A DNA stretch of 64,000 nucleotides, taken from the NCBI GenBank assembly GCA_937899245.1, contig CALDKB010000054.1, forward strand, positions 24,674-88,673, in the 5' to 3' direction. The translations under genes were made by a program, and so were the position numbers. The first letter of the stretch is position 1, and each line of letters starts with the position of its first letter. This DNA is from an uncultured Bacteroidales bacterium. Lineage in GTDB: Bacteria; Bacteroidota; Bacteroidia; Bacteroidales; ML635J-15. The notes beneath the pieces were generated by a model. That model had not been told where the DNA came from. It ran no database searches and saw only the letters and a program-made list of their open reading frames with translations. Shown here one piece after another: positions 1-64,000 of the stretch.

Positions 1-652
1 TATTGATAATCAACCAGCATATAAATCGGTATTCCCACCCGCTGAATAATGGCAAGTCGGACATCCCCTGTGCAATGCCGACTGTGAACGGATTGAAAAT
101 AGCACCGGCAAATCCTAGATGTGCGGCAACATACACAAGGCATAGCCCTGTTATCGAATCGTAGCCCATCGATATGGCCAGCGGAACGAAAATGATTACG
201 AATGCAATAGTTTCCTCGCTCATCCCAAATATTGCACCGAAGGCACTGAACATCGACATTATCAATATCATGATAATGTTGTTGACTCCTATTTTTTGCA
301 GTATACGCCGCTTTTCAAGACGTTTGCTCAGTCGTAGGAAGGAATTTATGCCCACGGCTAGGGCTTTGCTTTCGTTCAAGATCCAGAAGCTGCCTCCGAC
401 CATCAGGATGAAAGCTATGATTCCTGCCTGTTTCTTGAATCCGTCGAATATTGACGTGAAGATTTGCCATGTTTGTGGACTTGCGTCAACTTCGTGGTAG
501 GAGTTCTCGACGATTACTGTCGATGTGTCGCCGTTGGGAAGAACCTTTTGCGTATGCTCGAACTGTCCGGCGGGAATTATCCATGTAAGTATTGCTGCAA
601 CGATTATTATTGCAAAAACTATAACGTAGGTATGTGGAACTTTCTTGAACAT
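1..652 (-). CDS. YfcC-family (DcuC-like) membrane transporter, N-terminal part; the gene runs off the left edge
   Basis: My own translation of the minus strand from the ATG at 652-650 gives MFKKVPHTYVIVFAIIIVAAILTWIIPAGQF...MVGGSFWILNES...FGMSEETIAFVIIFVPLAISMGYDSITG...NPFTVGIAQG. This is collinear with E. coli YfcC as I recall it. It is absent from the ORF track because no stop lies inside the window. Confidence 0.8.
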   Translation of the reverse strand, partial: MFKKVPHTYVIVFAIIIVAAILTWIIPAGQFEHTQKVLPNGDTSTVIVENSYHEVDASPQTWQIFTSIFDGFKKQAGIIAFILMVGGSFWILNESKALAVGINSFLRLSKRLEKRRILQKIGVNNIIMILIMSMFSAFGAIFGMSEETIAFVIIFVPLAISMGYDSITGLCLVYVAAHLGFAGAIFNPFTVGIAQGMSDLPLFSGWEYRFICWLIIN

Positions 653-657
653 GCTCG

Positions 658-1734
658 CTATCTGTTCATTGTTTCTTTTGCAAAGTGGTATGCTCCGACG
701 CTGATCATTGCACTGGTGTCGTATGTGGAGAATACATATCCGCATTTGGGTGTGCATGAATATTCAACAGTCTTGTCCGATAGCGGAACTTTCAAAGTCT
801 TGCTGTCGGATTTAAGGAACTCTTCGAACTGCTTGCTGTCGTTCAGACAGTATATGTGCTGTGTTGTGCGTGAAAGGTTGGCAAACTTATGTTTCAGTTC
901 GCTTTCTACACCGGGGATAATAAATTCTCTTGCCTTCGACACACCTCCGCCAATGACTACGATTCCGTCGAAAAGTGTTATCATGTTGGCGATAGCGTCA
1001 CCGAGGAACTCGCCCATGCGGAAAAATGCTTTTCTGGCTGCTACCGCATCGCCCTTTAGCCCTTCAATGTCGCCTTTGCCGATGTGGTATATTTCGCGTG
1101 GCATTGGTGTTTCTTCAAAAGGAATTTTTGAATATTCGGAGTATAGTCTTCTTAATGCTCTAATGGCAATAAGTTCTTCACAGTTGCGGTCGGGGTCAAG
1201 TCGGTTCGACATCTTCCATATTTCGCAGGCTGTAATGTTGTCGCCGGTTATAAGGGTCTTGTCGTGAACAAAACCGCCACCGAATCCTGAACCTACTGTA
1301 AGTCCAACGACATTTTTGTATTGCTTCTTGTTGCCTGCCTGTCGCAAACGCTCGTTAATCTGTGGAAGAACGCCTGCTAACGATTCTCCGTAGGTGTACA
1401 GGTCGCCATCGTTGTTGATAAAAACCGGCACATGAAAAATGTTTTCGAGCATTGCCTTTAATGGGACTCCGCCGCGAAAACCTTTTAGGTTTTCGGTGTT
1501 GCCAATAATACCTTCGCGATAATCTGCCGGACCTGGAAATGCAAAGCTAATGGCATCTATCGGCTCGTTTAGCGATTGTTGCAGCTGCTTGAATCCGTCA
1601 ATCATTCCGAGCAGACATTTGTCAAGATCGTGTCCGTTTGATGGTATTTCTCTTGGTTCTCCAACAACATTGCCATCTTTTAGTGCAGAAAAAACAAATT
1701 TGCTGCCTCCTGCGTCGAGTGTTAGTACTATCAT
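658..1734 (-). CDS. ROK-family sugar kinase (glucokinase-like)
   Basis: 358 aa ORF. The N-terminal MIVLTLDAGGSKFVFS is an actin-fold phosphate-1 motif. The Gly-rich VGLTVGSGFGGGFV region resembles the ROK signature. Substrate unknown. Confidence 0.6.
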   Translation of the reverse strand: MIVLTLDAGGSKFVFSALKDGNVVGEPREIPSNGHDLDKCLLGMIDGFKQLQQSLNEPIDAISFAFPGPADYREGIIGNTENLKGFRGGVPLKAMLENIFHVPVFINNDGDLYTYGESLAGVLPQINERLRQAGNKKQYKNVVGLTVGSGFGGGFVHDKTLITGDNITACEIWKMSNRLDPDRNCEELIAIRALRRLYSEYSKIPFEETPMPREIYHIGKGDIEGLKGDAVAARKAFFRMGEFLGDAIANMITLFDGIVVIGGGVSKAREFIIPGVESELKHKFANLSRTTQHIYCLNDSKQFEEFLKSDSKTLKVPLSDKTVEYSCTPKCGYVFSTYDTSAMISVGAYHFAKETMNR

Positions 1735-1769
1735 GGTCCTTTATGTTTTTTTGCAAAGATAGTCGATTC

Positions 1770-3023
1770 TTATTGATTATGAAATATCTTATGCAAGTTT
1801 GTATCACTAAGGTCGACTGGTGGGGTGCCGACAAGAATGTCGGTCTCTATTCTTATCCCAAAGTTCTCGTCGGGAATGTATATTGATGGCTCGCAGCTTA
1901 GCACCATCCGGTCTTTCAGTATTGTATGGCGGTCGCCGACATCGTGGACATCAAGTCCGATGAAATGTGAGATTGGATGCGGCGAGTAGCGTTTCACTGT
2001 CTTGTGGATGGACTCCTGCTCGTCGATGTCCTTTTGTGTGATAAGTTTTAATCGCAGCAGTGCCTCAAGCATTAATTTTTCAAATTCGTCCTGAATGCGG
2101 TCGATTGAAGAGCCTGGAACGTAATATTGCTTGACTTGGTCTTGTATGCCTGCTATTGTGTCGTAAACATCTTTTTGCCGCGAGGTGAATTTGCCGTTTA
2201 CTGGTATTGTGCGTGTAATGTCGGCGGCATATCCGTTCACTTCGGCGCCAACGTCCATCAGAAGCAGGTCGCCGTCGTGGCATTGTCCCTGATTGTCGAT
2301 ACTTTGGAATATGCAGTTGCGCTTTCCCGATGAAATTACGGGAAGGTAGGCGAGTCCATCGCATCCGCTTTTGCGTATTTGCTTGTAGAATTCGGCTTCT
2401 ATTTCGTATTCGTAGATTCCGGGAGTGATAGTCTTGACGACATTGTCGAAAGCGTCGAGCGTGATTTTGATTGCCTTGCGTATGCTGTCAATTTCAAAGT
2501 CTTCCTTTTGCATGCGCATATTGGCAATTGTTGGATCTATGTCGTGGAAATCAATGTTCTGGTGCTTCAGCTTCCATTCTTCCTGACGATAGTTTATGTA
2601 TTTGGTGCGTCGTATGTTGTTGCTGAATGAAATGAATATCTTGCCTTGTGAGTTTGATATGACACGGTCTGCTGTTTCGTCAAATTTGTCAAGATATTCT
2701 ATGTTTTGGATGCCTGATATTTCAGCGACATATTCCTTGGTTAGCTTTACGCCCGTCCACTGGTTTATGTGCTCTGTCGGCTCAATGATGAAGGCGTATT
2801 CGTTTAGTTCGTGGTTTTCCTTTTGGAAAAGTAGGATAGACTCTTCTTGCGTAATGCCACTGAGGTAAAGAATATCGGAATTCTGCCTGTATCTGTAGAA
2901 TTGGTTTGCGTTTCTCGACTGGTGGTTTGCAGAAAACAAGATGACAACATCTCCATTTTCAAGAGAATAGCATAGCTTTTTGCGGTTGCCAATGTGAAAG
3001 TCGCGTTTTTGCTTGTTGTCCAT
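1770..3023 (-). CDS. pepP: Xaa-Pro aminopeptidase (M24B, aminopeptidase P)
   Basis: 417 aa. The N-terminal AMP_N-like segment reads FYRYRQNSDILYLSG. The C-terminal pita-bread domain contains LLLMDVGAEVNGYAADITRT and HPISHFIGLDVHD. Confidence 0.8.
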   Translation of the reverse strand: MDNKQKRDFHIGNRKKLCYSLENGDVVILFSANHQSRNANQFYRYRQNSDILYLSGITQEESILLFQKENHELNEYAFIIEPTEHINQWTGVKLTKEYVAEISGIQNIEYLDKFDETADRVISNSQGKIFISFSNNIRRTKYINYRQEEWKLKHQNIDFHDIDPTIANMRMQKEDFEIDSIRKAIKITLDAFDNVVKTITPGIYEYEIEAEFYKQIRKSGCDGLAYLPVISSGKRNCIFQSIDNQGQCHDGDLLLMDVGAEVNGYAADITRTIPVNGKFTSRQKDVYDTIAGIQDQVKQYYVPGSSIDRIQDEFEKLMLEALLRLKLITQKDIDEQESIHKTVKRYSPHPISHFIGLDVHDVGDRHTILKDRMVLSCEPSIYIPDENFGIRIETDILVGTPPVDLSDTNLHKIFHNQ

Positions 3024-3031
3024 GGCATAGA

Positions 3032-4417
3032 TTATTTGTCTTTCCAGTCTCCGTTTTCTGCGATGACTTTCTTTAGCATTTCAACGGCTTGGTCTTGGGG
3101 AATATCACGAATTATTGGTGTCTGTTTCTTGTAGATGATGACATGATCCTTTGTGCTTCCAACGCATCCGTAGTCGGCATCCGACATTTCGCCCGGACCG
3201 TTTACTACGCAGCCCATAGTCGCAATTTTCAGTCCCTTAAGATGTGAAAATTCTTGCTTTACAGCTTCCGAGATGCGTTCAAGGTCGTAGTTGGTGCGTC
3301 CGCATCCGGGACATGATATGAACTCTGCCTTCGAAACGCATAGGCCGGCGGCTTGCATGATGTCGGCGGCAAGATCTTCGTTGTCAATGCCTTCTATTTC
3401 GCCTTCTATTTTCAACTTCGATGTTTTTCTGTCGATGAGGTTATTGCTCAAGTTGCTGCAGCTGTCGATTATGGCTTCGTCGGCATCATGATAGGTTGTC
3501 CTGAAAATTGTTTCTGCCGTTTCTGGAACGCAGATATTGCTGAATGGCTTCTTTTCGCCTAGTTGTTTGACAAATTTTTCAGCAAATATGATTTCGTTTT
3601 CTGGCCTTTCGGTAAGCGAAACTCTAATCGTGTCGCCAATTCCCTTGTTTAGAAGATACGATATTCCAAGTACTGATTTTATTCTTGCGTCATTTCCTGC
3701 ACCGGCTTCTGTTACTCCTAGGTGCTGCGGGAAAATGTGTCCCGATTCTATCATTCTTTGGTTGAGCAGTTCGCATGATTCGGTCATGACTTTTACATTG
3801 CTAGCTTTCATCGAGATGACAAGGTTCGAAAAGTTTTCAGCCATGAAAATGTTTATGAATTCCATTGCTGCCTCTACCATTCCGCGGGCGGTGTTGCCAT
3901 ATCTCGACAGGATTCTGTCGGAAAGCGAACCATGGTTTGATCCTATGCGGATTGCCGTGCCGTTTTCCCTGCATATTTTGATAAGAGGAAGTAGCCTGTC
4001 GTGGATTTTTTCCAGTTCAAGGTCGTATTCGAAATCTGAAAGTTTCAATTCCTTGAAATTAGCACGCTTGTCGATGTAGTTGCCAGGGTTAATCCTGACT
4101 TTTTCCACGATTTTTGCGCATTCTTCGGCAATCTGAGCGTCGAAATGGACATCGGCAACCAATGGTTTTGTGTACCCGTCAGCTACGAGTATGCCCTTTA
4201 CTTTTCGCAGGCAGTCGATGTCTGGCTTCCGCGGTGTGGAAAGTCTTACAATATCGGCACCCGCGTCGAAAAGACGTTTGCATTGCAGTACCGAGCCGTC
4301 GATGTCTGCAAGCGGAACGTTTGTCATGCTCTGTATCGCTATGCGGTTTTTGCCACCGATTGTTATGTCGCCGATTTTTACTTCGTGTGCGTATGTCTGG
4401 ATGTTATTTGTTTTCAT
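3032..4417 (-). CDS. ispG: 4-hydroxy-3-methylbut-2-enyl diphosphate synthase
   Basis: 461 aa. Contains RIAIQSMTN, IRIGSNHGSL, and the C-terminal Fe-S motif ISCPGCGRT...GCVVNGPGE. An insert lies between the TIM and Fe-S domains. Confidence 0.9.
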   Translation of the reverse strand: MKTNNIQTYAHEVKIGDITIGGKNRIAIQSMTNVPLADIDGSVLQCKRLFDAGADIVRLSTPRKPDIDCLRKVKGILVADGYTKPLVADVHFDAQIAEECAKIVEKVRINPGNYIDKRANFKELKLSDFEYDLELEKIHDRLLPLIKICRENGTAIRIGSNHGSLSDRILSRYGNTARGMVEAAMEFINIFMAENFSNLVISMKASNVKVMTESCELLNQRMIESGHIFPQHLGVTEAGAGNDARIKSVLGISYLLNKGIGDTIRVSLTERPENEIIFAEKFVKQLGEKKPFSNICVPETAETIFRTTYHDADEAIIDSCSNLSNNLIDRKTSKLKIEGEIEGIDNEDLAADIMQAAGLCVSKAEFISCPGCGRTNYDLERISEAVKQEFSHLKGLKIATMGCVVNGPGEMSDADYGCVGSTKDHVIIYKKQTPIIRDIPQDQAVEMLKKVIAENGDWKDK

Positions 4418-5303
4418 GTGCCTTGTGTCTTTCTATTGCTTCTAGAATGCCGTTAAGAATACTTTCGTCGTGCGACGGTATTGGGTTGCTTGTTGTCCCA
4501 ACTCCAAGATATATATCGTTTTTTACCGGATATCCATGGAAATCGCTGCCGCACGAAATACATAGACCATGTTCTTCTGCAATTTTCTTGAGCATTCCTC
4601 TATCTTTTGTCGAGGTGCTGTTGTGATACACTTCGATTCCGTCGAGCCCGTATGAGATTAATTCCAATATTCTTTCCTTGATTGTGATATAATTGTTGCT
4701 CAGAGAGGTCGGATGCGCCAGAATGGCAATTCCTCCTGCCTTATGAATTTGCTTTATGCACTCTTCGGGCGGTAGCTTCATTCTTTCGATATTGTCAAGG
4801 TCGGCTTTTGTCAGGTACTTGTCGAATGCGTTCTGAATGTTAGTGGCATATCCGTGTGCAACAAGAGCTGCTGCAATATGTGGTTTTCCAACTGAAGAGC
4901 CCAGTGCATGCTTTTTAACGTCTTCAATGGTTATTTTCAGCTTGTAGGTGTTCCTCAGTGCTTCTACAATCTTGATATTCCTTGATTTCCTTCCTTCGCT
5001 GATTTCTTTGGCCATTGCACGGAATTTTTCGTCGTTTGGATTTATCCCCAATCCAAGAATGTGCATTTTGCCTTCGGAGATTTCGGCACTTAACTCGATG
5101 CCGGGGATAACTTTTATCCCGTATTTTTCACCTTCGGCAATGCACTCGTTAAGGTTGTCGACTGTGTCGTGGTCGGTGATGGCTATTGCCTTTAACCCAT
5201 TTTCTTTGGCTTTGACGATAATTTCATGTGCGTCATGGCAGCCGTCAGAAGCTGTTGTGTGCACATGCAAGTCAAATTTTGGTGAGTTGTTATTATTCTC
5301 CAT
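4404..5303 (-). CDS. PHP-domain phosphoesterase (TrpH/YciV-like)
   Basis: Contains FDLHVHTTASDG, AITDHD, GIELS, AHP and GSDFHG metal-binding motifs. I take the start at the internal MENNNN (5303) rather than the ORF-track 5378, which would overlap dapF by 86 nt. Confidence 0.75.
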   Translation of the reverse strand: MENNNNSPKFDLHVHTTASDGCHDAHEIIVKAKENGLKAIAITDHDTVDNLNECIAEGEKYGIKVIPGIELSAEISEGKMHILGLGINPNDEKFRAMAKEISEGRKSRNIKIVEALRNTYKLKITIEDVKKHALGSSVGKPHIAAALVAHGYATNIQNAFDKYLTKADLDNIERMKLPPEECIKQIHKAGGIAILAHPTSLSNNYITIKERILELISYGLDGIEVYHNSTSTKDRGMLKKIAEEHGLCISCGSDFHGYPVKNDIYLGVGTTSNPIPSHDESILNGILEAIERHKAHENK

Positions 5304-6060
5304 AAGTTTCCCCCCTGAATACTTTTTTTGCTGGGCCTTCAAGCCATATGTTTGTGTATTTGCTGTTTTTCTTTTCAAAGAAAACTTTTAGCATGCCGCC
5401 TTTTGCCTGTAGTGTTATTGGCGATTCGTTTCCTTTTGTCGCATTTATGCAAAGGGCAGATGCTACGGTGCCGGTTCCGCATGCCGAGGTTTCGCCTTCT
5501 ACTCCGCGCTCGTATGTGGCAAGTCTAAAGCCGCCGTTCTGATCAACAAAATTCACATTTGTCCTATTGGGCGCAAAACGCTTGTCGTCGGCAAGTTTAC
5601 GACCTTCGGCTACAATGTCAATCTTGTAGATGTCGTCAACGAATTTAACGAAGTGGGGTACTCCGGTATTTGTCCAAAGTCCATCTTCGAATTTTGATAT
5701 CCCATCTACGTCAATCATCTTGAGCTTCACAGTCGTATCGTCCAGGATTTCTGCTTCGTGGATGCCGTCGTCGGCAATAAAAGTCATTTTGTTGCTGCAA
5801 ATGTGATTGTCGAAAGCATATTTCGCTATGCAGCGTCCACCGTTTCCGCACATGCTTGCCGTATGTCCGTCAGAATTGTAGAATTTCATGGCGAAGTCGT
5901 ATTCATTGCTGCTGTTCACGACGATAAGACCATCTGCTCCTATTCCAAAGCGACGGTCGCACATTTGTTCAATCTGTTCGCTGCTAAGCGCAATGTTACC
6001 GTCGATGTTGTTGATGATAATGAAATCGTTCCCGGCTCCTTGATATTTGTCGAAATTCAT
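5293..6060 (-). CDS. dapF: diaminopimelate epimerase
   Basis: 255 aa. Contains MNFDKYQGAGNDFIIINN and the two catalytic-Cys contexts MCGNGGRC and SACGTG. Confidence 0.9.
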   Translation of the reverse strand: MNFDKYQGAGNDFIIINNIDGNIALSSEQIEQMCDRRFGIGADGLIVVNSSNEYDFAMKFYNSDGHTASMCGNGGRCIAKYAFDNHICSNKMTFIADDGIHEAEILDDTTVKLKMIDVDGISKFEDGLWTNTGVPHFVKFVDDIYKIDIVAEGRKLADDKRFAPNRTNVNFVDQNGGFRLATYERGVEGETSACGTGTVASALCINATKGNESPITLQAKGGMLKVFFEKKNSKYTNIWLEGPAKKVFRGETYGE

Positions 6061-6072
6061 GCTGCCTGTTTT

Positions 6073-8571
6073 TTAGTTCGTCTTCCTTGAAAATTTCCAC
6101 CCCAAAGTTAAGAAAATTACTATTGCAACTAGAGATATTATGTTGAATATTAACGATAGCATGTTGCCTATGCGAGTGGATTTCGGTGCAAAAGTGAATT
6201 CGATTTCGTGTTCGCCGGCGGGAACGATCATTGCCCTCAATGCATAATTTGCCCTGAAGTGTGATGCTTTTTCTCCATCAATTTTTACACGCCATCCTTT
6301 TGGGTAATACATTTCGGAGAATATTGCCAGTCGCGGGCCTTTGCTTGTCGACTTGTATTTCAATATGTCGGCATCTCTGGCCGTTAACGATATGCGGTCG
6401 GTGCTATCAGGGGCAAATCCTATGTCTGCGAATTCCGACTTGTACTTTTCGTTCACTACGGCGGTATGTCTGCTGTCAATGTGTTTCAGTTGGGCAAGCT
6501 CCATGTCGTCGCTTGCAGCCCATCTTATGCTGTCGACAAGCCAAACGTTTCCAAGTGTATGCTCGTTGGTTATCGGGTTGGCATTGTCGCTAAGTATTAT
6601 GTACTTAACGTTTAGCATGTCGAGCAGTGGCGTCTTGTATTTCTGCGAGAAGGTTTCCTGAATCTCTTCTTGGGTCATGCCATCTCTTTGTGACCATGAA
6701 AAAATATTGTATCTGGTTAAGGCCAACTCTTTGTTAACCAAAGAGTCGCAGAATGTGGCATAGCGTTTTGTGCAGTAGCCGACACCTCCGAGCGACTTGT
6801 GTTTGTTGAATGTGCTTTCGTCGTCTTGAACTGCGTCGTAGGCGATATTTAGGACTCTATATGTGGTGCTGTCGCCGTTGATAGTGTTGTCGGCTACGGA
6901 TTCCCGGCTTGTCGTGTTTTCGTTTTCTGCATTTAGCCTGTCAAGATTGATGTTTATGAGAATGTTGTCAAGAATGACAAGAAGTGCTATGGTCAAAATT
7001 GTAGCTGTAATGTTTTGCTTTTTTTTGCTGGCGAAAAATATTGTGGCGGCGGAAAGCAGCAGAAACACTAAGGCAAACGAAGAGTCTCTTCTTATTAGAA
7101 CGCATCTGTCGTGGCGTATTGCTTCGACATAGTCGCTCTTGAATTGGCTTACGGCTTCTGCGTATTCTGGTTCGGATGGCATATATGATGCCAGTCCGCT
7201 GGCGATTTCCTCTTCTGTGCGGTTGCCCGGATCGTAATTGAAAGTGCCTGCTGCTGACGGAAATATTATGAATATAAGCAGAATGATGGCTATCAGTCCG
7301 GCCGAAATGGATATTGCTATTGTATTTCGTTTTTTGTCTGCTTCGTTTTCCCTGTTCTTCATGCAGAAATCTTCAATGCCAACAGAGGCAAGAATAGAAA
7401 TTCCAAGTGCGGAAATTATTAAAATATTTGATATGTTGCCAAAATTATAGAATAATGGAATATTTTTGAATGCGAAATACTCGATATTGCCGCATGAAAG
7501 TAGAGCCGCAAATATTGTGATGAATATTAGCCACCATTTGTATTTTGCGTTCTTGCTGAAACATCCAAGTGCGGCGAGAAAAATCGCTATTGCGCCAATG
7601 TATGATGGACCGTTGCTGAAAAAGCGTTTTCCAAAATATGTGGGCGATTTGTCGGCGATTTTTTCGGCGTTTTGGCGACCGAAAAGTGGTTCCAGAAGCT
7701 TGTGCGTGTCGGAGTTGGTCGACAGGTGCGTGTGCGATTTTCCGCCTTTTATGCTTGGGATTATGGCGGTTAGGATTTCGCCTTCGTCGTTTATGTATGG
7801 GCTGTCGGTGCTATAGTTTGGAGTTGGTTGTGTTGCGTATTGCGCATATTCGTTTTCTGAAATTATGTTGACGGAATTCGTAAGTATGGCGGCTGTAAAC
7901 ACTGTCAATGTGATAAGCGTGGATGTTAGGAACTTTGCTTTTTCGTGAGATTTGACTGATACTACGAGTCTATAGGCCATATGGGCAATTGCAATTAGCA
8001 TCGTGAAGTACAGCGGCTGGTAGTTGCAGGTCGCGGCTTGTATTGCTGTTGCAATTAATGTTATTGTGATTCCGAATGCTTTCTTGTTGTTGAATATCAG
8101 AATTATGCCGGCAATAGAGTAGGCGATAAGTGCAATTCCGATCGCTTCGGCTGGTTCGCCGGGGTCGTATGCCGATGTGCAAAAGAAAAATCCGTACGCC
8201 AGTGACCCGATAATCGCGCTTGGTGGCTTTATTTTCAATGTGTTTTGAAGAACGTATATTCCAATCAGAGTGGTCAGAATAATGAAAAATGAAAATGTGG
8301 CGCTGCTGCTAGATATGGCGGATGCAATGTGTGAATAAATGTTTTTGTCGTTTATGGCATTTCCGGAGATGCGGGGACTTCCAGAAAATGAACTTTCGTT
8401 CCATAGGCAGGAACTTGAAATAGTCTGGCTGTCTTGCTTTTCGATATTGCTACTGTTATTGCCTATAAAAAACAAATATGTGTAAGAGGCAGATACGGCA
8501 ATAAAAAAGATGAATATGGCAAATGTCTGGAAAATTAAATTGCTATTTATGTCGCTGAATTTTTTTTTCAT
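6073..8571 (-). CDS. YfhO-family polytopic membrane protein (putative glycosyl transferase or translocase)
   Basis: About 830 aa with many predicted TM helices in the N-terminal 550 aa, a soluble C-terminal domain and a final TM helix. This architecture is typical of YfhO. I chose the start at MKKKFSDINS (cat at 8569-8571). Confidence 0.55.
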   Translation of the reverse strand: MKKKFSDINSNLIFQTFAIFIFFIAVSASYTYLFFIGNNSSNIEKQDSQTISSSCLWNESSFSGSPRISGNAINDKNIYSHIASAISSSSATFSFFIILTTLIGIYVLQNTLKIKPPSAIIGSLAYGFFFCTSAYDPGEPAEAIGIALIAYSIAGIILIFNNKKAFGITITLIATAIQAATCNYQPLYFTMLIAIAHMAYRLVVSVKSHEKAKFLTSTLITLTVFTAAILTNSVNIISENEYAQYATQPTPNYSTDSPYINDEGEILTAIIPSIKGGKSHTHLSTNSDTHKLLEPLFGRQNAEKIADKSPTYFGKRFFSNGPSYIGAIAIFLAALGCFSKNAKYKWWLIFITIFAALLSCGNIEYFAFKNIPLFYNFGNISNILIISALGISILASVGIEDFCMKNRENEADKKRNTIAISISAGLIAIILLIFIIFPSAAGTFNYDPGNRTEEEIASGLASYMPSEPEYAEAVSQFKSDYVEAIRHDRCVLIRRDSSFALVFLLLSAATIFFASKKKQNITATILTIALLVILDNILININLDRLNAENENTTSRESVADNTINGDSTTYRVLNIAYDAVQDDESTFNKHKSLGGVGYCTKRYATFCDSLVNKELALTRYNIFSWSQRDGMTQEEIQETFSQKYKTPLLDMLNVKYIILSDNANPITNEHTLGNVWLVDSIRWAASDDMELAQLKHIDSRHTAVVNEKYKSEFADIGFAPDSTDRISLTARDADILKYKSTSKGPRLAIFSEMYYPKGWRVKIDGEKASHFRANYALRAMIVPAGEHEIEFTFAPKSTRIGNMLSLIFNIISLVAIVIFLTLGWKFSRKTN

Positions 8572-8862
8572 GTGCTGTCTATTTCGTTTGGACAAAATTA
8601 TAAATTTAAACATTTGCTTCGTTTATTTTTGTGATAATAGATGTTTTGATGTTTGCGAATTTTAGACAAAGCAATTATATTGTAGTTTTTGAACTTTGTA
8701 AAATTCTGTAAATTAACATGTTGGGGTTGGTGTTGGCGTGTGTGTATAAAAATGATTTTTGACAGGCAGCTAAACGAAAAAAAACTCGTTATAAGATGTG
8801 GAAGTTTAAAATAAAAACAGTAATTTTACGCGAATTTTATATATACTAAAAATAGTATCGAT

Positions 8863-9435
8863 ATGAAAAAGATAGTTGTTTGCGTCTTGTTGGTGATTAT
8901 GGCGGGTCTTCCTGTGTTTTCACAATCGCAACACGTTGAAAATCAGCAGTCGTTGTCGGCGGGAATAGATTCTCTACTCAATGGAATTTCTGCCGTCGGA
9001 ACGGAATTTATATATGACGAGGGAAAGCTGGTGTCTATTCCAAATACCAACATCAAGATTCAGCCACCTGAATATTTCCGCTTTTCGGAATCTATTCCGG
9101 GATTTATTCATGTTGGAACAATGAGCAGCATACAGGTTGAGGAAGTGGTTGGAACTTCGTATGTCATGATTGCTATGGCTATGGATTCTGCGTATTTTGC
9201 ATCTCAAGGTATGAGGTTGATATCGTCGGAGCCGGTTGTGATGCACGATGGAAGTGAAGGCGTGCTCTTTACGGCAGAAATGCGACTGAAAGGATTCTTG
9301 TTTGAAAGACTTATTCTAATGTCCGGTGATTACCATTACACGATGTGGATTAATGCCGGCTATATAAAGCTGTTGAGTTCTCAGTTGAAGGAGGTTGTCC
9401 TTCAAAGCATGTTAACATCTAAAATTTACGAGTAG
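8863..9435 (+). CDS. hypothetical secreted protein
   Basis: 190 aa with the signal peptide MKKIVVCVLLVIMAGLPVFSQ. Its stop lies 3 nt before the start of the giant adhesin, so the two look translationally coupled. I recognise no family. Confidence 0.5.
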   Translation: MKKIVVCVLLVIMAGLPVFSQSQHVENQQSLSAGIDSLLNGISAVGTEFIYDEGKLVSIPNTNIKIQPPEYFRFSESIPGFIHVGTMSSIQVEEVVGTSYVMIAMAMDSAYFASQGMRLISSEPVVMHDGSEGVLFTAEMRLKGFLFERLILMSGDYHYTMWINAGYIKLLSSQLKEVVLQSMLTSKIYE

Positions 9436-9438
9436 AAG

Positions 9439-12400
9439 ATGAAGAGAAAACTATATATACTTGCCGTTTTGTTCTGTGTTCTCGCAGGAGGCGTGTTGGC
9501 GCAGGATGCTCAAAACATACTAAGGCATAACATCAATTATCATGTCGATTCGGTCGATATGTGGGGTGGCGGAGATGCTACTTTTATTGATTTTGATTAT
9601 GATCTTATCGATTTGTGCCTCGGCCCGGGGTGCGGAAATGATCCTAGCATACATCAGGTATTCGGTACCGATGCGGCGGGTATTCATTTCGACTTCGACT
9701 TGTTCTTGTACTTGAAGTCGACGTTCAGCATGCACGGGTTCTCCAGCGGATATGTTGGCGTTAATTATCCGGTTCAGATAACTCTGGATTTCCCTGATGA
9801 TTTGGGCTTCGACCATGGCGAGTGGGTGCCGATTCAGTCGTCGTATACTGTTCAGGATGGTTGGGCTCTTAACACCCATTTCCCGACGGCAGGAACTATC
9901 GCCTTGGACCTCGAATACGGTTTCGGCGCCGACCTCTCTCTTTCTGTTGAGGCTTTCGGCGATGAAGTCGTTCCGCCTATCCACCTGATTCCAGAAATTC
10001 AGTTCCCGGCTAGTCCACAATTCGATACGCCAGTACCTCACGATTCTGTTGCTGTGATTTATCTTAACGCAGGCACAGGCGAGTATGCTTATCCATGGGT
10101 AAATGAAACTACCGGCGTGCCATATATAAATACAGGATTCTTGGGCGATGGCGAAACTTTTGATATCGAAATACCAGACCGCTTCGGAATTGGTCTTACA
10201 GCCGACATAACTATTCCTTATGTGGAAACCGAAGACCGTATTGATGGCCAGTGCCTGTATGCTGAAGGTCAGGACGACTGGTTGTCTTTGCACTGGAACT
10301 TGTTGCAATTTATCAGTTTCATCGGTAACGCTGCCGGCCATCCGGAAGTGTCGGAGATTATTGACATCCTCGAGGGTCAAACTCTTGCTTACCCAATTTA
10401 TGAGGACTATGTAATTACTATCGAATATTATGTCTTGCATGCAATGGCGGAAATGAACATGGCTCTTGTTCAGGAGTTTTCTTTCTGTCCGACAATCGAG
10501 GCTACTCTGCGTTTCCCGATTCCTTTGCCTTATGCCGAAGTTGATGGCAATACTATTGTTCAGCAAGGCGAGTCTGAAAATATTACTTTTACCGTTAACA
10601 ACGATTTGTATATCCAGTATCCTTGTTTCGGATGGGAAACAATGCAGGTTTACGACGTGACTTACAATATCCATAGCGGATTTGAAAACCATACCTATAA
10701 TAATCTCCGTGTCGGATTGGACCTTCAGGTGCTTCACGTACATGTTCAGGTTCCGGGACTTGACAATATTTTCAATTTTGCAACAATGCCGGAAATTAGA
10801 CTTCCTGAAATTGAGGGCGGATATGAAAATGCCGACGATGCTTTGGCTCAAGCTTATGAAATAGAAGGTTTCAATGTTAACCAGTATAAGGAGGGGCCAA
10901 CAACCCGCGAAACAGAAACCCGTGATATAGACTTGTGTATCCCTACCGATTGCGGTGCCTTGATAGATGAGTCGTTCGACCTGTTCGACGTTGACCTTGA
11001 TTTTCTTGGCCTTGAAAGGGAATGGGACTTGCAGTTCCCAGCAAGCCAGTATAATGTTTCTTTCCCGGGCACATGGCTCAACCCACGTCCAGAAATGGAA
11101 ATTGATGTTGTAACACAGAATGTTATCTGCTATGGCGATGATTCTGGTATGATAACCACAACGATTGAAAACGGACTTATGGAATATGAATGGCAGTATT
11201 CTAACGGAGTCGTTAATGTTCATGAAGGTCCGACGGATGAAATTAACGTGGCTGCCGGTTACTACTATATTACCGTTATGAATGAATTTGGTTGCGAGGT
11301 TTATGGCGAAGCTAATATTTTGGAGGCAAATACTCCAATTGTTAGTATGACTCGTTCTGACAATGTTCTTTGCCACGGCGAATCTACTGGTAACTTATAC
11401 GTATCCGTTTATGGCGGTGTTCCACCTTATACATTCGAATGGTCGAATGAAAGCACAGAGCAGAATCCTCAGGGCGTTCCAGCTGGTACTTATACGGTAA
11501 CAATAACTGATGCTGTCGGTTGTGTTCAGGAAAACCAGGCGGTTGTTGCCGAACCTGCTACCGAACTTGAAATTACAAATGCCGAAATTCAGAACATTAC
11601 TTGTTATGGAATGAGCGATGGCCACATTGACTTATATGTTTATGGCGGCACTCCGGCATATACCTATTATTGGTCAAATGGAAGCACGGTACAGGATTTG
11701 TTCAACATTGGCGCCGGATCTTATACGGTTACAATAACTGATGCAAATGGTTGTTCCGTTTCCGATACTTATGTCGTAGTTGGTCCTGAACCGCTTGTAT
11801 TGAACTTGGACGTACATGATGTTCAATGCTATGCAGAAAATACAGGAAGTGTTGATTTGACAGTAACAGGAGGAACGGAACCTTATCAGTTTGCTTGGAG
11901 TACAGGCGAAACAACCGAGGATATTTCAGAACTTTATGCTGGATTTTACATTGTGACTGTTACCGATGCTCATGATTGTGTGGAATACGCAATGGCGGAA
12001 GTTCATCAGCCGGCATTGCCTTTGCATGGCGAGATTGAAACAACCGACGTAAGATGCTACGGAGAGGCAAATGGCGTTTGTAACCTTACTGTTTCTGGTG
12101 GCAATGCTCCGTATTTTTATTCATGGAATACAGGTGCTATTTCTGAAGATATCGACCATCTTGTCCCAGGAACTTATTCTGTCGTAATAAGCGATAGCAA
12201 TGGTTGTGCTGCTTATGATACTGCTGTTATTATTCAGTCTGAATATCCGTTGTCGGGACAAATTTCCGGAACCGATGCTTCTTGCAATGGTGCGTCCGAC
12301 GGAAATGTAATCTTCACCGCCGACGGTGGCTATGAACCATATCATTATGAATGGTCTAATGGAATGTGGTCGCAGAATCTAGTAAATGTTCCGGCAGGAA

Positions 12401-13722
12401 CTTATACCGTTACTGTAACCGATGACAATATGTGCCATAATGAGTTCTCGTATGTCGTTAATGAGCCGGATCCATTTTATATTCAGATGATGGATGATTT
12501 CACGGTATGTTATGGTATGACAGCACAAATCGGTGTCGGAATTGTTTCCGGTGGTGTTCCTCCATATACGGTATTGTGGAGCAATGGCGGCAGTGGTATG
12601 TCTACGGAGGTGTCGCCTCTGGAGACTACAACTTATTACGCTTCTGTTGTTGATGCGGCAAACTGCTCAAGCGCACAGGTCGATGTTACCGTTTCTGTGC
12701 TCGACTCGATTTCGTTGTCTGTTGAACTTTTGTCCGACTCTGTTGTATGTGCAGGAGAGAAGGTGGCCTTTGAAGTTGATGTTAATGGTGGCGGCATTGT
12801 TGACGGTAGCGTATTTGTAAATGGCGAGCGTGTAAAGTTGCCGTACGAACCAACTATCGAGATGGATACGGTATTTACTTTCGTGGCTTACGATAGCTGT
12901 CGCTACGATAGTGTAGTAATACCTATCAATATCCATACGTTTGGCGAGATACCTATTAATATATATGCCGATGTCGAGGAAGGCTGTGCTCCTTTGACCG
13001 TAAACTTTGCTGATAATACGCCATATCAGGGTCAGGCATACTTGTGGAACTTCGACGATGGAGATTTCGAGAACCTGTCGTTCGCTAGAGCTCCAAGCCA
13101 TACATTCTATAATTCTGGAACATATCATGTAAATCTGGAGGTAACTTCTACGGAAGAATGTAGACGTGATACTACAATCGCGATTACCGTATTTGCTATC
13201 CCGGAGGCCGATTTCAGGGTTGATAGGGCAAATGTTTCGCTGGCTAGCCCAATAATTAACTTTACTAATTATTCGCATGGCGGTTTCTGGAATATGTGGA
13301 ACTTCGGCGATAATACTACGTCGTCAGAATCAAGTCCGGTTCATGCATACACAATGCCTGGCAATTATCACGTGGTACTTTCTACAACTTCGTTGTATGG
13401 ATGTGTCGATACGGCAGGCGTAGACATAAACGTAAGCAATGAGCACGCATTGTTTGCTCCAACGGCATTCACACCAAATAATGATGATATAAACGAAACC
13501 TTCCGAGTATTTGGCAATTCAATCGATCCAAATGTATTCTCGATGATTATCTATGACAGATGGGGCGCAACAATCTTCAAGTCGAATAATATCGAGGAAG
13601 AATGGGATGGTACCGATGGCACGCGGCCATGTCCTGAGGGCCTGTATACATGGCGAATCTACTATCAGGATATGTTTGGAATAGAGTACGAAAAGGTCGG
13701 AACGGTAATGCTTATCCGATAA
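9439..13722 (+). CDS. giant cell-surface protein: novel N-terminal region, about 6-7 SprB repeats, PKD domains, and a T9SS type B (gliding-motility CHU_C) C-terminal domain
   Basis: 1427 aa with a signal peptide.
- Repeats of the form C[YH]G..[ST]G...V.GG..PY.[FY].WSNG....L..[LV].AG.Y.VT[IV]TD..GC span roughly nt 11100-12650.
- PKD-like segments read APLTVNFADNT...WNFDDG and WNFGDNT.
- The tail reads FAPTAFTPNNDDINETF...IYDRWG..IF...WDGT. Confidence 0.85.
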   Translation: MKRKLYILAVLFCVLAGGVLAQDAQNILRHNINYHVDSVDMWGGGDATFIDFDYDLIDLCLGPGCGNDPSIHQVFGTDAAGIHFDFDLFLYLKSTFSMHGFSSGYVGVNYPVQITLDFPDDLGFDHGEWVPIQSSYTVQDGWALNTHFPTAGTIALDLEYGFGADLSLSVEAFGDEVVPPIHLIPEIQFPASPQFDTPVPHDSVAVIYLNAGTGEYAYPWVNETTGVPYINTGFLGDGETFDIEIPDRFGIGLTADITIPYVETEDRIDGQCLYAEGQDDWLSLHWNLLQFISFIGNAAGHPEVSEIIDILEGQTLAYPIYEDYVITIEYYVLHAMAEMNMALVQEFSFCPTIEATLRFPIPLPYAEVDGNTIVQQGESENITFTVNNDLYIQYPCFGWETMQVYDVTYNIHSGFENHTYNNLRVGLDLQVLHVHVQVPGLDNIFNFATMPEIRLPEIEGGYENADDALAQAYEIEGFNVNQYKEGPTTRETETRDIDLCIPTDCGALIDESFDLFDVDLDFLGLEREWDLQFPASQYNVSFPGTWLNPRPEMEIDVVTQNVICYGDDSGMITTTIENGLMEYEWQYSNGVVNVHEGPTDEINVAAGYYYITVMNEFGCEVYGEANILEANTPIVSMTRSDNVLCHGESTGNLYVSVYGGVPPYTFEWSNESTEQNPQGVPAGTYTVTITDAVGCVQENQAVVAEPATELEITNAEIQNITCYGMSDGHIDLYVYGGTPAYTYYWSNGSTVQDLFNIGAGSYTVTITDANGCSVSDTYVVVGPEPLVLNLDVHDVQCYAENTGSVDLTVTGGTEPYQFAWSTGETTEDISELYAGFYIVTVTDAHDCVEYAMAEVHQPALPLHGEIETTDVRCYGEANGVCNLTVSGGNAPYFYSWNTGAISEDIDHLVPGTYSVVISDSNGCAAYDTAVIIQSEYPLSGQISGTDASCNGASDGNVIFTADGGYEPYHYEWSNGMWSQNLVNVPAGTYTVTVTDDNMCHNEFSYVVNEPDPFYIQMMDDFTVCYGMTAQIGVGIVSGGVPPYTVLWSNGGSGMSTEVSPLETTTYYASVVDAANCSSAQVDVTVSVLDSISLSVELLSDSVVCAGEKVAFEVDVNGGGIVDGSVFVNGERVKLPYEPTIEMDTVFTFVAYDSCRYDSVVIPINIHTFGEIPINIYADVEEGCAPLTVNFADNTPYQGQAYLWNFDDGDFENLSFARAPSHTFYNSGTYHVNLEVTSTEECRRDTTIAITVFAIPEADFRVDRANVSLASPIINFTNYSHGGFWNMWNFGDNTTSSESSPVHAYTMPGNYHVVLSTTSLYGCVDTAGVDINVSNEHALFAPTAFTPNNDDINETFRVFGNSIDPNVFSMIIYDRWGATIFKSNNIEEEWDGTDGTRPCPEGLYTWRIYYQDMFGIEYEKVGTVMLIR

Positions 13723-13724
13723 AC

Positions 13725-13765
13725 AAAAAAAAGCGATGCAAATGAATTTTGTGTCGCTTTTTTGT
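13725..13765. terminator. A-tract/hairpin/T-tract terminator after the adhesin gene
   Basis: aaaaaagcga (13727-13736) pairs with tcgctttttt (13754-13763), starting 5 nt after the stop codon. Confidence 0.6.
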
Positions 13766-13800
13766 TTATATTTATAACGCGAATTTTAAATAGTTTATGT

Positions 13801-15102
13801 ATGGAAAATAATAGGCTCCCCTTGATTCAAGATGCCGATTTGAAAGGCAAGATCGTACTTGTTAGAGTTGACCATAATGTGGTAAAGTCGGGCATAATTC
13901 ACGACCCTTATAGAATTGATGCAACTTTCGGAACTTTGTTTTACATCCTTTCGAAAGGTGGAAAAATCATTCTTATGACGCACGTTGGTCGTCCGAAGGA
14001 TAAGAAGACAGGTAAAATTACTATAGACGATAAGACATCTGTGCAACCAATCGTCGACTATCTGGAAAACAAACTTCATATTAAGATTGAAGTGCCTGAT
14101 TTTTATTCGCATGAAAATAACGGTTATTTGAGCATTGAGACAAATGTAAACCATAGTATTCGCCGTTTGCGCAATCACGATGTTGATATGATTTATTTGC
14201 CGAATACCCGTTGGTTTACTGGCGAGGAGGCAAAGGGGGCAGACCAGGAGCGTTTTGCAAACCAGCTGGCAGGTTTAGCTGACATTTATGTTAATGATGC
14301 GTTCGGTAGCTGGCAGGCCCATGCTTCTACTGTGGGCGTAACTAAGTATCTGCCTTCGTATGCCGGTTTCTTGATGCAGAGGGAAATTGAAAACTTGAAT
14401 CGTATTTTTGAAGCCGAAAGTCCATTTGTGGCTGTGGTTGCAGGAAGCAAGTTCGATACTAAAATCGAATCCTTGTATGCATTGTTGAAGAAAGCCGACA
14501 AACTTGTTCTGGGCGGTGTTATCTATAATGCTTATTTGTGCGCAAAATACGATTTCAAGATTAAGGGTGTTGAAGAGGAAGATGTTGCGCTAGCAAGAGA
14601 ATTTGTTGAGTTCGCAAAGCAATATCCTGGAAAGGTAGTTGAAATGCCAATAATTTGCGAATCTGACGTTTTTGGAGAGAGAATAGAAGGCAAGTATCGT
14701 ATTCACGATATCCGCAAGGTGCCGCGCGGAACAGAATTCAACTGGGTTATGGACGTTGATCCGCGTTGTTACGACGAGCCGGAAATAATTGATGTCTTCC
14801 ATTCTGCAAAGACTATTTTCGTAAATGCAGTTATGGGATTCGTTCCGCATTTCAACGAGGGTACAATCGCTCTCGATACTATTATCGATCAAAATCCGCA
14901 GGCCGTTAAGCTATATGGTGGCGGTGATACCATGCAGGAATTGAAGCGTCTGTTGCCTGGCTTGTACATTATGGCTCTCGACAGCAAGGACTACTACATC
15001 TTTACTGGTGGTGGTGCTGTTTTGAAGGCGATAGAGCAGAATTCGCATTTGGGAATTGCTCCAATAAAGGCGCTAATAGAGTCTGCTAACGGTTTGAAAT
15101 AA
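13801..15102 (+). CDS. pgk: phosphoglycerate kinase-like protein (divergent)
   Basis: Contains KGKIVLVRVDHNVV, MTHVGRPK, YVNDAFGSWQAHAST and YGGGDT. The start is taken at MENNRLPL (atg at 13801). Several canonical PGK motif positions differ; see findings. Confidence 0.7.
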   Translation: MENNRLPLIQDADLKGKIVLVRVDHNVVKSGIIHDPYRIDATFGTLFYILSKGGKIILMTHVGRPKDKKTGKITIDDKTSVQPIVDYLENKLHIKIEVPDFYSHENNGYLSIETNVNHSIRRLRNHDVDMIYLPNTRWFTGEEAKGADQERFANQLAGLADIYVNDAFGSWQAHASTVGVTKYLPSYAGFLMQREIENLNRIFEAESPFVAVVAGSKFDTKIESLYALLKKADKLVLGGVIYNAYLCAKYDFKIKGVEEEDVALAREFVEFAKQYPGKVVEMPIICESDVFGERIEGKYRIHDIRKVPRGTEFNWVMDVDPRCYDEPEIIDVFHSAKTIFVNAVMGFVPHFNEGTIALDTIIDQNPQAVKLYGGGDTMQELKRLLPGLYIMALDSKDYYIFTGGGAVLKAIEQNSHLGIAPIKALIESANGLK

Positions 15103-15109
15103 AGATGTT

Positions 15110-15142
15110 TTGCAAATTTACAGTTCAACTGTAAATTTGCAA
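15110..15142 (+). terminator. perfect 14-bp hairpin downstream of pgk
   Basis: ttgcaaatttacag-ttcaa-ctgtaaatttgcaa, starting 8 nt after the stop. There is no strong T-run. Confidence 0.5.
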
Positions 15143-15201
15143 ATGACATTTTATCTGTTTTCTGATTAGAATTACAGATACCTTTTTTATAACTTATCCT
15201 A

Positions 15202-15209
15202 TATTTTTG
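15202..15209 (+). promoter_or_regulatory. Bacteroidota -7 box (TAnnTTTG)
   Basis: tatttttg lies 28 nt upstream of the ATG at 15237. Confidence 0.35.
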
Positions 15210-15236
15210 TTTAGTATTAACTTTAAATAATATATT

Positions 15237-16190
15237 ATGAAAAATTTAAAACAATTTGGTTTTGTGTTTTTGCTGGGATTTATGGCAATTTTCACTGGAT
15301 GCAAAAAGGACGCGAATCTCGAGGTGGTAACTAAAGGCTGTTCCAATATAGGTGTCAACACAGCATATTTGCAAGGCACTGTTTCTTATGGTGGCAATGG
15401 CGACATTACTTGCGGTTTCTACTACGATTTGAATTCGGACATGTCAAATGCTTTGGTTTCCAATAGTACTAATCTTTCTGCAGGTTCGTTTTCGGTTACC
15501 TTGACAGGACTTCTGACAAGTACAACATATTATTATCAAGCCTATGCATTGGCCGACGGAATAGTTGTAAAGGGAGACGTCAAGTCGTTTACAACAGCAG
15601 AGTCCGGAACTTCCGGTGGCGGTAGTGGTACGGGTACTGTTACCGTGTATAATGAGGTTGTTTCTGGTAACGAAGGTGGACACAACTATGTTGACCTCGG
15701 TTTGCCAAGTGGTTTGAGGTGGGCAACTTGTAATATAGGTGCTACAAATCCTGAAGATAATGGTAATTATTATGCATGGGGTGAAACATCTCCATATAAT
15801 GGCTCGTGCACATATATTGACAATCCAACTACGCTTCCGTCTGATCGTGATGCTGCTTCTGTAAACTGGTCCGGTAGCTGGCGTATGCCAACTGAAACAG
15901 AAATGAAAGAATTGATAGATAATTGCACTTGGCAATGGATAACACATAATAGTGTGAACGGATATTGTGTAACGGGACCTAACGGCAATTCAATATTCCT
16001 TCCTGCTGCTGGCCAAGGTAGCGGTTATAATTCTCTTCTCAATGTCGGTGACAACGGAAACTACTGGACTTCTTCTCTCTATACCATTTCTTCTGGTTAC
16101 GTATATTATCTAAACTTTTCTACAAGCAGTTACCGCATGAATAATTACGATCGCAGTTATGGTCGGTCGGTTCGCGCTGTGTGCCAGTAG
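15237..16190 (+). CDS. lipoprotein with a FISUMP (Fibrobacter succinogenes major paralogous) domain
   Basis: Lipobox FTGC. Contains YVDLGLPSGLRWATCNIGA, NYYAWGE, WRMPT..E..EL, YWTSS and the C-terminal GRSVRAVCQ, which are the hallmark motifs of this family. Confidence 0.7.
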   Translation: MKNLKQFGFVFLLGFMAIFTGCKKDANLEVVTKGCSNIGVNTAYLQGTVSYGGNGDITCGFYYDLNSDMSNALVSNSTNLSAGSFSVTLTGLLTSTTYYYQAYALADGIVVKGDVKSFTTAESGTSGGGSGTGTVTVYNEVVSGNEGGHNYVDLGLPSGLRWATCNIGATNPEDNGNYYAWGETSPYNGSCTYIDNPTTLPSDRDAASVNWSGSWRMPTETEMKELIDNCTWQWITHNSVNGYCVTGPNGNSIFLPAAGQGSGYNSLLNVGDNGNYWTSSLYTISSGYVYYLNFSTSSYRMNNYDRSYGRSVRAVCQ

Positions 16191-16271
16191 TATTTATTCT
16201 TGTGTGCCGGTACAAACATTTTCTTATTTATGCGGATGTTGACGCGGAGTAATCAATAAAATTAATTGATA

Positions 16272-16299
16272 AAAAAAAACCGAATATTCGGGCTTTTTT
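16272..16299. terminator. bidirectional terminator between convergent genes
   Basis: A9-ccgaatattcgg-gc-T6. The GC stem is short, extended by A/T pairing. Confidence 0.4.
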
Positions 16300-16317
16300 G
16301 TGCTTTATAGAGTTGTC

Positions 16318-18426
16318 CTATTTCAAGCCTCTGTTCTTCAGCAGCGGTTCAATTGATGGTTCCTGGCCGCGGAAGCGCTTGTAGAGTATCATTGCGTCTT
16401 CTGTGTTACCATTCTTGAGGACATTGTTGCGGAATGACTCTGCTGTCTTCTTGTCGAAAACGCCATTTTCCTTGAATGCCTCGAAAGCATCGTTGTCGAG
16501 TACTGCAGCCCATGTATATCCATAGTAGCCCGCGCTATATCCGCCCGAGAATACATGCTGGAAATATGTGCTCTTGTAACGAGAGATGATTTCCGGAATC
16601 AAGCCGATTTTTGCCATTTCTGCATCTTCAAAGTCTGGGAGTTTGATTTCGGTAGGTTCGGAAATGTTTGCGTATGCCATATCGAGAAGCGATGCTGCGA
16701 TAAGTTCTGTATTGATGAAGCCCTGTCCGTAAGTCGATGCTGCTTCAATCTTGTTGATTAGGGAGTCTGGAATTGCTTCTCCGGTCTTGTAGTGTTTTGC
16801 ATACATTTTCATAACTTCTGGATATCCAGCCCAATGTTCCATAATTTGTGATGGCAATTCAACAAAGTCGCGAGAAACGCTTGTGCCTGACAACGATTCG
16901 TAACGGCAATCTGTAAGAATGCTATGCAGGGCATGTCCAAATTCGTGGAAAAGGGTAGATGTTTCATCAAAGTTCAACAACGATGGTTTGTCGCCGGTTG
17001 GCTTTGTGAAGTTGAGAACAAGCGATACCAATGGAATAATTCTCTTGCCATCCTTGCTGTACGACTGTTCGCGGAAGTTTGTCATCCAAGCACCGCTGCG
17101 CTTGCTTTCGCGTGGGAAGAAATCCATGTAAAGTATTGCGATTACTTCGTTGTTTTCAACGACTTCGTAAGCAACTGCATCTGGATGGTAAACAGGAATG
17201 TTCTTGTTTTCGCGGAATTCGATGCCGTAAAGTTTGTTTGCAACCATAAATATGGCGTCCTTTACGTTGTCGAGGGAGAAGTACGGACGTATTACGTCGT
17301 CGTTCAAATCGTATTTCTGCTTGCGAAGAGTTTCGCAATAGTAACGCCAGTCGCAAGGTTCAAGCTTGAAGTTTCCGCCTTCAGCGTCAATCATCTTTTG
17401 ATATTCTGCGGCTTCTTCCTTTGCCTTGGCAAGTGCTGGTTCCCAAACTTGCATCAGAAGGTCATCGACAGCTTCCGGAGTTTTTGCCATATTGTCGTCG
17501 AGAACGTATGCTGCGTGCGACTTATATCCAAGAATATTGGCTCTTTCGAGACGAAGGTTTACGATTTGGTTGATTATGTCGTAGTTGTTTGTTTCGCCCG
17601 ATGTGCAACGTGTTGAATATGCTGTCCAAAGTTCCTTGCGAAGTTCGCGGTCCTTGCAGTTCATTAGGAATGGCTCCATGCTTGGAAGGTGGATTGTGAA
17701 AACATATTTGCCTTTTGTGTCGTCAGATTCGTTGCCAAGTTCGAGAGCGGCGGCAAGCTGGTCTTCAGTACATCCTTCGAGGCGAGCAACATCGTCAACA
17801 ACTAGTTTGTAGTCGTTGGTTGCTTTCAGTACATTGTTGCCGAATTTCATTGTCAAAAGCGAAAGCTTTTCGTTGATTTCGCGGAAACGAGCTTGTTTTT
17901 CTTCTGGAACATTTGCACCGCCACGAACAAAACCCTTGTAGGTCTCTTCGAGAAGACGCATCTGGACTGCATCGAGGTTGAGAGATTCGCGCTGGTCGTA
18001 TACTGCTTTAATGCGTTCGAAAAGTTTTGCATTCAAGCTAATATCGTCGCCGTGTTGTGAAAGTTTTGGTAGAATTTCTTCCGAAATGTTTTCCATTTCC
18101 TCAGAATTCATACATTCTGCAAGGTTGAAGAAAATGCCTTCAACGCGAGTAAGCATCGAGCCGCTTTCTTCGAGTGCGATAATCGTGTTTTCAAATGTCG
18201 GTGCTTCTGAGTTGTTGACGATTGCGTCGATTTCTTCTCTTTGCATTTTCATTGCTTCCTCGAATGCTGGAATGTAATGCTCCGTTTTAATTTGATCGAA
18301 TGGCGGAACCTGATATTCGGTCGTCCATTCCTGAAGAAGAGGATTCGTCTGTTCCTTTTCCTTTTTGCAAGAACTTACCATAACTAATAGTGTTAATGCG
18401 GTTAAAATTGTTAGACTTTTTCTCAT
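16318..18426 (-). CDS. dcp: M3-family peptidyl-dipeptidase (Dcp / oligopeptidase A-like) lipoprotein
   Basis: Zinc motif HEFGHALH. The true start is MRKSLTILTALTLLVMVSSCKK (cat at 18424-18426, with a lipobox). The 94-codon upstream extension in the ORF track runs through intergenic repeats and past a -7 box. Confidence 0.85.
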   Translation of the reverse strand: MRKSLTILTALTLLVMVSSCKKEKEQTNPLLQEWTTEYQVPPFDQIKTEHYIPAFEEAMKMQREEIDAIVNNSEAPTFENTIIALEESGSMLTRVEGIFFNLAECMNSEEMENISEEILPKLSQHGDDISLNAKLFERIKAVYDQRESLNLDAVQMRLLEETYKGFVRGGANVPEEKQARFREINEKLSLLTMKFGNNVLKATNDYKLVVDDVARLEGCTEDQLAAALELGNESDDTKGKYVFTIHLPSMEPFLMNCKDRELRKELWTAYSTRCTSGETNNYDIINQIVNLRLERANILGYKSHAAYVLDDNMAKTPEAVDDLLMQVWEPALAKAKEEAAEYQKMIDAEGGNFKLEPCDWRYYCETLRKQKYDLNDDVIRPYFSLDNVKDAIFMVANKLYGIEFRENKNIPVYHPDAVAYEVVENNEVIAILYMDFFPRESKRSGAWMTNFREQSYSKDGKRIIPLVSLVLNFTKPTGDKPSLLNFDETSTLFHEFGHALHSILTDCRYESLSGTSVSRDFVELPSQIMEHWAGYPEVMKMYAKHYKTGEAIPDSLINKIEAASTYGQGFINTELIAASLLDMAYANISEPTEIKLPDFEDAEMAKIGLIPEIISRYKSTYFQHVFSGGYSAGYYGYTWAAVLDNDAFEAFKENGVFDKKTAESFRNNVLKNGNTEDAMILYKRFRGQEPSIEPLLKNRGLK

Positions 18427-18448
18427 TGTTATAAAATTTATTGATGTA

Positions 18449-18456
18449 CAAAGGTA
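18449..18456 (-). promoter_or_regulatory. Bacteroidota -7 box (TAnnTTTG) for dcp
   Basis: The minus strand reads tacctttg, 22 nt upstream of the ATG at 18426. Confidence 0.45.
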
Positions 18457-18550
18457 GGAAGAATGTTTAAAAGTTTGAGGTTTAAATGTTGAATTGTTTG
18501 AACAGTTTTGAACAGCAAAACAATTTGTACTTCCTCTGGCATCATTACCA

Positions 18551-18627
18551 GTGTTCCCTGAACGTCTTGTACTGAGCGTAGTCGACGTAATTCGAATGGG
18601 GTTGGTCGAAGCTATGGTGATGAAAAT
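18551..18627. repeat. REP-like intergenic element, copy 1
   Basis: gtgttccctgaacgtcttgtactgagcgtagtcgacgtaattcg...ggtcgaagc recurs 403 nt downstream with few mismatches over the first ~62 nt. Confidence 0.7.
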
Positions 18628-18953
18628 TCTTTTGGCTGTCGAAGATATGGTTGTTTTTCCGCTCGAGCCGCGTGGCTTTCCCTTATTTGTCAGCAAAAAA
18701 GGAAACAAAAAACTGTTGTCGCCGCACCTGCTTTGCTAAAAATCGACTTTACTTTGCTAACCGCAGGAACTTGACTTCGCAAGCTCCGTCTTCGGACAGC
18801 CTGCGCTTTTACGCTTCGTAAATCCGATTTTCTTTACGCTCACCAGCTGATGCGACCAGTCAAGGTATCGCAAAGCGATGGGTTTAAAACATGGCTAAAG
18901 CCATGGGTGCAAGGTGGTTCTGTCGGCCCTTTGACATGTCAGTAGCATTATCT

Positions 18954-19030
18954 GTGTTCCCTAAACGTCTTGTACTGAGCATAGTCGACGTAAGTCGGAG
19001 GGAGTTGGTCGAAGCCGCGATGACAATATT
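18954..19030. repeat. REP-like intergenic element, copy 2
   Basis: gtgttccctaaacgtcttgtactgagcatagtcgacgtaagtcg...ggtcgaagc is a direct repeat of 18551-18627. Confidence 0.7.
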
Positions 19031-19052
19031 TAAATAGGTGCAACGTGCACCG

Positions 19053-19715
19053 TTAGAACATTTCTATAGCATATTCCACCGATTTGTTCAGCAGTTTGTT
19101 GAATTCGTATGTCTTGCGGAAATCTTCGATTGCGTGTTCGAGAAGATGTTCGTCGAGCAGATATTTTTCGTCGACTTCCTTTTCAATAAGGAAACTTTTC
19201 AGGCGATAGTAATTTGCAAATTCATCGTCCGGGTTGAAGCCGTTCGGGATTTTTTTCAGCGCATCGTCCCAACTTAGCGAAAATCCTTTTGCCTTTTTTA
19301 TTGCGGCTTCAAATCCATTGCCGTTAAGCATTATTTCTTCTCTGACACTTTTTGTGAAACGAGGTTCGGGCATCCAAAGTCCAGTGCAGAGGAAATACTT
19401 AATATTTGGCTCGATGTGAAGATAATAGCCGGCAAACCCGCTTTTTTTCCCGTGAGGGCATATGAATGTCCCGATATGCTGTTTGTATGGAGTCTTGTCG
19501 GGCGAGAAACGCAAATCGCGGTAAATCCTATATGTGCAGTCCTTCACTTTTAGATCTTCTACCGATTTGTCGAATTTTGCAATTCCGGCGATAAGTTTTT
19601 CGGAAAAGTCGTTGTGAAAGGCAAGCATTTCCTTGTATTGTGCCTTGTGAGCATCAAACCACGGCTTGTTGTTGTTCTGCTGCAGTTCGCTGAAAAAGTC
19701 GATAACGCGTTTCAT
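19053..19715 (-). CDS. DUF2461 (TIGR02453) family protein
   Basis: Contains FFSELQQNNNKPWFDAHKAQY and YRIYRDLRFSPDKTPYK. The start is taken at MKRVIDFF (19715). The ORF-track TTG start at 19739 lies inside a -7 box. Confidence 0.8.
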   Translation of the reverse strand: MKRVIDFFSELQQNNNKPWFDAHKAQYKEMLAFHNDFSEKLIAGIAKFDKSVEDLKVKDCTYRIYRDLRFSPDKTPYKQHIGTFICPHGKKSGFAGYYLHIEPNIKYFLCTGLWMPEPRFTKSVREEIMLNGNGFEAAIKKAKGFSLSWDDALKKIPNGFNPDDEFANYYRLKSFLIEKEVDEKYLLDEHLLEHAIEDFRKTYEFNKLLNKSVEYAIEMF

Positions 19716-19736
19716 TTGTTTGTGAATTATGATGTA

Positions 19737-19744
19737 CAAAGATA
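19737..19744 (-). promoter_or_regulatory. Bacteroidota -7 box (TAnnTTTG) for the DUF2461 gene
   Basis: The minus strand reads tatctttg, 21 nt upstream of the ATG at 19715. Confidence 0.45.
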
Positions 19745-19973
19745 ATTGATTTTAAGGGTTGAAAAGTTAAATGATTTAAAAGTTTAACGAAGAGCCATTG
19801 ATAATGTTTTGCGATTACTATTCTTTAATGGCTTGTGGGAAAACAATTTGGGACGTGAAGCAATTTTCGCTGGTTGGGCGATAGTCGAAACCGCGTTTAT
19901 GATTTTATTCCATTATCGACCTTCGACAAGCTCAGCAACCGAAGCTCAGGGTGCGAGAAAAGACGCGTCGCAC

Positions 19974-21248
19974 CTATGCCTTTAGCACTATTATTTCATT
20001 TATATTCGTTGTGTATTGTTGTGACAGGAATTCTCGCTTTAGCTTGAAATGGCGGTCGGGACCCTGTATTGCATTTCGCACTGTGCCGATTCCGTTTTTC
20101 TTGTTAATGTCGTCAATTGTCTGTTGTAGTGCCGAAATTTTTGTGCGGTTCTTTGTGTCGAACAAGTTGCCTTGTACTGCATCGGTCTGGACAATGTCCC
20201 ATAGGATAACGCCTGCTTTCTTGTATGCGAAATCACCTTTACGATAGTTGGCTCGCAGTCCGCCGATTGCCGCCTTGATGATTTCGGTGGTATCGTTGGT
20301 GCTAATGTCGAAACGGACATTCTGGTTTATGAAATCTTGCGGAACGTCGGTGCGGAAGCGGCTTGTAAGGGCGAAAACTGTAAGCTGCCGACATAAAGTG
20401 TTCTGTTCCCGTAGTTTGCGAGCACAGTCGGATGCAAAGTTGGCAACAGCTTCTTCGAGTTGGTTGCGGTCGGTAATGCCCTGGTCGGCAAAACTTCGGC
20501 TTACGCAGATGCTTTTTTTCATTGGCAGTTCATCAAGCGATATGCACGATTCACCACGCAGTTCGCACCATGTGCGGTAGCCAGTTACGCTGAAAACCGA
20601 TTTTATCCATTCGCCGTCGAGTTTTGAAAAGTCCCAGGCTGTGCGGATTCCGTATTTGGATAGATGCTCGTACATTTTGCGACCAATGCCGAAAACATCG
20701 GCAATATCGAACATTTGCAATGCTTTTGTGCGTTTTTCTTCGTCATCAATTATGCAGCAACCCTCGTAGCCTTTGTATTTTTTTGCATACTTGCTGGCAA
20801 CTTTTGCGAGGGTGCGGGTAGGTGCAATGCCAAGTGAAATTGGAATTCCAACGCCTTTGCCGACGGTTCTTACGATTCTCTTGCCGTATTCTCGCAATTC
20901 CTCGGTTTCTCCCATGTTCGAGAAGTCGAGGAAGGCCTCGTCGATTGAATATTGGTCGAGTTTTGGCGTAAATGACGACAAAAGCGACATCACACGCCGG
21001 CTTAAGTCTCCATAAAGGATGTAGTTTGACGAAAAAACGGCTATGTTGTGCTTTTCGATTTCGTTGCGAATCTGGAATAGCGGTACGCCCATTTTTATTC
21101 CAATGGCTTTAGCTTCGTTTGAACGTGAGACAACGCATCCGTCGTTGTTGGACAGCACGACTACCGGCTTTCCGTTCAAGTCGGGACGGAAAACTCGTTC
21201 GCACGAGACAAAAAAATTGTTGCAGTCAGCTAATCCAAATAATTCCAT
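19974..21248 (-). CDS. umuC: Y-family translesion DNA polymerase V catalytic subunit
   Basis: 424 aa. Contains ADCNNFFVSCERVFRPDLNGKPVVVLSNNDGCVVSRSNEAK and SIDEAFLD. Confidence 0.9.
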   Translation of the reverse strand: MELFGLADCNNFFVSCERVFRPDLNGKPVVVLSNNDGCVVSRSNEAKAIGIKMGVPLFQIRNEIEKHNIAVFSSNYILYGDLSRRVMSLLSSFTPKLDQYSIDEAFLDFSNMGETEELREYGKRIVRTVGKGVGIPISLGIAPTRTLAKVASKYAKKYKGYEGCCIIDDEEKRTKALQMFDIADVFGIGRKMYEHLSKYGIRTAWDFSKLDGEWIKSVFSVTGYRTWCELRGESCISLDELPMKKSICVSRSFADQGITDRNQLEEAVANFASDCARKLREQNTLCRQLTVFALTSRFRTDVPQDFINQNVRFDISTNDTTEIIKAAIGGLRANYRKGDFAYKKAGVILWDIVQTDAVQGNLFDTKNRTKISALQQTIDDINKKNGIGTVRNAIQGPDRHFKLKREFLSQQYTTNINEIIVLKA

Positions 21249-21307
21249 AATGCCAAACTTGAAACCTAGAAACGTGAAACACAGAAACCTTTAAACTCTT
21301 CAACTCT

Positions 21308-21751
21308 TCAACCCTTCAACCTTTTTATCGCATACGTAATGACCCCCCAAATCATAAAGTTATTCTCTTCTGTGACTTTAATAGGTTTGTATTCGCTGTT
21401 TGCGGCCTTTAGCCAAACGCATTTGTTCTGCTCGTCGACTTCAAATTGTTTCAAGGCAAATTCTCCATCTATATAAGCCGCCACAAAATCACCATTTCTG
21501 GCTTCCAGCGACTTGTCGATTATCACAATGTCACCGTTGCCGATTTCTGCGTCCTTCATCGAATCGCCTTCCACGCGAGCATAGAAGGTGGTTTCGCGGT
21601 GTCGCACAAGCTCACGGTTGAGGTCAATGGTTTCGGTCATGTAGTTCTGTGCCGGCGATGGAAATCCGGCATGAATGCCCTGTGAGGAATATTGTATGTC
21701 GAGACTCGATGATGTGTCGGCAGAAAATGGTGTTAGTTTTGCATCGTCCAT
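21308..21751 (-). CDS. umuD: S24 self-cleaving peptidase, UmuD-like
   Basis: 147 aa. Contains AGFPSPAQNY, the catalytic-Ser context VEGDSM, GDIVIID, and a Lys in FALKQF. Confidence 0.85.
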   Translation of the reverse strand: MDDAKLTPFSADTSSSLDIQYSSQGIHAGFPSPAQNYMTETIDLNRELVRHRETTFYARVEGDSMKDAEIGNGDIVIIDKSLEARNGDFVAAYIDGEFALKQFEVDEQNKCVWLKAANSEYKPIKVTEENNFMIWGVITYAIKRLKG

Positions 21752-21758
21752 AGGTCGT

Positions 21759-22760
21759 TTATTTTGTTGAAAATCCGCATATTGCGTAATCGTGGTTCTC
21801 GGAAAGGAAATCGTTTAGAGCATTCTTGTATTCTTTAGAAATTTCGCTAACTCTGCCAAGACCCATGACAAGCGGATTTATGTGTCGTTTTTTTGCGTGG
21901 ATTATTCGCGATTCGGGCAATTCTGCTGTACGTGATACCTTGTTGTAGCCGCAGTATTTTTGCCATTCCTGTTGTCCGAATTCAGAAGAGCATAATTTAG
22001 AAATTACTTCTGTTTCGGTGAGATAAAGGTCTTTTTCGGTGATAATTTTTCGCGAAATACATTCTTTGAGGAGTTCGGACAGACTTTGCATGGCATAGCG
22101 GTCTTCGTCGCAGACGTATATTTTCGAGCACTGCAATGCTAGATGAGCAAATTCAATTGCCTTTTCCTTGTCGGTGAACATAATTTCTGGCTGAGCGTCC
22201 TCGTTTGTGCCGACAATTAGATTGTCGTAGAGTTCCATGACTTTTTCGCGGCTTGCAAATTTGTAGTTGACAGTGTTTCCGAGCGTGTATTCAAGTCGGT
22301 CGGCCGAAAGTCGAGGAGTGTCGTTGTCGGCTATGGGGTAGAGGTGGTAGTCGGCGACGTCGGCTGTTTGCAGTCCGAGTTTTCGAAGGCACTTTTGAAT
22401 TTCCTGTGAGTTGGCGATAATTTCTTCGGTATAGCTTTCTGTAGATTCCTGAGTGAGATAATCGCCGTGAAGAAAGTCGATTACATGTGCGAAAGTCGGT
22501 GATGAAATGTCGTGAAGCAAGCCGGCAACGCTCTGTTTAATATCTTTTGTAAAGTGCCATACAATAAGAGCCACACCGACACTATGGTCGAAACGCGAAG
22601 CATCCTGCAGGCCTTGAAAAATAGGAAAACTTGTGTATTCGCACCCGCAGTTCATTCCGACATCCTTTAGTCGCTGAATTGCGGCTGTTTCGGAAATTTC
22701 CTTTATGAAGGAAGGTGTGTCGTGGGAATATATTTTCCAAAGTTGCATGGTGATAATCAA
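21759..22760 (-). CDS. HD-domain phosphohydrolase (COG1078/SAMHD1-like superfamily, divergent)
   Basis: Contains RFDHSVGVA, LLHDISSPTFAH and ADRLEYTLGN. Its stop lies 7 nt upstream of the umuD start. An alternative start is MQLW at 22748. Confidence 0.6.
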   Translation of the reverse strand: MIITMQLWKIYSHDTPSFIKEISETAAIQRLKDVGMNCGCEYTSFPIFQGLQDASRFDHSVGVALIVWHFTKDIKQSVAGLLHDISSPTFAHVIDFLHGDYLTQESTESYTEEIIANSQEIQKCLRKLGLQTADVADYHLYPIADNDTPRLSADRLEYTLGNTVNYKFASREKVMELYDNLIVGTNEDAQPEIMFTDKEKAIEFAHLALQCSKIYVCDEDRYAMQSLSELLKECISRKIITEKDLYLTETEVISKLCSSEFGQQEWQKYCGYNKVSRTAELPESRIIHAKKRHINPLVMGLGRVSEISKEYKNALNDFLSENHDYAICGFSTK

Positions 22761-22785
22761 AGATTTGTACTTGTGTAATGGATAT

Positions 22786-22810
22786 AAAAAAAGCGGATTG
22801 TTACATCCGC
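22786..22810 (-). terminator. rho-independent terminator after tRNA-Asn
   Basis: The minus strand reads gcggat-gtaaca-atccgc followed by T7. Confidence 0.65.
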
Positions 22811-22818
22811 CTTTTCTG

Positions 22819-22892
22819 CTCCCCAGGTAGGACTTGAACCTACGACCCCCTGATTAACAGTCAGGTGCTCTAACCAACTGAGCTACTGAGGA
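22819..22892 (-). tRNA. tRNA-Asn (anticodon GTT)
   Basis: Manual cloverleaf from the minus strand: TCCTCAGTAGCTCAGTTGGTTAGAGCACCTGACTGTTAATCAGGGGGTCGTAGGTTCAAGTCCTACCTGGGGAG. It has a 7-bp acceptor stem, anticodon loop CTGTTAA and T-loop GGTTCAAGTCC. CCA is not encoded. Confidence 0.9.
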
Positions 22893-22901
22893 AAAGCGAT
22901 G

Positions 22902-22909
22902 CAAAGGTA
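22902..22909 (-). promoter_or_regulatory. Bacteroidota -7 box (TAnnTTTG) for tRNA-Asn
   Basis: The minus strand reads tacctttg, ending 9 nt upstream of the mature tRNA 5' end. Confidence 0.45.
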
Positions 22910-23055
22910 GTGCTTACTTTTGAATTGGCAAGACTTTTTTTTACTTTTTTTTCTCTTTGCAATCGTTTGAGTTGTAGTTGCTTAAACCGATAATGATGCC
23001 AAATGGTTTAGATTCGGATGCGGCTTTTGGTGTAAAATCTTCGCGTTTTTTACTT

Positions 23056-24438
23056 CTACTTGTAAATCTTCAATTTTTGTCCGATCTGCAATTTCGATGG
23101 GTCGGAAATATTGTTCCATTTTAAAATGTCATCTGCTGTCGCCCAATCGTAGCGCTTTGCGATGGAGTAGGGGCTGTCGCCAGATTTTACAGTGTAGGTT
23201 TCGTATAGCTGAAGTCCTGTAGAAACGTTTCCCTGCTTAGTGTCGGTCGAACTGCTCGGCTTTGTTGTGCTTGCTGCAGACTTCTGCGTCCAGATAATAA
23301 GTGTTTTGCCGGCGGTAATGTTAGTTCCGTTAAGATTGTTCCATTTTTGAATGTCGCTAATGCTGACATGGTATTTTTGCGCAATTTTTCCCAAATAGTC
23401 GCCTTGCCTGATGGTGTATGTGATTTTTCCGTATTTGTCGGGGTCGGGTGTGTATTCCTTTGGCTCTTCAGGCAACTTGGGCTTTGGAAAATATATGCTG
23501 TCGTTGTAGGCGATGATGCTGTCGTGTAGATTTTTGAAATCATCCTTGAGCCCATTGGGCAGCTTGAACGTGACTGGTGTTCGGCGTCCATCTATTATTT
23601 CGCAGTTGAACGAGGCGTTCAACGATTTCAATTCAGTCGGATTTATGCCTAGAACAGCGGAAATTTGCTCAATGTGAATTCGTTCTTGTATGCATACGGT
23701 ATCGTAGTCTTGCGCTATGGGCGCTATTGTCGGCTGGAACTTTTCAAAGTTGTGCGACCATGATATTAGTGCGCACCATATGTCGAAAATGTTATTTCCA
23801 TAAGGATCTAAACTGGTGTAAATGTTTGAGACTTTGCTATTTTTGTCAAGTTGTAGTTTTAGTTTTTGCGCACCATAAATATATGCAGCCAGTGCGAGGT
23901 CCCATTTCCCGAACTTTTTCTTGTTGTACATAAGTTGCCTGATGGCTGCTTTTGTTGCAATTTTGATGTCCTGACGTTCGTCGGTGCATTCGTTGATGCA
24001 TGCGCCATATTTTATGGCATATAAATATTGAAGTCCCCAAATGCCGTAATTCCCGTCCTTGCTGTAATTTTTGTCGTAGGCGGAAATAGCAAATGGAAGC
24101 CAAAGCAGTTCGGCAGGATAGTCGGAAATTTCGAGCGACTCGGCAACATATCTGATTTCTGCATGGGCTTTAAGTATGCTTTGCTTTGTGGCTTCGTCCA
24201 TCGAGCTAATGGCTTCGTAATACGAAATGGCGTTCGGGCTCAATTCGTACTCTTCCTCCAGAATCATAATATGCGGATACAGATGCTCGTTGAATGTTGC
24301 ATTCGTGTTGGTAATTTCTGCGTATTGGGGCTTGTATTGCTTCATGTTGCTTTCGAGCGAAGATACGAAACGTCTTTGTCCCGAAGCACATAAGGCAATA
24401 GCGGTTATTGCCAGAAGCGATGCCCAATGTTTGCCCAT
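23056..24438 (-). CDS. lytic murein transglycosylase with two C-terminal LysM domains (MltD-like)
   Basis: Has a signal peptide. The SLT-like segment reads GNYGIWGLQYLYAIKYG. The LysM motifs are YTIRQGDYLGKIAQKYHVSISDIQKWNNL and YTVKSGDSPYSIAKRYDWATADDILKWNNI. Confidence 0.75.
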   Translation of the reverse strand: MGKHWASLLAITAIALCASGQRRFVSSLESNMKQYKPQYAEITNTNATFNEHLYPHIMILEEEYELSPNAISYYEAISSMDEATKQSILKAHAEIRYVAESLEISDYPAELLWLPFAISAYDKNYSKDGNYGIWGLQYLYAIKYGACINECTDERQDIKIATKAAIRQLMYNKKKFGKWDLALAAYIYGAQKLKLQLDKNSKVSNIYTSLDPYGNNIFDIWCALISWSHNFEKFQPTIAPIAQDYDTVCIQERIHIEQISAVLGINPTELKSLNASFNCEIIDGRRTPVTFKLPNGLKDDFKNLHDSIIAYNDSIYFPKPKLPEEPKEYTPDPDKYGKITYTIRQGDYLGKIAQKYHVSISDIQKWNNLNGTNITAGKTLIIWTQKSAASTTKPSSSTDTKQGNVSTGLQLYETYTVKSGDSPYSIAKRYDWATADDILKWNNISDPSKLQIGQKLKIYK

Positions 24439-26078
24439 TAGAATTTCTCGTCGTATTTAGTCCATAGGAAATCACCGAGTTTCCAAGCTTTGTCGACAAC
24501 TTTTTGCCCCCATTCGTTAGTGTATTCGGTAAGTTTTTCAATTGCATCCCTGCGGCCGTTTTTCTTGTTGCCGTATATTGATAGGACTTCCTTTTCAATT
24601 GTATTCTGGTTGTCGAAAAGTTCCTTTTGCCATGGAATCCAAACAGCATCAACGACATCTTTTCTCATGTCGCCCCAACGCTGATGTGTCAGTGTTCCCA
24701 GCCTGTTGAAAGCCCACCATGCAGATTCTTGTGTGTATCCGTTTGGTCGGCCTGGTGTTTCGTAACATTTGGGCAGTCGTGTTGCTTGTGGGTAGAACGG
24801 AACATAGATTGATGTGGCAACGTTGTCGAGAGCTATCCAAGCACATCCGCCGATTTCGTCTGGCAACCATGCGCGGCATTGGATGATAGTGGCGTACATT
24901 GTGTACCAGCGGGCGATAGTTCGTTCTCCAAGCATTTCGATTGCTCCGGTTTTAGAATCTACATCGTACCAGCAACCGCGGACATTTTCAATCTTCATCT
25001 GGTCGTATGGCATTTGCGGGTTTGCCATTGGCGAAATCACTTGGTTTCCGTTCTTGTCGGCAACTGTCAGCGCGTGTGTTATGTCGTACGGTGTGCCTTC
25101 GTAGTAGTCGCGGAAAATCATAGACATCTGTTCGATAGTTACCGGTTTGTCGGGCTTAACCGAAAACGGATAATCCTGTTGGTTTGGATCGAGTTGTAGC
25201 GATGGCGCCACCAAGTCGAAAATTCTCCACTCGCGGCGGCGGGCAGCTATACTGTTGCGGCTTTCTGGCGCGTAGGCGTAGCAAAATTGAAAGTCGGCTT
25301 CAGAAGTGCACCAGCCTGAGTCTAAAGCCATTTTGAAAATATTCTCGCTAGCCATGAACATGTCGGTGTTTTTGATGTCTATGTGTTTGATTGTGCTTGC
25401 GTTGGCGTTAACGGCAATGTGGTCGTCGGGAACACGTTGGGCAACCCAAATCCCGCCTTTGTTTCCTTTGCCTGGCCCAATAATTTCCAAATGCCATACT
25501 TCGTTCTTGTCGGCAATTGTCAGACATTCGCCAACGTCAATCCATCCGTAGTCATTGATTAGCTCGCCGGCTAGTTTTATGGCTTCGCGCGCTGTTGTGC
25601 AGCGTTCAAGTATCAGTTGGCAAAGTTGCGTGCAGTCGATGAGTCCATTGCTTGAAACAAGTGACTTGCGTCCGCCAAATGTAGATTCGCCTATGCCTAA
25701 CTGCTTTTCGTTCATGCACGGATATGCGGTATTTATGTAGCGGAAAGTGTGTTCTACTTGTGGAATTTCGCCAACTTCGGCAAATTCGTAAGTAGGCATT
25801 GCGTATATATTTTTCGATTCGCGCTTGTAGATTTTCTTCATTGACCCCTTCGGAAAGTCCTTGGCCGGCTCAATGTTGAATTCTGATTTTGAACGGTGGC
25901 TGTCGTCGGTGTGGGATGTGAAAACAGATCCGTCGGCGCTTGCTTTCTTGCCTACAGTTATGCTGGTGCAACCATCTGGATAATTGCCAACCCAGTCGGT
26001 ATAGTCGATGTCCTGAGCTTTTGCAAATGTTAGTGCAATTGCGCTAACGGCGATTGTGGAGAAAATCTTTTTTATCAT
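24438..26078 (-). CDS. C69-family dipeptidase, secreted
   Basis: 546 aa with a signal peptide. The nucleophile context is DGCTSITVGKKASADGSVFTSHTDD. Its stop overlaps the start of the next gene (TAATG). Confidence 0.8.
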   Translation of the reverse strand: MIKKIFSTIAVSAIALTFAKAQDIDYTDWVGNYPDGCTSITVGKKASADGSVFTSHTDDSHRSKSEFNIEPAKDFPKGSMKKIYKRESKNIYAMPTYEFAEVGEIPQVEHTFRYINTAYPCMNEKQLGIGESTFGGRKSLVSSNGLIDCTQLCQLILERCTTAREAIKLAGELINDYGWIDVGECLTIADKNEVWHLEIIGPGKGNKGGIWVAQRVPDDHIAVNANASTIKHIDIKNTDMFMASENIFKMALDSGWCTSEADFQFCYAYAPESRNSIAARRREWRIFDLVAPSLQLDPNQQDYPFSVKPDKPVTIEQMSMIFRDYYEGTPYDITHALTVADKNGNQVISPMANPQMPYDQMKIENVRGCWYDVDSKTGAIEMLGERTIARWYTMYATIIQCRAWLPDEIGGCAWIALDNVATSIYVPFYPQATRLPKCYETPGRPNGYTQESAWWAFNRLGTLTHQRWGDMRKDVVDAVWIPWQKELFDNQNTIEKEVLSIYGNKKNGRRDAIEKLTEYTNEWGQKVVDKAWKLGDFLWTKYDEKF

Positions 26079-26141
26079 AATCGTTGTGTTTTTGAGATTG
26101 CGAAAATAATGTTTTTTGCTGGTAAAAAAAATGATGCACCT

Positions 26142-28142
26142 TTACTCCTTTATGAGCTTTCCTGTCCATGTGTCGTTTCCTGAAATAATTTTTATGAAAT
26201 ATATTCCGTATGGTTGGTCTTTTAGGTTGATTGTTATGGTTTTGTCATCGCTGTTTTCTGTCCTGATCTCATGTCCCAATGTGTTGTATACATGTAATTC
26301 CTTGAGTCCGTCGGCTTGTGTTGTTAGCCATGTGCTTTCGTGAAATGGGTTCGGGTGGATTGCAATGTTTGAAAGTTTGGTTTCGTCAATCGCCAGCGAA
26401 TTAGCCACATTCCAGTTTTCGGCCAGATTGTTGTCGGAATTTAGGTCGTCCAGTTGCAAGAAGCTTCCACGACAGTTGGCTTCTATTGGCCATGGATATT
26501 CGCTACTGTATTCAACAAGGTCGATAATGTTGCCCCAGGCGTCGGCGAGTGTGAGTTTCTGTGATTGGTTCGACAGATGTCTGGCATATTGTCCGAAAGG
26601 TGTTTCGTGATAGTGCTTTTTGAAAGTTGTGCTGTCGGAGCAAAGAATTATTCTTTTGCGAGCAGCAAGTGTGGAATTCGTAGGGAATACATATCCGAGC
26701 CCTAATCCGCTAAAATATATTCCGGTAAGATTTATTTCCTCGTCGCTGTTGTTGGCAAGTTCAATGAATTCCAAATTGTTGCTGCTGAACGTGGAGTATG
26801 GCTTAGGATTGTAGTTTATCTTGGAGATTACAATGTTTGGAAGTTCAATTTCCTGGCACTCATCGTACTGGCCGATGTTGTTGTTAATCCATTCGATGCG
26901 TTTTGAAATCCAAGTTTTCATAGAGTCGATGTTTGACAAATGATGGTCGGTATATCCCCATCTGTAGCAGTCGCGGACAATGGCGTCGCCTAAAGTCTCT
27001 TCGGTTTCGTCTATCATGTTGCAAACATTCTCGTATTCAAGAGCTTGCCCTTCGGCTGTGAGCTCGTGCCAGCGACGCGAAAAATAACATCTGAAGGTCG
27101 GGTTGTTGAATAGGTCGGTCCAGAATTTGGCCCCTTCATTGTTTCTGTTTGAAAATTGCCAAACATTGTATTTGCTTCGGTTGTAGTATGGCGTTGGGGT
27201 GAGGTCGTTGCCAAATGTCAGGTTGAAATCCCAAACAGGTCCGGCTCTCAGTTTGCCCTGCTTGTCCTTGTGGAAATATGTGCTAAGCTGATAAACATCG
27301 GCATTTGATGAGAATTCGCCGATAATCATATAGTCGACAAATGAAGGAATGTCTATTTTTGATGGAAAACCAACGTCTATGGCCTGATTCTGAGTGTTTG
27401 CTAGTTCGGTAAAATCGAAATAGTAGCTGTGTATGTAGTCGACTTGTTCCTGGCTTATGTTTTCGGCAATTGGGAAATTAATTGTATAGACGACGGAATC
27501 TCCATGGTAGGCGTAGTCTTGCCAGTGCAATTCGTCCCTGTCGGCCTTGAAAATGTATCCTCCAGAGATTTCACTTTCGCCTTCCTCGGCGATGTCGATT
27601 CTGTTTTTGTCGGCCTTCATTTTCTCAGTTAAAATATACAACCCGCGGTAGTCGCCGTTGACGAAGACTTCGCAGTAGCGGCAGCGTGGAGCATATTGGC
27701 CGATTTTTTCCGACAGCCCGTACGAAATGTAGTCGCGGACGTATGACGGCTCATAGGCGATGTTGTTAAGCACCCAGTCGTTTTCGGGCGGAAGCCCGAG
27801 CAAGCCTACATTGTTGTTTTCGCCGTAAGCATGTGTGGTGTGAATTGCGTATGGTTTCTTAGGCAGATATGCTGATGTGTTACCTCTGATTTTTATAGCG
27901 ATGTCTCCGTTGTAGTCAAGTACGTGTATGTCGGTAGTGTCTTCAAGACGATTGGAGCCGCCATTTTTGTCGAAGATTACCCGCATGTGTCCGCAGATGT
28001 ACGTCGAATCGTTTATTGTGGAGTCTTGGCTGCTGGTAATGAGAATAATAGGCAGATTGCTGCTGGAGAAATCCTGTGAGAATGCTGTTGCGTATAACGA
28101 CAATACAAGCAGGACGATGATATTTGAAAAGATGATTTTCAA
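26142..28142 (-). CDS. CotH-family protein with a lamin-tail (LTD) domain and a T9SS type A C-terminal sorting domain
   Basis: The CotH core reads RCRYCEVFVNGDYRGLYILTEKMKADKNRIDI. The LTD-like segment reads VISKINYNP...EFIELANNSDEEINLTG. The tail reads IHPNPF...LHVYNTLGHEI...GIYFIKIISGNDTWTGKLIKE. Confidence 0.8.
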   Translation of the reverse strand: MKIIFSNIIVLLVLSLYATAFSQDFSSSNLPIILITSSQDSTINDSTYICGHMRVIFDKNGGSNRLEDTTDIHVLDYNGDIAIKIRGNTSAYLPKKPYAIHTTHAYGENNNVGLLGLPPENDWVLNNIAYEPSYVRDYISYGLSEKIGQYAPRCRYCEVFVNGDYRGLYILTEKMKADKNRIDIAEEGESEISGGYIFKADRDELHWQDYAYHGDSVVYTINFPIAENISQEQVDYIHSYYFDFTELANTQNQAIDVGFPSKIDIPSFVDYMIIGEFSSNADVYQLSTYFHKDKQGKLRAGPVWDFNLTFGNDLTPTPYYNRSKYNVWQFSNRNNEGAKFWTDLFNNPTFRCYFSRRWHELTAEGQALEYENVCNMIDETEETLGDAIVRDCYRWGYTDHHLSNIDSMKTWISKRIEWINNNIGQYDECQEIELPNIVISKINYNPKPYSTFSSNNLEFIELANNSDEEINLTGIYFSGLGLGYVFPTNSTLAARKRIILCSDSTTFKKHYHETPFGQYARHLSNQSQKLTLADAWGNIIDLVEYSSEYPWPIEANCRGSFLQLDDLNSDNNLAENWNVANSLAIDETKLSNIAIHPNPFHESTWLTTQADGLKELHVYNTLGHEIRTENSDDKTITINLKDQPYGIYFIKIISGNDTWTGKLIKE

Positions 28143-28162
28143 TGTTTGTTAGAAACAAAAAA

Positions 28163-28182
28163 GCACCGTAGTGACCCGGTGC
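28163..28182 (-). terminator. terminator after the LRR gene
   Basis: The minus strand reads gcaccgggtcactacggtgc followed by ttttttg. Confidence 0.6.
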
Positions 28183-28205
28183 GTTTATGTTAATAGCTAA
28201 ATCTG

Positions 28206-29366
28206 TTATTTTGCCAGTGCTTCTTTAATTTCCTTGAATTTTTTGCAGGCAGGGATTTGCTTGTAGTAAGAACCGCAAAGCTTTGGAACAGAAAGTATTG
28301 CATCTTCAGGCAGTCCGTCGAAGGCATCGTCTGCAATTTCTATTTTGTTGCCGTCGATTCTAACATAGGTAAGATTCTTGCAATTCTTGAATGCGCCTTT
28401 ATCAATTTTGTCAATGGAGCTAGGAATCCTTACCGAAGTCATGTTGCAGCTGTTGAAAGCGTTAGGTCCGATTTCCTGAATCTTGAATGGCGTTCCTTCG
28501 CGTAGAGTTTCCCACGGAAGTTTGAGTTCGCCGGTTATGTTGTCATACGATTCCTCGCAATTGATATACGGAGTAAGGGCTGCGTGTGAAGAAATTTTTG
28601 CTGTTGATTCCTTGAAGTCGATTATTTGGCAAAGGAAATTCTGTCCGGTTTCCGCCGTGGTCCAGAATAGCGGCATGTTTTCTCCGCTGGCCGTACGTTC
28701 GATGATTTCTTTTGCATCGCTCCACGGTTCTGTTTTCGAGTATATCTCGGCTGTCTTTGGCGGAACAATCAGTGTAACACCGAATAAATAAAAATCGCTG
28801 TGCTCGCCAAATTCGGGCGGGTTCTCGCAGTATAGTTCCATTTTCTTGATTTTCTTGCACTTGTCGAAGGCGCAAGTTCCAATTTTTTGCAAGTTTGGCG
28901 GAAGAATTACTTCTGCTAGTTCGGTACATCCGTTGAATGCGTCGATGTCGATTTCGGTAATTGACATAGGCATGACGACTTTCTTGATTTTCTTGCAGTC
29001 CTTGAAAGCTTGCTTTCCTATTTGTGTGATGGGGTAGTTGGCTCCTTGGTAGCTGATACGTTTCGGAATAGTTACAGTGCCCGAAATAGTATTGTTGTAC
29101 TTTTGTATTGTTTCGTAAACAAATGGCACCCACATTGTGTCAATGGTGTTCTTCTCGGTTTCCGACTTGCCTACAGCAGGTGTCAACGGGGCAATTACTT
29201 CGTACGAAGGAGGAGTTTTGGCCTTGTCGTATTTCGAAGCGACTTTGTTCTCCTTAAGACCGAAATATAACGTGTTGCCGTTTTCGTCAACGCGTGTAAT
29301 GTTTTGTGCAACAATTGGTAATGCAAGCATTAACAAAATAATGACTGATAAAATATTTCTTTTCAT
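28206..29366 (-). CDS. BspA-like leucine-rich-repeat (LRR_5) surface protein
   Basis: Repeated AF..C..L..V.[IL]P..[IL]..I motifs, for example AFKDCKKIKKVVMPMSITEIDIDAFNGCTELAEVILPPNLQKIGTCAFDKCKKIKKMEL. The start is taken at MKRNILSVIILLMLALPIVAQ (29366). Confidence 0.75.
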   Translation of the reverse strand: MKRNILSVIILLMLALPIVAQNITRVDENGNTLYFGLKENKVASKYDKAKTPPSYEVIAPLTPAVGKSETEKNTIDTMWVPFVYETIQKYNNTISGTVTIPKRISYQGANYPITQIGKQAFKDCKKIKKVVMPMSITEIDIDAFNGCTELAEVILPPNLQKIGTCAFDKCKKIKKMELYCENPPEFGEHSDFYLFGVTLIVPPKTAEIYSKTEPWSDAKEIIERTASGENMPLFWTTAETGQNFLCQIIDFKESTAKISSHAALTPYINCEESYDNITGELKLPWETLREGTPFKIQEIGPNAFNSCNMTSVRIPSSIDKIDKGAFKNCKNLTYVRIDGNKIEIADDAFDGLPEDAILSVPKLCGSYYKQIPACKKFKEIKEALAK

Positions 29367-29576
29367 AAATGAAATCTTTTTTGAAAATTCGGTGTTAAAG
29401 TTAAGCATTTGTTTCCAATTGCGAAAAAGTTATTTGACTTTTTTCCGATTTTTTTTTATGAAAATTGTGTTCCTATACTATGTTGGCTTGCAGTAATGGA
29501 GGCTTTTACGCAAAATAATTCTCAAATCTTAATAATTCACATTATATTTGCAACCAATTTTCGTAAATCACATTTG

Positions 29577-31367
29577 ATGAAGAATATACGCAACTTTTGC
29601 ATTATTGCACACATCGACCACGGCAAGAGCACATTGGCTGACAGGCTTTTGCAATATACTGGTACGGTTTCCGACCGCAATTTCCAGAACCAGGTTCTCG
29701 ACGATATGGATTTGGAGCGTGAACGTGGAATTACAATAAAAAGCCATGCCATTCAGATGGATTATGAGGCCAAGGATGGTCAGAAATATATTCTTAACCT
29801 GATTGACACTCCGGGTCATGTGGATTTTTCGTACGAGGTTAGCCGTTCTATTGCAGCTTGCGAGGGTGCCTTGCTTGTCGTTGATGCAACGCAAGGTGTT
29901 CAGGCTCAAACGATTTCCACTCTTTATCAGGCGATAGATCATGATTTGGAAATTATTCCTGTGCTAAACAAGATAGACCTTGATGCGGCAATGCCAGAGG
30001 TTGTTGAGGATCAAATTATTGAGCTTATTGGTTGCGACCGTGAGGATATCCTTCGTGCGAGCGGTAAGACTGGCGAAGGCGTTGAGGCTGTGCTGGAAGC
30101 TATTGTTAATAGGATTCCGGCGCCTAAGGGAGACCCCGACGCTCCGTTCGAGGCTCTTATTTTCGATTCTGTGTTCAATGCTTTCCGTGGAATTGTTGTT
30201 TATTTCCGAATTTTCAACGGACAGGTGAATACTAAGGACCTAGTTAAATTTGTCAATACTGGTCGCGAGTATAATGCCGAGGAGATTGGCGTGCTCAAGA
30301 TGGATTATTCACCGCGAAAGACTTTGTCGGCTGGAGATGTCGGCTATATAATTTCGGGTATTAAGACTGCTGTCGAAGTTAAGGTCGGTGATACGATAAC
30401 ACATGTGGACAGGCCGTGTACGGAGGCTATAGCCGGATTTTCGGAGGTCAAGCCGATGCTTTATGCCGGTATTTATCCAGTTGATGCTGACGATTACGAA
30501 GAACTGCGAACTTCAATTGAAAAATTGCAGTTGAACGATGCTTCACTGACCTACGATTTGGAATCGTCGGCAGCTCTTGGTTTCGGTTTCCGTTGCGGCT
30601 TCCTTGGTCTTTTGCATATGGAAATTGTTCAGGAACGTCTCGACCGAGAGTTCAACATGGACGTAATTACAACTGTGCCAAACGTTCAGTATCTTGCGTA
30701 TACGACAAAGGGTGAGAAGGTGGAAGTACATAATCCATCGGGAATGCCGGCGCCAAATTTTCTCGATCACGTTGAGGAGCCGTTCATTCGCGGAACCATT
30801 ATCACAAAGGCTGATTATGTAGGTCCAATTATTAAGCTATGCATCGACAAGCGCGGAACTTTCCTAAATCAGGTGTATCTGAGCGCCGATAGGGTGGAGT
30901 TGCATTTTGATTTGCCTTTGGGTGAGATTGTCTTCGATTTCTACGACAAGCTAAAGAGCATATCAAAAGGTTATGCATCGTTTGATTATTACCAGTCTGA
31001 ATATCGCTTGTCTAAGCTGGTTCGCCTTGATATTCTTCTCAATGGCGAAATGGTGGATGCGCTTTCTACATTGACGCACGTCAGCAATGCGCAAACTTTT
31101 GGCCGTCGCATGTGCGAAAAACTGAAGGAACTTATTCCTCGCCACCAGTTCGATGTTGCAGTTCAGGCAGCCATCGGCGGAAAGATTATCGCACGTGAAA
31201 CTGTCAAGGCAGTTCGAAAGGATGTTACTGCTAAATGTTATGGCGGCGATATTACCCGTAAGCGTAAGTTGCTTGAAAAGCAGAAGGAAGGAAAGAAGCG
31301 TATGCGCCAGATTGGCTCCGTGGAAGTTCCTCAGTCTGCATTCCTCGCCGTGCTGAAGCTCGATTAA
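29577..31367 (+). CDS. lepA: elongation factor 4
   Basis: Contains [36 protein letters not shown] and the LepA C-terminal domain. The true ATG is at 29577, and the 56-codon ORF-track extension is spurious. Confidence 0.95.
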
Positions 31368-31388
31368 CAAACAACAGAATATAAAAGG

Positions 31389-31426
31389 AAAACGGCTTGC
31401 ATTTTGAAGTGCAAGCCGTTTTTTTT
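31389..31426. terminator. bidirectional terminator between lepA and the convergent gene
   Basis: aaaacggcttgc-attttgaagt-gcaagccgtttt plus a T-run. Confidence 0.7.
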
Positions 31427-31439
31427 GATGTTTTTGCGT

Positions 31440-34067
31440 TTATATATTTAGCGACTTGTAAATAAGTTCTGCTGTTCCAATTCTGTATCCTTCGCTTCTG
31501 AATGTTATTTTTCCATTTCTGTCGATTATGAAAATCAGCGGCGGATTGTCGCGATATTGCTGTTTGGTGTCGGACAGAATTTTGTCCATGAGACCGTTAG
31601 TGTCGGTGGCAATAATTGTTTGCTTCGGCAAGTTCCATTTTGTTGCGGACAGTGGCTCGGTAAGTTTGTCCTCCGGTACAACCATCAGAATGTTGCCGTT
31701 CCATTTTTCGTATGTCTCGTGCATCGAGCCCAATTCCTTGAGCGTGTGTTTTGTCGGTTCGCGATTCGGGTCCATGAAGCATAGAATTAATGGTTTGTCC
31801 TTGGCAAGTTCCTTTATGTTTTGGACTACACCGTTGATTTCGATTTCGGTGTCGTCGTTAATCTGTCCGTAGAACTCGTTGTCGCGTGGCTTCAACTGTC
31901 GGATGACAACTTGTTTTTCGGTCGTTTCGCCAGCCTTTATGTTAAAGAATACAAGGTGCGATAATGTTTCGCCGTCGCTGTAGCGATTGCCGGTAGAAAG
32001 CATGTAGTAACCTTCTTCCAGTTCAAGCTTAACTGGGAATTCGGCAACGCGCGGATCGTTTTCATAGTCGAATGTAGTGAAGTCGCCGTCTTCAAATTTT
32101 GCAATCGTGTAGTGCGTCCAATATTGAGGCTTTATTTCTGTATCGTCTTCGTATTTTAGGATGAGAGTGCCGGTTGCCTGTGCTGGTTTTTCGGCTTCAA
32201 ACGAGACGATGTTCCAATTGTCGTTTTCGTACACAAAAAGTTGTCGGGTTGCATTGTCGAGGTAAGCGGGAATATTGAGTGAACGGCATGCTGCGATGAA
32301 GAAAATGTCGCGAGAACGGGCGTCTGCATGTTTGAGTTCAAATACGCCGCGAGGTGAAATCGGACAGTTGAAGTAGTTGCCTTCCTTGTCGATTGTGATG
32401 TTCGCCTTTGTCCATTCGATAATTTCAGCATACGAAGGGGCGTTGCCGAGTGTTTTTCCTAGGTTTTGGGATAGGAACTGACGCCACGGACGAATCATTT
32501 CGCCTTCAATACGTGCCGGCAGAATACCTTTTATGTAGATTTCCCTTGGATGCTTTTCGTCGTAATATGTTATGTGCTGCTGCAATGTTTCGGCTTTGCA
32601 GTCGCGTAAGTCTTTGTCCGATAGCGATTTCATGAATTCATATAGAAGCAGGTATTCGTTCTTTTCCGAATTGCTGTCCATGAAACTTATGATTTCCTCG
32701 TAGTTGCCTTCGCTTTTCTTTACAAATTCTGCAATCTGTTCCGTAGTAAGGTTCGCATTGGCAATCTCACCGATTTGTTCTTCGGTCGGGAATGTTTTTA
32801 GGTATGCGTTTCTGATAGAGTCTTCTGTTGCAAGTCGTTTGTTGTTGGCGGCAACTTCATCGTCAGAGGCGACATTGTCGCGTTCCTTGGCTGCTGGAGG
32901 AAGCACATCAATGTCCTGTTCGTATTCGGTTCCGGCTGTGCGTGTTAGTTTTAATGTTATTTCGTCAATTTCCCTAACGTCAATTTTTGCATAGTCGTAA
33001 ATGCCGTCTTTGCAAGCCCATATCAGCAAGTCCCCATATCCGGTAGTCAGACTTGCAGTTCCATCAGCATTTGTCATGGCGCTTGCAATAGGATAGTATT
33101 CGGCGTAATTGTAAAGCTTGAATCTGACGTTTGCGTTTTCAACGGCATTGCCGTTTTTGTCGACAACCTTTGCAGTGATTTTCCTGGTGTCGGTATAGTT
33201 CGGGAGCATATTTATGCGCGAGAACAATTCTCCTTGATGGTTTATCTCTTCGTCGCCTTTATATTTTCCGAAAGCATTTGAATGTACCATCATGCATCGT
33301 GTAGATGGAATTGCAAACCATCCCATGTCGAGTTTGGCGTCGGGTTCGCAGGCGCCAAGGAAATACCATTTCCCGTCAACCCATACTTCCACCCAAGCAT
33401 GGTTGTCGTCGGTGTGGGCCCAACGTGGTGTATAGCACTGGCGAGCAGGAATTCCGACAGCTCGTAGGGCAGTGACTGTAAATGTGGATTCTTCGCCACA
33501 ACGGCCAAATCCAGTACGAATACTAGCCAATGGCGATGAGGTGCGAGCGTCGGAAGCACGGTATGTTACTTTTTCGTGGCACCAGTGGTTTACTTCGAGT
33601 GCCGCATCGTACATCGACATGTCTTTGATTCGGTCTTTTATTTCGTTGAAAATGAACATTCTGGCAGTGTCGAGATCTTCGTTGTTTACTCGATATACAA
33701 GAACAAAATGGCGGAAAATGTCCTCGGGGACATTCTTGCCCCAGCTAAAGAAATTGCGCGCCATGAAGGCGTATTTTACTTGGTTAACGAAAAAGTCTCC
33801 ATTGTAATCGGCAAGGTCGCTAAATGGCATATATGCGTACAGGAACTTTAAGGCTTCGGTTTCCTCTGTTGTAAGCTGTTCGTTGAAAACTGAAAATAGT
33901 TCTTCGCTGCGCCCCTGTGTCAGTTCCTTGCGCACTTCAAAGTCGGTTTCGACTTGGTTGCGATATGCTTCGTCGGTAATGAAATGTTTCTCGTTGTCGT
34001 GATTGCAAGATACAAATGCTATTGCTGTCGACAGAATTGCTATTGCTACCTTTGTTATGTGTTTCAT
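31440..34067 (-). CDS. transglutaminase-core lipoprotein with a C-terminal thioredoxin-like (redox-inactive) domain
   Basis: 875 aa with lipobox FVSC. The Cys-His-Asp core context reads GFGRCGEESTF...AHTDDNHAWVEVWVDGKWYFLGACEP. The C-terminal TlpA-like fold (KPLILCFMDPNREPTKH...IFIIDRNGKI) has no CxxC. Confidence 0.7.
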   Translation of the reverse strand: MKHITKVAIAILSTAIAFVSCNHDNEKHFITDEAYRNQVETDFEVRKELTQGRSEELFSVFNEQLTTEETEALKFLYAYMPFSDLADYNGDFFVNQVKYAFMARNFFSWGKNVPEDIFRHFVLVYRVNNEDLDTARMFIFNEIKDRIKDMSMYDAALEVNHWCHEKVTYRASDARTSSPLASIRTGFGRCGEESTFTVTALRAVGIPARQCYTPRWAHTDDNHAWVEVWVDGKWYFLGACEPDAKLDMGWFAIPSTRCMMVHSNAFGKYKGDEEINHQGELFSRINMLPNYTDTRKITAKVVDKNGNAVENANVRFKLYNYAEYYPIASAMTNADGTASLTTGYGDLLIWACKDGIYDYAKIDVREIDEITLKLTRTAGTEYEQDIDVLPPAAKERDNVASDDEVAANNKRLATEDSIRNAYLKTFPTEEQIGEIANANLTTEQIAEFVKKSEGNYEEIISFMDSNSEKNEYLLLYEFMKSLSDKDLRDCKAETLQQHITYYDEKHPREIYIKGILPARIEGEMIRPWRQFLSQNLGKTLGNAPSYAEIIEWTKANITIDKEGNYFNCPISPRGVFELKHADARSRDIFFIAACRSLNIPAYLDNATRQLFVYENDNWNIVSFEAEKPAQATGTLILKYEDDTEIKPQYWTHYTIAKFEDGDFTTFDYENDPRVAEFPVKLELEEGYYMLSTGNRYSDGETLSHLVFFNIKAGETTEKQVVIRQLKPRDNEFYGQINDDTEIEINGVVQNIKELAKDKPLILCFMDPNREPTKHTLKELGSMHETYEKWNGNILMVVPEDKLTEPLSATKWNLPKQTIIATDTNGLMDKILSDTKQQYRDNPPLIFIIDRNGKITFRSEGYRIGTAELIYKSLNI

Positions 34068-34076
34068 GTCTGTATG

Positions 34077-34787
34077 TTATAATCTTTTTACTTGTTCTAC
34101 CAGTATTTTGGCTTCTTCCATGTCGGTCTCGCTGTATTTGCTCGATTCTTCAATATTTGTCCTTTGCAAATTTTCAACAATATGCTTGCATGAGGAATGT
34201 ACTTCTGTGGCGCCAGTATCCCTGATGATTGTTGCTGCATTTTGTGAATTTACGCCACTACCGGCAAGAATAGCTATTCGTCCATTGGCTTGAGAAACGA
34301 TTTCGCGAAGAACGTTCATTCCTTCGGGCGCAGTCTTTCGTTGTCCTGATGTTAGGATTCTGTCGCAACCGCAGTCTATAATCTGTTCCAAGGCAACTTG
34401 CCAGTTTCTGCAACGGTCGAAGGCGCGATGGAAAGTTACTTCCATTGGCCTTGCAAGTTTTACGATTTCTTTGGTTCGTTCTATGTCAATATCAAGATTT
34501 TTGTCCAAAAAGCCAATGACAACACCGTGAACGCCAAGTTCACGGCACATGATGACGTCATTCTTTATTGTTTCGTATTCGGCATCGTTGTAGCAGAAAT
34601 CACCCGGACGTGGGCGTATTAGCACCATTGTCTTTAGCGAAAGATGTTCGATGCAGTATTTTATTGTGGCATACGATGGTGTGGTGCCACCTTCGTTTAG
34701 GTTATGGCATAGTTCTATTCTGTCGGCACCTGCCTTGTCGGCATTTATTGCCGACTGCACCGAGTTTGCACAAATTTCTATTATCAT
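34077..34787 (-). CDS. cutC: copper homeostasis protein CutC
   Basis: 236 aa beginning MIIEICANSVQSAINADKAGADRIELC. Confidence 0.85.
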   Translation of the reverse strand: MIIEICANSVQSAINADKAGADRIELCHNLNEGGTTPSYATIKYCIEHLSLKTMVLIRPRPGDFCYNDAEYETIKNDVIMCRELGVHGVVIGFLDKNLDIDIERTKEIVKLARPMEVTFHRAFDRCRNWQVALEQIIDCGCDRILTSGQRKTAPEGMNVLREIVSQANGRIAILAGSGVNSQNAATIIRDTGATEVHSSCKHIVENLQRTNIEESSKYSETDMEEAKILVEQVKRL

Positions 34788-34800
34788 GGTTATATCTTTT

Positions 34801-35940
34801 TTATTTTGGTATTTGTCCGAAAAGACCGATGATCTTTTCCGTCATTATGTTCCATGCGTATTTGCTTTTTTCCTCGGCAACTCGTTTCTCAAACGCCTGG
34901 CCTTTGCTGTTGCTGAAGAAGTCGAATATTGCTTCGGAAATTTCTTCTGGCTTCGGTTCCGTCACATATCCGCTTTCGTTGTTGATGACAATTTCGCATA
35001 ATCCGCCCACATTTGTAACAAGCATTGGTTTTTCAAAGTGAAATGCAATTTGAGTTACACCGCTCTGCGTTGCCGATTTGTAAGTCTGAGCGATAATGTC
35101 GCAAGCCGAAAAATACAGATTTACCTTTTCGTCGGGAATAAATTCGTTGTGAATGATGATTTTGTCTTCGAGTCCGAGACTTGAAATCTGGTCGCGGTAA
35201 AGTTTTTCCTCCTGATAGAATTCGCCGGCGACAATTAGTTTTATGTTGCTATCTTTTATTCTGCTGTCGGCAAAAGCGTCAAGCAGTAAGTCAAGTCCTT
35301 TGTATGCACGAACAAGGCCGAAGAACAAAACATATCTGCTGTCGGCCGAAAGACCTAATTCGCGCAATGCTTTTTCTCGCTCTAAGCGAATGCCGTAATG
35401 ATCGTAAATAGGGTGGGGCGAGAATGTTTTCGGCTTGTCCTTTTTGTCAAACTTGTCAATATCGTCGACAACTGACTTTGAAAGTGCAATGAATCCATCC
35501 ATCGACTTTACAAAATATGGTGGCAAAATCTTGTCCAAGATATTTTGCTCGTGTGGTATCATGTTGTGTACCAGTGCAATGCATTTTGTTTTGCCGTTCT
35601 TCCGGATTTTTCTTGCAATTGTTCCAAAGCATGGTGCCATAAACGACATCCAGTAGCAGAAAATTACAAGGTCTGCATTTTTATTTTTTATTTTGTATCC
35701 GGTTTTTATCCAGTTGAACGGATTCGTGGAGTTTATCTTGCGAGAAATATTCAGTTTTTCGGGTTTAGGTGAGGTGGTGTATTGTGTTTTTCCCGGAAAA
35801 AGGAACGATGGATATTGCAAGGAAAAAGTAATCATTTCAACGTCGTGACCAGCATTCAAGAATTCGGTTGCAAGTCTTTCGTTGAATGTGGCGAGGCCGC
35901 CTCTGTAAGGGTGAGCGCTACCAACAATGATGATTTTCAT
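34801..35940 (-). CDS. GT4-family (GT-B) glycosyltransferase
   Basis: 379 aa beginning MKIIIVGSAHPYRGGLATF. The C-terminal half contains the E-x7-E-like region QTYKSATQSGVTQIAFHFEKPMLVTNVGGLCEIV. Confidence 0.7.
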   Translation of the reverse strand: MKIIIVGSAHPYRGGLATFNERLATEFLNAGHDVEMITFSLQYPSFLFPGKTQYTTSPKPEKLNISRKINSTNPFNWIKTGYKIKNKNADLVIFCYWMSFMAPCFGTIARKIRKNGKTKCIALVHNMIPHEQNILDKILPPYFVKSMDGFIALSKSVVDDIDKFDKKDKPKTFSPHPIYDHYGIRLEREKALRELGLSADSRYVLFFGLVRAYKGLDLLLDAFADSRIKDSNIKLIVAGEFYQEEKLYRDQISSLGLEDKIIIHNEFIPDEKVNLYFSACDIIAQTYKSATQSGVTQIAFHFEKPMLVTNVGGLCEIVINNESGYVTEPKPEEISEAIFDFFSNSKGQAFEKRVAEEKSKYAWNIMTEKIIGLFGQIPK

Positions 35941-35952
35941 GGATTCTTGCTT

Positions 35953-37038
35953 TTATTTTATTCCGTCGCCGAACTTAAGTTTGGCATCATTAAGCATTTC
36001 GGTGAGGGTTTGTTCGTTTTCGCGTTTGCAAATGAGCAGCGCCTTGTCGGTGTCGACAACGATGAAGTCGTTGAGGTCGCGGATGATGGCAATTTTCTTG
36101 TCGTCCTGTATGTTTACATAGTTGCCGTTTGAGTTGGCGAACAAAGTGTTCTTGTGCAGGTCGGTGTTGGCGTCTTTGTCTCTTTCGGCGATGGTATAGA
36201 GTGAGTTCCAAGTTCCCAGGTCCGACCAGCCGAAATTGGTTTGCATCACATATACGTTCGATTCCTTTTCCATTACGCCAAAGTCGATAGAAATGCTTTT
36301 GGCTCCGGAATAAATCTCGGTTATAGCTTCTTTTTCGCGTGGAGTGTTGAAATGTTTTATTCCTTCGGAGAATAGCGAGTACAATTCCTTTAGATGGCGT
36401 TTAATAGCATCGCGGATTGCAGTCTGCTTCCAAAGGAAAAGTCCTGAGTTCCAGAGGAAGTCGCCGCTTTCGATGAAGAATTTTGCGAGTTCGAGTTGCG
36501 GTTTTTCCGTAAAAGTCTTTACCGGTATGAACTTTTTGCTTTCTGTATTTTCCGACATCTGTATGTATCCGTAGCCGGTGGCGGGACGGTTCGGGGTAAT
36601 TCCGAGTGTAAGCAGAGCATTGCTTTCTGTTACGAACTCAAGTCCCTCGTTGATGTTGTCGAGGAAAAGGTCTTCGTTTAGGATCAGGTGGTCGGCAGGA
36701 GTAACAACTATTTTAGCATCAGGGTTTTTCAGTCCGATTTTGCAGTTCGCATACATTATGCAAGGAGCTGTGTTGCGACGCATAGGTTCGCCGAGAATAT
36801 TCTCGACAGGGACTTTAGGCAACTGTTCGTGTACTATGCCGATGTATTCCTCGTTAGTAACGACATAAATGTTTTCGTCGGGGATTATTTTTGTGAAGCG
36901 GTCGAATGTCTGCTGTATTAATGTTCTGCCAACACCAAGGATGTCAAGGAATTGCTTTGGCATGTTAGAGCGGCTAACAGGCCAGAAACGGCTGCCGATT
37001 CCGCCGGCCATAATAACGCAGTAGTACGATTTGTCCAT
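35953..37038 (-). CDS. mannose-1-phosphate guanylyltransferase-like nucleotidyltransferase
   Basis: Contains YCVIMAGGIGSRFWPVSRSNMPKQFL. The start is taken at MDKSYY (37038). Confidence 0.8.
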   Translation of the reverse strand: MDKSYYCVIMAGGIGSRFWPVSRSNMPKQFLDILGVGRTLIQQTFDRFTKIIPDENIYVVTNEEYIGIVHEQLPKVPVENILGEPMRRNTAPCIMYANCKIGLKNPDAKIVVTPADHLILNEDLFLDNINEGLEFVTESNALLTLGITPNRPATGYGYIQMSENTESKKFIPVKTFTEKPQLELAKFFIESGDFLWNSGLFLWKQTAIRDAIKRHLKELYSLFSEGIKHFNTPREKEAITEIYSGAKSISIDFGVMEKESNVYVMQTNFGWSDLGTWNSLYTIAERDKDANTDLHKNTLFANSNGNYVNIQDDKKIAIIRDLNDFIVVDTDKALLICKRENEQTLTEMLNDAKLKFGDGIK

Positions 37039-37246
37039 TGTGTGCATAGTAATCTCGTTTTATATTTCTATGCAAAGTAACAACAAATATTTGTTATTGG
37101 CGAATTATGGCGGAAGTTTATTCGGAAGATTTTATGTCCGTTAGGTTATTCCGTGCCGCGTCTGCATTTTGTTGACAATAGCACCATTATTCAAGCCAAG
37201 AAGTGGTGTTGGCTTGTGAGATTGCCTGTAATCTTTTGGTATGCAA

Positions 37247-37275
37247 GCTGCAACGGCCGTATTTGTGCAGCCGTT
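37247..37275. other. conserved hairpin ending cassette B
   Basis: gcaacggcc-gtatttgt-gcagccgttg closely resembles 39789-39817, including the flanks caagc...agttt. Confidence 0.5.
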
Positions 37276-37542
37276 GAGTTTAATGTGTCAACGAGAATGT
37301 TGTGTATTTTTTCTCCGCTTTCTAAAATCGTAGAATGCTAGGTGGCTTTATGTTTAATATTATCACATCCTTATCATCTATATTCACCAACTGTTTATAG
37401 GTTTGAATATATTTGCCACGGTCCTCTTCGGCAAGAATAATATCCTGTGTTTTATACACTTCGTATTCGTAAATATAGTTTATGAAAATGCATTGCACAG
37501 CTACAAAAAATCGCTGCAGCTGTAGTCTGCGGCGGAAAAACT

Positions 37543-38991
37543 TTACTTGTCAATCTTGTATATGCAGTTTATCTTTATGCTGGTGTCCAATATCTTTTTT
37601 TCAACAAAGAATACCTTTGGAGAGTTGAACATAAGTTCATATTTCTTCTTGTGCAGATTTTTATTTGATAAACTCAACGCACCAAGATTTTCTTCGACAT
37701 GGACTACCATTATTTTCCCATACTTGCTTCCAAACCTGCAATGGCTGCAAGCCCCATAGTCGGCAAACATTATGTAATCAAAGTCCTTGTAGTCATATTG
37801 AATGCCAGTAGTGTCAAATATTGTTTCCATCGACGAAATAGGGGGATACTTTTCTCGTCTAAGCATTTCTGCATCATTAGGATCGTAATCTTTGATAGTA
37901 GATGCCGTGTAGTAATAATGGTATATGCCATCGTTCCCAAGCGAATCATCGATTGTTTCGTAGCTTGTCCCGTTGAAAAGAATTTGCTGCGACGACATGA
38001 GGTCATTATTGCCGTTTATAACCCCATTAATATTCTTGAACTTTTTCGACTTTACGGAATATACAAAGTCGATATGTCTTCCTGTAAACTCAGCCTCGTC
38101 TATGTGAACCATTATGTACAGCAAGTCGTTGCCTATGAAAGCAATCTTATCTATTTTGGGTTTGATAAAAATCTTATATTTATCCATAATCTGCAGATTA
38201 AGATATGCTTTCCCATAATTTTCGAGCAGAACCTTATCTGGCAATATGGAATCTAAAACTTGTTCAGTTAGTAGGATAGGCGGATAATCAATATTTACTG
38301 TATCAATAATATTAAGTTTACCATTCATTATATACACTTCTCCCTTTAATGGGTTCGACACAGCAATATAATCATCAGACTTGGCTATCATATTAATGCC
38401 ATAATGAGATAACAGTATGCCTTTGCCAATGTCAAACTTAACAGATTTTTCTGCCATACGGGTCTTCATGTTGAATATCCTTACTGTGATATTGTCATAC
38501 GGCTGTCCTTTACGGCTGTTGTTGTATGTGTTGGCGAGTAACACCTTATCGTTTGACTTTCCATCGAGTCTCGAGATATGGTTATATGTGTCCTTGAGTC
38601 TAATTTTTTTCTTAATCTTAAGTTCGTCCTCTTTTTTTTGTGTTCTATATATGAAAAACTGTGACATTATGAGGATTTCGCCATCAGGCATTTCCGCGCC
38701 ATAATACGAATCTTCATAAGCGCTTAACCCTTTTCTTGGCCTTTTGAAATATAGTTTTATGTCCTTTAATGTACTATCAATAACAAGCAAAAGTACTGTA
38801 TCTTCTGTTTTCTCTGAATACTGAAGCCTCATTGGAACAATTGTCTTGCTCGAGCTCTGAAATCTATTGTAATAATCATAATATTCAACACTTTGCCACT
38901 TTTCAAGTTCCAATTTGGGAGAAACTGAGAATGTTTGAGACAATAAATCCAAACAAATAAAAACAAATAAAAATAGTGCAGATGCCTTCAT
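37543..38991 (-). CDS. hypothetical secreted protein with a C-terminal CxxC motif (cassette B large protein)
   Basis: 482 aa with the signal peptide MKASALFLFVFICLDLLSQ. Tyr/Asn/Lys-rich and AT-rich in codon usage. GACSHC lies at nt 37738-37749 in the context FDYIMFADYGACSHCRF, paralleling SDYCIVTLYFQAGCVSCRM in the 564-aa neighbour. I recognise no family with certainty. Confidence 0.55.
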   Translation of the reverse strand: MKASALFLFVFICLDLLSQTFSVSPKLELEKWQSVEYYDYYNRFQSSSKTIVPMRLQYSEKTEDTVLLLVIDSTLKDIKLYFKRPRKGLSAYEDSYYGAEMPDGEILIMSQFFIYRTQKKEDELKIKKKIRLKDTYNHISRLDGKSNDKVLLANTYNNSRKGQPYDNITVRIFNMKTRMAEKSVKFDIGKGILLSHYGINMIAKSDDYIAVSNPLKGEVYIMNGKLNIIDTVNIDYPPILLTEQVLDSILPDKVLLENYGKAYLNLQIMDKYKIFIKPKIDKIAFIGNDLLYIMVHIDEAEFTGRHIDFVYSVKSKKFKNINGVINGNNDLMSSQQILFNGTSYETIDDSLGNDGIYHYYYTASTIKDYDPNDAEMLRREKYPPISSMETIFDTTGIQYDYKDFDYIMFADYGACSHCRFGSKYGKIMVVHVEENLGALSLSNKNLHKKKYELMFNSPKVFFVEKKILDTSIKINCIYKIDK

Positions 38992-39006
38992 TGTTAATTA
39001 TTTTAA

Positions 39007-39030
39007 TTGGAGTGCCATTGGGCACTCCAA
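39007..39030 (-). other. perfect 10-bp GC-rich hairpin between the small and large genes of cassette B
   Basis: ttggagtgcc-attg-ggcactccaa. It starts 8 nt after the small-gene stop and ends 16 nt before the ATG of the large gene. Confidence 0.6.
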
Positions 39031-39037
39031 TAATTAT

Positions 39038-39461
39038 CTACTTTTTAAAGAAAGCTGTTGCATTATACTCAACACCTTTTACTTCTGAACTGGCTTTATG
39101 GTAATCATTAAGTTCTTCATCATATACAAGTCTTGCATTCTTATAATAAATAGTTGCATCATTGTATTGTAGTGTTCCTGTTGTCATGTTATGCGTCTCA
39201 AGGTTCTCTTTAATTACATCTTCAACATAGTTCCATTCAAAACCAACAGTTCCTACTTTGGGGCAAGGTTCATTTCCTGGATCAAGGCACTTTTGTTCGG
39301 TAAGAATTCCGTCCTTATAATGTTGTATTATTTTGTCATAAGTTACACATTTCTGTTTTTTATTCCATTTGCCACCAGACTAAACTACTGTTAAAGGAGG
39401 AATGCCAGCAGATGCTACAACGTACATTAAAAAGCACAATGAATAACAATATTTTCTTCAT
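39038..39461 (-). pseudogene. small secreted protein gene (cassette B) disrupted by a frameshift and an in-frame TAG
   Basis: My own translation:
- The ATG at 39461 gives MKKILLFIVLF, then runs out of frame.
- The next frame reads LMYVVASAGIPPLTVV-TAG(39380-39382)-SGGKWNKKQKCVTYDKIIQHYKDGILTEQKCLDPGNEPCPKVGTVGFEWNY...ATAFFKK, with the stop at 39038-39040.
- Removing one T from the T5 run (39429-39433) restores a clean signal peptide. Confidence 0.5.
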
Positions 39462-39487
39462 TTTATTAAATATATTTAATTATTAAT

Positions 39488-39742
39488 ATGGGATAATTTA
39501 TTTCACAACTGCAACCTATCCCACAGTCGGTTGCAATCATTGCTGTATCCACTACACTAGGGATACATTTTTCCGCATATTTTGCCCTCATATTTTATTA
39601 TAAAATTTATAATTTGTGAGGGCAAACCTATCCGCAATGAAAGGATACTTCATGTAAAATTGACCTATATATATTCATATATAAACTTTTCATATTGTCG
39701 CTTAATAAATTTATGCTACAAGTTTAAGCAAACAAATTGAAA
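39488..39742 (-). repeat. conserved promoter/leader element, copy B
   Basis: By manual alignment it is near-identical to 42064-42314 at an offset of 2573 nt, with about 5 mismatches across the ~240 nt core from 39501. Confidence 0.9.
39706..39713 (-). promoter_or_regulatory. candidate -7 box (TAAATTTA) with TTTG 19 nt upstream, copy B
   Basis: TTTG (39733-39736), 19 nt, then TAAATTTA. One mismatch to TAnnTTTG. An alternative exact TAGGTTTG lies at 39623-39630. Confidence 0.3.
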
Positions 39743-39788
39743 AAAGCAAAATTATTTTTAACAACCGGCAATTTTATCCATATACAAG

Positions 39789-39817
39789 CAACGGCCACTC
39801 AATTGCAGCCGTTGCAG
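39789..39817. other. conserved hairpin ending cassette A
   Basis: gcaacggcc-actcaatt-gcagccgttgc is homologous to 37247-37275. Confidence 0.5.
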
Positions 39818-39921
39818 TTTGTTATTTAGCAAAAACTCCCTAATAATTCGGAACTACAATCACATCGCCATAGTCGTCGAGAACGTACCTTGTGCGTTCG
39901 GTTCTCAAGTACATATTTTTT

Positions 39922-41616
39922 TTAATATATCTCCATCCGCAGTCCACAAGCATCAATCATGGTAGGTATTAAAGCGTCCTCAATATCTTGTGCATTATAC
40001 ACAGAGTCGAGTTCAACCTTGCCGCCCCTTACTATAGTCAGGCGCGGATTTACAAATGGTGAATTCATAGGAAACGAGGACACAATTGCTTCATCATCAA
40101 CGATAACATTATTAAACTTATCCAACCTCAGGTCATGGTCATTTAACTCATTGTCAATACGCGACTTGTAGCCTGTCAGAATAAGATACAAGGGCCTTTG
40201 TGATAAAATCTCCTGGTTTGCAGCTATTAATTCCAACACGGACATCCTACACGACACGCAACCTGCCTGGAAATACAATGTTACTATGCAATAGTCCGAT
40301 TCGTGATCAGGCACATTCCTATCAAAATAATTTATCAACGGATCTTGTCCATCAGTATAATACTGCGAAACTTTTTGTTCCTTATCGTTTCTAAAACCGT
40401 CAATCACGTAGCGCAAACTATCCACAGAAGTATTATGTCCAGACTTTTTTTGCTTTCGATACACATTTATGCGAATGGTATCCTGCGATACCGAACATGA
40501 GATTCGCCTACCATCGACCATTGACATAGAGACAAATGGCTTTACTGTTTCTCCAATATAATTGAAATCCCTATCGGCCATAACGACAGAGCAATACGTT
40601 TTTTCCATGCCGTTTAACCATATTGACGAATAATACATTCCATCAACCGAATCATAAACAATATTTCCATAACACGCAACCATGGCATCGGAAACATCAG
40701 TTTTATATTTTAGCGGAGGGATGGTATCAACCAGCTTTGACTTTAACGTATGTGGAATTAACTTGTCGTTTTTGTAATCCCACTCGAACACATCTGCCGA
40801 ATATGGGAACCTTATCACAGGCATACCATCAGGCGAAATGCAGAAATTGACATGATTGTGATGCCCGCCTTCCAGCACTGGATAATACATTTTATTCTTT
40901 AGGTACGGAAGTTTCTGCCTTGTGAAATAATACTTTTCGGTATTCAAATCATAATAGGCCAAGAACGGCTTCGAATTTTCAATCGAATCACAATTATTAT
41001 AGGAATATCGGCGAGGATAAAGAAAAACTATATTTCCGGCGCGTTTCATTTCACCGTCCAAAAAAGTATATGGCGGCAGCACGTCCGCTTCTGTCAGATC
41101 CAAACCATCGAAGTTTGACTTTTCGCAATTAAAATGATAGTGCTTTTTCACATTTCCCTCATAATCAACGAGCATAAATCTCAACGTGTCGCACGTAGCA
41201 TCATATGGCAGCTCCGTTACCTTGCATTCTCTATTGCTACAATTATGCACTTGCATATACGAATAATATGGTGCGTCATACAGAACCAATATGCTATCCT
41301 TGTTTATATACTCAAAAGTGCATAACGGCCGGTCAGCCAACAAGTTAATCTCATGATATGGTTCTTTCTTTTCAATATCGAAAAAAGTCAGCTTGTTGTT
41401 TTCCACGTATGCTATAAGCGTTTCAACACCATCTATGATGCAATACCGGAACTTGGGAATATATAATATTTTGTTCTGGATTATTGAATCATCAAGCGGA
41501 ATGTTTATGGTTCCTTCTTTATTAAAATCCCAATAGTACTCGTCGTTGCGACAACACGAACACAACATGCTAACTGAGAAAAGAAAAATTGCAGTTTTCA
41601 ACAAAAAATTACTCAT
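39922..41616 (-). CDS. hypothetical lipoprotein with a C-terminal thioredoxin-like CxxC domain (cassette A large protein)
   Basis: 564 aa with a lipobox-like SMLCSCC. The N-terminal ~430 aa is a beta-rich Tyr/Asp/Asn region, possibly propeller-like (inference only). The C-terminal ~130 aa fits a TlpA/thioredoxin pattern: IVTLYFQAGCVSC (nt 40249-40260) ...VIVDDEAIVSSFPMNSPFVNPRLTIVRGGKV. Confidence 0.6.
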   Translation of the reverse strand: MSNFLLKTAIFLFSVSMLCSCCRNDEYYWDFNKEGTINIPLDDSIIQNKILYIPKFRYCIIDGVETLIAYVENNKLTFFDIEKKEPYHEINLLADRPLCTFEYINKDSILVLYDAPYYSYMQVHNCSNRECKVTELPYDATCDTLRFMLVDYEGNVKKHYHFNCEKSNFDGLDLTEADVLPPYTFLDGEMKRAGNIVFLYPRRYSYNNCDSIENSKPFLAYYDLNTEKYYFTRQKLPYLKNKMYYPVLEGGHHNHVNFCISPDGMPVIRFPYSADVFEWDYKNDKLIPHTLKSKLVDTIPPLKYKTDVSDAMVACYGNIVYDSVDGMYYSSIWLNGMEKTYCSVVMADRDFNYIGETVKPFVSMSMVDGRRISCSVSQDTIRINVYRKQKKSGHNTSVDSLRYVIDGFRNDKEQKVSQYYTDGQDPLINYFDRNVPDHESDYCIVTLYFQAGCVSCRMSVLELIAANQEILSQRPLYLILTGYKSRIDNELNDHDLRLDKFNNVIVDDEAIVSSFPMNSPFVNPRLTIVRGGKVELDSVYNAQDIEDALIPTMIDACGLRMEIY

Positions 41617-41637
41617 AAAATAAACTATTAACGTTAC

Positions 41638-42033
41638 TTAATCCATAATGTGAACTTGCTGAACTGCAATTAAATTGCAATTTTTATCATAATACATCTT
41701 TGTGTAACAGTTACGCACTGATAAGTCCGTAAGGTTACACCAACTGCCAACGACAACGCCATCTTCATTTTTAATTTCATGCCATGTGCCCCAAAGCACC
41801 TCGTCTTCACATTTCTTTTTGCTTCTTAATGTAACTTCAAATAAGGTTTCGTTTTCATTGTTAGCGTTTCTGTATAAAGAGCCACAATTTCCATCTTCAT
41901 CACAATAATTAGAATCAACAAGAACCCACATGGGAGCGACAAATTTAGAGATTTTCCCATCTTCCTTTTCGCAAGAAGCGAATATACATACACTTGCCAT
42001 TAATACGGCTATAATTAAAACTAATTTGTTCAT
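41638..42033 (-). CDS. small Cys-rich lipoprotein (cassette A small protein)
   Basis: 131 aa. The signal plus lipobox reads LMASVCIFASC. The mature part carries six Cys. The stop lies 21 nt upstream of the large-gene ATG. Confidence 0.6.
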   Translation of the reverse strand: MNKLVLIIAVLMASVCIFASCEKEDGKISKFVAPMWVLVDSNYCDEDGNCGSLYRNANNENETLFEVTLRSKKKCEDEVLWGTWHEIKNEDGVVVGSWCNLTDLSVRNCYTKMYYDKNCNLIAVQQVHIMD

Positions 42034-42063
42034 TTCTGTAAATTTTATTTGTTGTTATTTTCT

Positions 42064-42314
42064 TGGGATTTTGTTTCACAACTGCAACCTATCCCACAGT
42101 CGGTTGCAATCATTGCTGTATCCACTACACTAGGGATACATTTTTCCGCATATTTTGCCCTCATATTTTATTATAAAATTTATAATTTGTGAGGGCAAAC
42201 CTATCCGCAATGAAAGGATACTTCATGTAAAATTGACCTATATATATTCATATACAAACTGCTCATATCGTCGCTTAATAAATTTATGCTACAAGTTTAA
42301 GCAAACAAATTGGA
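42064..42314 (-). repeat. conserved promoter/leader element, copy A
   Basis: See copy B. It contains four inverted repeats at 42083-42108, 42118-42139, 42154-42199 and 42202-42220. Confidence 0.9.
42279..42286 (-). promoter_or_regulatory. candidate -7 box (TAAATTTA) with TTTG 19 nt upstream, copy A
   Basis: TTTG (42306-42309), 19 nt, then TAAATTTA. An alternative exact TAGGTTTG lies at 42196-42203. Confidence 0.3.
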
Positions 42315-42487
42315 ACAAACAAGAGATTTTTTGCAAAAAATGCCATGCGGAAAATTTATGCGGCGTCATTTTATTGAGAGTCTACCGAGAAAAAAGTTTT
42401 AGTCAAAAAATACCATCAAATAACTGTTGCATTTTTTCGTATTTTAAATTCTTTGACTACCTTTGTCCTGCTTTTTTTCGACAGAAA

Positions 42488-43231
42488 ATGAACTTGTTTG
42501 TTACTATAGGCAAATATTTTTCACTGATGGGTTCTGTATTCTCGAAACCTGTCAGCAGGAAGATATTTTTCCGTCGTCTGGTCGCGGAAATCGAACAGAT
42601 AGGTATCGATTCGGTCGGTATTGTCTGCATTGTGTCGGTGTTCATGGGGGCGGTGCTAACTATCCAGATGGGTATAAATTTCGAGTCGCCGATTATTCCG
42701 AGGTATATTATTGGCCTTAGCACGCGCGACTCTATGATTCTTGAATTTTCCAGTACTATCGTCTGCTTGATTCTTTCTGGCCGTGTTGGCTCCAACATCG
42801 CCTCTGAAATTGGTACAATGCGTATCACCGAACAGATTGATGCCTTGGAAATTATGGGTGTGAACAGCGCCAATTATTTGATACTTCCAAAGATAATTGC
42901 TGCGTTTGTTACTTTCCCATTCCTAGCGTTGCTTAGTATTATCCTTGGTATCGTTGGCGGATGTTTCATCGCATTCACTTCTCCTGATATTGTTACTGTT
43001 GCCGATTATATCTACGGATTACACTATGCGTTTGTGCCGTTCTATGTTACTTATACAGTAATAAAAATTGCTGTTTTCGCAATCCTTATTACCTCGATAT
43101 CTGCCTTTTTCGGCTATTATACCGAAGGCGGTGCACTCGAAGTCGGCAAGAGCAGTACAAAGGCGGTTGTATATAGCATTATCGCCGTATTGTTGTTCAA
43201 CTTAATATTAACTCAGGTTTTGCTCACATGA
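42488..43231 (+). CDS. mlaE: MlaE-family ABC transporter permease
   Basis: 247 aa from MNLFVTIGKYF (atg at 42488). Contains EQIGIDSVGIV, RVGSNIASEIGTMRITEQIDALEIMGVN. The ORF-track start at 42155 reads through the leader repeat and is spurious. Confidence 0.85.
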   Translation: MNLFVTIGKYFSLMGSVFSKPVSRKIFFRRLVAEIEQIGIDSVGIVCIVSVFMGAVLTIQMGINFESPIIPRYIIGLSTRDSMILEFSSTIVCLILSGRVGSNIASEIGTMRITEQIDALEIMGVNSANYLILPKIIAAFVTFPFLALLSIILGIVGGCFIAFTSPDIVTVADYIYGLHYAFVPFYVTYTVIKIAVFAILITSISAFFGYYTEGGALEVGKSSTKAVVYSIIAVLLFNLILTQVLLT

Positions 43232-43989
43232 TAGAAGTTGTTGGTGTAAATAAGACCTTTGGCGACAAGCATGTCCTCAAGGACATAAATGCGACTTTTG
43301 AAGAGGGCAAGGTTAATATGATTATTGGCCGTAGCGGTTCCGGAAAAACTGTGCTGCTGAAAAATATCGTCGGTTTGCTGACTCCAGAAACCGGCGAAAT
43401 TTACTTCAACGGACGTGAATTCGTAAATGTTGACGAAAAAGGTAAGCGCGAAATAAGAAAGGAGATGGGGATGGTCTTCCAAGGCAGTGCTTTGTTTACA
43501 TCTTCTACCGTCGAGGAGAATGTTATGCTTCCTCTCGATTTGTTTACCAAGATGTCGAAGGCGGAAAAGCAGATACGAGTTGATTTTTGTCTTGACCGTG
43601 TAAATATAAAGAATTCAAACAAATCGTATCCTTCAGAGATTAGCGGCGGTATGCAGAAACGCGTGGCTATTGCCCGTGCAATAGCTTTGAATCCTCGCTA
43701 TTTGTTCTGCGATGAACCAAACTCAGGATTGGATCCCCAGACTTCCATCCTTATCGACCAGCTGATAAGGGAAATTACTTTGGAGTATGGCATTACTACT
43801 ATTGTTAATACTCACGATATGAACTCTATAATGGAGATCGGCGATAACATCTGCTTTATCTATCAGGGAAACAAATGGTGGCAAGGCACCAAGGATGATA
43901 TCTTTAAGGCGGATAATCAGGAATTGAATGATTTTGTTTTCGCTTCCAACTTGTACAAAAAGGTAAAATTGGTACACAACAATGAATAG
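43228..43989 (+). CDS. mlaF: MlaF-like ABC transporter ATP-binding protein
   Basis: Walker A GRSGSGKT, signature SGGMQKRVAIARA, Walker B YLFCDEP. A 4-nt overlap with mlaE. Confidence 0.85.
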   Translation: MIEVVGVNKTFGDKHVLKDINATFEEGKVNMIIGRSGSGKTVLLKNIVGLLTPETGEIYFNGREFVNVDEKGKREIRKEMGMVFQGSALFTSSTVEENVMLPLDLFTKMSKAEKQIRVDFCLDRVNIKNSNKSYPSEISGGMQKRVAIARAIALNPRYLFCDEPNSGLDPQTSILIDQLIREITLEYGITTIVNTHDMNSIMEIGDNICFIYQGNKWWQGTKDDIFKADNQELNDFVFASNLYKKVKLVHNNE

Positions 43990-44410
43990 GGTGTTGATAT
44001 TGCTATCGGTTGTTTTGCTTGCTGTTTTTGCCTCATGCAATCCTCCCGACAAACAGGAAAAACTCATAGGCGATGAACGTAGGCTTCCTGTGGAGACAAT
44101 GGAAAACATATTCTATGAAATGCATCTCGCCGATGCTATGGTTTCGCTGCATATGGTTCAGGTTACCGGTCATACCTCGCTGACGCAGTATCAGGTTGAC
44201 AGTCTGTTGTATGAGGGTATATATGAAAAATACGATTGCACCCGTGAAACATTTGAGGAGAGCGTATTGTGGTATTTGCAGAACGACAGCAAGGGATTGG
44301 AAAGCCTGTATGAAAAGGTTGTCGAAAGATTCAATTTGGAAATAGCGGCTTTTGAAATTAATGTCGTAGATTCGTTGGCGACAAAGGAGGAAGAGGAAAA
44401 TACATTATGA
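43982..44410 (+). CDS. DUF4296-like lipoprotein
   Basis: 142 aa with lipobox FASC. The FYEMHLADAM motif is typical of DUF4296. Overlaps both neighbouring genes. Confidence 0.55.
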   Translation: MNRVLILLSVVLLAVFASCNPPDKQEKLIGDERRLPVETMENIFYEMHLADAMVSLHMVQVTGHTSLTQYQVDSLLYEGIYEKYDCTRETFEESVLWYLQNDSKGLESLYEKVVERFNLEIAAFEINVVDSLATKEEEENTL

Positions 44411-44730
44411 GACATTTCGCAGCAAATTATGTCTTCGACGGGAAAAATTTCGTGCGCAATGCTTGTATTTCGTTCGATGCTAGTGGCAAGTTGCTGTCTG
44501 TCGGTGAAGAAAATTCCGGATTGGTCGAACGCGAACGGATGATATTCTATAATGGAATCCTATGCCCGTATTTTTCAAGACACTTGCCTGAAAATATTCC
44601 ATTAAAACCTTTTCTGGAATCGCTTGACTTGAATTTTAAAGATGCGGAACTTCCGGTTATCCTTCTTGAAAATGTCGATTTGATAACAATGTCTTTTACT
44701 GATGATTCTGTTGCAAGGGAGATTTTATAA
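44407..44730 (+). CDS. hypothetical protein (resembles an amidohydrolase N-terminal beta-sandwich)
   Basis: 107 aa. ATGA overlaps with the upstream gene and TAATG overlap with ybaK. The N-terminus reads MRHFAANYVFDGKNFVRNACISFDASGKLLSVGEE. Confidence 0.4.
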   Translation: MRHFAANYVFDGKNFVRNACISFDASGKLLSVGEENSGLVERERMIFYNGILCPYFSRHLPENIPLKPFLESLDLNFKDAELPVILLENVDLITMSFTDDSVAREIL

Positions 44731-45218
44731 TGGCAAAGATTGTTAAGACCAATGCTGCCCGTTTGCTAGACAGCATGAAAATAAAGTATGATTTAATTCC
44801 GTATGAAGTTTCGGAAGACGATTTGAGTGCAATTCATGTTGCTTCGCAACTTGGCGAGTCCATCGATGTTGTCTTTAAGACATTGGTGCTTCATGGGGAT
44901 CGCAACGGATATTTTGTGTGCGTAATTCCGGGCGACAAGGAGGTAGACTTGAAGAAAGCAGCAAAAATAACAGGCAATAAAAGTTGCAATCTTATACCGA
45001 TGAAGGAGCTTCTGCCATTGACTGGATATATTCGGGGCGGCTGTTCGCCGGTGGGCATGAAAAAAACTTTTCCCACATTCGTGCATTCAACCTGCCAGAA
45101 TTTCGACAAAATATATGTCAGTGCAGGAGTGCGCGGCTTGCAGCTGTGCATAAATCCCGACGACTTGTGCAAGGCCGTAGGGGCGAAGGTTGGTGATTTG
45201 GTTGCAATGGAGAGCTAG
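44730..45218 (+). CDS. ybaK: Cys-tRNA(Pro)/Cys-tRNA(Cys) deacylase
   Basis: 162 aa. Collinear with E. coli YbaK: KTNAARLLD, FKTLVL, DLKKAAK, TGYIRGGCSPVG, IYVSAGVRGLQ. Confidence 0.85.
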   Translation: MAKIVKTNAARLLDSMKIKYDLIPYEVSEDDLSAIHVASQLGESIDVVFKTLVLHGDRNGYFVCVIPGDKEVDLKKAAKITGNKSCNLIPMKELLPLTGYIRGGCSPVGMKKTFPTFVHSTCQNFDKIYVSAGVRGLQLCINPDDLCKAVGAKVGDLVAMES

Positions 45219-45520
45219 CGGTTCATTATTTTTTTGCCGATTATTATGGTAAGGACTATGCCCATTACCAAAACCACTACAGCAAGCCAATATATCTGAG
45301 TCAAGCCGACAAGCGAACTTGCCAGAAACGAAAGGGCAATCATCGAGATAATTTTTACAAACTTTTTGCGTACATATTCTTTCCTTGCGTTTTTGCTTTT
45401 TGGGAACGAATTCACACCCTTAAGCGAAATTATCGGATCGCCAGACAAGTATGCTATTCCGGCGTATACCAGCAGCGAAATGCCTAGTACTGCCATTATT
45501 ATTGAATATGCAGTTTCCAT
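45215..45520 (-). CDS. small membrane protein (3 predicted TM helices)
   Basis: 101 aa with hydrophobic segments AVLGISLLVYAGIAY, IISMIALSFLASSLVGL and LAVVVLVMGIVLTIII. Confidence 0.45.
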   Translation of the reverse strand: METAYSIIMAVLGISLLVYAGIAYLSGDPIISLKGVNSFPKSKNARKEYVRKKFVKIISMIALSFLASSLVGLTQIYWLAVVVLVMGIVLTIIIGKKIMNR

Positions 45521-45624
45521 AAATAAATTTTAATTGCAATTTTTACTTGTGTTCTGTTTAATTATGATGCGAATATATGGCAGAAAATTGACAGCGGCTT
45601 TCATTCGACAATAATATTGTTGAT

Positions 45625-48600
45625 TTACTGTTCCTTCTTTTCGTCATAGTTCTCGATGATATTCTGAATCGATTTGCGTAGGGTCTGTTGTAGCGAAATT
45701 CTGCCCAATCCCGACTTGTTGACAAGGTTAATGGATTGAGCTATAGCTTTCTCGTCCTTGTACAACGGTTTTACAAGTCTGAATTCAAAGTCGTCGGATT
45801 CCTCGACTAGTTCGCCCTCTTCTTCGTCGTTCTTTTTCTTTTTCCCCTTGTTTTCCTTTGGCTCTTTAGTTTGGACATTTATTCCAAGTGGAATTGGTAG
45901 GCCTTTTGGCTCGAGTACCGAAATGTGGAAGAAATACTTGAAGTCGAAGTCCATTTTGCCGCTGACGGCAACTTTGTATTTGTCCATTGACAAAGTGAAT
46001 GGATAAACGCTGAGGATGTTATTGTCGATGGTGAATTCAACCGACATGTTGTCGATGACATTTTTTGTCTGCTTCTTGAACAGAAGGTATTTGGCTATTG
46101 TGGTGAATGTTTCGCCATCGAGAAGGACAAGGTCCTTTCCGTTGATGTGGCATGCGGTCTGCAACGTCGATAGAACTGGTTCCATCTCATTGTCGAGGTC
46201 GGCTATTGCCGACAGTTCGCAGTCGAGCTTTCCCTCAAACGAACTGAGCATTGGCAATATGGAGTCAATCATAGGAACAGCAGTCAAAAGGTTTTCCACA
46301 GTAACATTAGTTCCGAAAAGATCAAGTCCGACTTTCGCTTTTTCAAGGTTGTCGCATTGGTATGTAGCGCTAAGTTTCAGGTCGCCGATATTGCTGCTTG
46401 TACGCAAATCCTTAATGGAGAGGGTGCTGTTTTGGGCAGTTATTTCCCCATTGAAGTCGTTCATCTTTAGTCCGGCAAATTTTATGGTGTCCATTTTTAC
46501 AGTTATGCCGCAGTTTAAGTTTGCCGGGACTACAATAAGCTCCATAGGTACCGTGTCAAGATCGATTTCGGAAGAAGATGTGTCGGTGGCTTCGTTTTCC
46601 TCGTCTGTAATATTTTTTTCTTCGCTATATGCCAAATCGATGAATTCCTTCATTTTGCCCATCCTTTCGGTATATATTTCGCTGAGGTCACGTTTTGTGT
46701 AGGTCTTGCGTATGGAATCGATGATCTGTGCTTTGACAGAGTCGCTAACTTCAACATGGTTGATGTTTATGCTTTTTTGCTGCATTTTATCTATGCGCTC
46801 AAGTGCGGCCTTCCTAGCAACGTCGTCCTTCAGTTTTTCTTGTTCACCGATATAGTTGGCATATAAAAGTTCGTTAAGGTCCAAGTTCCTTGATGTAATT
46901 TCAATGTTTCCGCTAAGTGTTTTGTCGCGAAGCAGAGCTCGGCGTACATTTTCGATCTTTCCGTTTAGTCTGAGACCCGACTTTCCAACTCGCATGAAGA
47001 AATTGTTAAGCTGGATGGTATCGTCGGTAAAGGTAATGTCAAATTTGCGGGCAGCCGTTCGCAAATTGAAATAAGGTGACATGTATCTGGCTGTCTTGGC
47101 ATATATCTTGCCGTCGAAAGTAAATTTCTTCAGCGCAGACTCGGCATCTGTCACACTGTTGCATAATGTAAGTAGCGAGTCCATGTCAATCGGGGTTCTG
47201 CTTGTGGGATCAATTTCCACACGTTTGCCGTCAACTCTCATGAACTTACGAATTCTGGGACGGCCGTTCATTTCTATTCTAGTGGAATCGAGGAATGCTC
47301 CCATTGTAGGTTCGTAGTATGTGATTGAGTCGAGGTTCAGCGTTGCTTTGAGTGCAGGAATAAGGGCGTCGGCCTCGTCTGGTCTTACCGACATTGAAAT
47401 CCTTCCGCTCTTTCCCGAGACGAACATTGTGTCGGCAACAATTGCCTGCATGCCGTTTAGACGTCCAGAAACACGCATCTGCGGTACTTCGTTGACTGGT
47501 TCGTCAACGTTGGCATTAAGGTTAAGTCTCGATATCGTCGCCTGTATTGTGCGTGGCATTGTTATCTTTAAGGTGTCGACAACAACTTTTGCATTGGTCA
47601 AGTGGGTTTGTCCGGTTCGTCTTGATTGCTTGGAATTCATGCCGACTTCTGCACTTGCATTTTCACCGTAAGCAAAGAATTTCTGCGATGGGATTCTCAA
47701 CATAATGCGGTCGATGTCGATATTTCCAAGCATGTATATTTTTGTGAAGTTGATTTTCATAAGGTCGCTTAGTGAGAAGCGTGCTTCGAAGTCGGACGAA
47801 AGGTTCCCCTTGTATATCAAGTCGTCGATAGGGAAGAGGCTTGATATGTAATCGAGGTTCAGGTCGCAATTAAGCTTAGCGTCGATATACGGGTCGTTGA
47901 GAATGTTGCTGGCCTTGCCCTTTAATTTAATGTAGGTTTCTCCGGCGGAAGCATTTAGTTCCGAAATATTGATGTACGATTTGCGTTTGTTTTCGGAATT
48001 GTAGCTTAAGTCGGCATCAAGATTTAGTTTTGCGGTGGCGTTCATGTCTTTGGCGACAGCTTCTATGTCGCTAAGCGACAGTTTCGCTTCGATGTTTGGG
48101 AAAGTGTCGTTTTTGTATCGGCCTTGTGCCTTGCCGCAGAAATTTAATGCGCCAGAAATTTTGTAGTCTTTGATTCCGCTGATCAGGCTCTCGGGAATAA
48201 AGTTGAGAACATTGTCGATTCGTGGAATTGATATGTTTGCGTTCAGGTCGGTATTCCATGATGAATCTGTCATGTATTCGGCTGTGCCTGAAACTTTTAC
48301 GAAAATGTCTGTGCTCGTGATGTCCAAAGTGTCGATATCGAATTTGTTAAACTCGTCGTCGCATTTTACTTTCAGGGCAAAATCAAGAGGAATGTCGTTA
48401 AATGACATCGAAGAATCTCCAAATTCGTTTAGTAAAAGTTTAAGGCTTGAATTTAAATCGTATGAGCTGTCGTTGATAAATGCCGATGCTTTCAGTTCTG
48501 TGTCATCGACAATTATTTTTGTATTTGAAGAGCTGTCGCAGAATTCTGTGCTAATTTTGCCAAAATTGGTTGTCAGCTCGTAGTTTCCATCGTTTATATT

Positions 48601-49326
48601 GCCGTAGATATTTAGTGTAGAGGTAGGAATTTCTGCCGCAAATTGCGAAGATTCGTCGGCATATCTGGCTTTTAGGTTTAGTTCTGTTGTGAAGTTTAGA
48701 ATGTCGGCGGTCATGTCGCCGGACAAAGAAATGTTTGTAGAGTCGAGACAAGCTGTCATTTGCGACTCGTCGTCAATGTAGTTGACGTGTAGGTTCTTTA
48801 TCGATGCATCCTTAAGCTTTATAATGTAGTCGAATGATGAGGTGTCTTCTTCTTCTGGGGTTGTGTCGGAAATGTAGATGTCCCAGTTTGCTTTTCCTTC
48901 AGGGTTTACATATCCGTTTATTATTGTGTTTGACAGTAAAAGCTTGTTGATAATAATGCTGTCGTTAAGGAATTCGACAGCGTTTACAGAAACGCTAAGA
49001 GTATCTATTATAGCCAATGTGTCGCTAAGGTCGTTCTTAAGCGCTTTTGAATGTATTGTGGCGTCAATGATTTCCAGTTCAACGTCAGGCAGTTTGCTCC
49101 ACACATCCAATTTGATTTTTTCATATTTGATGTTGGCATTAATGTAATCGCAGGCAATGTCGTTTATTGTTTTGTTGCCCGATTCTGAGTTAGCGTATGA
49201 TTCTGCAATCAACGGAGCAAGACCGACAATAATCAGTGCGATGGCAATAATGCTTGCAAGTGGAATAAATATCCACTTTAAAATTTTTTTTGATTTTTTC
49301 TTTGTTTTCTTTTCTTGGTTTTCCAT
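45625..49326 (-). CDS. AsmA/TamB-like large envelope protein
   Basis: 1233 aa. Lys-rich N-terminus followed by a single TM helix (WIFIPLASIIAIALIIVGLAPLI), a long beta-rich body and an AsmA-like C-terminal region. Confidence 0.6.
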   Translation of the reverse strand: MENQEKKTKKKSKKILKWIFIPLASIIAIALIIVGLAPLIAESYANSESGNKTINDIACDYINANIKYEKIKLDVWSKLPDVELEIIDATIHSKALKNDLSDTLAIIDTLSVSVNAVEFLNDSIIINKLLLSNTIINGYVNPEGKANWDIYISDTTPEEEDTSSFDYIIKLKDASIKNLHVNYIDDESQMTACLDSTNISLSGDMTADILNFTTELNLKARYADESSQFAAEIPTSTLNIYGNINDGNYELTTNFGKISTEFCDSSSNTKIIVDDTELKASAFINDSSYDLNSSLKLLLNEFGDSSMSFNDIPLDFALKVKCDDEFNKFDIDTLDITSTDIFVKVSGTAEYMTDSSWNTDLNANISIPRIDNVLNFIPESLISGIKDYKISGALNFCGKAQGRYKNDTFPNIEAKLSLSDIEAVAKDMNATAKLNLDADLSYNSENKRKSYINISELNASAGETYIKLKGKASNILNDPYIDAKLNCDLNLDYISSLFPIDDLIYKGNLSSDFEARFSLSDLMKINFTKIYMLGNIDIDRIMLRIPSQKFFAYGENASAEVGMNSKQSRRTGQTHLTNAKVVVDTLKITMPRTIQATISRLNLNANVDEPVNEVPQMRVSGRLNGMQAIVADTMFVSGKSGRISMSVRPDEADALIPALKATLNLDSITYYEPTMGAFLDSTRIEMNGRPRIRKFMRVDGKRVEIDPTSRTPIDMDSLLTLCNSVTDAESALKKFTFDGKIYAKTARYMSPYFNLRTAARKFDITFTDDTIQLNNFFMRVGKSGLRLNGKIENVRRALLRDKTLSGNIEITSRNLDLNELLYANYIGEQEKLKDDVARKAALERIDKMQQKSININHVEVSDSVKAQIIDSIRKTYTKRDLSEIYTERMGKMKEFIDLAYSEEKNITDEENEATDTSSSEIDLDTVPMELIVVPANLNCGITVKMDTIKFAGLKMNDFNGEITAQNSTLSIKDLRTSSNIGDLKLSATYQCDNLEKAKVGLDLFGTNVTVENLLTAVPMIDSILPMLSSFEGKLDCELSAIADLDNEMEPVLSTLQTACHINGKDLVLLDGETFTTIAKYLLFKKQTKNVIDNMSVEFTIDNNILSVYPFTLSMDKYKVAVSGKMDFDFKYFFHISVLEPKGLPIPLGINVQTKEPKENKGKKKKNDEEEGELVEESDDFEFRLVKPLYKDEKAIAQSINLVNKSGLGRISLQQTLRKSIQNIIENYDEKKEQ

Positions 49327-49353
49327 TTCGGATAAATGAATTGTGATAAAAAA

Positions 49354-49385
49354 TTGAAAGCGAAACGAATACGTTTCACTTTCAA
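49354..49385 (-). terminator. terminator after the C1 peptidase gene
   Basis: The minus strand reads ttgaaagtgaaacg-tatt-cgtttcgctttcaa (one mismatch) followed by T6. Confidence 0.6.
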
Positions 49386-49404
49386 TTTAATATTAATGGG
49401 ATAA

Positions 49405-50637
49405 TTATTTGATGCCCAAGTTCTTCTTTATGTCCTTTGGCAAAGCGTCCTTATGAACGACGATATTCATAGTTTTGTAACGAACGAAAGCCTTGCTAGC
49501 ATAGAACATTCCGTGATATTCGCCGTAGTCGCCCCAGCTGTTCTTAACCATGTAGTATTCGTTGCCCATCTGGTCCTTCGCTGTTCCGTAGATAAGCATT
49601 CCGTGGTCGTCGGTAGTTTCCCAGTTGTCGAAAGCAACCTGGCGTTCTTCCTGGCTTACCCAGCGTTGTGGTGTCGGGTGCTTAGCTGCTTCGTCGGCAA
49701 TCTGCTTTGCGCTCATGCCAGTCCAATGTGCCATATCGCTGCCCTTCATGCTAGCTGCTTCTGCATTAGTTTCTGGCAATACGCAGAATCCCTTGCGAAC
49801 ACCAATCTTGAATCCTTGTTCGCTAACGTCGGAACCCCATGCTATTGGGTAACCGTTTTCGATTGCGTTGTCAAAGATTTCCATCATTTCGTCGATTGTT
49901 ACATTGTAGCACTGCGACCATCTCCAGTTGTCCTGAATTTCAAGAACGAACTTTTCGTTGAATGGGTGATGTGTGTAGGATGTGATAGAAACATAGTCGT
50001 CGGCATTAAGTCCAAGTGACTGGTAGAATGACATTGGAGTGTATTCTTTACCATTGTAGTTGAATTTTTCTGGACATTTGCCTAAATAAACATCGTGGAT
50101 AGCTCTGATTGCGTTGAGCCACAAAGTCTGATTTTCGGCATTTTTCTGCAAGCTCTTGTGGTCGCCCTTTGCGATAGCTTTAACCACAGCTTCTGAAACA
50201 GCAGAAAGTTCAGTGTGGTCAGACAAAGAGTCACCGTACATAACGCCAGGACGCATTTCTGCTTCCGGAACAAGTCCATAGTGAGACATTCCGTAGATAA
50301 CATCGTAGAATGAACCACCCTGCGAGAATGATACATCACCGTGAGTACGAACTGCTGCCTGTGCCCTGTCGATGTATGTGTTGTAAACTGTGTACATTTC
50401 TGCAAAGTCGTATTCGCCTTTGCCCATACGAAGTAATTCTGCTTCAATGAAGCCAAGACCTGAATAGCACCAGCATGTTCCTGCTCTGTTCTGATCCTTA
50501 ACTGAGGTTACAGGCAATTCCTTTACTGTAGTAAATACATAGCCTTCTTCCTCTTCTCCTTCTTTGGCTTCTTGAGCCCACATGTTCGTGCCTATCATCA
50601 GTAGGCTGAGCATTGAAATGATAATTCTTTTGTTCAT
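49405..50637 (-). CDS. pepC: C1-family cysteine peptidase (aminopeptidase C / bleomycin hydrolase-like), secreted
   Basis: 410 aa with a signal peptide. The catalytic Cys context is QNRAGTCWCYSGLGFIE, and the His context is DDHGMLIYG. Confidence 0.75.
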   Translation of the reverse strand: MNKRIIISMLSLLMIGTNMWAQEAKEGEEEEGYVFTTVKELPVTSVKDQNRAGTCWCYSGLGFIEAELLRMGKGEYDFAEMYTVYNTYIDRAQAAVRTHGDVSFSQGGSFYDVIYGMSHYGLVPEAEMRPGVMYGDSLSDHTELSAVSEAVVKAIAKGDHKSLQKNAENQTLWLNAIRAIHDVYLGKCPEKFNYNGKEYTPMSFYQSLGLNADDYVSITSYTHHPFNEKFVLEIQDNWRWSQCYNVTIDEMMEIFDNAIENGYPIAWGSDVSEQGFKIGVRKGFCVLPETNAEAASMKGSDMAHWTGMSAKQIADEAAKHPTPQRWVSQEERQVAFDNWETTDDHGMLIYGTAKDQMGNEYYMVKNSWGDYGEYHGMFYASKAFVRYKTMNIVVHKDALPKDIKKNLGIK

Positions 50638-50670
50638 TGTTATTAATTTAAGTGTTTATTATTAATCATG

Positions 50671-53600
50671 TTAATATAAAATGCTAAGTGATCCGGTGTA
50701 TGGTTGACGTTCTTCACCAATATTTATGATGTATGTGTATGTTCCGGCAGGAACAAGATGTCCGTTGAATGTTCCATCCCAGTATTCTGATGTTCCGTCG
50801 CCGACATAAAGTTTTTGTCCCCAGCGGTTAAACACTACGATTTTTGCATCTGGATACATTTCGATATGTTGCAGTTCCCAAACATCGTTGATTCCGTCGC
50901 CATTTGGCGTGAACACATTAGGAATGTGCAGGCAGTCGGTGGCATTTTCCGGAACGTAAATGTTTTTTAACGAGTACGAGCACCCATTTTCATCCGTAAT
51001 GATAAAATGATATGTGTCGGCATGTAGGTCTGATATGGTATTTTTTTCTCCGAGTGGCTTGTTCGTATAATCCTTTGAAGTTAAATAATATGGAGCTGTG
51101 CCACCAGATATGTTAATGATAATCTTGCCGTCTGTTGCCTCCTTGCAGCTTGTGCTTACAGTCTCGTAGTTTATTGCAAGCATGTCTGGTGCTCCGATGT
51201 TAACGTTTATTTGTGCTGTACAACCTTTGCTGTCCATTACATAAACAGTATGTGGTCCGGAAGTTACATTCTGCATTGTTCTGCTGGTGATGCTGTTATT
51301 CATAAATTCGTTGAGCGAATATGAAAATGGCGCAGTGCCTCCTTCGACAGATACTGTGATAGTTCCGTCGTTGCCGCCAAAGCATGATGCATCGCTGGTC
51401 GTCGCTGTCAACGACATTGATTCAGGTTGAATTATGGAGAATGTGTTTGTCTGCTTGCATCCGTTTGCGTCGGTGACTGTAATTGTGTAGTTGCCGTAGC
51501 AAAGATTTGTCAGGACATTTTCGGTGAATCCGGAATTCCAACTGTAAGTGTATTCGGGCGTACCGCCATGAGCAATAACGATTATGCGACCATCGCACAT
51601 GCCTATGCAACTTGCATTCTTGACACTTCCATCAATTGTAATTGCTGCTGGATTTTGCAATGATACTGCTGCAGTAACAGTACATGAATGGTCGTCGGAG
51701 ACAGTAAGCACATAACTACCGGCAGTTAGGTTGCTTGCTGTGGCTTCTGTTTGTCCGTTGCTCCAGTTGTATGTGTATGGCGAATGTCCGTTTGATACAG
51801 AAGAAACTGTTATTGAACCATTGTTGCCGTTGAAGCAGGAAATGTCGGTGTGTGTTATGTTTAGTGCGATAGGTGGTTCTTGCATTACTTCGACGGTGTC
51901 GGTGTTTGTGCAGTTGTGGCTGTCGGTAATAGTGTATCTGTATAAGATGTTCGGCCTTACGCGGTTGTTAGAAAAGCTAGTCGAACCGTCGGACCAACGG
52001 ATTGAATATGGTGCAGTTCCGCCGTTGGGAGTAATTTCAACAGTACCGAAATTGTCGTTGCAATGAGCATCGGTGCTCGTACTTGTATGTGTAAGCGAGT
52101 CGGGTTCGGTGATTGTTATTGTTTGCCGAGAAGTGCAACCTTCCGAGTCGGTAACATTAAACGACTGAGTGCAAGCACCAAGTTCAACAGTTTCGATTCC
52201 TGTATAAGGTGAGATGCCTCCGGTGGCATTTATTGCTACGGAAGTCGTACCACCGTAGCAGGCAATAGGATCGTAAGTTATATTGATTTGCACTTCTGGC
52301 GATATTGTGCGCTGTGCAGTGTCGGTACATCCATATTCGTTGGTGACGGTGACTGTGTATTGTCCGCTAGTAGTTGCAACAAGAGCGGAGGTGTTGTTGC
52401 CTGTTGACCATTGGTAACTGGTTCCTCCGCCAGCCATTAGCGAAACTTCACCGTTGCAAAGTGCATAGTTGCCAATTATTGTTGCTGTTGGATTTTCCCT
52501 TACCGTAAGGTTCAGTGTGACTATGCTGTCGGTATTGGCTGCCGATGTTAAGAAATGGATGTAGGATCCGGTTGTCGATTCATTGAATCCGTTGAGGTTG
52601 TATGTTTGTCCTTGGCAGATGTCAGCATCAATTGTTGTGTTTATGGTCGAGATTTCTACGTGGTTGATTACAGTACTGTCGCATCCGTTAAGGCTGGTGT
52701 AGTTTCCTATGATTGTTGTGTCGCGGCGAGCAGTAAAGGTATAACCTTGAACTGTAATTGTTTCACCATAATTTGCTTCTGTTGTAAGTTCTGTTTCCCA
52801 CGGATGTCCTATTGAAACATTGAAGTTAACTGCATTTGAAAAGCTGCTGCAACCTACGGTTGTTGTATTTACCTGCATATTTACCGTGTAGTCGCCTTCG
52901 TTTTCAAAAGTGTGTGAAACAGTGTTGCCAGTTTCGTTAGGCGATCCGTCGTTGAAATTCCATACGATATTGTTGTAGTCGTAGTCGACTTCAGAAGAAA
53001 ATTCGATAGCTTCGCCTGTACAGAACATCCCGCTGACACTGGCATCTGTGCTTTCAATTCCGTTAATGTACATTCTTTCCGATAGGTTTGTTGCCATGGA
53101 GCCAACAGTGTATGCGTACGAAACGGCATTGCCAATTCCGTAAACGTGGGCAATAAATCCGTTGCCGCCGCTGATAGTATGCGCCGAGTGCGCAATGTTT
53201 TTTCTTACATACGAATAAGTGGAGTTTCCGTTTACTGCTGCCCAACCTGTTACAGCCGAGCCGTCAAGTCTTATTTGACCTGTGTTAGCAGTTTCGGTAA
53301 CTATGTTAACGAAATGGTTGTTTGGAACTTGTGAAGCGGAGATGGTTGGGTAGAATGTGTTGAATACAATTTCGTCGATTTTCTGTTCGAGCGGGGCTAT
53401 CCACACCATTGAAGGGTCTCCGTATTCTGAACCTCCTTGAGCCTTGCTGACAAGATATAAATAAACGGCTGCTGGGTTTGAGGTTTCTACAAATGCTGAT
53501 CTTTCGGTGTTGGTAATCTGGAATTGGTATGTTTGCCCTTCGTTAATAGTGGCAAGTATGGTTCCGTTCTTTTTTACAGTCGTGTTGTTTGCCGATGCGG

Positions 53601-54429
53601 TAACCCTGATGATATCTTTTGTTCTGCCGGTTCCGCTGCTATTGTATATTGAGTTTGTTACGACAAACATCTTTCCCCATGAATTGACAGGGAATGCCTG
53701 TTCGTAAATGTGGTCGGCAAAATCGTCAGAAGGAACGTTTGTTGAGCAGTCGCCGTTGAATACGGCTATTTTTTTGCAGTCGCGAGCAACAATGTGGGTT
53801 CCCGAAAGGTCTCCAGCTGCACCGGTGCTTGTAGACTTCATAAATACAGATTGTCCTCGGTTTAGTGTAACCGAAAAGGTTGAATTGGCGGAATGCGTTG
53901 TTCCTGAATTTATTGATACCGAAGGAGTAATGTCTATTATTGTGTTGTTTTCTATGGCGGTTATCGAAAATTCACTTTGATTTATGACAGGAGGGAAGCA
54001 TTGTATGATATATTCGTTGCCTAATGCTTGTGTCGGCAGTATGTTTGCTGCGTCGAATGTCGCTGATGCAAAGTTTGAGGAGTAAACGGAAATGGTGTCT
54101 GTTGAGCTAATGCGTATGCACCTGTTTGTTGGCGAAGCTGTGGTGGTTTCGAGGTAGCCTTGTGCGTGAGGTATTGTTACTCTTTGGAGCGAACCGGCAG
54201 CAACATTTACTGTCGTCGTCCATGTGGAGTTTGGGTTATTCAATGTAACGCTGCATGCTCGTTTTGCAGAAACCAAAATGCTTAATTCTAAAGCAGATGT
54301 TCCAGTCGAATGATTGGAGTTCTGCATGAAAACCGCCCAGAATTCAGTCCCTTGCGTTGAGATTGATTGCTGCTGTGCAAATGTTATGCATGAGATAACA
54401 GTAAATAATATTAACAAAGTTTTTTTCAT
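50671..54429 (-). CDS. giant cell-surface protein: IgGFc-binding-like N-terminal domain, PKD domain, about 7 SprB repeats, and a T9SS type B C-terminal domain
   Basis: The start is taken at MKKTLLILFTVISCITFAQQ (54429). GTEFWAVFMQN opens the N-terminal domain. Repeats include DISCFNGNNGSITV...SPYTYNWSNGQ...LTAGSYVLTVSDDHSC. The tail reads IPNVFTPNGDGINDVWEL...VVFNRWGQKLY...WDGTFNG..VPAGTYTYII. Confidence 0.85.
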   Translation of the reverse strand: MKKTLLILFTVISCITFAQQQSISTQGTEFWAVFMQNSNHSTGTSALELSILVSAKRACSVTLNNPNSTWTTTVNVAAGSLQRVTIPHAQGYLETTTASPTNRCIRISSTDTISVYSSNFASATFDAANILPTQALGNEYIIQCFPPVINQSEFSITAIENNTIIDITPSVSINSGTTHSANSTFSVTLNRGQSVFMKSTSTGAAGDLSGTHIVARDCKKIAVFNGDCSTNVPSDDFADHIYEQAFPVNSWGKMFVVTNSIYNSSGTGRTKDIIRVTASANNTTVKKNGTILATINEGQTYQFQITNTERSAFVETSNPAAVYLYLVSKAQGGSEYGDPSMVWIAPLEQKIDEIVFNTFYPTISASQVPNNHFVNIVTETANTGQIRLDGSAVTGWAAVNGNSTYSYVRKNIAHSAHTISGGNGFIAHVYGIGNAVSYAYTVGSMATNLSERMYINGIESTDASVSGMFCTGEAIEFSSEVDYDYNNIVWNFNDGSPNETGNTVSHTFENEGDYTVNMQVNTTTVGCSSFSNAVNFNVSIGHPWETELTTEANYGETITVQGYTFTARRDTTIIGNYTSLNGCDSTVINHVEISTINTTIDADICQGQTYNLNGFNESTTGSYIHFLTSAANTDSIVTLNLTVRENPTATIIGNYALCNGEVSLMAGGGTSYQWSTGNNTSALVATTSGQYTVTVTNEYGCTDTAQRTISPEVQINITYDPIACYGGTTSVAINATGGISPYTGIETVELGACTQSFNVTDSEGCTSRQTITITEPDSLTHTSTSTDAHCNDNFGTVEITPNGGTAPYSIRWSDGSTSFSNNRVRPNILYRYTITDSHNCTNTDTVEVMQEPPIALNITHTDISCFNGNNGSITVSSVSNGHSPYTYNWSNGQTEATASNLTAGSYVLTVSDDHSCTVTAAVSLQNPAAITIDGSVKNASCIGMCDGRIIVIAHGGTPEYTYSWNSGFTENVLTNLCYGNYTITVTDANGCKQTNTFSIIQPESMSLTATTSDASCFGGNDGTITVSVEGGTAPFSYSLNEFMNNSITSRTMQNVTSGPHTVYVMDSKGCTAQINVNIGAPDMLAINYETVSTSCKEATDGKIIINISGGTAPYYLTSKDYTNKPLGEKNTISDLHADTYHFIITDENGCSYSLKNIYVPENATDCLHIPNVFTPNGDGINDVWELQHIEMYPDAKIVVFNRWGQKLYVGDGTSEYWDGTFNGHLVPAGTYTYIINIGEERQPYTGSLSILY

Positions 54430-54561
54430 ACGTGCCAATACGCAAAAACTGCTCAAAGTTACATGTATTTTTTTTTAATTACAACTAATTTTTAAAAAAT
54501 CGGAGACAAGTAATTTGTAATTTGACATCTATGTATAATGGGTTGATATTGTGTATATTAA

Positions 54562-54588
54562 AAAAAAGGCAAGTTTTACTTGCCTTTT
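54562..54588 (-). terminator. terminator after the DUF2795 gene
   Basis: The minus strand reads aaaggcaag-taaaa-cttgccttt followed by a T-run. Confidence 0.65.
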
Positions 54589-54611
54589 CTCATAATCATT
54601 CGTTTAAAATT

Positions 54612-54833
54612 CTAATATTCGTCCTCGTTGAAGAAGAAATCGTCTTTCGACGGATAATCTGGCCAGATATCTTCAATGCTTTCGAAAATTTCTTCATCAT
54701 CTTCAATTTCCTGAAGGTTTTCAATGACTTCCAGGTTTGCACCCGAACGGATGGCGTAGTCGATAAGTTCATCCTTTGTTGCTGGCCAAGGTGCATCTTC
54801 TAACTTTGATGCTAATTCTAATGTCCAATACAT
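54612..54833 (-). CDS. DUF2795-family protein
   Basis: 73 aa. Contains LEDAPWPATKDELIDYAIRSGA..EVIENLQ. Confidence 0.7.
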   Translation of the reverse strand: MYWTLELASKLEDAPWPATKDELIDYAIRSGANLEVIENLQEIEDDEEIFESIEDIWPDYPSKDDFFFNEDEY

Positions 54834-54902
54834 ATTCGTTTGTTTTAAACTAAATCCTAATTCTGTTTTTTGGGAGTGCGAAATAAGTTATTTTTTTTAA
54901 AA

Positions 54903-55463
54903 CTAAATGTTCATATCCCAGAAAATATCTTGCTTTTTATTAACAGCCATGAATTTTCTTCCTAGAACGAATAGGTAGTCTGATAACCTATTGATATACA
55001 GTAAAATATTCTTGTCTACAAATTCGCTTGAGCCCAAGCATACGATTCTTCGTTCGGCACGTCTGCATACTGTGCGAGAAATGTTGCACCAGCTTGTCGC
55101 TTCGCATCCGGATGGCAATACAAATCCTTTTTGTTCTGGCAAAGTTTCGTTTATCGAGTCTATGGCTTTTTCCAGCATGTTAATATCTTTTTCGGAAATT
55201 CCTTTGAGTTTCGCCGCAAGTTCTTCGTGTACTTTTTTGTCGGGGGTTGCAAGGAACGAACCGATGTTGAACAGTTTGTTCTGGATGATATTTAGCATTT
55301 CGTTATCACTGCTTTCCATTTCAAAATTGCGTATCATTCCGATGTTTGAGTTTAGTTCGTCGATTGTTCCGTATGCCTCGATGCGAATGTCGTCTTTTGA
55401 AATTCTTTTTCCGCCTATCAGAGATGTCGTTCCGTTGTCGCCAGTTTTTGTATATATTTTCAT
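54903..55463 (-). CDS. PduO-type ATP:cob(I)alamin adenosyltransferase
   Basis: Contains MKIYTKTGDNGTTSLIGGKRISKDD...EAYGTIDELNS...CRRAERR. The start is taken at 55463. Confidence 0.85.
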   Translation of the reverse strand: MKIYTKTGDNGTTSLIGGKRISKDDIRIEAYGTIDELNSNIGMIRNFEMESSDNEMLNIIQNKLFNIGSFLATPDKKVHEELAAKLKGISEKDINMLEKAIDSINETLPEQKGFVLPSGCEATSWCNISRTVCRRAERRIVCLGSSEFVDKNILLYINRLSDYLFVLGRKFMAVNKKQDIFWDMNI

Positions 55464-55521
55464 TTGTGTTGTTGTTTGTCGTGTGTGCAAATGTAATAAA
55501 AATAAATGTTTTTTTTATTGC

Positions 55522-56592
55522 TCATTCAATAATGCTTTCGTTGTTGTCCGAATGCTTGGCCTTGTTGCTAATTACAAGTTCGTTGTTGGCGTTTGCGTAG
55601 CAATACACGCATAGGTGCCGGCAGGTGTTGTACATGCCGATGTCTTTGCTTATCATGCATCCGCAGGCCTTGCGTTGACCTTTGTCCTTTAGCTTTTGCT
55701 CGCTTAGTGGCGGTAGCGAAAAGTCGCTGGCGAAAAGGGAACTTTTTTCAGGCAGCTTGCCAAAATGCAGATAATACAGTAGATCTTTGTCGTCGTTCCA
55801 CAGGTTTTTTATAAGTTCAGGATCGATGCATCTGTTGTGCTCTATGCCATATTTTGCGAGGTCTATCGGCTCTCCGCATGTTGCAAGCTTGAGTTCCCAG
55901 CCGTCCGAACTCCAGCGTTCTCGGCATTTTGCAAGTCCATCGGCGATTTCGTTCATCTGTGTTTCGGAAAATTCACAGTTCGCAATATTTTCCTTGTCGA
56001 AACTATTCGTCTCTTTTATTAGATTGTTCTGAACTTTTTTGTAGCAGTTGATGTCGATGAAGCTAAATACAAGTTTGTCGGTGCATCCTTTAATCTGGTT
56101 TCCAGTTTTCCATATTTTCTTCAGTAGGTCGCGAGGAGATAGTTCGGGCGTAATTATAAGAGGGTCGAAGCGCCAAATGATTCGTTCCTTACCAATTCTT
56201 TCGGACAATTCCTTGAAAGTTGCGATACGTTCTGACAGCTTCGGCACATTGGGTTCGAATCTTTCTTCGTCGTAATCGTTCATTGTGAATTGAAAGTAGT
56301 AGTGTATTCCCCGTTCGTCAAGTTCGTGTAGGTATGGCATAAGTGGACGCGGGTTTTTTGTCCAGAAAACAACAACTTTGCACTTGTCGAAGCAAACTTT
56401 TGTGGGCTTCTGGTTGAAAGGATTATACCAGATGCAGTATCCTGCTTTAAGCCGGTTGATAAACCATTTTGCGTAAAATGCAGGAATGTCTGTCGAACGT
56501 GAGGCTGAAATTATAACTGGTGATGTGGTGTTGATTTCTAAAGTTTTGTTCATAGTGTTTCCCTTCATTTTGGGGTTAGTCAAGAAGTTCAT
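55522..56592 (-). CDS. DUF1848-family protein (Cys-cluster, radical-SAM-like)
   Basis: Contains ISASRSTDIPAFYAKWFINRLKAGY and the C-terminal CGCMISKDIGMYNTCRHLCVYCYAN. The likely real start is MNKTLEI at 56553. It overlaps or abuts the upstream FGase-like gene. Confidence 0.7.
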   Translation of the reverse strand: MNFLTNPKMKGNTMNKTLEINTTSPVIISASRSTDIPAFYAKWFINRLKAGYCIWYNPFNQKPTKVCFDKCKVVVFWTKNPRPLMPYLHELDERGIHYYFQFTMNDYDEERFEPNVPKLSERIATFKELSERIGKERIIWRFDPLIITPELSPRDLLKKIWKTGNQIKGCTDKLVFSFIDINCYKKVQNNLIKETNSFDKENIANCEFSETQMNEIADGLAKCRERWSSDGWELKLATCGEPIDLAKYGIEHNRCIDPELIKNLWNDDKDLLYYLHFGKLPEKSSLFASDFSLPPLSEQKLKDKGQRKACGCMISKDIGMYNTCRHLCVYCYANANNELVISNKAKHSDNNESIIE

Positions 56593-57277
56593 GGTATATG
56601 TCTTCCATGATTTCAGATATTTTCAATGATTTTCTATCGGTACGCAATTGCATTGTGTTTTCGTTTAAATATGCCTTTTTGTTCACTTCAACCATTAGTG
56701 AATGGTAAGAGAATTCGCATAGTGGTGATATTGAATTGGAATATGGATTGTTGATCCCGACTTTATATCCATGTTTTTCAAATTTGTTGTAGACCATGTC
56801 AACAATGTTGTCGCCAGGGTATGACCAGTCTTTGTTGAACCCTATGCAAATGTCCGCCTCGCTTATATTGCTGGGGAATGAGTGGCAATCGATTATGATG
56901 GAATCGGCAGACAACGTTTTTATAAGTTTGTCTTGGTGTTGTTTCCATATTCCTAGCAATGTTTTTTTTACTGAAGTCGGTACTTCTCGATGAAACCCTG
57001 CAAAGTCGCTGTATATTATTCCTTGTCCGATTTTTTCCATTGGATCGTCCCACAGGCGTTCTGCATCAACAATGAACCGCGAATATGGGAATCGTACGAC
57101 CTTAAGGTTTGAAACAGAGTTGAATGCAAACACAAAGTCGGTGTACCAGTCGGTTAGCTTGATTACGGATTCGTTGATAAATTTTGGGTTGTTTGGCCAG
57201 AAACTAAGATTTTTGTCGGCAATTCCTTCTATTGAGGAATGAGGTACGTGAAGTACAATATATTTAATGTTGTTCAT
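56576..57277 (-). CDS. N-formylglutamate amidohydrolase (FGase, PF05013)-like protein
   Basis: 233 aa. Contains YIVLHVPHSS..IP, FVDAERL and IIIDCHSF, consistent with the metal-dependent FGase fold. Confidence 0.6.
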   Translation of the reverse strand: MNNIKYIVLHVPHSSIEGIADKNLSFWPNNPKFINESVIKLTDWYTDFVFAFNSVSNLKVVRFPYSRFIVDAERLWDDPMEKIGQGIIYSDFAGFHREVPTSVKKTLLGIWKQHQDKLIKTLSADSIIIDCHSFPSNISEADICIGFNKDWSYPGDNIVDMVYNKFEKHGYKVGINNPYSNSISPLCEFSYHSLMVEVNKKAYLNENTMQLRTDRKSLKISEIMEDIYHELLD

Positions 57278-57466
57278 ATCGTTATGTTTTTTGTTTCAAT
57301 AAACACTCATCGTAAAAACCACCGTGGCATAACAACTCGGTTGGTGCACAATTGTGCTCTTGATGGATGTTGCAAAGATACGAAAGATTTCGTGTTATTT
57401 TTTGATTTGGCAGAATTTTTCGAAACAGGTTGCTTGTGTGGATATTTCATTGTACCTTTACAAAAA

Positions 57467-58366
57467 ATGGCGTTGATGAAAACCTTGTGCATCTTTAATC
57501 CCGAGCATGACTTGTGCCTGGCCAATGGCGACAAAAATTATGTACCACCGCGTTCTGCAATGAAATTTGCAGATGCTGCACACCATGTAATGGGGGTGAT
57601 GTACGATGCATGTACGGCCTCAATGAATTCTATTCCGCAGGAAGTAATTGGTAGTTTTGCAGATTATGAAATCGTTCCTTGGGGGTGGAATGCAATGTTG
57701 AAGCAATCGCTCGTGCGTATTGGTTATCCTGAAAATATGCTTCCCGACGATGCTTTTGTGGCTTTCGTTCGCAAGATGCAGAATCGAGCGTCATTTCTTC
57801 CGCATATGGCGGATAGCAGTTTTGTTGACAGGGTGTCGGACATAGAACTGCTGCACTTAAAATATGGAAATTTGGTCTTGAAGGCTCCTTGGTCTGGCTC
57901 GGGGCGTGGAATTCATCTGGTTAGGCGCAGCCTCAAGCCAAATGATTATGCCTGGACGGAGAAAATCATTGAAGCGCAGGGTGGTGTTCTTGTGGAGCCA
58001 TTTCGTGATATTGCGATGGAATTCGCCTTGGAATACAGTAATGGTGAATTTGTAGGATATTCGCTGTTTTCGTCGCAAAGTTGTGTCTATAAGTTCAATA
58101 TTCTTCTTAATGATAACGAAATAGAGGATTTGATTTCAGCAAAAACATCTTTGCTTGTACAGAAGCGAACCGAATTGGAAAAGTGGTTGCGACTTAATGT
58201 TTTCCCTCGTTATAATGGTCCTCTTGGTGTAGATATGTATGTGGATTATTCTGGCAATTTATATGTTAGTGAGATGAATTTGCGACATACTATAGGCCAT
58301 TTGGCGCATGCTTTTTTACTGCATAATCCGCAAATGCACAATGAGAAATTTTCAATAGGTACATAA
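57467..58366 (+). CDS. conserved hypothetical protein, possibly with an ATP-grasp-like fold
   Basis: 299 aa from MALMKTLCIFNPEHD (atg at 57467). It contains LVLKAPWSGSGRGI and a C-terminal GPLGVDMYV...EMNLRHT segment reminiscent of ATP-grasp. The family assignment is uncertain. Confidence 0.45.
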   Translation: MALMKTLCIFNPEHDLCLANGDKNYVPPRSAMKFADAAHHVMGVMYDACTASMNSIPQEVIGSFADYEIVPWGWNAMLKQSLVRIGYPENMLPDDAFVAFVRKMQNRASFLPHMADSSFVDRVSDIELLHLKYGNLVLKAPWSGSGRGIHLVRRSLKPNDYAWTEKIIEAQGGVLVEPFRDIAMEFALEYSNGEFVGYSLFSSQSCVYKFNILLNDNEIEDLISAKTSLLVQKRTELEKWLRLNVFPRYNGPLGVDMYVDYSGNLYVSEMNLRHTIGHLAHAFLLHNPQMHNEKFSIGT

Positions 58367-58370
58367 AAAA

Positions 58371-58398
58371 AGAGGAAATTGGAAAACCAATTTCCTCT
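58371..58398. terminator. bidirectional terminator between convergent genes
   Basis: A7-agaggaaattgg-aaaa-ccaatttcctct, a 12-bp perfect stem. Confidence 0.7.
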
Positions 58399-58418
58399 TA
58401 GTGTTTTTGAATATCTGA

Positions 58419-59519
58419 TTATTTGTATTCTCTAACAGTTCCTGTTCCGTTGAGTACTTCGTTTCCGCAGATTGCAAGGGCATACATTTCGTTTTCGCCT
58501 TTGTAGATCTTAACGTTAGGAGTAATCCAGTTGACCTGTTCAGTAATCTGAGCCATCCAAGGTTTGCTGTATGCGATTCCACCTGTGAGGATGATAGCGT
58601 CAACTTTACCTTTAACGACAGCAGCAAGACGGCTGATTTCCAATGCAACCTGATAGCAGAATGCGTCAACAAGGAGTTTGCTCTTCGGGTCACCGTTCAA
58701 TGCGTCAACTTCAACTTTATAAGCATCGTTGGTGCCAAGGTAAGCGACAAAACCGCCTTCAGCAGTAATCATCTTTTTTACCTTTGCCATGTCGTATTTT
58801 CCGCTGAAGCAAACTTCAATAAGCTTGCTGGCATTGATGGAGCCGGCACGAGTAGGAGAGAATGCGCCAAGTCCGCAAAGAGCGCGGTTTACTTCAACGC
58901 AGCGTCCGTGTTCGTGAACACCGATAGAAACGCCACCACCCATATGTGCGATGATGAGGTTGAGGTCTTCGTATTTCTTTCCGATTTCGCGGGCATACAA
59001 TTTTGCTGTCATTTTCTGGTTCAAGCAATGCCAGATAACACCTTCGCGCTTAGGGTCAAGGTCGAATTCTGGATGTCCTGTTATTTTAGCGTATTCCGGA
59101 CGTTCGTCAACAATACCCGGGTCGGCGATATATGCACATCCGAGACCGATTTCCTTTGCAATGCTGTCGGAAATAATAGCACCGAGGTTGCATGCGTGCT
59201 TTCCCTGAATACCAGCGCGGCATTCTTCAAGCATAAGTTCGTTAACTCGATATGTTCCAGATACACAAGGGCGAGTAAGACCGCCACGACCTACAACGAT
59301 AGCTATTTCGTCGGTTGATATGCCGTGTTTCTTTACCATGTCAAGAATAGCTTTCTTGCGATATTCGAACTGATCGGCTACTTCCTTGAACTGTTGGATT
59401 TCCTCAATCGGGTGCTTTATGTTTTCGGTGAAGATTTCGGTTTCACCTTCAAAGATTGATGCCTTTGTTGAAGTAGCTCCCGGATTGATTATTAAGCTTT
59501 TGTTCTTTTTAATTTCCAT
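58419..59519 (-). CDS. buk: butyrate kinase
   Basis: 366 aa. Contains LIINPGATSTKASIF, HMGGGVSIG and ILTGGIAYS. Confidence 0.9.
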   Translation of the reverse strand: MEIKKNKSLIINPGATSTKASIFEGETEIFTENIKHPIEEIQQFKEVADQFEYRKKAILDMVKKHGISTDEIAIVVGRGGLTRPCVSGTYRVNELMLEECRAGIQGKHACNLGAIISDSIAKEIGLGCAYIADPGIVDERPEYAKITGHPEFDLDPKREGVIWHCLNQKMTAKLYAREIGKKYEDLNLIIAHMGGGVSIGVHEHGRCVEVNRALCGLGAFSPTRAGSINASKLIEVCFSGKYDMAKVKKMITAEGGFVAYLGTNDAYKVEVDALNGDPKSKLLVDAFCYQVALEISRLAAVVKGKVDAIILTGGIAYSKPWMAQITEQVNWITPNVKIYKGENEMYALAICGNEVLNGTGTVREYK

Positions 59520-59541
59520 ATGATTTAGTGTTAATGATTAC

Positions 59542-60450
59542 TTATTTGGCAGCAAGAGCAGCAAGCGCTATTGAGTACATCTTGGATTTTGCTGAGTCAC
59601 CGCGAGATGTAAGAACGCACGGTACCTTGGCACCCATAACCATTGCGCCGAGGTTTCCGCCACCGAATTTGGTTATGCTCTTGTAGAATACATTTCCTGA
59701 TTCAATGTTCGGGAAAACTATGCAGTCTGCGTCACCTGCAACAGGGCTGGTGAGTTTCTTTGTCTGTGCACATTCCTTGTTGATTGATACGTCCAATGCA
59801 AGAGGTCCGTCAACCATAGCACCTTTTATCTGTCCGCGTTCCGACATCTTTGCGATTATGGCGGCGTCTACGCATGCCTGCATGCCAGGAAGCATCTGTT
59901 CGGTGGCTGCAAGAATGGCAACCTTTGGTGTTTCGATTTGCAAAGATTTAGCAACCTTAATGACATAGTTGCAGATGGCAATCTTCTGATTTAAGTCTGG
60001 CAATGGAATGATTGCAACGTCACCGGCAACCAATAGCTTGTGGTAAGATGGAATTTCGAAAACCGTTACGTGTGAAAGAACAGCCTTCGGTCCTGGCATT
60101 AAACCACTTTCCTTGTTCAAGATTGCACGCATGTACTTGTCGGTGCTCAGAAGGCCTTTCATGAGGATGTCGCCTTCGCCTTTGTTGATAAGAGAAACTG
60201 CTACTGCTCCAGCCTTGTTTTCATCTGCTTCCTGAACGATGCGGAACTTGTTAACGTCGAAATTGTGACGAGCACAAACTTCCTTGATAGTTGCTTCATC
60301 ACCAACTAGTGTGCCTTCGATAATGCCTTCTTGAATTGCATTGTAAACTGCTTCGATTGTGTGGTCGTCGTTTGCGTAAGCCGCAACTAGTCTTTTCTTT
60401 TCTCTAGTCTTGAGGACGGTTAGAACGTCATCTAATTTTTTTATATCCAT
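59542..60450 (-). CDS. ptb: phosphate butyryltransferase
   Basis: About 302 aa from MDIKKLDDVL (cat at 60448-60450). PTA_PTB family, with KRLVAAYANDDHTIEAV and ILMKG. The 36-codon ORF-track extension is spurious. Confidence 0.85.
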   Translation of the reverse strand: MDIKKLDDVLTVLKTREKKRLVAAYANDDHTIEAVYNAIQEGIIEGTLVGDEATIKEVCARHNFDVNKFRIVQEADENKAGAVAVSLINKGEGDILMKGLLSTDKYMRAILNKESGLMPGPKAVLSHVTVFEIPSYHKLLVAGDVAIIPLPDLNQKIAICNYVIKVAKSLQIETPKVAILAATEQMLPGMQACVDAAIIAKMSERGQIKGAMVDGPLALDVSINKECAQTKKLTSPVAGDADCIVFPNIESGNVFYKSITKFGGGNLGAMVMGAKVPCVLTSRGDSAKSKMYSIALAALAAK

Positions 60451-60792
60451 GATAATTTTATAATTATTAATTTTTGTCTTCCTTTTGAGTGCCACTAAAA
60501 TAGTAATTTTTTTGTGAAACAAATTTCCATATCTGCTTTTTTTTTTAATAGTTGGCATTAGATATTTGTTAATAATTCTCTAAAGTCAACACTTATAGCA
60601 AGTTCACTTTGCATAAATTGAAAAAAAATGTTTAAAAACATTGTGCTTAGTTGCTTGACCCGGACTTGGCGTGTCGAATTTAATGCCGTTTTCTTTTGTT
60701 TGCGCTTATATAATATAGGTAATCGGCTTAAGATGGAAAAGCATTTTAAACTCATTTAACAAAAACTAGGATTTTTCATTTTGTAATTTGTT

Positions 60793-60800
60793 TATCTTTG
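60793..60800 (+). promoter_or_regulatory. Bacteroidota -7 box (TAnnTTTG) for the GT2 gene
   Basis: tatctttg lies 15 nt upstream of the ATG at 60816. Confidence 0.4.
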
Positions 60801-60815
60801 CAAAAAAATCATAGT

Positions 60816-61769
60816 ATGGATATTTCTGTAGTTGTTCCATTATATAATGAGGAGGAATCCTTGCCGGAATTGTGCGAATGGATAGTTCGCGTGATGAATG
60901 AAAATTCGTTTTCGTATGAAATTTTGTTTGTTGATGATGGCAGTACCGACGGTTCTTGGAAAGTTGTCAACGAATTGAAGACGAAGCATGAGCAGATCCG
61001 AGGCATTTCCTTCCGTCGCAATTATGGCAAGTCGGCTGCATTGCAGGTCGGTTTTCAGGCTGCCAAAGGCGATGTTGTCATTACGATGGATGCCGACATG
61101 CAGGATAGCCCCGATGAAGTGCCCGAACTTTACCGCATGATAAAGGACGACGGCTACGATTTGGTTTCCGGATGGAAGAAAAAGCGTTACGACAATACAT
61201 TTACCAAAAACATACCTTCGAAGATATATAATGCAACTGCTCGCCGTGTGACTGGCTTGAAGCTTCACGATATGAATTGCGGCTTGAAAGCATATCGAAA
61301 TAAAGTCATCAAGAATATTGAAATTTATGGCGAGATGCATCGATATATTCCATATCTGGCAAAAAATGCTGGTTTTACAAAAATAGGAGAGAAGGTTGTC
61401 GAGCATCGTAAGCGCCAGTTCGGCGTTTCTAAGTTTGGATTGGACAGGTTTGTACATGGTTACCTCGATTTGTTCTCGTTGTACTTCCTGTCGCGTTTCG
61501 GAAAACGCCCCATGCACTTCTTCGGCTTGTGGGGAAGCGTGATGTTTATAATTGGCTTTGTCGCTATTTGTGTTGTCGGTGGTATCAAGATTGCAGCATT
61601 GTGCAATCACACTCCGGCTCCTCTCGTAACCGATACGGCGTATTTCTATCTCGCACTCGTTATGATGATTCTTGGCACTCAGATGTTCCTTTCCGGCTTT
61701 GTCGGTGAGATGATTTCGCGAAATTCAACAATCAGGAACGATTATCAGATAGAGGAAACTATCGACTAA
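60816..61769 (+). CDS. GT2 polyprenyl-phosphate glycosyltransferase (GtrB/ArnC/DPM1-like)
   Basis: Contains ISVVVPLYNEEESL, FVDDGSTDGS, TMDADMQDSP and two C-terminal TM helices. Confidence 0.8.
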   Translation: MDISVVVPLYNEEESLPELCEWIVRVMNENSFSYEILFVDDGSTDGSWKVVNELKTKHEQIRGISFRRNYGKSAALQVGFQAAKGDVVITMDADMQDSPDEVPELYRMIKDDGYDLVSGWKKKRYDNTFTKNIPSKIYNATARRVTGLKLHDMNCGLKAYRNKVIKNIEIYGEMHRYIPYLAKNAGFTKIGEKVVEHRKRQFGVSKFGLDRFVHGYLDLFSLYFLSRFGKRPMHFFGLWGSVMFIIGFVAICVVGGIKIAALCNHTPAPLVTDTAYFYLALVMMILGTQMFLSGFVGEMISRNSTIRNDYQIEETID

Positions 61770-61945
61770 TCAGTCTGATTCCATAAATTACATGATGTAA
61801 AAGCAATGTGCCCGGTATGTTTGAAAAGCATATCGACATTGTTGTTAATATGTTTATAAAACATATTTTTTTGTCTTTTGTATTTCAAGGCAAAAAATTA
61901 TTTTTGGAAATCAAAATTTTAGAATAACTAAATTGAAATAATACA

Positions 61946-62956
61946 ATGGATTTAATTCAAGAAATTATCAAGAACGCACAGGCAAACAAGCAGCGCATTG
62001 TGCTCCCAGAAGGTGATGAACCACGTACATTAAAGGCAGCAGACCAAATTATTGCAGACGGAATCGCAGACGTTATCCTAATCGGTCCGGCTCAAAAAAT
62101 AGCAGATATGACTGCTGAATTTGGTCTTAAGAATATCGGTAAGGCTCGTATCATCGATCCTAAGAATAATCCCGATAAGCAGAAATATGCTGAAATGCTT
62201 TACGAAATCCGCAAGGCAAAAGGTATGACCATGGAACAGGCTGAAGGTTTGGCTGAGAACTTCATGTACCTCGGTATACTTTTGGTTAAGGCTGGTGAGG
62301 CCGACGGCTTGGTTAGTGGCGCTCGTTCAACTACTGGCGATATGTTGCGTCCGGCTTTGCAGATTATTAAGACCGTTCCTGGCGTAAGTTGTGTTTCTGG
62401 TGCTTTCATTATGTTCCTTCCGGAAGGAAGCAAGTACGGTACCGACGGCAAGATGGTTTTCGCCGACTGCGCCGTTACTCCAATGCCAGATGCAAAGCAG
62501 CTTGCCGAAATCGCAATCTGTACTGCTGATACAGCAAAGAACATTGCAAAGATCGACCCTGCTGTTGCAATCCTCAGTTTCTCTACAAAGGGCTCCGCAA
62601 AGCACGAAGTTGTTGACAAGGTTATTGAAGCTACAAGATTGGCACAGGAAGCACGTCCAGACCTTCTTCTCGACGGCGAACTCCAGGCTGATGCAGCTAT
62701 CGTTCCATCTGTAGGTTCTAGCAAGGCTCCTAACAGCAAGGTTGCTGGCAAGGCCAACACATTGGTATTCCCATGCCTCGAAGTTGGTAATATCGCTTAC
62801 AAGCTCGTTCAGCGTTTGGCTGGTGCAGAGGCTGTAGGTCCAGTTCTACAAGGTCTTGCAAAGCCATGTAACGACTTGAGCCGCGGATGTTCTGTAGAAG
62901 ACGTTTACAAACTTGTTGCTATCACTTGCAACCAGGCAATTGCTCAGAAAAAATAA
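61946..62956 (+). CDS. pta: phosphate acetyltransferase
   Basis: 336 aa. Contains RIVLPEGDEPRTLKAA, DGLVSGA and NTLVFP.LE.GNI.YK. Confidence 0.9.
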   Translation: MDLIQEIIKNAQANKQRIVLPEGDEPRTLKAADQIIADGIADVILIGPAQKIADMTAEFGLKNIGKARIIDPKNNPDKQKYAEMLYEIRKAKGMTMEQAEGLAENFMYLGILLVKAGEADGLVSGARSTTGDMLRPALQIIKTVPGVSCVSGAFIMFLPEGSKYGTDGKMVFADCAVTPMPDAKQLAEIAICTADTAKNIAKIDPAVAILSFSTKGSAKHEVVDKVIEATRLAQEARPDLLLDGELQADAAIVPSVGSSKAPNSKVAGKANTLVFPCLEVGNIAYKLVQRLAGAEAVGPVLQGLAKPCNDLSRGCSVEDVYKLVAITCNQAIAQKK

Positions 62957-62979
62957 TCATTAACAAAATATTTTAAAGA

Positions 62980-64000
62980 ATGAAGATATTAGTATTAAAC
63001 TGCGGTAGTTCGTCAATAAAATATCAGCTCATCAACCTTGGCGCAAACAACGAATCTATCGTAATGGCAAAAGGTCTTCTCGAAAGAATAGGCCTCGAAA
63101 TGGGTGAATTCACTCACAAGTACAACGGTCAGAAGCATTATGAACAAGTTCCTATCAAGGACCATACAGAAGGTATAAAGATGGTTTTGAAGGCTCTTGT
63201 TGACCCGGAAATGGGCGTAATAAAGGACCTTAAGGAAATCGAAGCTGTTGGTAACCGCGTTGCTCACGGTGGAGAACTTTTCAAAGGCAGCTGCCTCGTT
63301 AACGATGAAGTTATCGAAAAGATTAAATCTCTTGCAGATCTTGCTCCTTTGCACACTCCTGGCAACTTGGCTGGTATCTACGCTATGCGCGAAGTATTGC
63401 CAAATGTTCCTCAGTCTGTTGTTTTTGATACTGCTTTCCATCAGACACTTCCTCCTAAGTCGTACTTGTATGGTTTGCCATACGAATATTATGAGAAATA
63501 TCATCTCCGTCGTTACGGCTTCCACGGAACAAGCCATCGCTTTGTTGCTGAAAAGGCTGCAAAGATGGTCGGCAAGAATTGGGAAGACCTTAAGATTATC
63601 AGCTGCCACTTGGGTAGCGGTGCTTCAATAGCAGCAATCGACCACGGAAAGTCTGTCGACACAACTATGGGTCTTACTGCTTTGGAAGGCCTTGTTATGG
63701 GTAGCCGTCCTGGCGATGTCGATCCGGGTGCAATTCTTTTCGTAATCGAAAAGGAACTTGCTGCTGGCAAGACAATGAAGGATATAACAAACATCATTTA
63801 CAAGAAGAGCGGTCTGGTTGGTATCAGCGGCGGTAAGCAGGATATGCGTGACATTCGCGCTGGCCGTGATGCTGGTGACGAACGTAGCACATACGCTTTC
63901 GATATGTTTGCTCAGAGAGTAAAACGTTATATCGGTGGTTACATGGCTGAAATGGGTGGATGCGACATCTTGTTGTTCACAGGTGGTATTGGCGAAAATG
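62980..64000 (+). CDS. ackA: acetate kinase, N-terminal ~340 codons; runs off the right edge
   Basis: My own translation from the atg at 62980 gives MKILVLNCGSSSIKYQLINL...VGNRVAHGGELF...FDTAFHQTLP...YGFHGTSH. It is absent from the ORF track because there is no stop in the window. Confidence 0.9.
   Translation, partial: MKILVLNCGSSSIKYQLINLGANNESIVMAKGLLERIGLEMGEFTHKYNGQKHYEQVPIKDHTEGIKMVLKALVDPEMGVIKDLKEIEAVGNRVAHGGELFKGSCLVNDEVIEKIKSLADLAPLHTPGNLAGIYAMREVLPNVPQSVVFDTAFHQTLPPKSYLYGLPYEYYEKYHLRRYGFHGTSHRFVAEKAAKMVGKNWEDLKIISCHLGSGASIAAIDHGKSVDTTMGLTALEGLVMGSRPGDVDPGAILFVIEKELAAGKTMKDITNIIYKKSGLVGISGGKQDMRDIRAGRDAGDERSTYAFDMFAQRVKRYIGGYMAEMGGCDILLFTGGIGEN

Follow-up and report, generated by a model that had tools for sequence, protein, structure and literature searches.

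The individuality of gut and rumen Bacteroidales strains owes much to variable surface-lipoprotein loci, mostly of no known function or control. To our knowledge, few cis-acting RNA or leader-peptide controls have been recognized in the phylum Bacteroidetes, and we know of no leader described for Bacteroidales that is comparable to the one considered here. BtuG, a further point of reference, is a beta-propeller, and BtuG-type lipoproteins are riboswitch-controlled. Among the described systems closest to the proteins of this locus are DUF4221 (PF13970), a family of uncharacterised Bacteroidetes lipoproteins, the TlpA/ResA/AhpC-TSA oxidoreductases and the NHLRC2-type proteins, in which a thioredoxin-like domain and a six-bladed NHL propeller are found in one chain (PMC6107167). 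Gut Bacteroides have surface-exposed lipoproteins that capture vitamin B12 (PMC6143338), the signal for surface export in Bacteroidetes being K-(D/E)2 or Q-A-(D/E)2 placed just after the lipidated Cys (PMC5080379), while the Bacteroidetes Q-rule prescribes a Gln at position +1 of the signal peptidase I cleavage site (PMC5837995).

The island at 37048-42487 of the window (i.e., the whole 64,000-nt stretch of DNA analysed) is an accessory, strain-variable locus in which two neighbouring operons encode exported proteins, each operon being headed by one copy of a ~240-nt leader; all the island features described below lie on the minus strand. Its computed G+C content is 35.6% vs 43.2% in the remainder of the window and, since the other 5.44-kb segments outside the island (mean 43.1%, sd 1.08) never fall under 40.4%, the island, ~7 sd below them, is the lowest-G+C stretch of the window. 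Thus, the AT-richness originally noticed by eye is genuine, and of that estimate (25-35% vs 40-50%) the direction holds whereas the size of the contrast was overstated. Homologous modules, found in mutually unrelated genomic surroundings, have 31-34% G+C at eight other loci whose flanks have 39-49%; these properties, together with the variability between sister strains, support the accessory and compositionally deviant character attributed to the locus. Neither the ORF list nor a repeat search yielded an integrase or transposase ORF or a flanking repeat, in accordance with the predicted lack of mobility genes, and the sole tRNA detected is at 22819-22892. In the window's own species, for which nine places were returned, the gene of a 482-aa protein (w482) adjoins manC in all eight contigs reaching upstream of manC, and no empty manC-mlaE site was found among these places. 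The host is described as a gut or rumen Bacteroidales. All the features initially listed were recovered: the leader repeat, the four genes, both relics and both hairpins.

The leader is seen as a direct repeat (39497-39759 and 42070-42332) of 263 nt with 95% identity, whose spacing is precisely the 2573 nt initially proposed; in the alignment ~190 nt are 100% identical, and a 46-nt piece has exactly two occurrences in the window, 0 being expected. Copy 1 (42034-42312), identified by the repeat, the alignment and a covariance-model match of 117 bits, begins with Bacteroidetes-type promoter boxes (TTTG at 42312-42301 and TAAATTTA at 42286-42279) and continues with an upstream ORF (42266-42201), three hairpins (P1, 42201-42154; P2, 42139-42118; P3, 42109-82) and an invariant AUCCC box (42070-42064). 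Copy 2 (39462-39739; repeat, alignment, folding z-scores of -3.4 and -4.1, covariance-model match of 126 bits) has the same anatomy, with promoter boxes at 39739-39728 and 39713-39706, upstream ORF at 39693-39628, P1 at 39628-39581, P2 at 39566-39545, P3 at 39536-39509 and AUCCC box at 39495-39489. The putative promoter has the form TTTG-N19-TAAATTTA, the boxes of the window agreeing with the consensus at seven of eight positions, and it is from these consensus boxes that we infer the promoter, the 5' end and the location of the leader within the transcript. No match to Rfam 15 was found in 36900-42600, either at the gathering score or at E<=1.

Leader homologues are known from three lineages, represented by a first group (L004, L086, L130-133, L143-145 and L149-151), by a divergent group (L146-148) and by the window; each is located directly 5' of a gene for a small exported protein, and different gene sets stand behind it across the three lineages. 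The folding z-scores range from -3.4 to -4.5 in three lineages, the L146 leader folding no better than its shuffles (z -0.5). In an alignment of the three lineages fitted to the model, 90.5% of the cells pair, compared with 31-53% with slid partners, the covariation score of 0.140 (0.088 after shuffling) is reached by none of 500 shuffles, and five pairs are altered on both sides, so that the covariation of the three hairpins is modest. P1 is nearly invariant and P3 has one unpaired position in 7 of the 10 sequences. The upstream ORF, whose lengths are all multiples of three, stops at the foot of P1 in four of five lineages and ends in CAT GGC GGA TAG or in CAC GGA GGC TAA, so that all changes in these last four codons are synonymous; in L143-145 the frame is not kept. 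The leader may constitute an undescribed regulatory element. On the other hand, it is missing before the homologous gene pairs of L001, L007 and L008-10, which have a short standard promoter instead, so that the proteins can do without it.

Operon 1 is, as read from its genes and their homologues, a conserved pair coding for a small lipoprotein and a marginal DUF4221 member. Its first gene (41638-42033), the small secreted-protein gene of the original prediction, encodes a 131-aa product (w131), which from its sequence is a lipoprotein of a new family; the lipobox Cys21 opens the stretch C21-E-K-E-D, which conforms to the K-(D/E)2-type export rule (PMC5080379) and predicts surface exposure. 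Homologues with 27-63% identity are present in L001 (two), L006, L007, L086 and L130, and the small Bacteroidales family to which they belong has 21 members, none of which is named; searches of Pfam, NCBIfam and PADLOC gave no match. The w131-family gene is always 5' of a gene for a propeller protein of 541-565 aa. The earlier view of this product as a Cys-rich cargo is not supported, because besides the lipobox Cys only one other Cys is invariant in the family and the C44/C50 pair is replaced in 3 of 7 members.

The partner gene (39922-41616) encodes w564, a 564-aa lipoprotein identified by its ORF, by Pfam and by the AF2 model as a distant member of DUF4221; residues 196-357 pass the Pfam cut-off marginally (25.2 vs 23.4 bits, E 1.5e-5) and DUF4221 is matched by 4 of 14 homologues at a threshold of E 0.01. 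S20 and C21 are nearly invariant among the homologues, the Cys being followed in w564 by a non-canonical export signal (C-R-N-D-E) and in the homologues by C-E-R/Q-K-D-D. In the AF2 model (pLDDT 74.7) the strands of residues 27-392 (40441-41538) can be read as six four-stranded blades and, indeed, Foldseek returned only generic propellers, including the six-bladed strictosidine synthase, the top matches having probability 1.0; since the query was the whole model, the propeller matches swamp the C-terminal domain. As to the latter, residues 442-556 (39949-40293) are predicted to form a domain of thioredoxin topology, with the order strand-CxxC/helix-strand-helix-strand-strand-strand-helix given by DSSP for the model; the CxxC (C453-x-x-C456, 40260-40249), which like the ORF is as originally described, would be at the start of helix 1, and the conserved Pro of NPRLTIV would precede the fourth strand, a position occupied by a cis-Pro in known thioredoxin-fold members. 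P100 and R101 are invariant in the alignment of this type of tail domain, whose profile (A6) aligns with PDB entry 8t4c_A, a "thioredoxin oxidoreductase", with E 0.19 and with CxxC and Pro in register; AhpC-TSA is matched weakly (E 0.024) by 2 of 7 tail-domain members, and a single-sequence search gave no match. The CxxC is present in all nine long propeller homologues listed and is lost in P0014, while half of the propeller homologues have no thioredoxin-type tail, so that such a tail is not universal. The preservation of CxxC and Pro motif across two propeller subfamilies only 29% identical argues for a conserved activity.

Operon 2 is decaying in this strain, where the small gene is broken, the orphan CxxC protein is kept and the third, propeller gene is fragmentary. 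Comparison with sister-strain alleles identifies 39038-39461 as a pseudogene of a 141-aa secreted protein, which vindicates the suspicion that this copy was broken; two nucleotides are deleted between 39440 and 39439, and the AAG codon at 39382-39380 has become a TAG stop, the allele being intact (141 aa) in L134, L135, L137 and L139 and having the TAG only in L002, L136, L138 and L140. Its product matches no family. The following gene (37543-38991) encodes w482, a 482-aa secreted protein defined by its ORF and family alignment as belonging to an orphan family, with six close homologues and 38 representatives among 1.84 billion proteins and with no match in Pfam. The predicted signal peptidase I site, between LLS and QTF, exposes Gln19 in agreement with the Q-rule (PMC5837995), and Q19 is nearly invariant in 27 members of the family. 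The C-terminal CxxC, rightly placed by the original prediction, is a CSHC motif (C415-x-x-C418, 37749-37738) and is invariant in 21 C-terminal modules of the family. A thioredoxin fold is not supported for w482: the AF2 model is unusable (pLDDT 42), hhalign finds no link between the CxxC module and the w564 tail (probability 0.5%), the search against PDB profiles returned only spurious C2H2 zinc-finger matches and no solved thioredoxin, and the next strand follows the CxxC after only ~8 residues. What survives of the proposed thioredoxin-fold partner is thus the topology predicted for the w564 tail.

Downstream of w482, a relic of the third gene (37281-37498; tblastn E 1e-17 and 4e-5) corresponds to residues 36-102 of the 559-aa propeller protein of L086, of subfamily II, with 65% identity and one frameshift, and is truncated at the hairpin, so that the short ORF noted at 37498-37322 is a fragment of a propeller gene. 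The other short relic ORF (39840-39914), TRYVLDDYGDVIVV, resembles, as judged by eye only, the C-terminal tail SKYALDEDGEVIVV of the subfamily-II propeller proteins, and tblastn gave nothing significant for it. The hairpin CAACGGC-N12-GCCGTTG, which had been reported for both units, has exactly two occurrences in the window (37251-37276 and 39789-39814; 0 expected), where copy 1 (39788-39815) is a terminator-like element of 11 pairs followed by TTGTATAT and copy 2 extends over 37247-37276. A further terminator-like element, AAAGTTTTTCCGCCGCAG...ATTTTTTG, is located 3' of w482 (37504-37544), and the same motif is found 3' of the large genes in L004, L086 and L131.

If the two units have the same gene order, with leader and hairpin present twice and with two large proteins having a CxxC near the C-terminus in a locally similar context (DY..F..G.C..C), could they have arisen by tandem duplication of a 2.55-kb cassette followed by divergence, giving a disulfide-centred module whose Cys-rich cargo would be served by a thioredoxin-fold protein? 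This origin is highly improbable. Leader and hairpin are all that is repeated between the units, the two small proteins are unrelated to each other, and for the two large ones neither BLASTP (best E 0.5) nor hhalign (probability 2% and 0.6%) detects any homology; divergence after duplication of a whole cassette cannot give such a contrast between the proteins and leaders that are 98% identical. Furthermore, each of the two junction types is older than the split between the lineages, the small protein does not conserve its cysteines and half of the propeller homologues have no tail. The identity between the leaders is in fact mosaic, since the cores of the two copies are 98% identical and their junctions 65%, the junction of copy 1 being closest to that of L146 (78%) though the corresponding cores are only 62% identical. 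The near-identity of the leader core within a genome whose gene sets differ therefore qualifies it as a homology block for exchanging or homogenising cassettes, a role shown in part, through this mosaic identity. In the RUG14538 lineage, at the site bordered by GAF on one side and by the 201-aa and radical-SAM genes on the other, four different contents stand behind the leader among sister strains; sister-strain assemblies break within the leader. That the leader acts only at the DNA level, as a repressor operator and/or recombination handle with incidental hairpins, is a possibility we consider unlikely but worth keeping in mind: the core is homogenised within the genome, P1 is invariant instead of covarying, and two GGATAGG boxes lie 101-105 bp apart, i.e., ~ten helical turns, both being altered at the same position in L146 (GGAGGC and GGAGTG). 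However, pairing is maintained despite sequence changes in the P2 and P3 stems and in apical P1, the first GGATAGG box is equally explained by the Gly-stop codons of the upstream ORF, and the locus has no linked regulator gene.

By analogy with BtuG, the leader could be a riboswitch-type sensor and the lipoprotein pair a device for the surface capture of a small nutrient. The long structured 5' UTR, the conserved 12-nt loop of P3 (GAYTRTGGGATA) and the invariant AUCCC box, which can pair with either the P3 loop or the 5' GGAUA block (95% and 87% of cells, respectively), are compatible with this analogy, as is the surface-export motif (PMC5080379) of the small lipoprotein. Nonetheless we hold it to be very unlikely, because the alternative pairings have no informative covariation, the P3 loop changes from GGG to GGA in L143-145, the genes are dispensable and decaying with no linked transporter, and homologous pairs elsewhere have no leader. 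Hardly more probable is that the cassettes carry polymorphic antagonism/immunity genes, or code for variable surface antigens on which phage or host imposes diversifying selection, with no redox role. Their content is hypervariable between strains, small partner genes have been lost repeatedly, G+C is low everywhere, and L001, L007, L008 and L146 have toxin-antitoxin, Abi and other defence-type neighbours; but PADLOC gave no match, no toxin, MACPF, peptidase or nuclease domain was found, and the CxxC and Pro motif are kept across subfamilies only 29% identical.

The reading that we regard as best overall, and to which we give somewhat better than an even chance, is that of leader-controlled, recombining cassettes encoding envelope proteins. 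A promoter of the TTTG/TAnnTTTG type would start a long 5' untranslated region containing, in this order, the upstream ORF with its stop at the foot of P1, two more hairpins and the AUCCC box, followed by the first gene with its AU-rich start region; the leader would be cis-regulatory, bringing both operons under one control, and its core would serve in addition as the homology block for swapping or homogenising cassettes. The products w131 and w564, the latter with its predicted six-bladed propeller of the DUF4221 kind and predicted TlpA-like thioredoxin domain, could cooperate in the outer membrane or periplasm, where the CxxC domain, if the model is correct, might perform thiol-disulfide exchange on w131 or on a bound substrate. 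A more specific and rather improbable version makes of the leader a new class of Bacteroidales cis-regulatory element, in which translation of an arrest or coupling upstream ORF (MN...LHGG-stop) ending at the P1 foot, or a ligand or protein bound at the P3 loop/AUCCC box, would switch surface cassettes, with the leader doubling as swap handle and an (ACAT)n tract in the upstream ORF providing a phase-variable on/off frame.

What this locus contributes is a previously unnamed two-gene module, consisting of a small lipoprotein and a DUF4221-type propeller fused to a predicted thioredoxin-like domain, an orphan family of CxxC proteins (w482) and a conserved leader, absent from Rfam, which heads different gene sets in different strains. 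Should the leader be a real regulator, it would be among the few cis-acting RNA or leader-peptide controls of the phylum and a case in which regulation and cassette exchange share one sequence; should it not be, the locus would still illustrate clearly how genes turn over and decay at a hot spot.

Like leader-peptide attenuators and riboswitch leaders, the island leader would form a long 5' UTR in which a short ORF stops at the base of a stable hairpin, loops are conserved and alternative pairings are possible; it differs from them in that none of its hairpins is followed by a terminator U-tract, Rfam contains no match to it, and the residues of its upstream-ORF peptide point to no sensed amino acid. 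The lipoprotein signal, the predicted propeller body and the Bacteroidales host are common to w564 and DUF4221, from which w564 differs by a marginal match restricted to residues 196-357, by ~170 additional C-terminal residues predicted to form the thioredoxin-topology domain and by the constant pairing of its gene with that of a small lipoprotein; no DUF4221-thioredoxin fusion was found in the sources searched, Pfam gives no second domain for w564 and the literature searched contained no mention of DUF4221. In the model, the w564 tail has in common with the TlpA/ResA/AhpC-TSA oxidoreductases the CxxC at the start of helix 1, the Pro before strand 4, the order of the elements and the extracytoplasmic location, whereas its sequence matches are not significant (E 0.19; E 0.024 in 2 of 7 members) and the domain would follow a propeller as its C-terminal extension instead of being membrane-anchored alone. 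Like NHLRC2, w564 would join a thioredoxin-like domain and a six-bladed beta-propeller in one polypeptide. In NHLRC2, however, which is eukaryotic and cytosolic and has NHL repeats, the thioredoxin-like domain is N-terminal, so that the order of the domains is reversed in w564; no sequence relation has been seen here. Finally, unlike variable-cassette loci with conserved flanks, this locus yielded no recombinase, inverted repeats or attC-like sites, exchange being deduced from mosaic identity, and it shares with them a leader on the 5' side and a terminator motif on the 3' side of interchangeable gene sets.

The island between positions 37048 and 42487 contains 35.6% G+C against 43.2% in the rest of the window, of which it is the lowest-G+C stretch (5.44-kb windows outside it have a mean of 43.1%, sd 1.08, and a minimum of 40.4%), so that the AT-rich island of the original prediction is confirmed. 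It is flanked by a mannose-1-phosphate guanylyltransferase-type gene (manC) on one side and by the genes of MlaE and an ABC ATPase on the other, and all the leaders, genes, relics and hairpins previously listed are present. On the minus strand, operon 1 begins with leader copy 1, followed by the genes of w131 (131 aa, 41638–42033) and w564 (564 aa, 39922–41616), a relic of 25 codons and the first copy of a hairpin; operon 2 follows with leader copy 2, a broken small gene (39038–39461), the gene of w482 (482 aa, 37543–38991), a second relic (37281–37498), which is a propeller-gene remnant, and the second hairpin copy. Neither recombinase nor tRNA nor flanking repeat accompanies the island, which, as predicted, is devoid of mobility genes. 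Immediately beyond the MlaE/ABC-ATPase pair lies a DUF4296 lipoprotein gene (43982–44410, plus strand; Pfam E 2e-16), and elsewhere the window holds a SAM-I/IV riboswitch aptamer (57277–57371, minus strand; Rfam RF01725, 53.2 bits vs a gathering score of 41.1) abutting the start of the minus-strand ORF 56576–57277.

The premise that the island consists of two tandem copies of one cassette did not withstand comparison of the two units, whose repeated parts are the leader and the hairpin only. The leader repeat (263 nt, 95% identical, spacing 2573 nt) includes ~190 identical nt, all five mismatches lying in the promoter-proximal 60 nt, and the leader piece and the hairpin each occur exactly twice in 64 kb, with 0 occurrences expected. 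Homology between w564 and w482 was detected neither by BLASTP (best E 0.5) nor by profile–profile comparison (probability 2%, and 0.6% with a 27-sequence profile of the w482 family), and the small proteins of the two operons are likewise unrelated. Furthermore, the leader core is 98% identical between the copies, whereas identity drops to only 65% over the 80 nt that lead from the AUCCC box to within the signal peptide; this junction is nearest, in copy 1, to the one in L146, a distant lineage (78%), though their cores are 62% identical, and, in copy 2, to those of L086, L143 and L149 (74–75%). Two old junction types thus lie behind a core homogenized within the genome, a pattern that points to recombination or gene conversion rather than to duplication followed by divergence.

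The small protein of operon 1, w131, is a predicted lipoprotein with an invariant Cys21 followed by E-K-E-D; since this fits K-(D/E)2, a lipoprotein export signal of Bacteroidetes (PMC5080379), surface exposure of w131 is plausible. The 21 members of its family are without exception unnamed Bacteroidales proteins, and in every readable locus a propeller gene of 541–565 aa comes directly after. Only two cysteines are invariant in this family, so that the small protein is not the conserved Cys-rich cargo that had been envisaged. In the locus L007 (8850–9300), many short degenerate repeats, CGTTAATCCGTTAACCCG and CCTTACTGGCGTTA among them, crowd the intergenic region upstream of the small-lipoprotein gene.

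For the large protein, w564, a search of 5.8 billion clustered proteins yielded only 14 relatives at E ≤ 0.001; w564 marginally passes Pfam DUF4221 (25.2 vs a cut-off of 23.4 bits), which 4 of the 14 also match. In its AlphaFold model (pLDDT 74.7, pTM 0.70) the strand pattern of residues 27–392 is read as six four-stranded blades, followed by a long helix and by a domain (residues 442–556) having the order strand, CxxC plus helix, strand, helix, strand, strand, strand, helix. Foldseek searches of two libraries with the whole model yielded propellers only, generic ones with the six-bladed strictosidine synthase among the best, and no thioredoxin for the tail. In the C-terminal domain the first helix begins with C453-x-x-C456, and the fourth strand comes after an invariant Pro-Arg (NPRLTIV); the domain profile aligned with PDB 8t4c_A ("thioredoxin oxidoreductase") over 101 positions with both motifs in register at an E of only 0.19, and two of seven domain members touched AhpC-TSA at E 0.024. 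It is taken as a domain of predicted thioredoxin topology, probably TlpA-like. The CxxC and the Pro motif are kept in both propeller subfamilies (~29% identical); the tail is absent in approximately half of the relatives (393–408 aa) and the cysteines are lost in one long member. Thus, of the disulfide-centered module originally proposed, the thioredoxin-fold partner survives as a predicted topology of w564 and the Cys-rich cargo does not. PADLOC and NCBIfam searches gave no matches, and literature searches found no paper on DUF4221 or NVEALA. The association of a thioredoxin-like domain with a propeller occurs in NHLRC2-type proteins (PMC6107167).

Operon 2 is decaying in the window's strain. 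An identical manC was found at nine places from other samples, and the eight contigs extending upstream of it all have w482 alongside, these short-read assemblies of sister strains breaking inside the leader; an empty manC–mlaE junction was not found among them. In L134, L135, L137 and L139 the small gene is intact, with 141 codons and a secreted protein as its product, and in L002, L136, L138 and L140 it carries an AAG>TAG change; the window has the same TAG (39382–39380) plus a 2-nt deletion at 39440/39439. The truncation of the small-lipoprotein gene to a few dozen codons before a 403-aa tail-less propeller gene in two other loci (L008:5300–5424 and L010:690–811) is a second, independent decay of the small partner.

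The w482 family is an orphan (six close relatives; 38 representatives among 1.84 billion proteins), with no Pfam domain in w482 and no Pfam, PDB or profile link obtained from a 27-sequence family alignment. A near-invariant Gln at its predicted signal-peptidase site is consistent with the Q-rule of Bacteroidetes signal-peptidase substrates (PMC5837995). Its C-terminal module (~90 residues) contains an invariant CxxC; profile comparison and PDB search of this module gave no link to thioredoxins, and the AlphaFold model of w482 was set aside as unusable; matches of this module to C2H2 zinc fingers were rejected as summed repeat artefacts. Downstream, the relic 37281–37498, which is cut short by the hairpin, corresponds to residues 36–102 of a propeller protein of subfamily II and contains one frameshift; it shares 65% identity with the 559-aa L086 protein (E 1e-17). 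The 25-codon ORF after w564 resembles, by eye only, the C-terminal tail of subfamily-II propellers. One or more additional propeller genes have therefore been lost from the locus.

The leader, searched for by BLAST, pattern scans and a covariance model (R1) built in this analysis, is found in three lineages: the window, with two copies only and none added by the covariance-model search; a rumen-type lineage including the MAG RUG14538 (L004, L086, L130–133, L143–145 and L149–151, with L006 starting inside the leader); and the divergent L146–148. The same model found no leader before the homologous gene pairs of L001, L007 and L008–10, which use a short standard promoter. Rfam gave no match even at E ≤ 1, and exact leader patterns of 128 nt in genome_contigs and 38 nt in metagenome_contigs gave 0 matches, both collections being without the window's own lineage. 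A loose P1 pattern returned 119 matches, mostly irrelevant terminator-like hairpins, L086 being the sole true one.

From 5′ to 3′ the leader consists of a Bacteroidetes-type promoter (TTTG-N19-TAAATTTA, the second box being a perfect TATATTTG in L146), a short upstream ORF, the hairpins P1, P2 and P3, the AUCCC box, an AU-rich stretch and the start codon. P1 is long, with an invariant GCCC/GGGC core and an apical stem that is wholly different between lineages yet paired; the P2 strands are GUAUCC/GGAUAC in the window, those of the L lineages being GUAUUUUC/GAAAAUGC (or ...AUAC); P3 has a variable stem and a conserved 12-nt loop (GAYTRTGGGATA); and the AUCCC box is invariant in variable surroundings. 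The core folds better than shuffles in three lineages (z −4.1 to −4.5), L146 (z −0.5) being the exception. In the model-fitted alignment 90.5% of cells pair, compared with 31–53% when partners are slid, five pairs change on both sides, and the covariation score is reached by 0 of 500 shuffles; with three lineages, this covariation is suggestive of an RNA structure, not proof. Possible pairing partners of the AUCCC box are the P3 loop (95% of cells) and a 5′ GGAUA block (87%), neither pairing displaying informative covariation; a pseudoknot with the P3 loop was rejected on this ground and because GGG>GGA in L143–145 breaks it, and its rival, a closing helix P0 (87%), was no better supported. 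The heptamer GGATAGG occurs twice per leader, 101–105 nt apart, at the upstream-ORF stop and in the P3 loop (in the window at 39509–39536 and 39628–39640, with a copy 2573 nt upstream); in L146 one and the same position is altered in both copies (GGAGGC and GGAGTG).

In four of five lineages the upstream ORF starts at a conserved ATGAAY, or at an upstream ATG in the same frame, and its stop codon lies right at the foot of P1; the peptides are M(S/K)SLYMNIYRSILHEVSFHCG (window), MNTYIYTYNSLHGG (L004 and L086), MSNLYINTHTYRSNPIVNSLHGG (L149) and MNTNIINSWNLLHLNGILHGG (L146). Between L and L146 there are four nucleotide changes in its last four codons, all of them synonymous, stop-to-stop included. 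The ORF lengths are 51, 45, 57 and 66 nt. In L143–145 the start is thrown out of frame by an additional ACAT within a tetranucleotide tract; this (ACAT)n/(TACA)n tract varies in length between strains (L143:5790–5815, L151:1–28, L004:1500–1520) and could act as a phase-variation switch. A 41-codon Cys-rich leader ORF (MRAKYAEKCIPS...CGIGCSCE) was rejected as a peptide precursor, its frame stopping after 16 codons in L004.

Homologous modules have 31–34% G+C in eight loci, their flanks 39–49%, and occur in unrelated contexts, often beside toxin–antitoxin or Abi-type genes. The neighbors in L001, L007, L008 and L146 (AbiEi/AbiEii, HEPN/nucleotidyltransferase, HepT/MNT, AAA_15+RloB and PriCT_2/DUF3987 genes) make these surroundings typical variable or defence-island neighborhoods. 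One site of the RUG14538 lineage is bounded on one side by a GAF-domain gene and on the other by a 201–212-aa gene (88–98% identical across L004, L086, L131 and L132) with a radical-SAM gene next, the flanks of L143 being matched by gene order and Pfam domains only. Four different contents follow the leader there: 164 + 180 + 313 aa in L131 and L132; 164 + 180 + 331 aa (the last being homologous to the 313-aa gene) and a w482 homologue in L004; 139 + 559 aa + a w482 homologue in L086; and 143 + 552 aa in L143. All large genes at this site end with one terminator motif, of which the window has a degenerate copy behind w482. This motif (AAAGTTTTTCCGCCGCAG-loop-CTGCGGCGTTTTTTTGC), located after successive cassette large genes (L086:4122–4175 and 5737–5790; L004:5427–5470; L131:3465–3590; window 37504–37544), may constitute a conserved 3′ flank for cassette exchange.

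The island therefore holds two operons with a common conserved leader and one conserved gene pair, in cassettes that are mosaic, strain-variable and still decaying. The leader would be transcribed as a 5′ UTR and control the two operons; this control might depend on the upstream ORF being translated as far as the foot of P1, or else on the P3 loop and AUCCC box. Its conserved core would offer a route for cassette recombination; the lipoprotein pair would act in the periplasm or the outer membrane, with the CxxC domain exchanging disulfides with its partner or with a bound substrate. We lean slightly toward this overall picture of leader-headed, recombining operons for envelope lipoproteins, regulated and exchanged through the leader, and hold its regulatory-RNA or leader-peptide part, taken alone, with less confidence.

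As to known systems, membership of w564 in DUF4221 is marginal, and its C-terminal domain matches TlpA/ResA-type oxidoreductases in topology and motifs but not significantly in sequence. NHLRC2-type proteins resemble w564 only in combining a thioredoxin-like and a propeller domain, with the order reversed, and leader-peptide or riboswitch leaders have anatomy alone in common with the present leader. Set against these, the island stands as a variable lipoprotein locus of Bacteroidales in which the domain fusion and the leader are undescribed and two protein families lack names.

Follow-up and report, generated by a model that had tools for sequence, protein, structure and literature searches.

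The window analysed here comprises 64,000 nucleotides (64 kb) from an uncultured Bacteroidales bacterium. Analysis of its nucleotide sequence revealed a direct repeat of 263 nt whose two copies, at positions 39497-39759 and 42070-42332, share 95% identity, a result on which MAFFT, a repeat finder and an ungapped count agreed; the repeat finder returned only these two copies within the 64-kb window. Each copy belongs to a leader on the minus strand that begins with a promoter-like region and ends immediately before the ATG of a small gene. Leader copy A occupies positions 39462..39759, with a near-identical core at 39501-39740, and leader copy B occupies positions 42034..42332, with the corresponding core at 42074-42313; in both copies the core stops about 40 nt upstream of the ATG of the small secreted protein gene. 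Leader copy B is located in the divergent intergenic region adjoining mlaE, and leader copy A directly follows a terminator-like hairpin (39788..39815, minus strand) that lies beyond the end of cassette B and divides the two transcription units.

Behind each leader the gene order is the same, a small secreted protein or lipoprotein gene being followed by a large lipoprotein gene, all on the minus strand. In cassette A, small gene A (39038..39461) encodes a secreted protein of 141 aa in other strains but is a pseudogene in this window, where it has lost 2 nt near 39440 and contains a TAG stop codon (39382-39380). The 482-aa product of large gene A (37543..38991) has a signal peptide, an NSP motif and, C-terminally, a GACSHCR motif; its predicted structure was of low confidence (mean pLDDT 44) and not interpretable. 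In cassette B, small gene B (41638..42033) encodes a Cys-rich lipoprotein of 131 aa, members of whose family were also found in L002, L003, L012 and L018, while large gene B (39922..41616) encodes a lipoprotein of 564 aa in which a DUF4221 beta-propeller is joined, at the C terminus, by a thioredoxin-like CxxC domain. A Pfam search of the C-terminal CxxC domains gave no match, and no mention of DUF4221 was found in the open-access literature.

An earlier note on this DNA, made from the letters alone, had described the small downstream genes as mutually dissimilar and the large proteins as dissimilar outside the local context of the CxxC motif and an NSP-containing segment. The dissimilarity was upheld by comparison of the products, since BLASTP detected no similarity between the two small proteins (E 2.2) or between the two large ones (best E 0.5), and in the profile-profile alignment of the large proteins by hhalign the CxxC neighbourhood alone aligned (E 0.022, probability 2%).

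The leaders presented a very different picture. Alignment of 39501-39740 with 42074-42313 showed five mismatches in 240 positions and no indels (97.9% identity), which is what the earlier note had counted by eye; the mismatches, in copy A numbering, fall at 39682, 39688, 39689 and 39696, with a further distal one at 39740, so that their clustering was also correctly described. The stretch 39501-39677 is identical to its counterpart in copy B at 177 of 177 positions, and the blastn E value between the copies (~1e-121) places the similarity far beyond chance. At the 5' edge of the repeat the similarity is lost gradually across about 20 nt, with no sharp stop. An assembly artefact, which the earlier note had named as a possible refutation, was ruled out because the same arrangement is present in independent Logan contigs: L005, 99.3% identical to the window, carries the 3' part of leader B, cassette B and the 5' part of leader A, and in L007-L009 and L011 leader A is connected to cassette A.

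Promoter candidates and the conserved core

In a second species clade, represented by L016 and L018-L021, blastn matched the core with an identity of 70-74% (E 6e-13 to 2e-24), and the part conserved in this way is the 3' 150 nt of the proposed UTR. It contains the blocks GCGGATAGGTTTGCCCTC, ATATGAGGGCAAAATATG, TGGGATAGG and ATCCCA, which are invariant across the clades, while a neighbouring orthologous coding gene shows 74% nucleotide and 69.5% amino-acid identity between them. The 5' edge of this cross-species core is formed by the invariant block GCGGATAGGTTTG (39623..39635, minus strand; 42196-42208 in copy B), which includes the first GGATAGG motif. The 5' 100 nt gave no demonstrable homology between clades, the conservation in pairwise BLAST comparisons beginning only at GCGGATAGG.

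These 5' 100 nt include the first candidate promoter, P1, identified by a regular expression scan against the Bacteroidetes -33/-7 consensus (-7, TAnnTTTG; -33, TTTG about 19-21 nt upstream). In copy A, P1 (39706..39736, minus strand) consists of TTTG (39736-39733), a 19-nt spacer and TAAATTTA (39713-39706), and its counterpart in copy B, also on the minus strand, lies at 42279-42309. P1 conforms to the sigma-ABfr-type consensus at five of the six specified -7 positions and stands at -252/-253 in both window copies. As a candidate promoter of the Bacteroidetes type, P1 (TTTG-N19-TAAATTTA) would set the length of the 5' UTR at about 240 nt. A comparable box, TTG-N20-TAATATTG, was identified at -244 to -246 in L016, L018 and L019, at a distance to the ATG like that of P1, and the leader of L016 is itself preceded by a strong terminator. 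In L002 and L012, which lack the leader, -7 boxes were located at -51 to -58, and relatives without the leader thus appear to carry ordinary promoters about 50-60 nt upstream of the ATG.

Folding placed three hairpins, H3, H4 and H5, at equivalent positions in each clade, with z-scores of -2.8 to -4.5. Hairpin H3 (39581..39626, minus strand; 42154-42199 in copy B) has a base of 10 pairs, UUUGCCCUCA / UGAGGGCAAA, and an A/U-rich top. The base is G+C-rich and invariant in both clades, one pair of the hairpin changes from A-U to G.U, and the top, whose loop span is 28 nt in one clade and 23 nt in the other, is still paired. Hairpin H4 (39545..39566, minus strand; 42118-42139 in copy B) is formed by GUAUCC...GGAUAC and appears in the L016 clade as GUAUUUUC...GAAAAUGC, two C-G pairs having become U-A; in addition one U-A pair changed to U.G, independently in L005 and in L016/L019. 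Hairpin H5 (39509..39536, minus strand; 42082-42109 in copy B) consists of UUGCAACC, the loop GACUGUGGGAUA, which holds the second GGAUAGG motif, and GGUUGCAG. It shows one compensatory change from A-U to G-C and one pair broken in the L016 clade, and its 3' arm is the 3' limit of the identity between copies A and B.

Downstream of H5, in an otherwise diverged spacer, an island of sequence (U)AUCCCA (39489..39495, minus strand; 42064-42069 in copy B) is found 27-34 nt upstream of the AUG. It is invariant in every variant and complementary to UGGGAU(A) in the H5 loop, so a pseudoknot or an alternative pairing is possible; the invariance also means that covariation is uninformative on this pairing of loop and spacer, and the same holds for the base of H3. 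In the model-fitted alignment 89.6% of cells pair as against 29-52% with slid partners, a comparison that covers two clades only. Three pairs show changes on both sides and several A-U or G-C pairs have changed to G.U, but with two clades, in which each compensatory change is one evolutionary event, the covariation is statistically weak.

Taken with the invariant blocks, the compensatory hairpin changes and the persistence of a 150-nt core in a second clade support the view, one of three options raised by the earlier note, that the core is probably under selection as a cis element. The element is lineage-restricted, and only two clades were found to carry it. Searches of the whole window, both copies and the L016 leader against Rfam 15, whose families include riboswitches, leaders and the Bacteroides small RNAs FopS and GibS, gave no match at gathering thresholds, and at E <= 10 only chance-level matches were obtained for the leader locus and L016. 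With an nhmmer profile and a covariance model, neither the window nor the relative loci L002, L003, L012-L015 and L017 yielded any additional copy. A scan of the genome collection for the pattern GCGGATAGGTTTGCCCTCAC, which was too strict in that its last three bases are not kept in the second clade, returned only a chance match, in a Pseudomonadales MAG, and a first metagenome scan gave none.

Whether the element acts as DNA depends in part on the second candidate promoter, P2, which lies on the minus strand within the block 39623..39635 and consists of a -7-type box, TAGGTTTG. The box fits the -7 consensus perfectly, is found at -167 to -170 in five of five leaders, and marks exactly the point at which the cross-clade core begins. 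If transcription really began from TAGGTTTG, the 5' arm of H3 would be untranscribed and the palindrome would have to act as DNA: a transcription factor co-regulating the cassettes would bind the inverted repeat TTTGCCCTC...GAGGGCAAA, the arms of which are invariant, perhaps together with the two GGATAGG direct repeats, which are separated by 112 bp. We consider this unlikely. P2 is not accompanied by a -33 box, no regulator gene was found nearby, and the half-sites differ in spacing by 5 bp between the clades (28 vs 23 nt), a difference that a hairpin would tolerate easily but that would ill suit a dimeric binder. Moreover, the one arm change leaves a G.U pair on the sense strand and C.A on the opposite strand, changes of A-U or G-C to G.U being tolerated on the sense strand only, and the downstream hairpins H4 and H5 covary too.

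Gene conversion and exchange of cargo

Comparison with the sister strain SRR21151010 indicated how the two leaders came to be so similar. Its leader B (L005:1-110) differs from the window in 12 of 110 columns, 9 of them through substitutions and the other three through one 3-nt deletion, while its flanks differ in only 9 of 2431 columns (Fisher p = 5e-12 against leader B), and its leader A (L011) equals the window in that tract except for one spacer base. In the H4-H5 region two of the four single-base differences of the L005 leader B carry the state of the L016 clade, and this leader B therefore looks like the older allele. A recent conversion tract of at least 177 nt, running from A to B, overwrote an older leader B of about 89% identity, the direction resting on one sister strain. 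The hallmarks of gene conversion are all present, namely a block of identity between paralogs, diverged bounds and polymorphism between strains whose flanks are near-identical, and recent gene conversion, the second option of the earlier note, was thus borne out. It follows that the 98-100% identity of A and B in this genome is not due to selection alone.

One could go further and regard the leader as a neutral by-product, merely duplicated or converted recently, its similarity recording recombination history only. The direct support for gene conversion, the presence of only two copies and the gradual fading of identity at the edges would all suit such a reading. It is nevertheless unlikely, because the core persists in the second clade with invariant blocks of 18 nt although the spacer has diverged and the neighbouring gene has fallen to the 74% given above, because the hairpins have been retained through compensatory and wobble changes, and because the distance from the element to the ATG is fixed in every case.

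The cargo behind the leader also differs within the second clade. L018 and L016 are 92% identical from an upstream GAF-domain gene through the leader and then carry unrelated cargo, a finding in favour of the third option of the earlier note, that of a site of recombination or cassette exchange. The homology breakpoints vary in place, falling for example in the 3' arm of H5 or inside the signal peptide, which fits homologous and not site-specific recombination. Since evidence was obtained for each of the three options, all three contribute.

A probable shared leader for lipoprotein cassettes

The repeat probably provides a common promoter and long 5' leader to a family of two-gene lipoprotein cassettes that is specific to this lineage. 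Each cassette encodes a small protein, either secreted or a lipoprotein, and behind it a large lipoprotein bearing a CxxC motif at its C terminus. The core of the UTR would comprise H3, the shorter hairpins H4 and H5 and two copies of the GGAUAGG motif, together with an AUCCCA sequence that precedes the region of translation start and may pair with the UGGGAU loop of H5. Its most likely role would be a common control of all cassettes after initiation, in which a trans-acting factor or alternative RNA folds would gate translation or elongation. Because it is conserved and repeated, the leader may also serve, as the strain comparisons indirectly suggest, as a homology anchor for the exchange of cargo between strains.

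As a tentative and more specific proposal, the core may possibly be an undescribed structured regulatory RNA. In such an RNA, H3 would occlude an upstream AUG, H4 and H5 would form a second part, and the H5 loop UGGGAUA would pair with UAUCCCA in an H-type pseudoknot about 30 nt before the start codon. Expression of interchangeable lipoprotein cassettes would be gated by this RNA in response to a factor or ligand, and the leader would be a portable homology handle for their swaps between strains.

The closest known counterparts are leaders of surface-structure loci, to which the earlier note had likened the repeat. The leaders of Bacteroides capsular polysaccharide operons carry opsX sites recognised by UpxY (PMC11685472). 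They are non-coding, measure 100-250 nt, separate a promoter of the sigma-ABfr type from the initial gene of a surface-structure operon, occur as paralogous copies in one genome, form RNA hairpins and allow regulation after initiation (PMC11685472). The element described here is likewise non-coding, of such a length and present as paralogous copies, and it would share the promoter type, the RNA hairpins and the regulation after initiation. Unlike them, the present element is found without a UpxY/UpxZ gene, a YGCGNAGCR sequence or an invertible promoter. The capsule leaders are locus-specific and mutually different (PMC11685472) whereas the two leaders here are nearly identical, and the capsule cargo is a long biosynthetic operon whereas the cargo here is a two-gene lipoprotein cassette.

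The likeness raises the question of whether the leader is a recruitment site of the ops/opsX type for a specialised NusG paralog, an antitermination factor. Such a site would be a non-template hairpin located just after a pause hairpin, and the cognate paralog (UpxY) would be the first gene of the operon. There is a superficial likeness between GCGGATAGG and GCGGTAGC, the ops sequence of E. coli, and the opsX sites of Bacteroides capsule operons are likewise borne on leaders and accompanied by pause hairpins (PMC11685472). We judge this very unlikely. When compared with the sequences quoted in PMC11685472, the Bacteroides consensus YGCGNAGCR with its GCG..AGC stem is absent, and the motif here precedes H3 while in opsX the pause hairpin precedes the site. 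No UpxY/UpxZ-like gene was found in the cassettes, Pfam and NCBIfam revealed no NusG/KOW domain in the cassette genes, and the operons span just ~2.2 kb.

The multicopy Bacteroides small RNAs FopS and GibS resemble the leader in being conserved, non-coding and present in several copies per Bacteroidales genome, and they are driven by canonical promoters (PMC11697453), as the leader would be. FopS RNAs are independent small RNAs of 65-70 nt that combine a terminator hairpin with a seed in single-stranded form, and are deposited in Rfam (PMC11697453). The element here is ~240 nt long, is fixed directly upstream of coding genes, has no terminator of its own and has no Rfam match, and identity with FopS was therefore rejected on size and architecture.

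In variable surface-lipoprotein gene families that are maintained by gene conversion, for instance those of the vsp/vlp type in Mycoplasma, a highly conserved promoter, 5' UTR and sometimes signal-peptide region lies upstream of divergent mature proteins, and the paralogs are arranged in tandem and homogenised by recombination. The cassettes appear analogous in their conserved upstream region, divergent proteins and recombination-homogenised tandem paralogs. They differ in that neither a homopolymer tract nor an invertase is evident as a device for phase variation, only two copies were seen, and in this genome the conserved part ends before the coding region.

Integron cassettes with attC sites share with this locus a variable tandem cargo and a repeated hairpin-forming element at the boundaries; here, however, there is no integrase among the genes scanned on either side, no R'/R'' core site and no element after the last cassette, and the repeat carries promoter-like boxes, stands 5' of each cassette and is associated with variable breakpoints. 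More generally, the repeat could be mobile, as a MITE or the remnant of an IS, or a target of site-specific recombination, such as an invertible promoter or an integron attC-like site, since it is repeated, has a palindrome inside it and stands at the boundaries of cassettes with strain-dependent cargo. This is hardly plausible: the two copies have no terminal inverted repeats or target-site duplications in common, so that the IS or MITE foreseen by the earlier note as a refutation was not found, and their edges are fuzzy. No recombinase or integrase was detected among the genes scanned on either side, no copy follows cassette A, the last cassette, and the homology breakpoints are at variable places. 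Searches by blastn of plasmid and phage collections and three viral scans gave no matches to the element. An invertible promoter of the Bacteroides capsule or fimbrial type was rejected since the only strong inverted repeat is the internal H3 and no recombinase domain occurs among the scanned flanking genes, and an integron attC was rejected since the arms of H3 and H5, by inspection, do not fit the RYYYAAC / GTTRRRY core sites and no integrase is present among the scanned genes.

That the leader encodes a small Cys-rich peptide (MRAKYAEKCIPSVVDTAMIATDCGIGCSCE...) from minus-strand ORFs at 39466-39591 and 42045-42164 is equally doubtful, for although an ORF exists in both copies, remains in frame in L005 despite a 3-nt indel and ends 2-9 nt before the main ATG, it has 39-41 codons in the window but 16 codons (MRAKYEGLVFSNIENA) in the L016 clade, its stop codons fall outside the conserved repeat, all differing amino-acid positions in L005 are replacements and, among 5.8 billion proteins, the same-species copy alone matches. 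A short regulatory uORF using the same AUG is possible.

For the shared leader, conservation across species offers a concrete handle on when these lipoproteins are expressed. DUF4221-type beta-propeller lipoproteins and their small partners are abundant, variable and functionally uncharacterised in Bacteroidales. The comparison of strains shows, at the level of single bases, a regulatory region that is homogenised by gene conversion while the cargo is replaced or inactivated, as in the pseudogene of small gene A. If the leader is indeed a structured RNA that gates interchangeable cassettes, the locus would be a cassette system run by homologous recombination, with no integrase needed, and a reading at the RNA level would, if true, mean that this phylum, in which control after transcription has been little mapped, possesses a further cis-regulatory RNA, one specific to this lineage.

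Repeated leaders and diverged cassettes

All relevant genes of the cassette locus are on the minus strand. Transcription begins with leader B (42332-42034), followed by small gene B, coding for a 131-aa Cys-rich lipoprotein (42033-41638), large gene B, coding for a 564-aa lipoprotein with a Pfam DUF4221 match (41616-39922), a terminator-like hairpin (39815-39788), leader A (39759-39462), small gene A (39461-39038) and large gene A, coding for a 482-aa protein (38991-37543). At one end the locus borders on mlaE and a gene for an ABC-transporter ATPase, at the other on genes for mannose-1-phosphate guanylyltransferase and a glycosyltransferase and on cutC. The G+C content of the cassettes (37500-42400) is ~27-42% versus ~36-50% in the flanking housekeeping genes, as would fit accessory or exchanged DNA. 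A 2-nt deletion near 39440 and a TAG stop at 39382-39380 inactivate small gene A in the window. Logan contigs L009 and L011 have it as an intact 141-aa ORF, and contigs L007 and L008, which come from other samples, carry the same sequence.

MAFFT and a repeat finder delimited a direct repeat of 263 nt with 95% identity (39497-39759 and 42070-42332), ending ~40 nt from the small-gene start codon in both copies; the repeat finder detected no third copy within the 64-kb window. The ungapped count over the core (39501-39740) gave five mismatches to copy B, 97.9% identity and no indels. The mismatches, at 39682, 39688, 39689, 39696 and 39740, are where the earlier note had described a cluster and one distal difference, and the 177 nt of 39501-39677 contain none. 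Upstream of 39740 the similarity decays across ~20 nt with no sharp edge. Other repeats in the window are five copies of a 42-nt unit at ~228 nt spacing (11482-12435, plus strand) inside a 1427-aa ORF (9439-13722), which look like a repeated protein domain as in large surface proteins, and a 70-nt direct repeat (18543-18612 and 18946-19015; 89% identity, copies 403 nt apart), the first copy lying within the minus-strand ORF 16318-18708 and the second in the gap before ORF 19053-19739.

Behind these similar leaders the cargo has diverged, as had been claimed from the sequence: BLASTP revealed no similarity between the two small proteins (E 2.2) or between the 564-aa and 482-aa proteins, and profile-profile comparison of the large proteins aligned the CxxC neighbourhood alone (E 0.022, probability 2%). 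In the structure model of the 564-aa protein, residues 27-392 form a beta-propeller, and the beta-alpha-beta-alpha-beta-beta-alpha domain behind it carries the CxxC where its first helix begins; this C-terminal domain is read, on the model, as a putative thioredoxin-like topology. For the 482-aa protein the model is of too low quality to interpret. Both large proteins have few homologs (14 and 6 matches among 5.8 billion proteins).

Conservation of the core and predicted RNA structure

Contig L016, representing a second species clade, encodes an ortholog 70% identical to the 482-aa protein and includes a leader that has diverged (70% identity by blastn over 209 nt, E 6e-13). Scanning metagenomes with a degenerate pattern built from the blocks common to the window and L016 yielded four further loci, L018-L021, all in the L016 clade. 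Between clades the 150-nt leader core is 70-74% identical and the neighbouring orthologous coding gene 74% (nucleotides), a divergence at which unconstrained intergenic DNA should be unrecognisable. The core retains the invariant blocks GCGGATAGGTTTGCCCTC, ATATGAGGGCAAAATATG, CCGAYTRTGGGATAGG and ATCCCA, the last a conserved island in diverged spacer, and this supports the suggestion of selection on a cis-acting element. Pairwise BLAST similarity starts only at GCGGATAGG; the 5' 100 nt of the leader, which include candidate promoter P1, keep their position between clades without demonstrable sequence homology.

Three predicted hairpins of the core, H3, H4 and H5, occurred at equivalent positions when each clade was folded separately; their details come from a pair table and a covariance-model alignment of two clades only. 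H3 has in the window clade a 10-bp base, UUUGCCCUCA / UGAGGGCAAA, and a loop span of 28 nt, and in the L016 clade the same base with one A-U changed to G.U and a span of 23 nt; the base is invariant and the A/U-rich top remains paired despite the loop difference. H4 reads GUAUCC / GGAUAC in the window clade and GUAUUUUC / GAAAAUGC in the L016 clade, with two C-G to U-A changes and one U-A to U.G change that arose independently in L005 and L016/L019. H5, UUGCAACC / GGUUGCAG in the window clade, is partly compensated in the other (one A-U to G-C, one pair broken). In the model-fitted alignment 89.6% of cells pair, versus 29-52% with partners slid, and three pairs are changed on both sides. Since G.U replacements work on the sense strand only, RNA is mildly favoured over DNA. 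A conserved (U)AUCCCA 27-34 nt before the AUG is the complement of the H5 loop UGGGAU(A), over 6 bp in every variant and over 9 bp in L018 and window copy A; the pairing could sterically form an H-type pseudoknot, whose partners are both invariant and so beyond the reach of covariation. Drawn from two clades only, the three-hairpin data are consistent with an RNA structure without proving one.

Gene conversion and probable cargo exchange

Gene conversion between the leaders, one of the explanations first proposed, was examined in a sister strain from one sample, SRR21151010. Its leader A (L011) equals that of the window in the conversion tract save one spacer base, while its leader B (L005:1-110) differs from window leader B in 12/110 columns (nine substitutions and a 3-nt deletion), versus 9/2431 in the remaining aligned columns (Fisher p = 5e-12). 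Identity between A and B over the 3' 177 nt is thus complete in the window lineage and ~89% in a close relative. Two of the four single-base differences of L005 leader B in the H4-H5 region match the second-clade state, so the diverged B looks like the older allele, overwritten from A in the window. The 5' mismatch cluster (39682-39696) appears to lie outside the conversion tract, and the point where contig L005 breaks is consistent with the sister strain having the same differences. Leader identity is near-perfect in this genome owing to a recent gene conversion on top of purifying selection on the 150-nt core.

The proposal that the element is an exchange site also gained support. L018 and L016 are 92% identical over 1005 aligned columns, a stretch that runs from an upstream GAF-domain gene across the intergenic region and leader to ~60 nt into the small gene; beyond it they are unrelated. 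L018 continues with a B-family small lipoprotein of 131 aa and with a DUF4221-like protein; in L016 and L019-L021 the cargo consists of a lipoprotein of 164 aa, a protein of 180 aa and a B-type protein that is truncated. The A-type large gene occurs in L016 but not in L019 or L020, a difference bounded by a 42-nt direct repeat with a strong terminator hairpin (L016:3823-3864 and 5424-5465). The same 42 nt follow the 482-aa gene in the window (37504-37545). Leaders and cargo have mosaic histories, as window cassette A is closer to L018 and L003 in its spacer and start than the leaders are to each other. On this indirect evidence the leader marks a point of cargo exchange, and because homology breaks at differing places, homologous recombination fits rather than a site-specific system. 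DUF4221 cassettes in the relatives L002, L013 and L014 lie among DUF3298 proteins, AbiEi/AbiEii and HEPN/nucleotidyltransferase toxin-antitoxin-like pairs, surroundings that suggest a variable accessory island.

Candidate promoters and the leader as a module

A strong terminator precedes the leader in L016 and a terminator-like hairpin precedes leader A in the window, so a promoter must sit inside the element. Candidate P1 (TTTG-N19-TAAATTTA, ~-252) is a -33/-7 consensus match only, conserved in position, with a counterpart in the L016 clade at the same distance (TTG-N20-TAATATTG). The main rival reading takes P2, with a perfect -7 box (TAGGTTTG), no -33 box and a conserved position at ~-169, as the promoter, together with a DNA-level operator; P1 is favoured because an RNA hairpin best explains the H3 palindrome. 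These promoter-like boxes at conserved positions, in repeats ending ~40 nt before each start codon, agree with the comparison to promoter and 5' UTR regions in the earlier note. The P1 -33 region (39721-39740, CAATTTGTTTGCTTAAAC) has the 10-mer TTGCTTAAAC in common with L016:~3870-3925, the short promoter region before the leaderless A-type gene of L016; the match may reflect descent of the window leader's 5' part from that promoter, or chance.

The closest functional analogue among known systems is the capsule-operon leader with opsX/UpxY, whose defining features are absent here. The multicopy small RNAs FopS/GibS have a different size and architecture, and Rfam, in which neither leader copy matched any family, excludes them. 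Elsewhere in the window a SAM-I/IV riboswitch (57277-57371, minus strand; 53.2 bits, above the gathering score) lies directly 5' of the minus-strand ORF 56576-57277. Plasmid, phage and viral collections contained nothing similar to the leader. A conserved peptide gene was rejected: the minus-strand ORF MRAKYAEKCIPSVVDTAMIATDCGIGCSCE... of both copies has its stop outside the repeat, only 16 codons in the second clade and, among 5.8 billion proteins, a same-species copy as sole relative. The IS or MITE that might have undone the original reading was looked for, and that reading stands: the two copies share no flanking terminal inverted repeats or target-site duplications, and the sole strong inverted repeat is internal. 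Integron, MITE and invertible-promoter models each fail their own defining tests. An assembly artefact is dismissed, as independent Logan contigs from several samples reproduce the junctions, L005 spanning from inside leader B through cassette B to leader A at 99.3% identity to the window.

In L002 and L012, relatives lacking the leader, ordinary -7 boxes stand 51-58 nt upstream of the ATG, which argues that the long leader is a module added in this sub-lineage. L012:8855-9500, a region of 645 nt that lies upstream of the small-lipoprotein gene in this relative, holds many degenerate short repeats (CGTTAAYCC, CCTTACWGGCGTTA) and has no similarity to the leader. The regulatory mechanism of the leader is one that we infer; the element itself looks to be a real and functional promoter-leader module, restricted to this lineage.

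Follow-up and report, generated by a model that had tools for sequence, protein, structure and literature searches.

Background

Post-transcriptional control is poorly charted in Bacteroidota, a phylum in which translation initiation does not rely on Shine-Dalgarno pairing. Promoters of the primary sigma factor in Bacteroidetes consist of a -33 TTTG and a -7 TAnnTTTG element, located 19-21 nt apart. Some promoters in Bacteroides are invertible, in which case the promoter lies between inverted repeats of 15-30 bp, with a recombinase nearby. Mobile promoters are typically short and do not include a structured downstream part of 200 nt. In the ompA type of Escherichia coli, the mRNAs of abundant envelope proteins carry stabilising hairpins in the 5' UTR, and these hairpins are found at the extreme 5' end. 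Leader-peptide attenuation has been reported for the tetQ-rteA-rteB operon of Bacteroides (PMC3809561). The FopS/GibS RNAs of Bacteroides are independent, terminated sRNAs, about 65-70 nt in length, with as many as 14-15 copies and conservation among Bacteroides species (PMC11697453).

Here we analyze a locus of an uncultured Bacteroidales bacterium within a stretch of 64,000 nt, which we call the window. The locus contains a real, duplicated and unusually structured segment that extends from a promoter-like site to a start codon.

A duplicated segment upstream of two adjacent operons

The segment occurs twice on the minus strand of the window, as direct repeats (repeat family D1, aligned over 263 nt) that are 2573 bp apart and that precede two adjacent operons. 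Copy A (42070..42332) consists of a promoter-like region and a leader and is located 5' of operon A, while copy B (39497..39759) is located 5' of operon B. Identity between the two copies is 95% across the 263 nt and rises to 100% between about 42254 and 42070 (~185 nt). Copy A lies in a minus-strand spacer that is flanked on one side by a divergent MlaE-like gene and on the other by the gene of a 131-aa lipoprotein, whose ATG is at 42033. This anatomy and the duplication are directly observed. Judged by its sequence, the unit is best read as a lineage-specific promoter-plus-leader cassette of 263 bp, and not as a leader that is private to one gene. A perfect 16-nt palindrome (ATTTTTTGCAAAAAAT, 42326-42341) is present at the upstream edge of copy A, in the spacer that is shared with the divergent MlaE-like gene.

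The boundaries of the cassette have neither terminal inverted repeats nor target-site duplications and, given also that there are 2 copies in 64 kb, a MITE or selfish repeat was rejected. An invertible promoter of the Bacteroides kind was likewise rejected, because the candidate promoter P1 (see below) has no flanking inverted repeats of this kind and the two copies have the same orientation. Reading through the ORF translations of 28-52 kb, without systematic annotation, also revealed no ORF resembling a recombinase. The absence of terminal inverted repeats and target-site duplications also speaks against one explanation of the cassette as a whole, namely that it has no dedicated function and is recently copied or gene-converted intergenic DNA, or a decayed selfish repeat with palindromes, in which only the promoter matters. 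The restriction to one species and 2 copies is in its favor. We consider this explanation rather unlikely, and return to it where further evidence applies.

Both operons are encoded on the minus strand. The first gene of operon A (41638..42033) encodes the 131-aa protein, a Cys-rich lipoprotein whose family is conserved in three related loci (L062, L063 and L064). The second gene (39922..41616) encodes a 564-aa protein with a DUF4221 beta-propeller and a C-terminal alpha/beta domain that contains a CVSC motif. DUF4221 was assigned by Pfam (1.5e-5), and the best PDB match of the structure model (pLDDT 75) is 3s9j, a DUF4221 protein (E 8.6e-16). The 564-aa protein has only 14 homologues at E ≤ 1e-5 among 5.8 billion proteins, and a literature search found no papers mentioning DUF4221. 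The combination of small lipoprotein and DUF4221 protein is conserved in the three loci, where the respective identities are 61%/66% (L062), 39%/49% (L063) and 35%/43% (L064). As a two-gene module, it joins a Cys-rich lipoprotein with the motif W-[VI]-L-[VI]-D..YCDE.GNCG.LY.NA.NE to a DUF4221 beta-propeller with a C-terminal CxxC alpha/beta domain. This module (39922-41616, minus strand, in the window; also in L063 and L064) is often arranged in tandem pairs.

A terminator-like hairpin (39788..39815, minus strand) closes operon A about 30 nt before copy B, and therefore copy B would have to restart transcription. The first gene of operon B (39038..39461) is a pseudogene in this assembly, broken by the loss of 2 nt at 39441/39440 and by a TAG at 39382-39380, while an intact 141-aa gene is found in the Logan contigs L060 and L069, which are from other samples. 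The second gene (37543..38991) encodes a 482-aa protein that is not similar to the 564-aa protein. Comparison of the proteins of the two operons detected no similarity, either between those of 131 and 141 aa (E 2.2) or between those of 564 and 482 aa (E 0.5).

Predicted structure of the leader

A preliminary description of the locus had proposed that copy A contains four inverted repeats, H1 to H4, that these fold into four consecutive hairpins and that all of them recur in copy B. The four repeats proved exact. Because they fall into the stretch of 100% identity, they are the same in copy B, where H1 is at 39629-39647, H2 at 39581-39626, H3 at 39545-39566 and H4 at 39510-39535, again on the minus strand. 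As hairpins, H2, H3 and H4 are robust in the ensemble that was calculated for the full 269-nt leader, from which all probabilities given here are taken, whereas H1 is not.

H1 (42202..42220; TATCC-N9-GGATA) is a weak inverted repeat with an ensemble probability of about 0; at -2.6 kcal/mol alone, it does not fold above chance. H2 (42154..42199) has a 10-bp perfect stem (TTTGCCCTCA/TGAGGGCAAA) and a 26-nt A/T loop, and its probability is 0.73-1.0. Its loop is internally palindromic, as previously described, although the inner 8+8 palindrome is 2 bp off the center of the outer stem. H3 (42118..42139; -7.3 kcal/mol, probability 0.89) consists of GTATCC-N10-GGATAC and 3 additional inner pairs. H4 (42078..42113; probability 0.89-0.95) has a 7-bp core, TGCAACC/GGTTGCA, at 42083-42108, which can be extended to 12 bp via three G-U pairs on the sense strand only.

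Comparison with shuffled controls supported the predicted stability of the leader. H2 alone has a predicted energy of -15.2 kcal/mol (z -4.5), and none of 200 shuffles was as stable. H3 and H4 are modest when taken singly (4 of 200 shuffles as stable for each), while H3 plus H4 (72 nt) reach -24.3 kcal/mol (z -4.25; 0 of 200). The 150 nt that span H1 to H4 have an energy of -47.5 kcal/mol (z -4.5). In comparison with real sequence, the leader copies are in the top 0.02-0.05% of 4258 GC-corrected 150-nt windows, taken from both strands of the 64 kb, and the two copies together hold most of the ten best places in this ranking. That the leader is the most structured region in 64 kb is an observation that counts against a lack of dedicated function. 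Outside of the leaders, the most stable GC-corrected 150-nt window is 47941-48090 on the plus strand (-53.8 kcal/mol, z -3.6), which is antisense to the gene of a 1233-aa AsmA/TamB-like protein.

The 150-nt region folds equally well when read as the plus strand (-46.5 kcal/mol, z -6.65) or as single-stranded DNA. Since both strands fold equally, the inverted repeats are plain Watson-Crick palindromes that are silent as to which strand is functional and whether RNA or DNA is involved.

H1 and H3 have the same arms, TATCC-N9-GGATA and TATCC-N10-GGATA, and so an alternative fold is available in which H1 and H3 exchange partners around H2, each 5' arm pairing with the 3' arm of the other. This alternative pairing and the local hairpins are predicted to be nearly isoenergetic (-33.0 against -34.2 kcal/mol). 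The alternative is the minimum free energy structure of the 150-nt fragment, but has a probability of only 0.10 in the full leader.

The region around the main start codon (ATG 42033) is accessible, with a mean unpaired probability of 0.63, and is unmasked in all predicted structures. A 10-nt complementarity between the H2 loop and the main start region has p 0.004 in copy A and p 0.73 in copy B; a conserved interaction between these regions was rejected because it is significant in copy A only. We also rejected an intrinsic terminator or attenuator, given that the sequences 3' of H2 (AAAAUAUG), H3 (AGCAAUG) and H4 (GUUGUGAAAC) contain no U tract. In agreement, a terminator scan of the cassette found none, and H2 lacks a U tract on either strand.

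Candidate promoters and possible control at the DNA level

The preliminary description had named two possible promoters. One of these, P1 (42279..42309, minus strand), is present as it was given there, i.e., TTTG-N19-TAAATTTA. Its -33 TTTG is at 42309-42306 and, after a 19-nt spacer, its -7 box is at 42286-42279; the equivalent in copy B is at 39706-39736 (minus strand). The -7 box matches 7 of the 8 consensus positions, with a final A instead of G. Both the TTTG and TAAATTTA are invariant in 4 sequence variants, while the 19-nt spacer has 3 substitutions, and this pattern of invariant motifs beside a varying spacer may lend weak support to P1.

The other candidate, P2, is a -7 box in the 5' arm of H2 with the sequence TAGGTTTG (42196..42203, minus strand). 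The exact match to TAnnTTTG (8/8 positions) is confirmed, but it carries no statistical weight. The motif occurs at chance frequency, with 73 instances in the 64-kb window versus 62 expected, and thus a single exact match in a 310-nt spacer is uninformative. Moreover, no TTTG is found 17-22 nt upstream of TAGGTTTG.

These last observations weaken an alternative in which the cassette acts at the level of DNA. It comprises two proposals, that P2 is a real promoter, in which TAGGTTTG is the -7 box and transcription starts near 42192, such that the hairpins need never form in RNA, and that, with H1 overlapping the promoter core, H3 and the start-straddling H2 palindrome are operators for a dimeric or looping transcription factor. 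We regard the first as improbable and are similarly doubtful of the second. The repeats themselves would suit operators, as their stems are perfect palindromes that are as stable on the opposite strand and as DNA. The pattern TATCC-N7-12-GGATA is limited to the two cassettes (4 hits in the window versus 0.22 expected), GGATAGGTT occurs twice within each cassette copy, and each copy has five GGATA/TATCC motifs. The centers of H1 and H3 are about 82.5 bp apart, which is roughly eight helical turns, yet the spacers of these two repeats are unequal (9 versus 10 nt). H2 is also an unusual candidate for a single dyad-symmetric operator, in that 26 bp separate its arms and the inner palindrome has a different center. 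A fully conserved stretch of 100 nt (see below) covers exactly H1, the -7 match and H2; on the other hand, a change from GGATAC to GGATGC in a variant strain alters the motif while it keeps a U-G pair in RNA, and there is no regulator gene nearby.

Two further promoter-like sequences were observed. A match to a sigma-70-like promoter (TTGCCC-17-TATAAT, 10/12 positions) lies inside H2, at 42170-42198 and 39597-39625 on the minus strand. It would act in E. coli, if cloned there, but is probably of no relevance to Bacteroidota. Elsewhere, positions 15109-15143 form a perfect palindrome of 17+17 nt with TTTG-N19-TAAATTTG on both strands, and may serve as an operator or as a Bacteroidetes promoter that is active in both directions. 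This locus also ranks with the most stable 150-nt windows.

Upstream open reading frames

Two short candidate ORFs within the leader of copy A were read from the sequence. The first, uORF1 (42201..42266, minus strand), has 21 codons and translates to MSSLYMNIYRSILHEVSFHCG. Its TAG stop codon (42203-42201) is the TAG of TAGGTTTG and is 1 nt before the 5' arm of H2, so that the footprint of a ribosome on uORF1 would overlap this arm, as is characteristic of leader-peptide attenuators. The second, which we call the mini-ORF (42045..42164, minus strand; 39 codons, MRAKYAEKCIPSVVDTAMIATDCGIGCSCETKSQENNNK), spans H3 and H4 and has its stop codon 11 nt ahead of the main ATG. Its counterpart in copy B (39466-39591, minus strand) has 41 codons and stops 4 nt before the ATG. 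The earlier proposal that H2 buries the start codon of the mini-ORF (42164-42162) agrees with the structure, since the U and G of this AUG are inside the 3' arm of H2 and one base is outside.

This geometry, which can be read directly from the sequence, suggests a relay of ribosomes or an encoded micropeptide, an explanation that we judge quite unlikely. In the relay, a ribosome that finishes uORF1 at its stop codon would unzip the 5' arm of H2 and expose the AUG of the mini-ORF, a step to which we give little credence. Translation of the mini-ORF would then melt H3 and H4 and terminate at a distance of 11 nt in copy A, or 4 nt in copy B, from the main ATG, thereby coupling translation of the main gene to that of the upstream ORF, and we think it similarly doubtful that this occurs. 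The AUG of the mini-ORF is in an A-rich context, and its Cys-rich peptide is encoded upstream of a Cys-rich lipoprotein and a CxxC protein. The frame is open in all four variants: in the variant L001, two indels of -1 and -2 add up to -3, and the 3-nt indel that sets the sequence apart from L062 likewise does not disrupt it. However, the AUG of uORF1 would be separated from the P1 start by only about 9 nt, the main start site needs no relay to become accessible, and the complementarity between the H2 loop and start region that is found in copy A is absent in copy B.

The properties of the mini-ORF as a coding sequence also argue against the relay. No relatives outside of the species were found among 5.8 billion or 1.84 billion proteins, and the only matches belong to a cluster of the same species (P0001). 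Its codon-usage score is -0.04, and 32% of spurious ORFs of similar length score at least as high; the window has 186 ORFs of 35-60 codons that start with ATG. Three of 4 point changes are non-synonymous. Finally, the tail beyond codon 30 differs between the copies, which are read in different frames there. Based on the lack of homologues beyond the species, the spurious-like codon usage and the non-synonymous changes, we rejected the hypothesis that the mini-ORF encodes a conserved small protein. A protein search with the ORF antisense to the leader gave no relatives.

A translational attenuator of the leader-peptide type does not agree with the predicted structure in its defining feature. 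In such an attenuator, the start codon of the regulated gene is sequestered, whereas the main ATG here is predicted to be exposed, as described above.

Variation within the species

Logan contigs break at the repeat, and the available variants are therefore partial; there are four (L001, L060, L071 and L068/L069). The contig that carries the cassette was also detected in a small number of Logan and ENA samples. In the promoter part, copies A and B differ in ways that are shared across strains, which implies that the duplication is older than the divergence of the strains.

The strain in SRR21151010 shows how the differences are distributed. The 58-nt promoter part has 4 differences between copies A and B, and the adjoining 100 nt, which run from TATATGAATATATATAGG to H2 and include H1 and the -7 match, have none; about 9 sites or indels then distinguish the copies over a further 66 nt. 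In every strain seen, the central 100 nt with H1 and H2 are identical between copies, while the flanks differ by 7-14%. A clean stretch of 100 nt has a probability of about 0.001 under a uniform spread of differences, a value that must be read with the caveat that the stretch was chosen post hoc. The conserved core is directly observed. Being unlikely under a uniform spread, it would reflect either constraint or a hot spot of gene conversion.

In the window's own strain, the part with H3 and H4 has also been homogenized between the copies. The length of the identity tract thus varies between strains, as is expected for ongoing gene conversion, and to this extent the data fit a cassette that has no dedicated function. 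What such a history explains less well is that the divergence of A and B predates the split of the strains, and yet the central 100 nt are identical in every strain.

The one variant strain with changes in the structured part is L001. Its linker between H2 and H3 has the -1 and -2 indels, which fall into two A-runs, as well as two substitutions, and there are two more substitutions in the linker between H3 and H4. Within the stems, an A to G change in the 3' arm of H3 (GGATAC to GGATGC) keeps a U-G pair, and a G to U change in H4 breaks the loop-closing pair. No covariation or compensatory change was found, in a comparison that involves two distinct sequence variants and one variant strain. 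The changes in L001 would neither demonstrate nor contradict covariation. The lack of covariation is among the points in favor of an absence of function.

Relatives and database searches

The operons in L063, L064 and L065 have a perfect promoter (TTTG-N19/20-TA(tc/ta)TTTG) located 20-45 nt before the ATG, and a short UTR. No homologue of the leader was detected in these three loci with blastn or nhmmer. That the leader is missing from these orthologous operons is directly observed, and it leads to two conclusions, that the cassette was acquired in the present lineage and placed at two sites, and that it is not an ancient, conserved riboswitch-like leader of this operon family. It can be argued from the same observation that relatives manage without the cassette, which favors a lack of function. 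On the other side of this question is the fact that some 200 nt of added sequence have been retained before both operons.

For closer relatives of the 564-aa gene, the Logan contigs end at the repeat. With 66% identity, L062 (Logan SRR11487841) is the closest orthologue of operon A; its contig breaks 36 nt before the ATG, which suggests that this genome, too, has a repeated leader. The tail in question (L062 1-39) resembles that of copy B, not that of copy A, and has an in-frame 3-nt indel.

The preliminary description did not recognize any known class of riboswitch or leader, and database searches bear this out. No Rfam family matches the leader at the gathering or E-value threshold; the best scores in 41900-42500 are 12-22 bits (E >= 0.37), and all are for models of eukaryotic miRNAs or snoRNAs. 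A scan of the window with gathering thresholds detected only a tRNA and a SAM-I/IV riboswitch, both elsewhere. The SAM-I/IV riboswitch aptamer (57277-57371, minus strand) matches the full-length model with 53.2 bits, compared to a gathering score of 41.1.

Pattern searches gave the same outcome. In 185,579 species genomes of GTDB, a pattern for the H2 stem had 57 matches, all of which are chance palindromes or terminators according to blastn and, for those in Bacteroidales, also to inspection by eye. In JGI metagenomes, patterns derived from the peptides had 145 matches, none of which was confirmed, and a DNA pattern for H1+H2 had 0. No relative of the cassette was found in IMG/VR or in phage and plasmid collections. 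The cassette is thus known from one species, in 2 copies, and matches no known RNA family. A conserved, riboswitch-like aptamer was rejected, because there are no homologues outside of the species and no compensatory change in the single variant.

Proposed function of the cassette

The best-supported statement on the cassette is structural: it consists of a shared putative promoter and a long, exceptionally structured leader, was acquired in this lineage, and has an invariant core formed by H1 and H2. Our best explanation of these properties, which we hold tentatively and regard as quite possible, is that a lineage-specific, shared cassette acts as a common cis control of both operons at the level of mRNA.

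According to this explanation, the cassette would supply a promoter of the Bacteroidetes type (P1) and, from it, a 5' UTR of about 240 nt. The leader RNA would fold into three robust hairpins, of which H2 is predicted to be much stronger than H4, and H4 stronger than H3, and these would be followed by an A-rich, unstructured translation start region. Both operons would then most likely be under one common, cis-acting control. The functional core would be H2 together with the 50 nt before it. H2 would keep the upstream AUG closed, and is most plausibly where a factor would bind or process the RNA, or where ribosomes would open the structure. Because the hairpins leave the main start unmasked, control is more likely to involve mRNA stability, transcript elongation or translation coupled to the uORFs than occlusion of the start site. 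It is important to emphasize that we infer the transcription start, the role of RNA rather than DNA as the active form, and any regulatory effect.

A role at the level of mRNA is favored by the position of the leader between a plausible promoter and a start codon. It is also favored by three features of the repeats, namely that the palindromes of H2 are not concentric, that the spacers of H1 and H3 are unequal, and that the G-U extension of H4 is available on the sense strand; these would point slightly to RNA. Against this reading are the lack of covariation, the equally good fold of the antisense strand, the occurrence in one species and two copies, the accessible main start and the imperfect -7 box of P1. 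In addition, gene conversion would be sufficient to explain perfect identity between the copies.

A more elaborate possibility is that the cassette is an undescribed portable module. It would comprise a promoter and a bistable leader, in which H1 and H3 exchange arms around H2, and two nested uORFs that pass ribosomes on, via H2, H3 and H4, to the main start, and it would have been copied before two unrelated surface-protein operons, placing them under one signal. We consider this combination very unlikely. If true, it would represent a new class of translational or RNA-based control in Bacteroidota. If, instead, the cassette is only a gene-converted duplicate of a promoter, it is an ordinary feature of a repeat-prone locus and has no wider consequence. 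By taking the place of the short UTR that relatives have, a leader added before two unrelated operons would offer a natural experiment on how such modules are acquired and spread.

At present, the cassette is a well-documented candidate and no more. It is real and well delimited, belongs to no known family and is confined to one uncultured species.

Comparison with known systems

The cassette shares features with several described systems. Like mobile promoters or gene-converted upstream regions of paralogs, it places a near-identical candidate promoter segment before unrelated genes, and its identity tract depends on the strain. However, it differs from mobile promoters by its structured downstream part of 200 nt, and no signatures of mobility were found. 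Like the FopS/GibS RNAs (PMC11697453), it is repeated in a Bacteroidales genome and would lie behind a canonical promoter. In contrast to these sRNAs, it has no terminator and continues into operons, and its 2 known copies are from one species.

With leader-peptide attenuation of the ermC and cat type, and of tetQ-rteA-rteB (PMC3809561), the cassette has in common that a short uORF ends beside a stable hairpin whose 3' arm contains a start codon. Leader-peptide attenuators have a constitutively transcribed leader with several hairpins, a feature that the cassette would share, given that we infer its transcription. The AUG that is hidden in the cassette is that of a second small ORF, however, while the start of the regulated gene is free. 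No stalling motif or inducer is known for the cassette, none of the genes downstream is a resistance gene, and its leader has no sequence similarity to any leader in Rfam.

The resemblance to ompA is that of a long 5' UTR with stable stem-loops before the unstructured start of a lipoprotein or surface-protein operon. The position differs, in that H2 would start about 75 nt from the P1 start. By analogy, then, the element would be most like the leader-peptide or hairpin attenuators, or the hairpins that stabilize mRNAs from within the 5' UTR.
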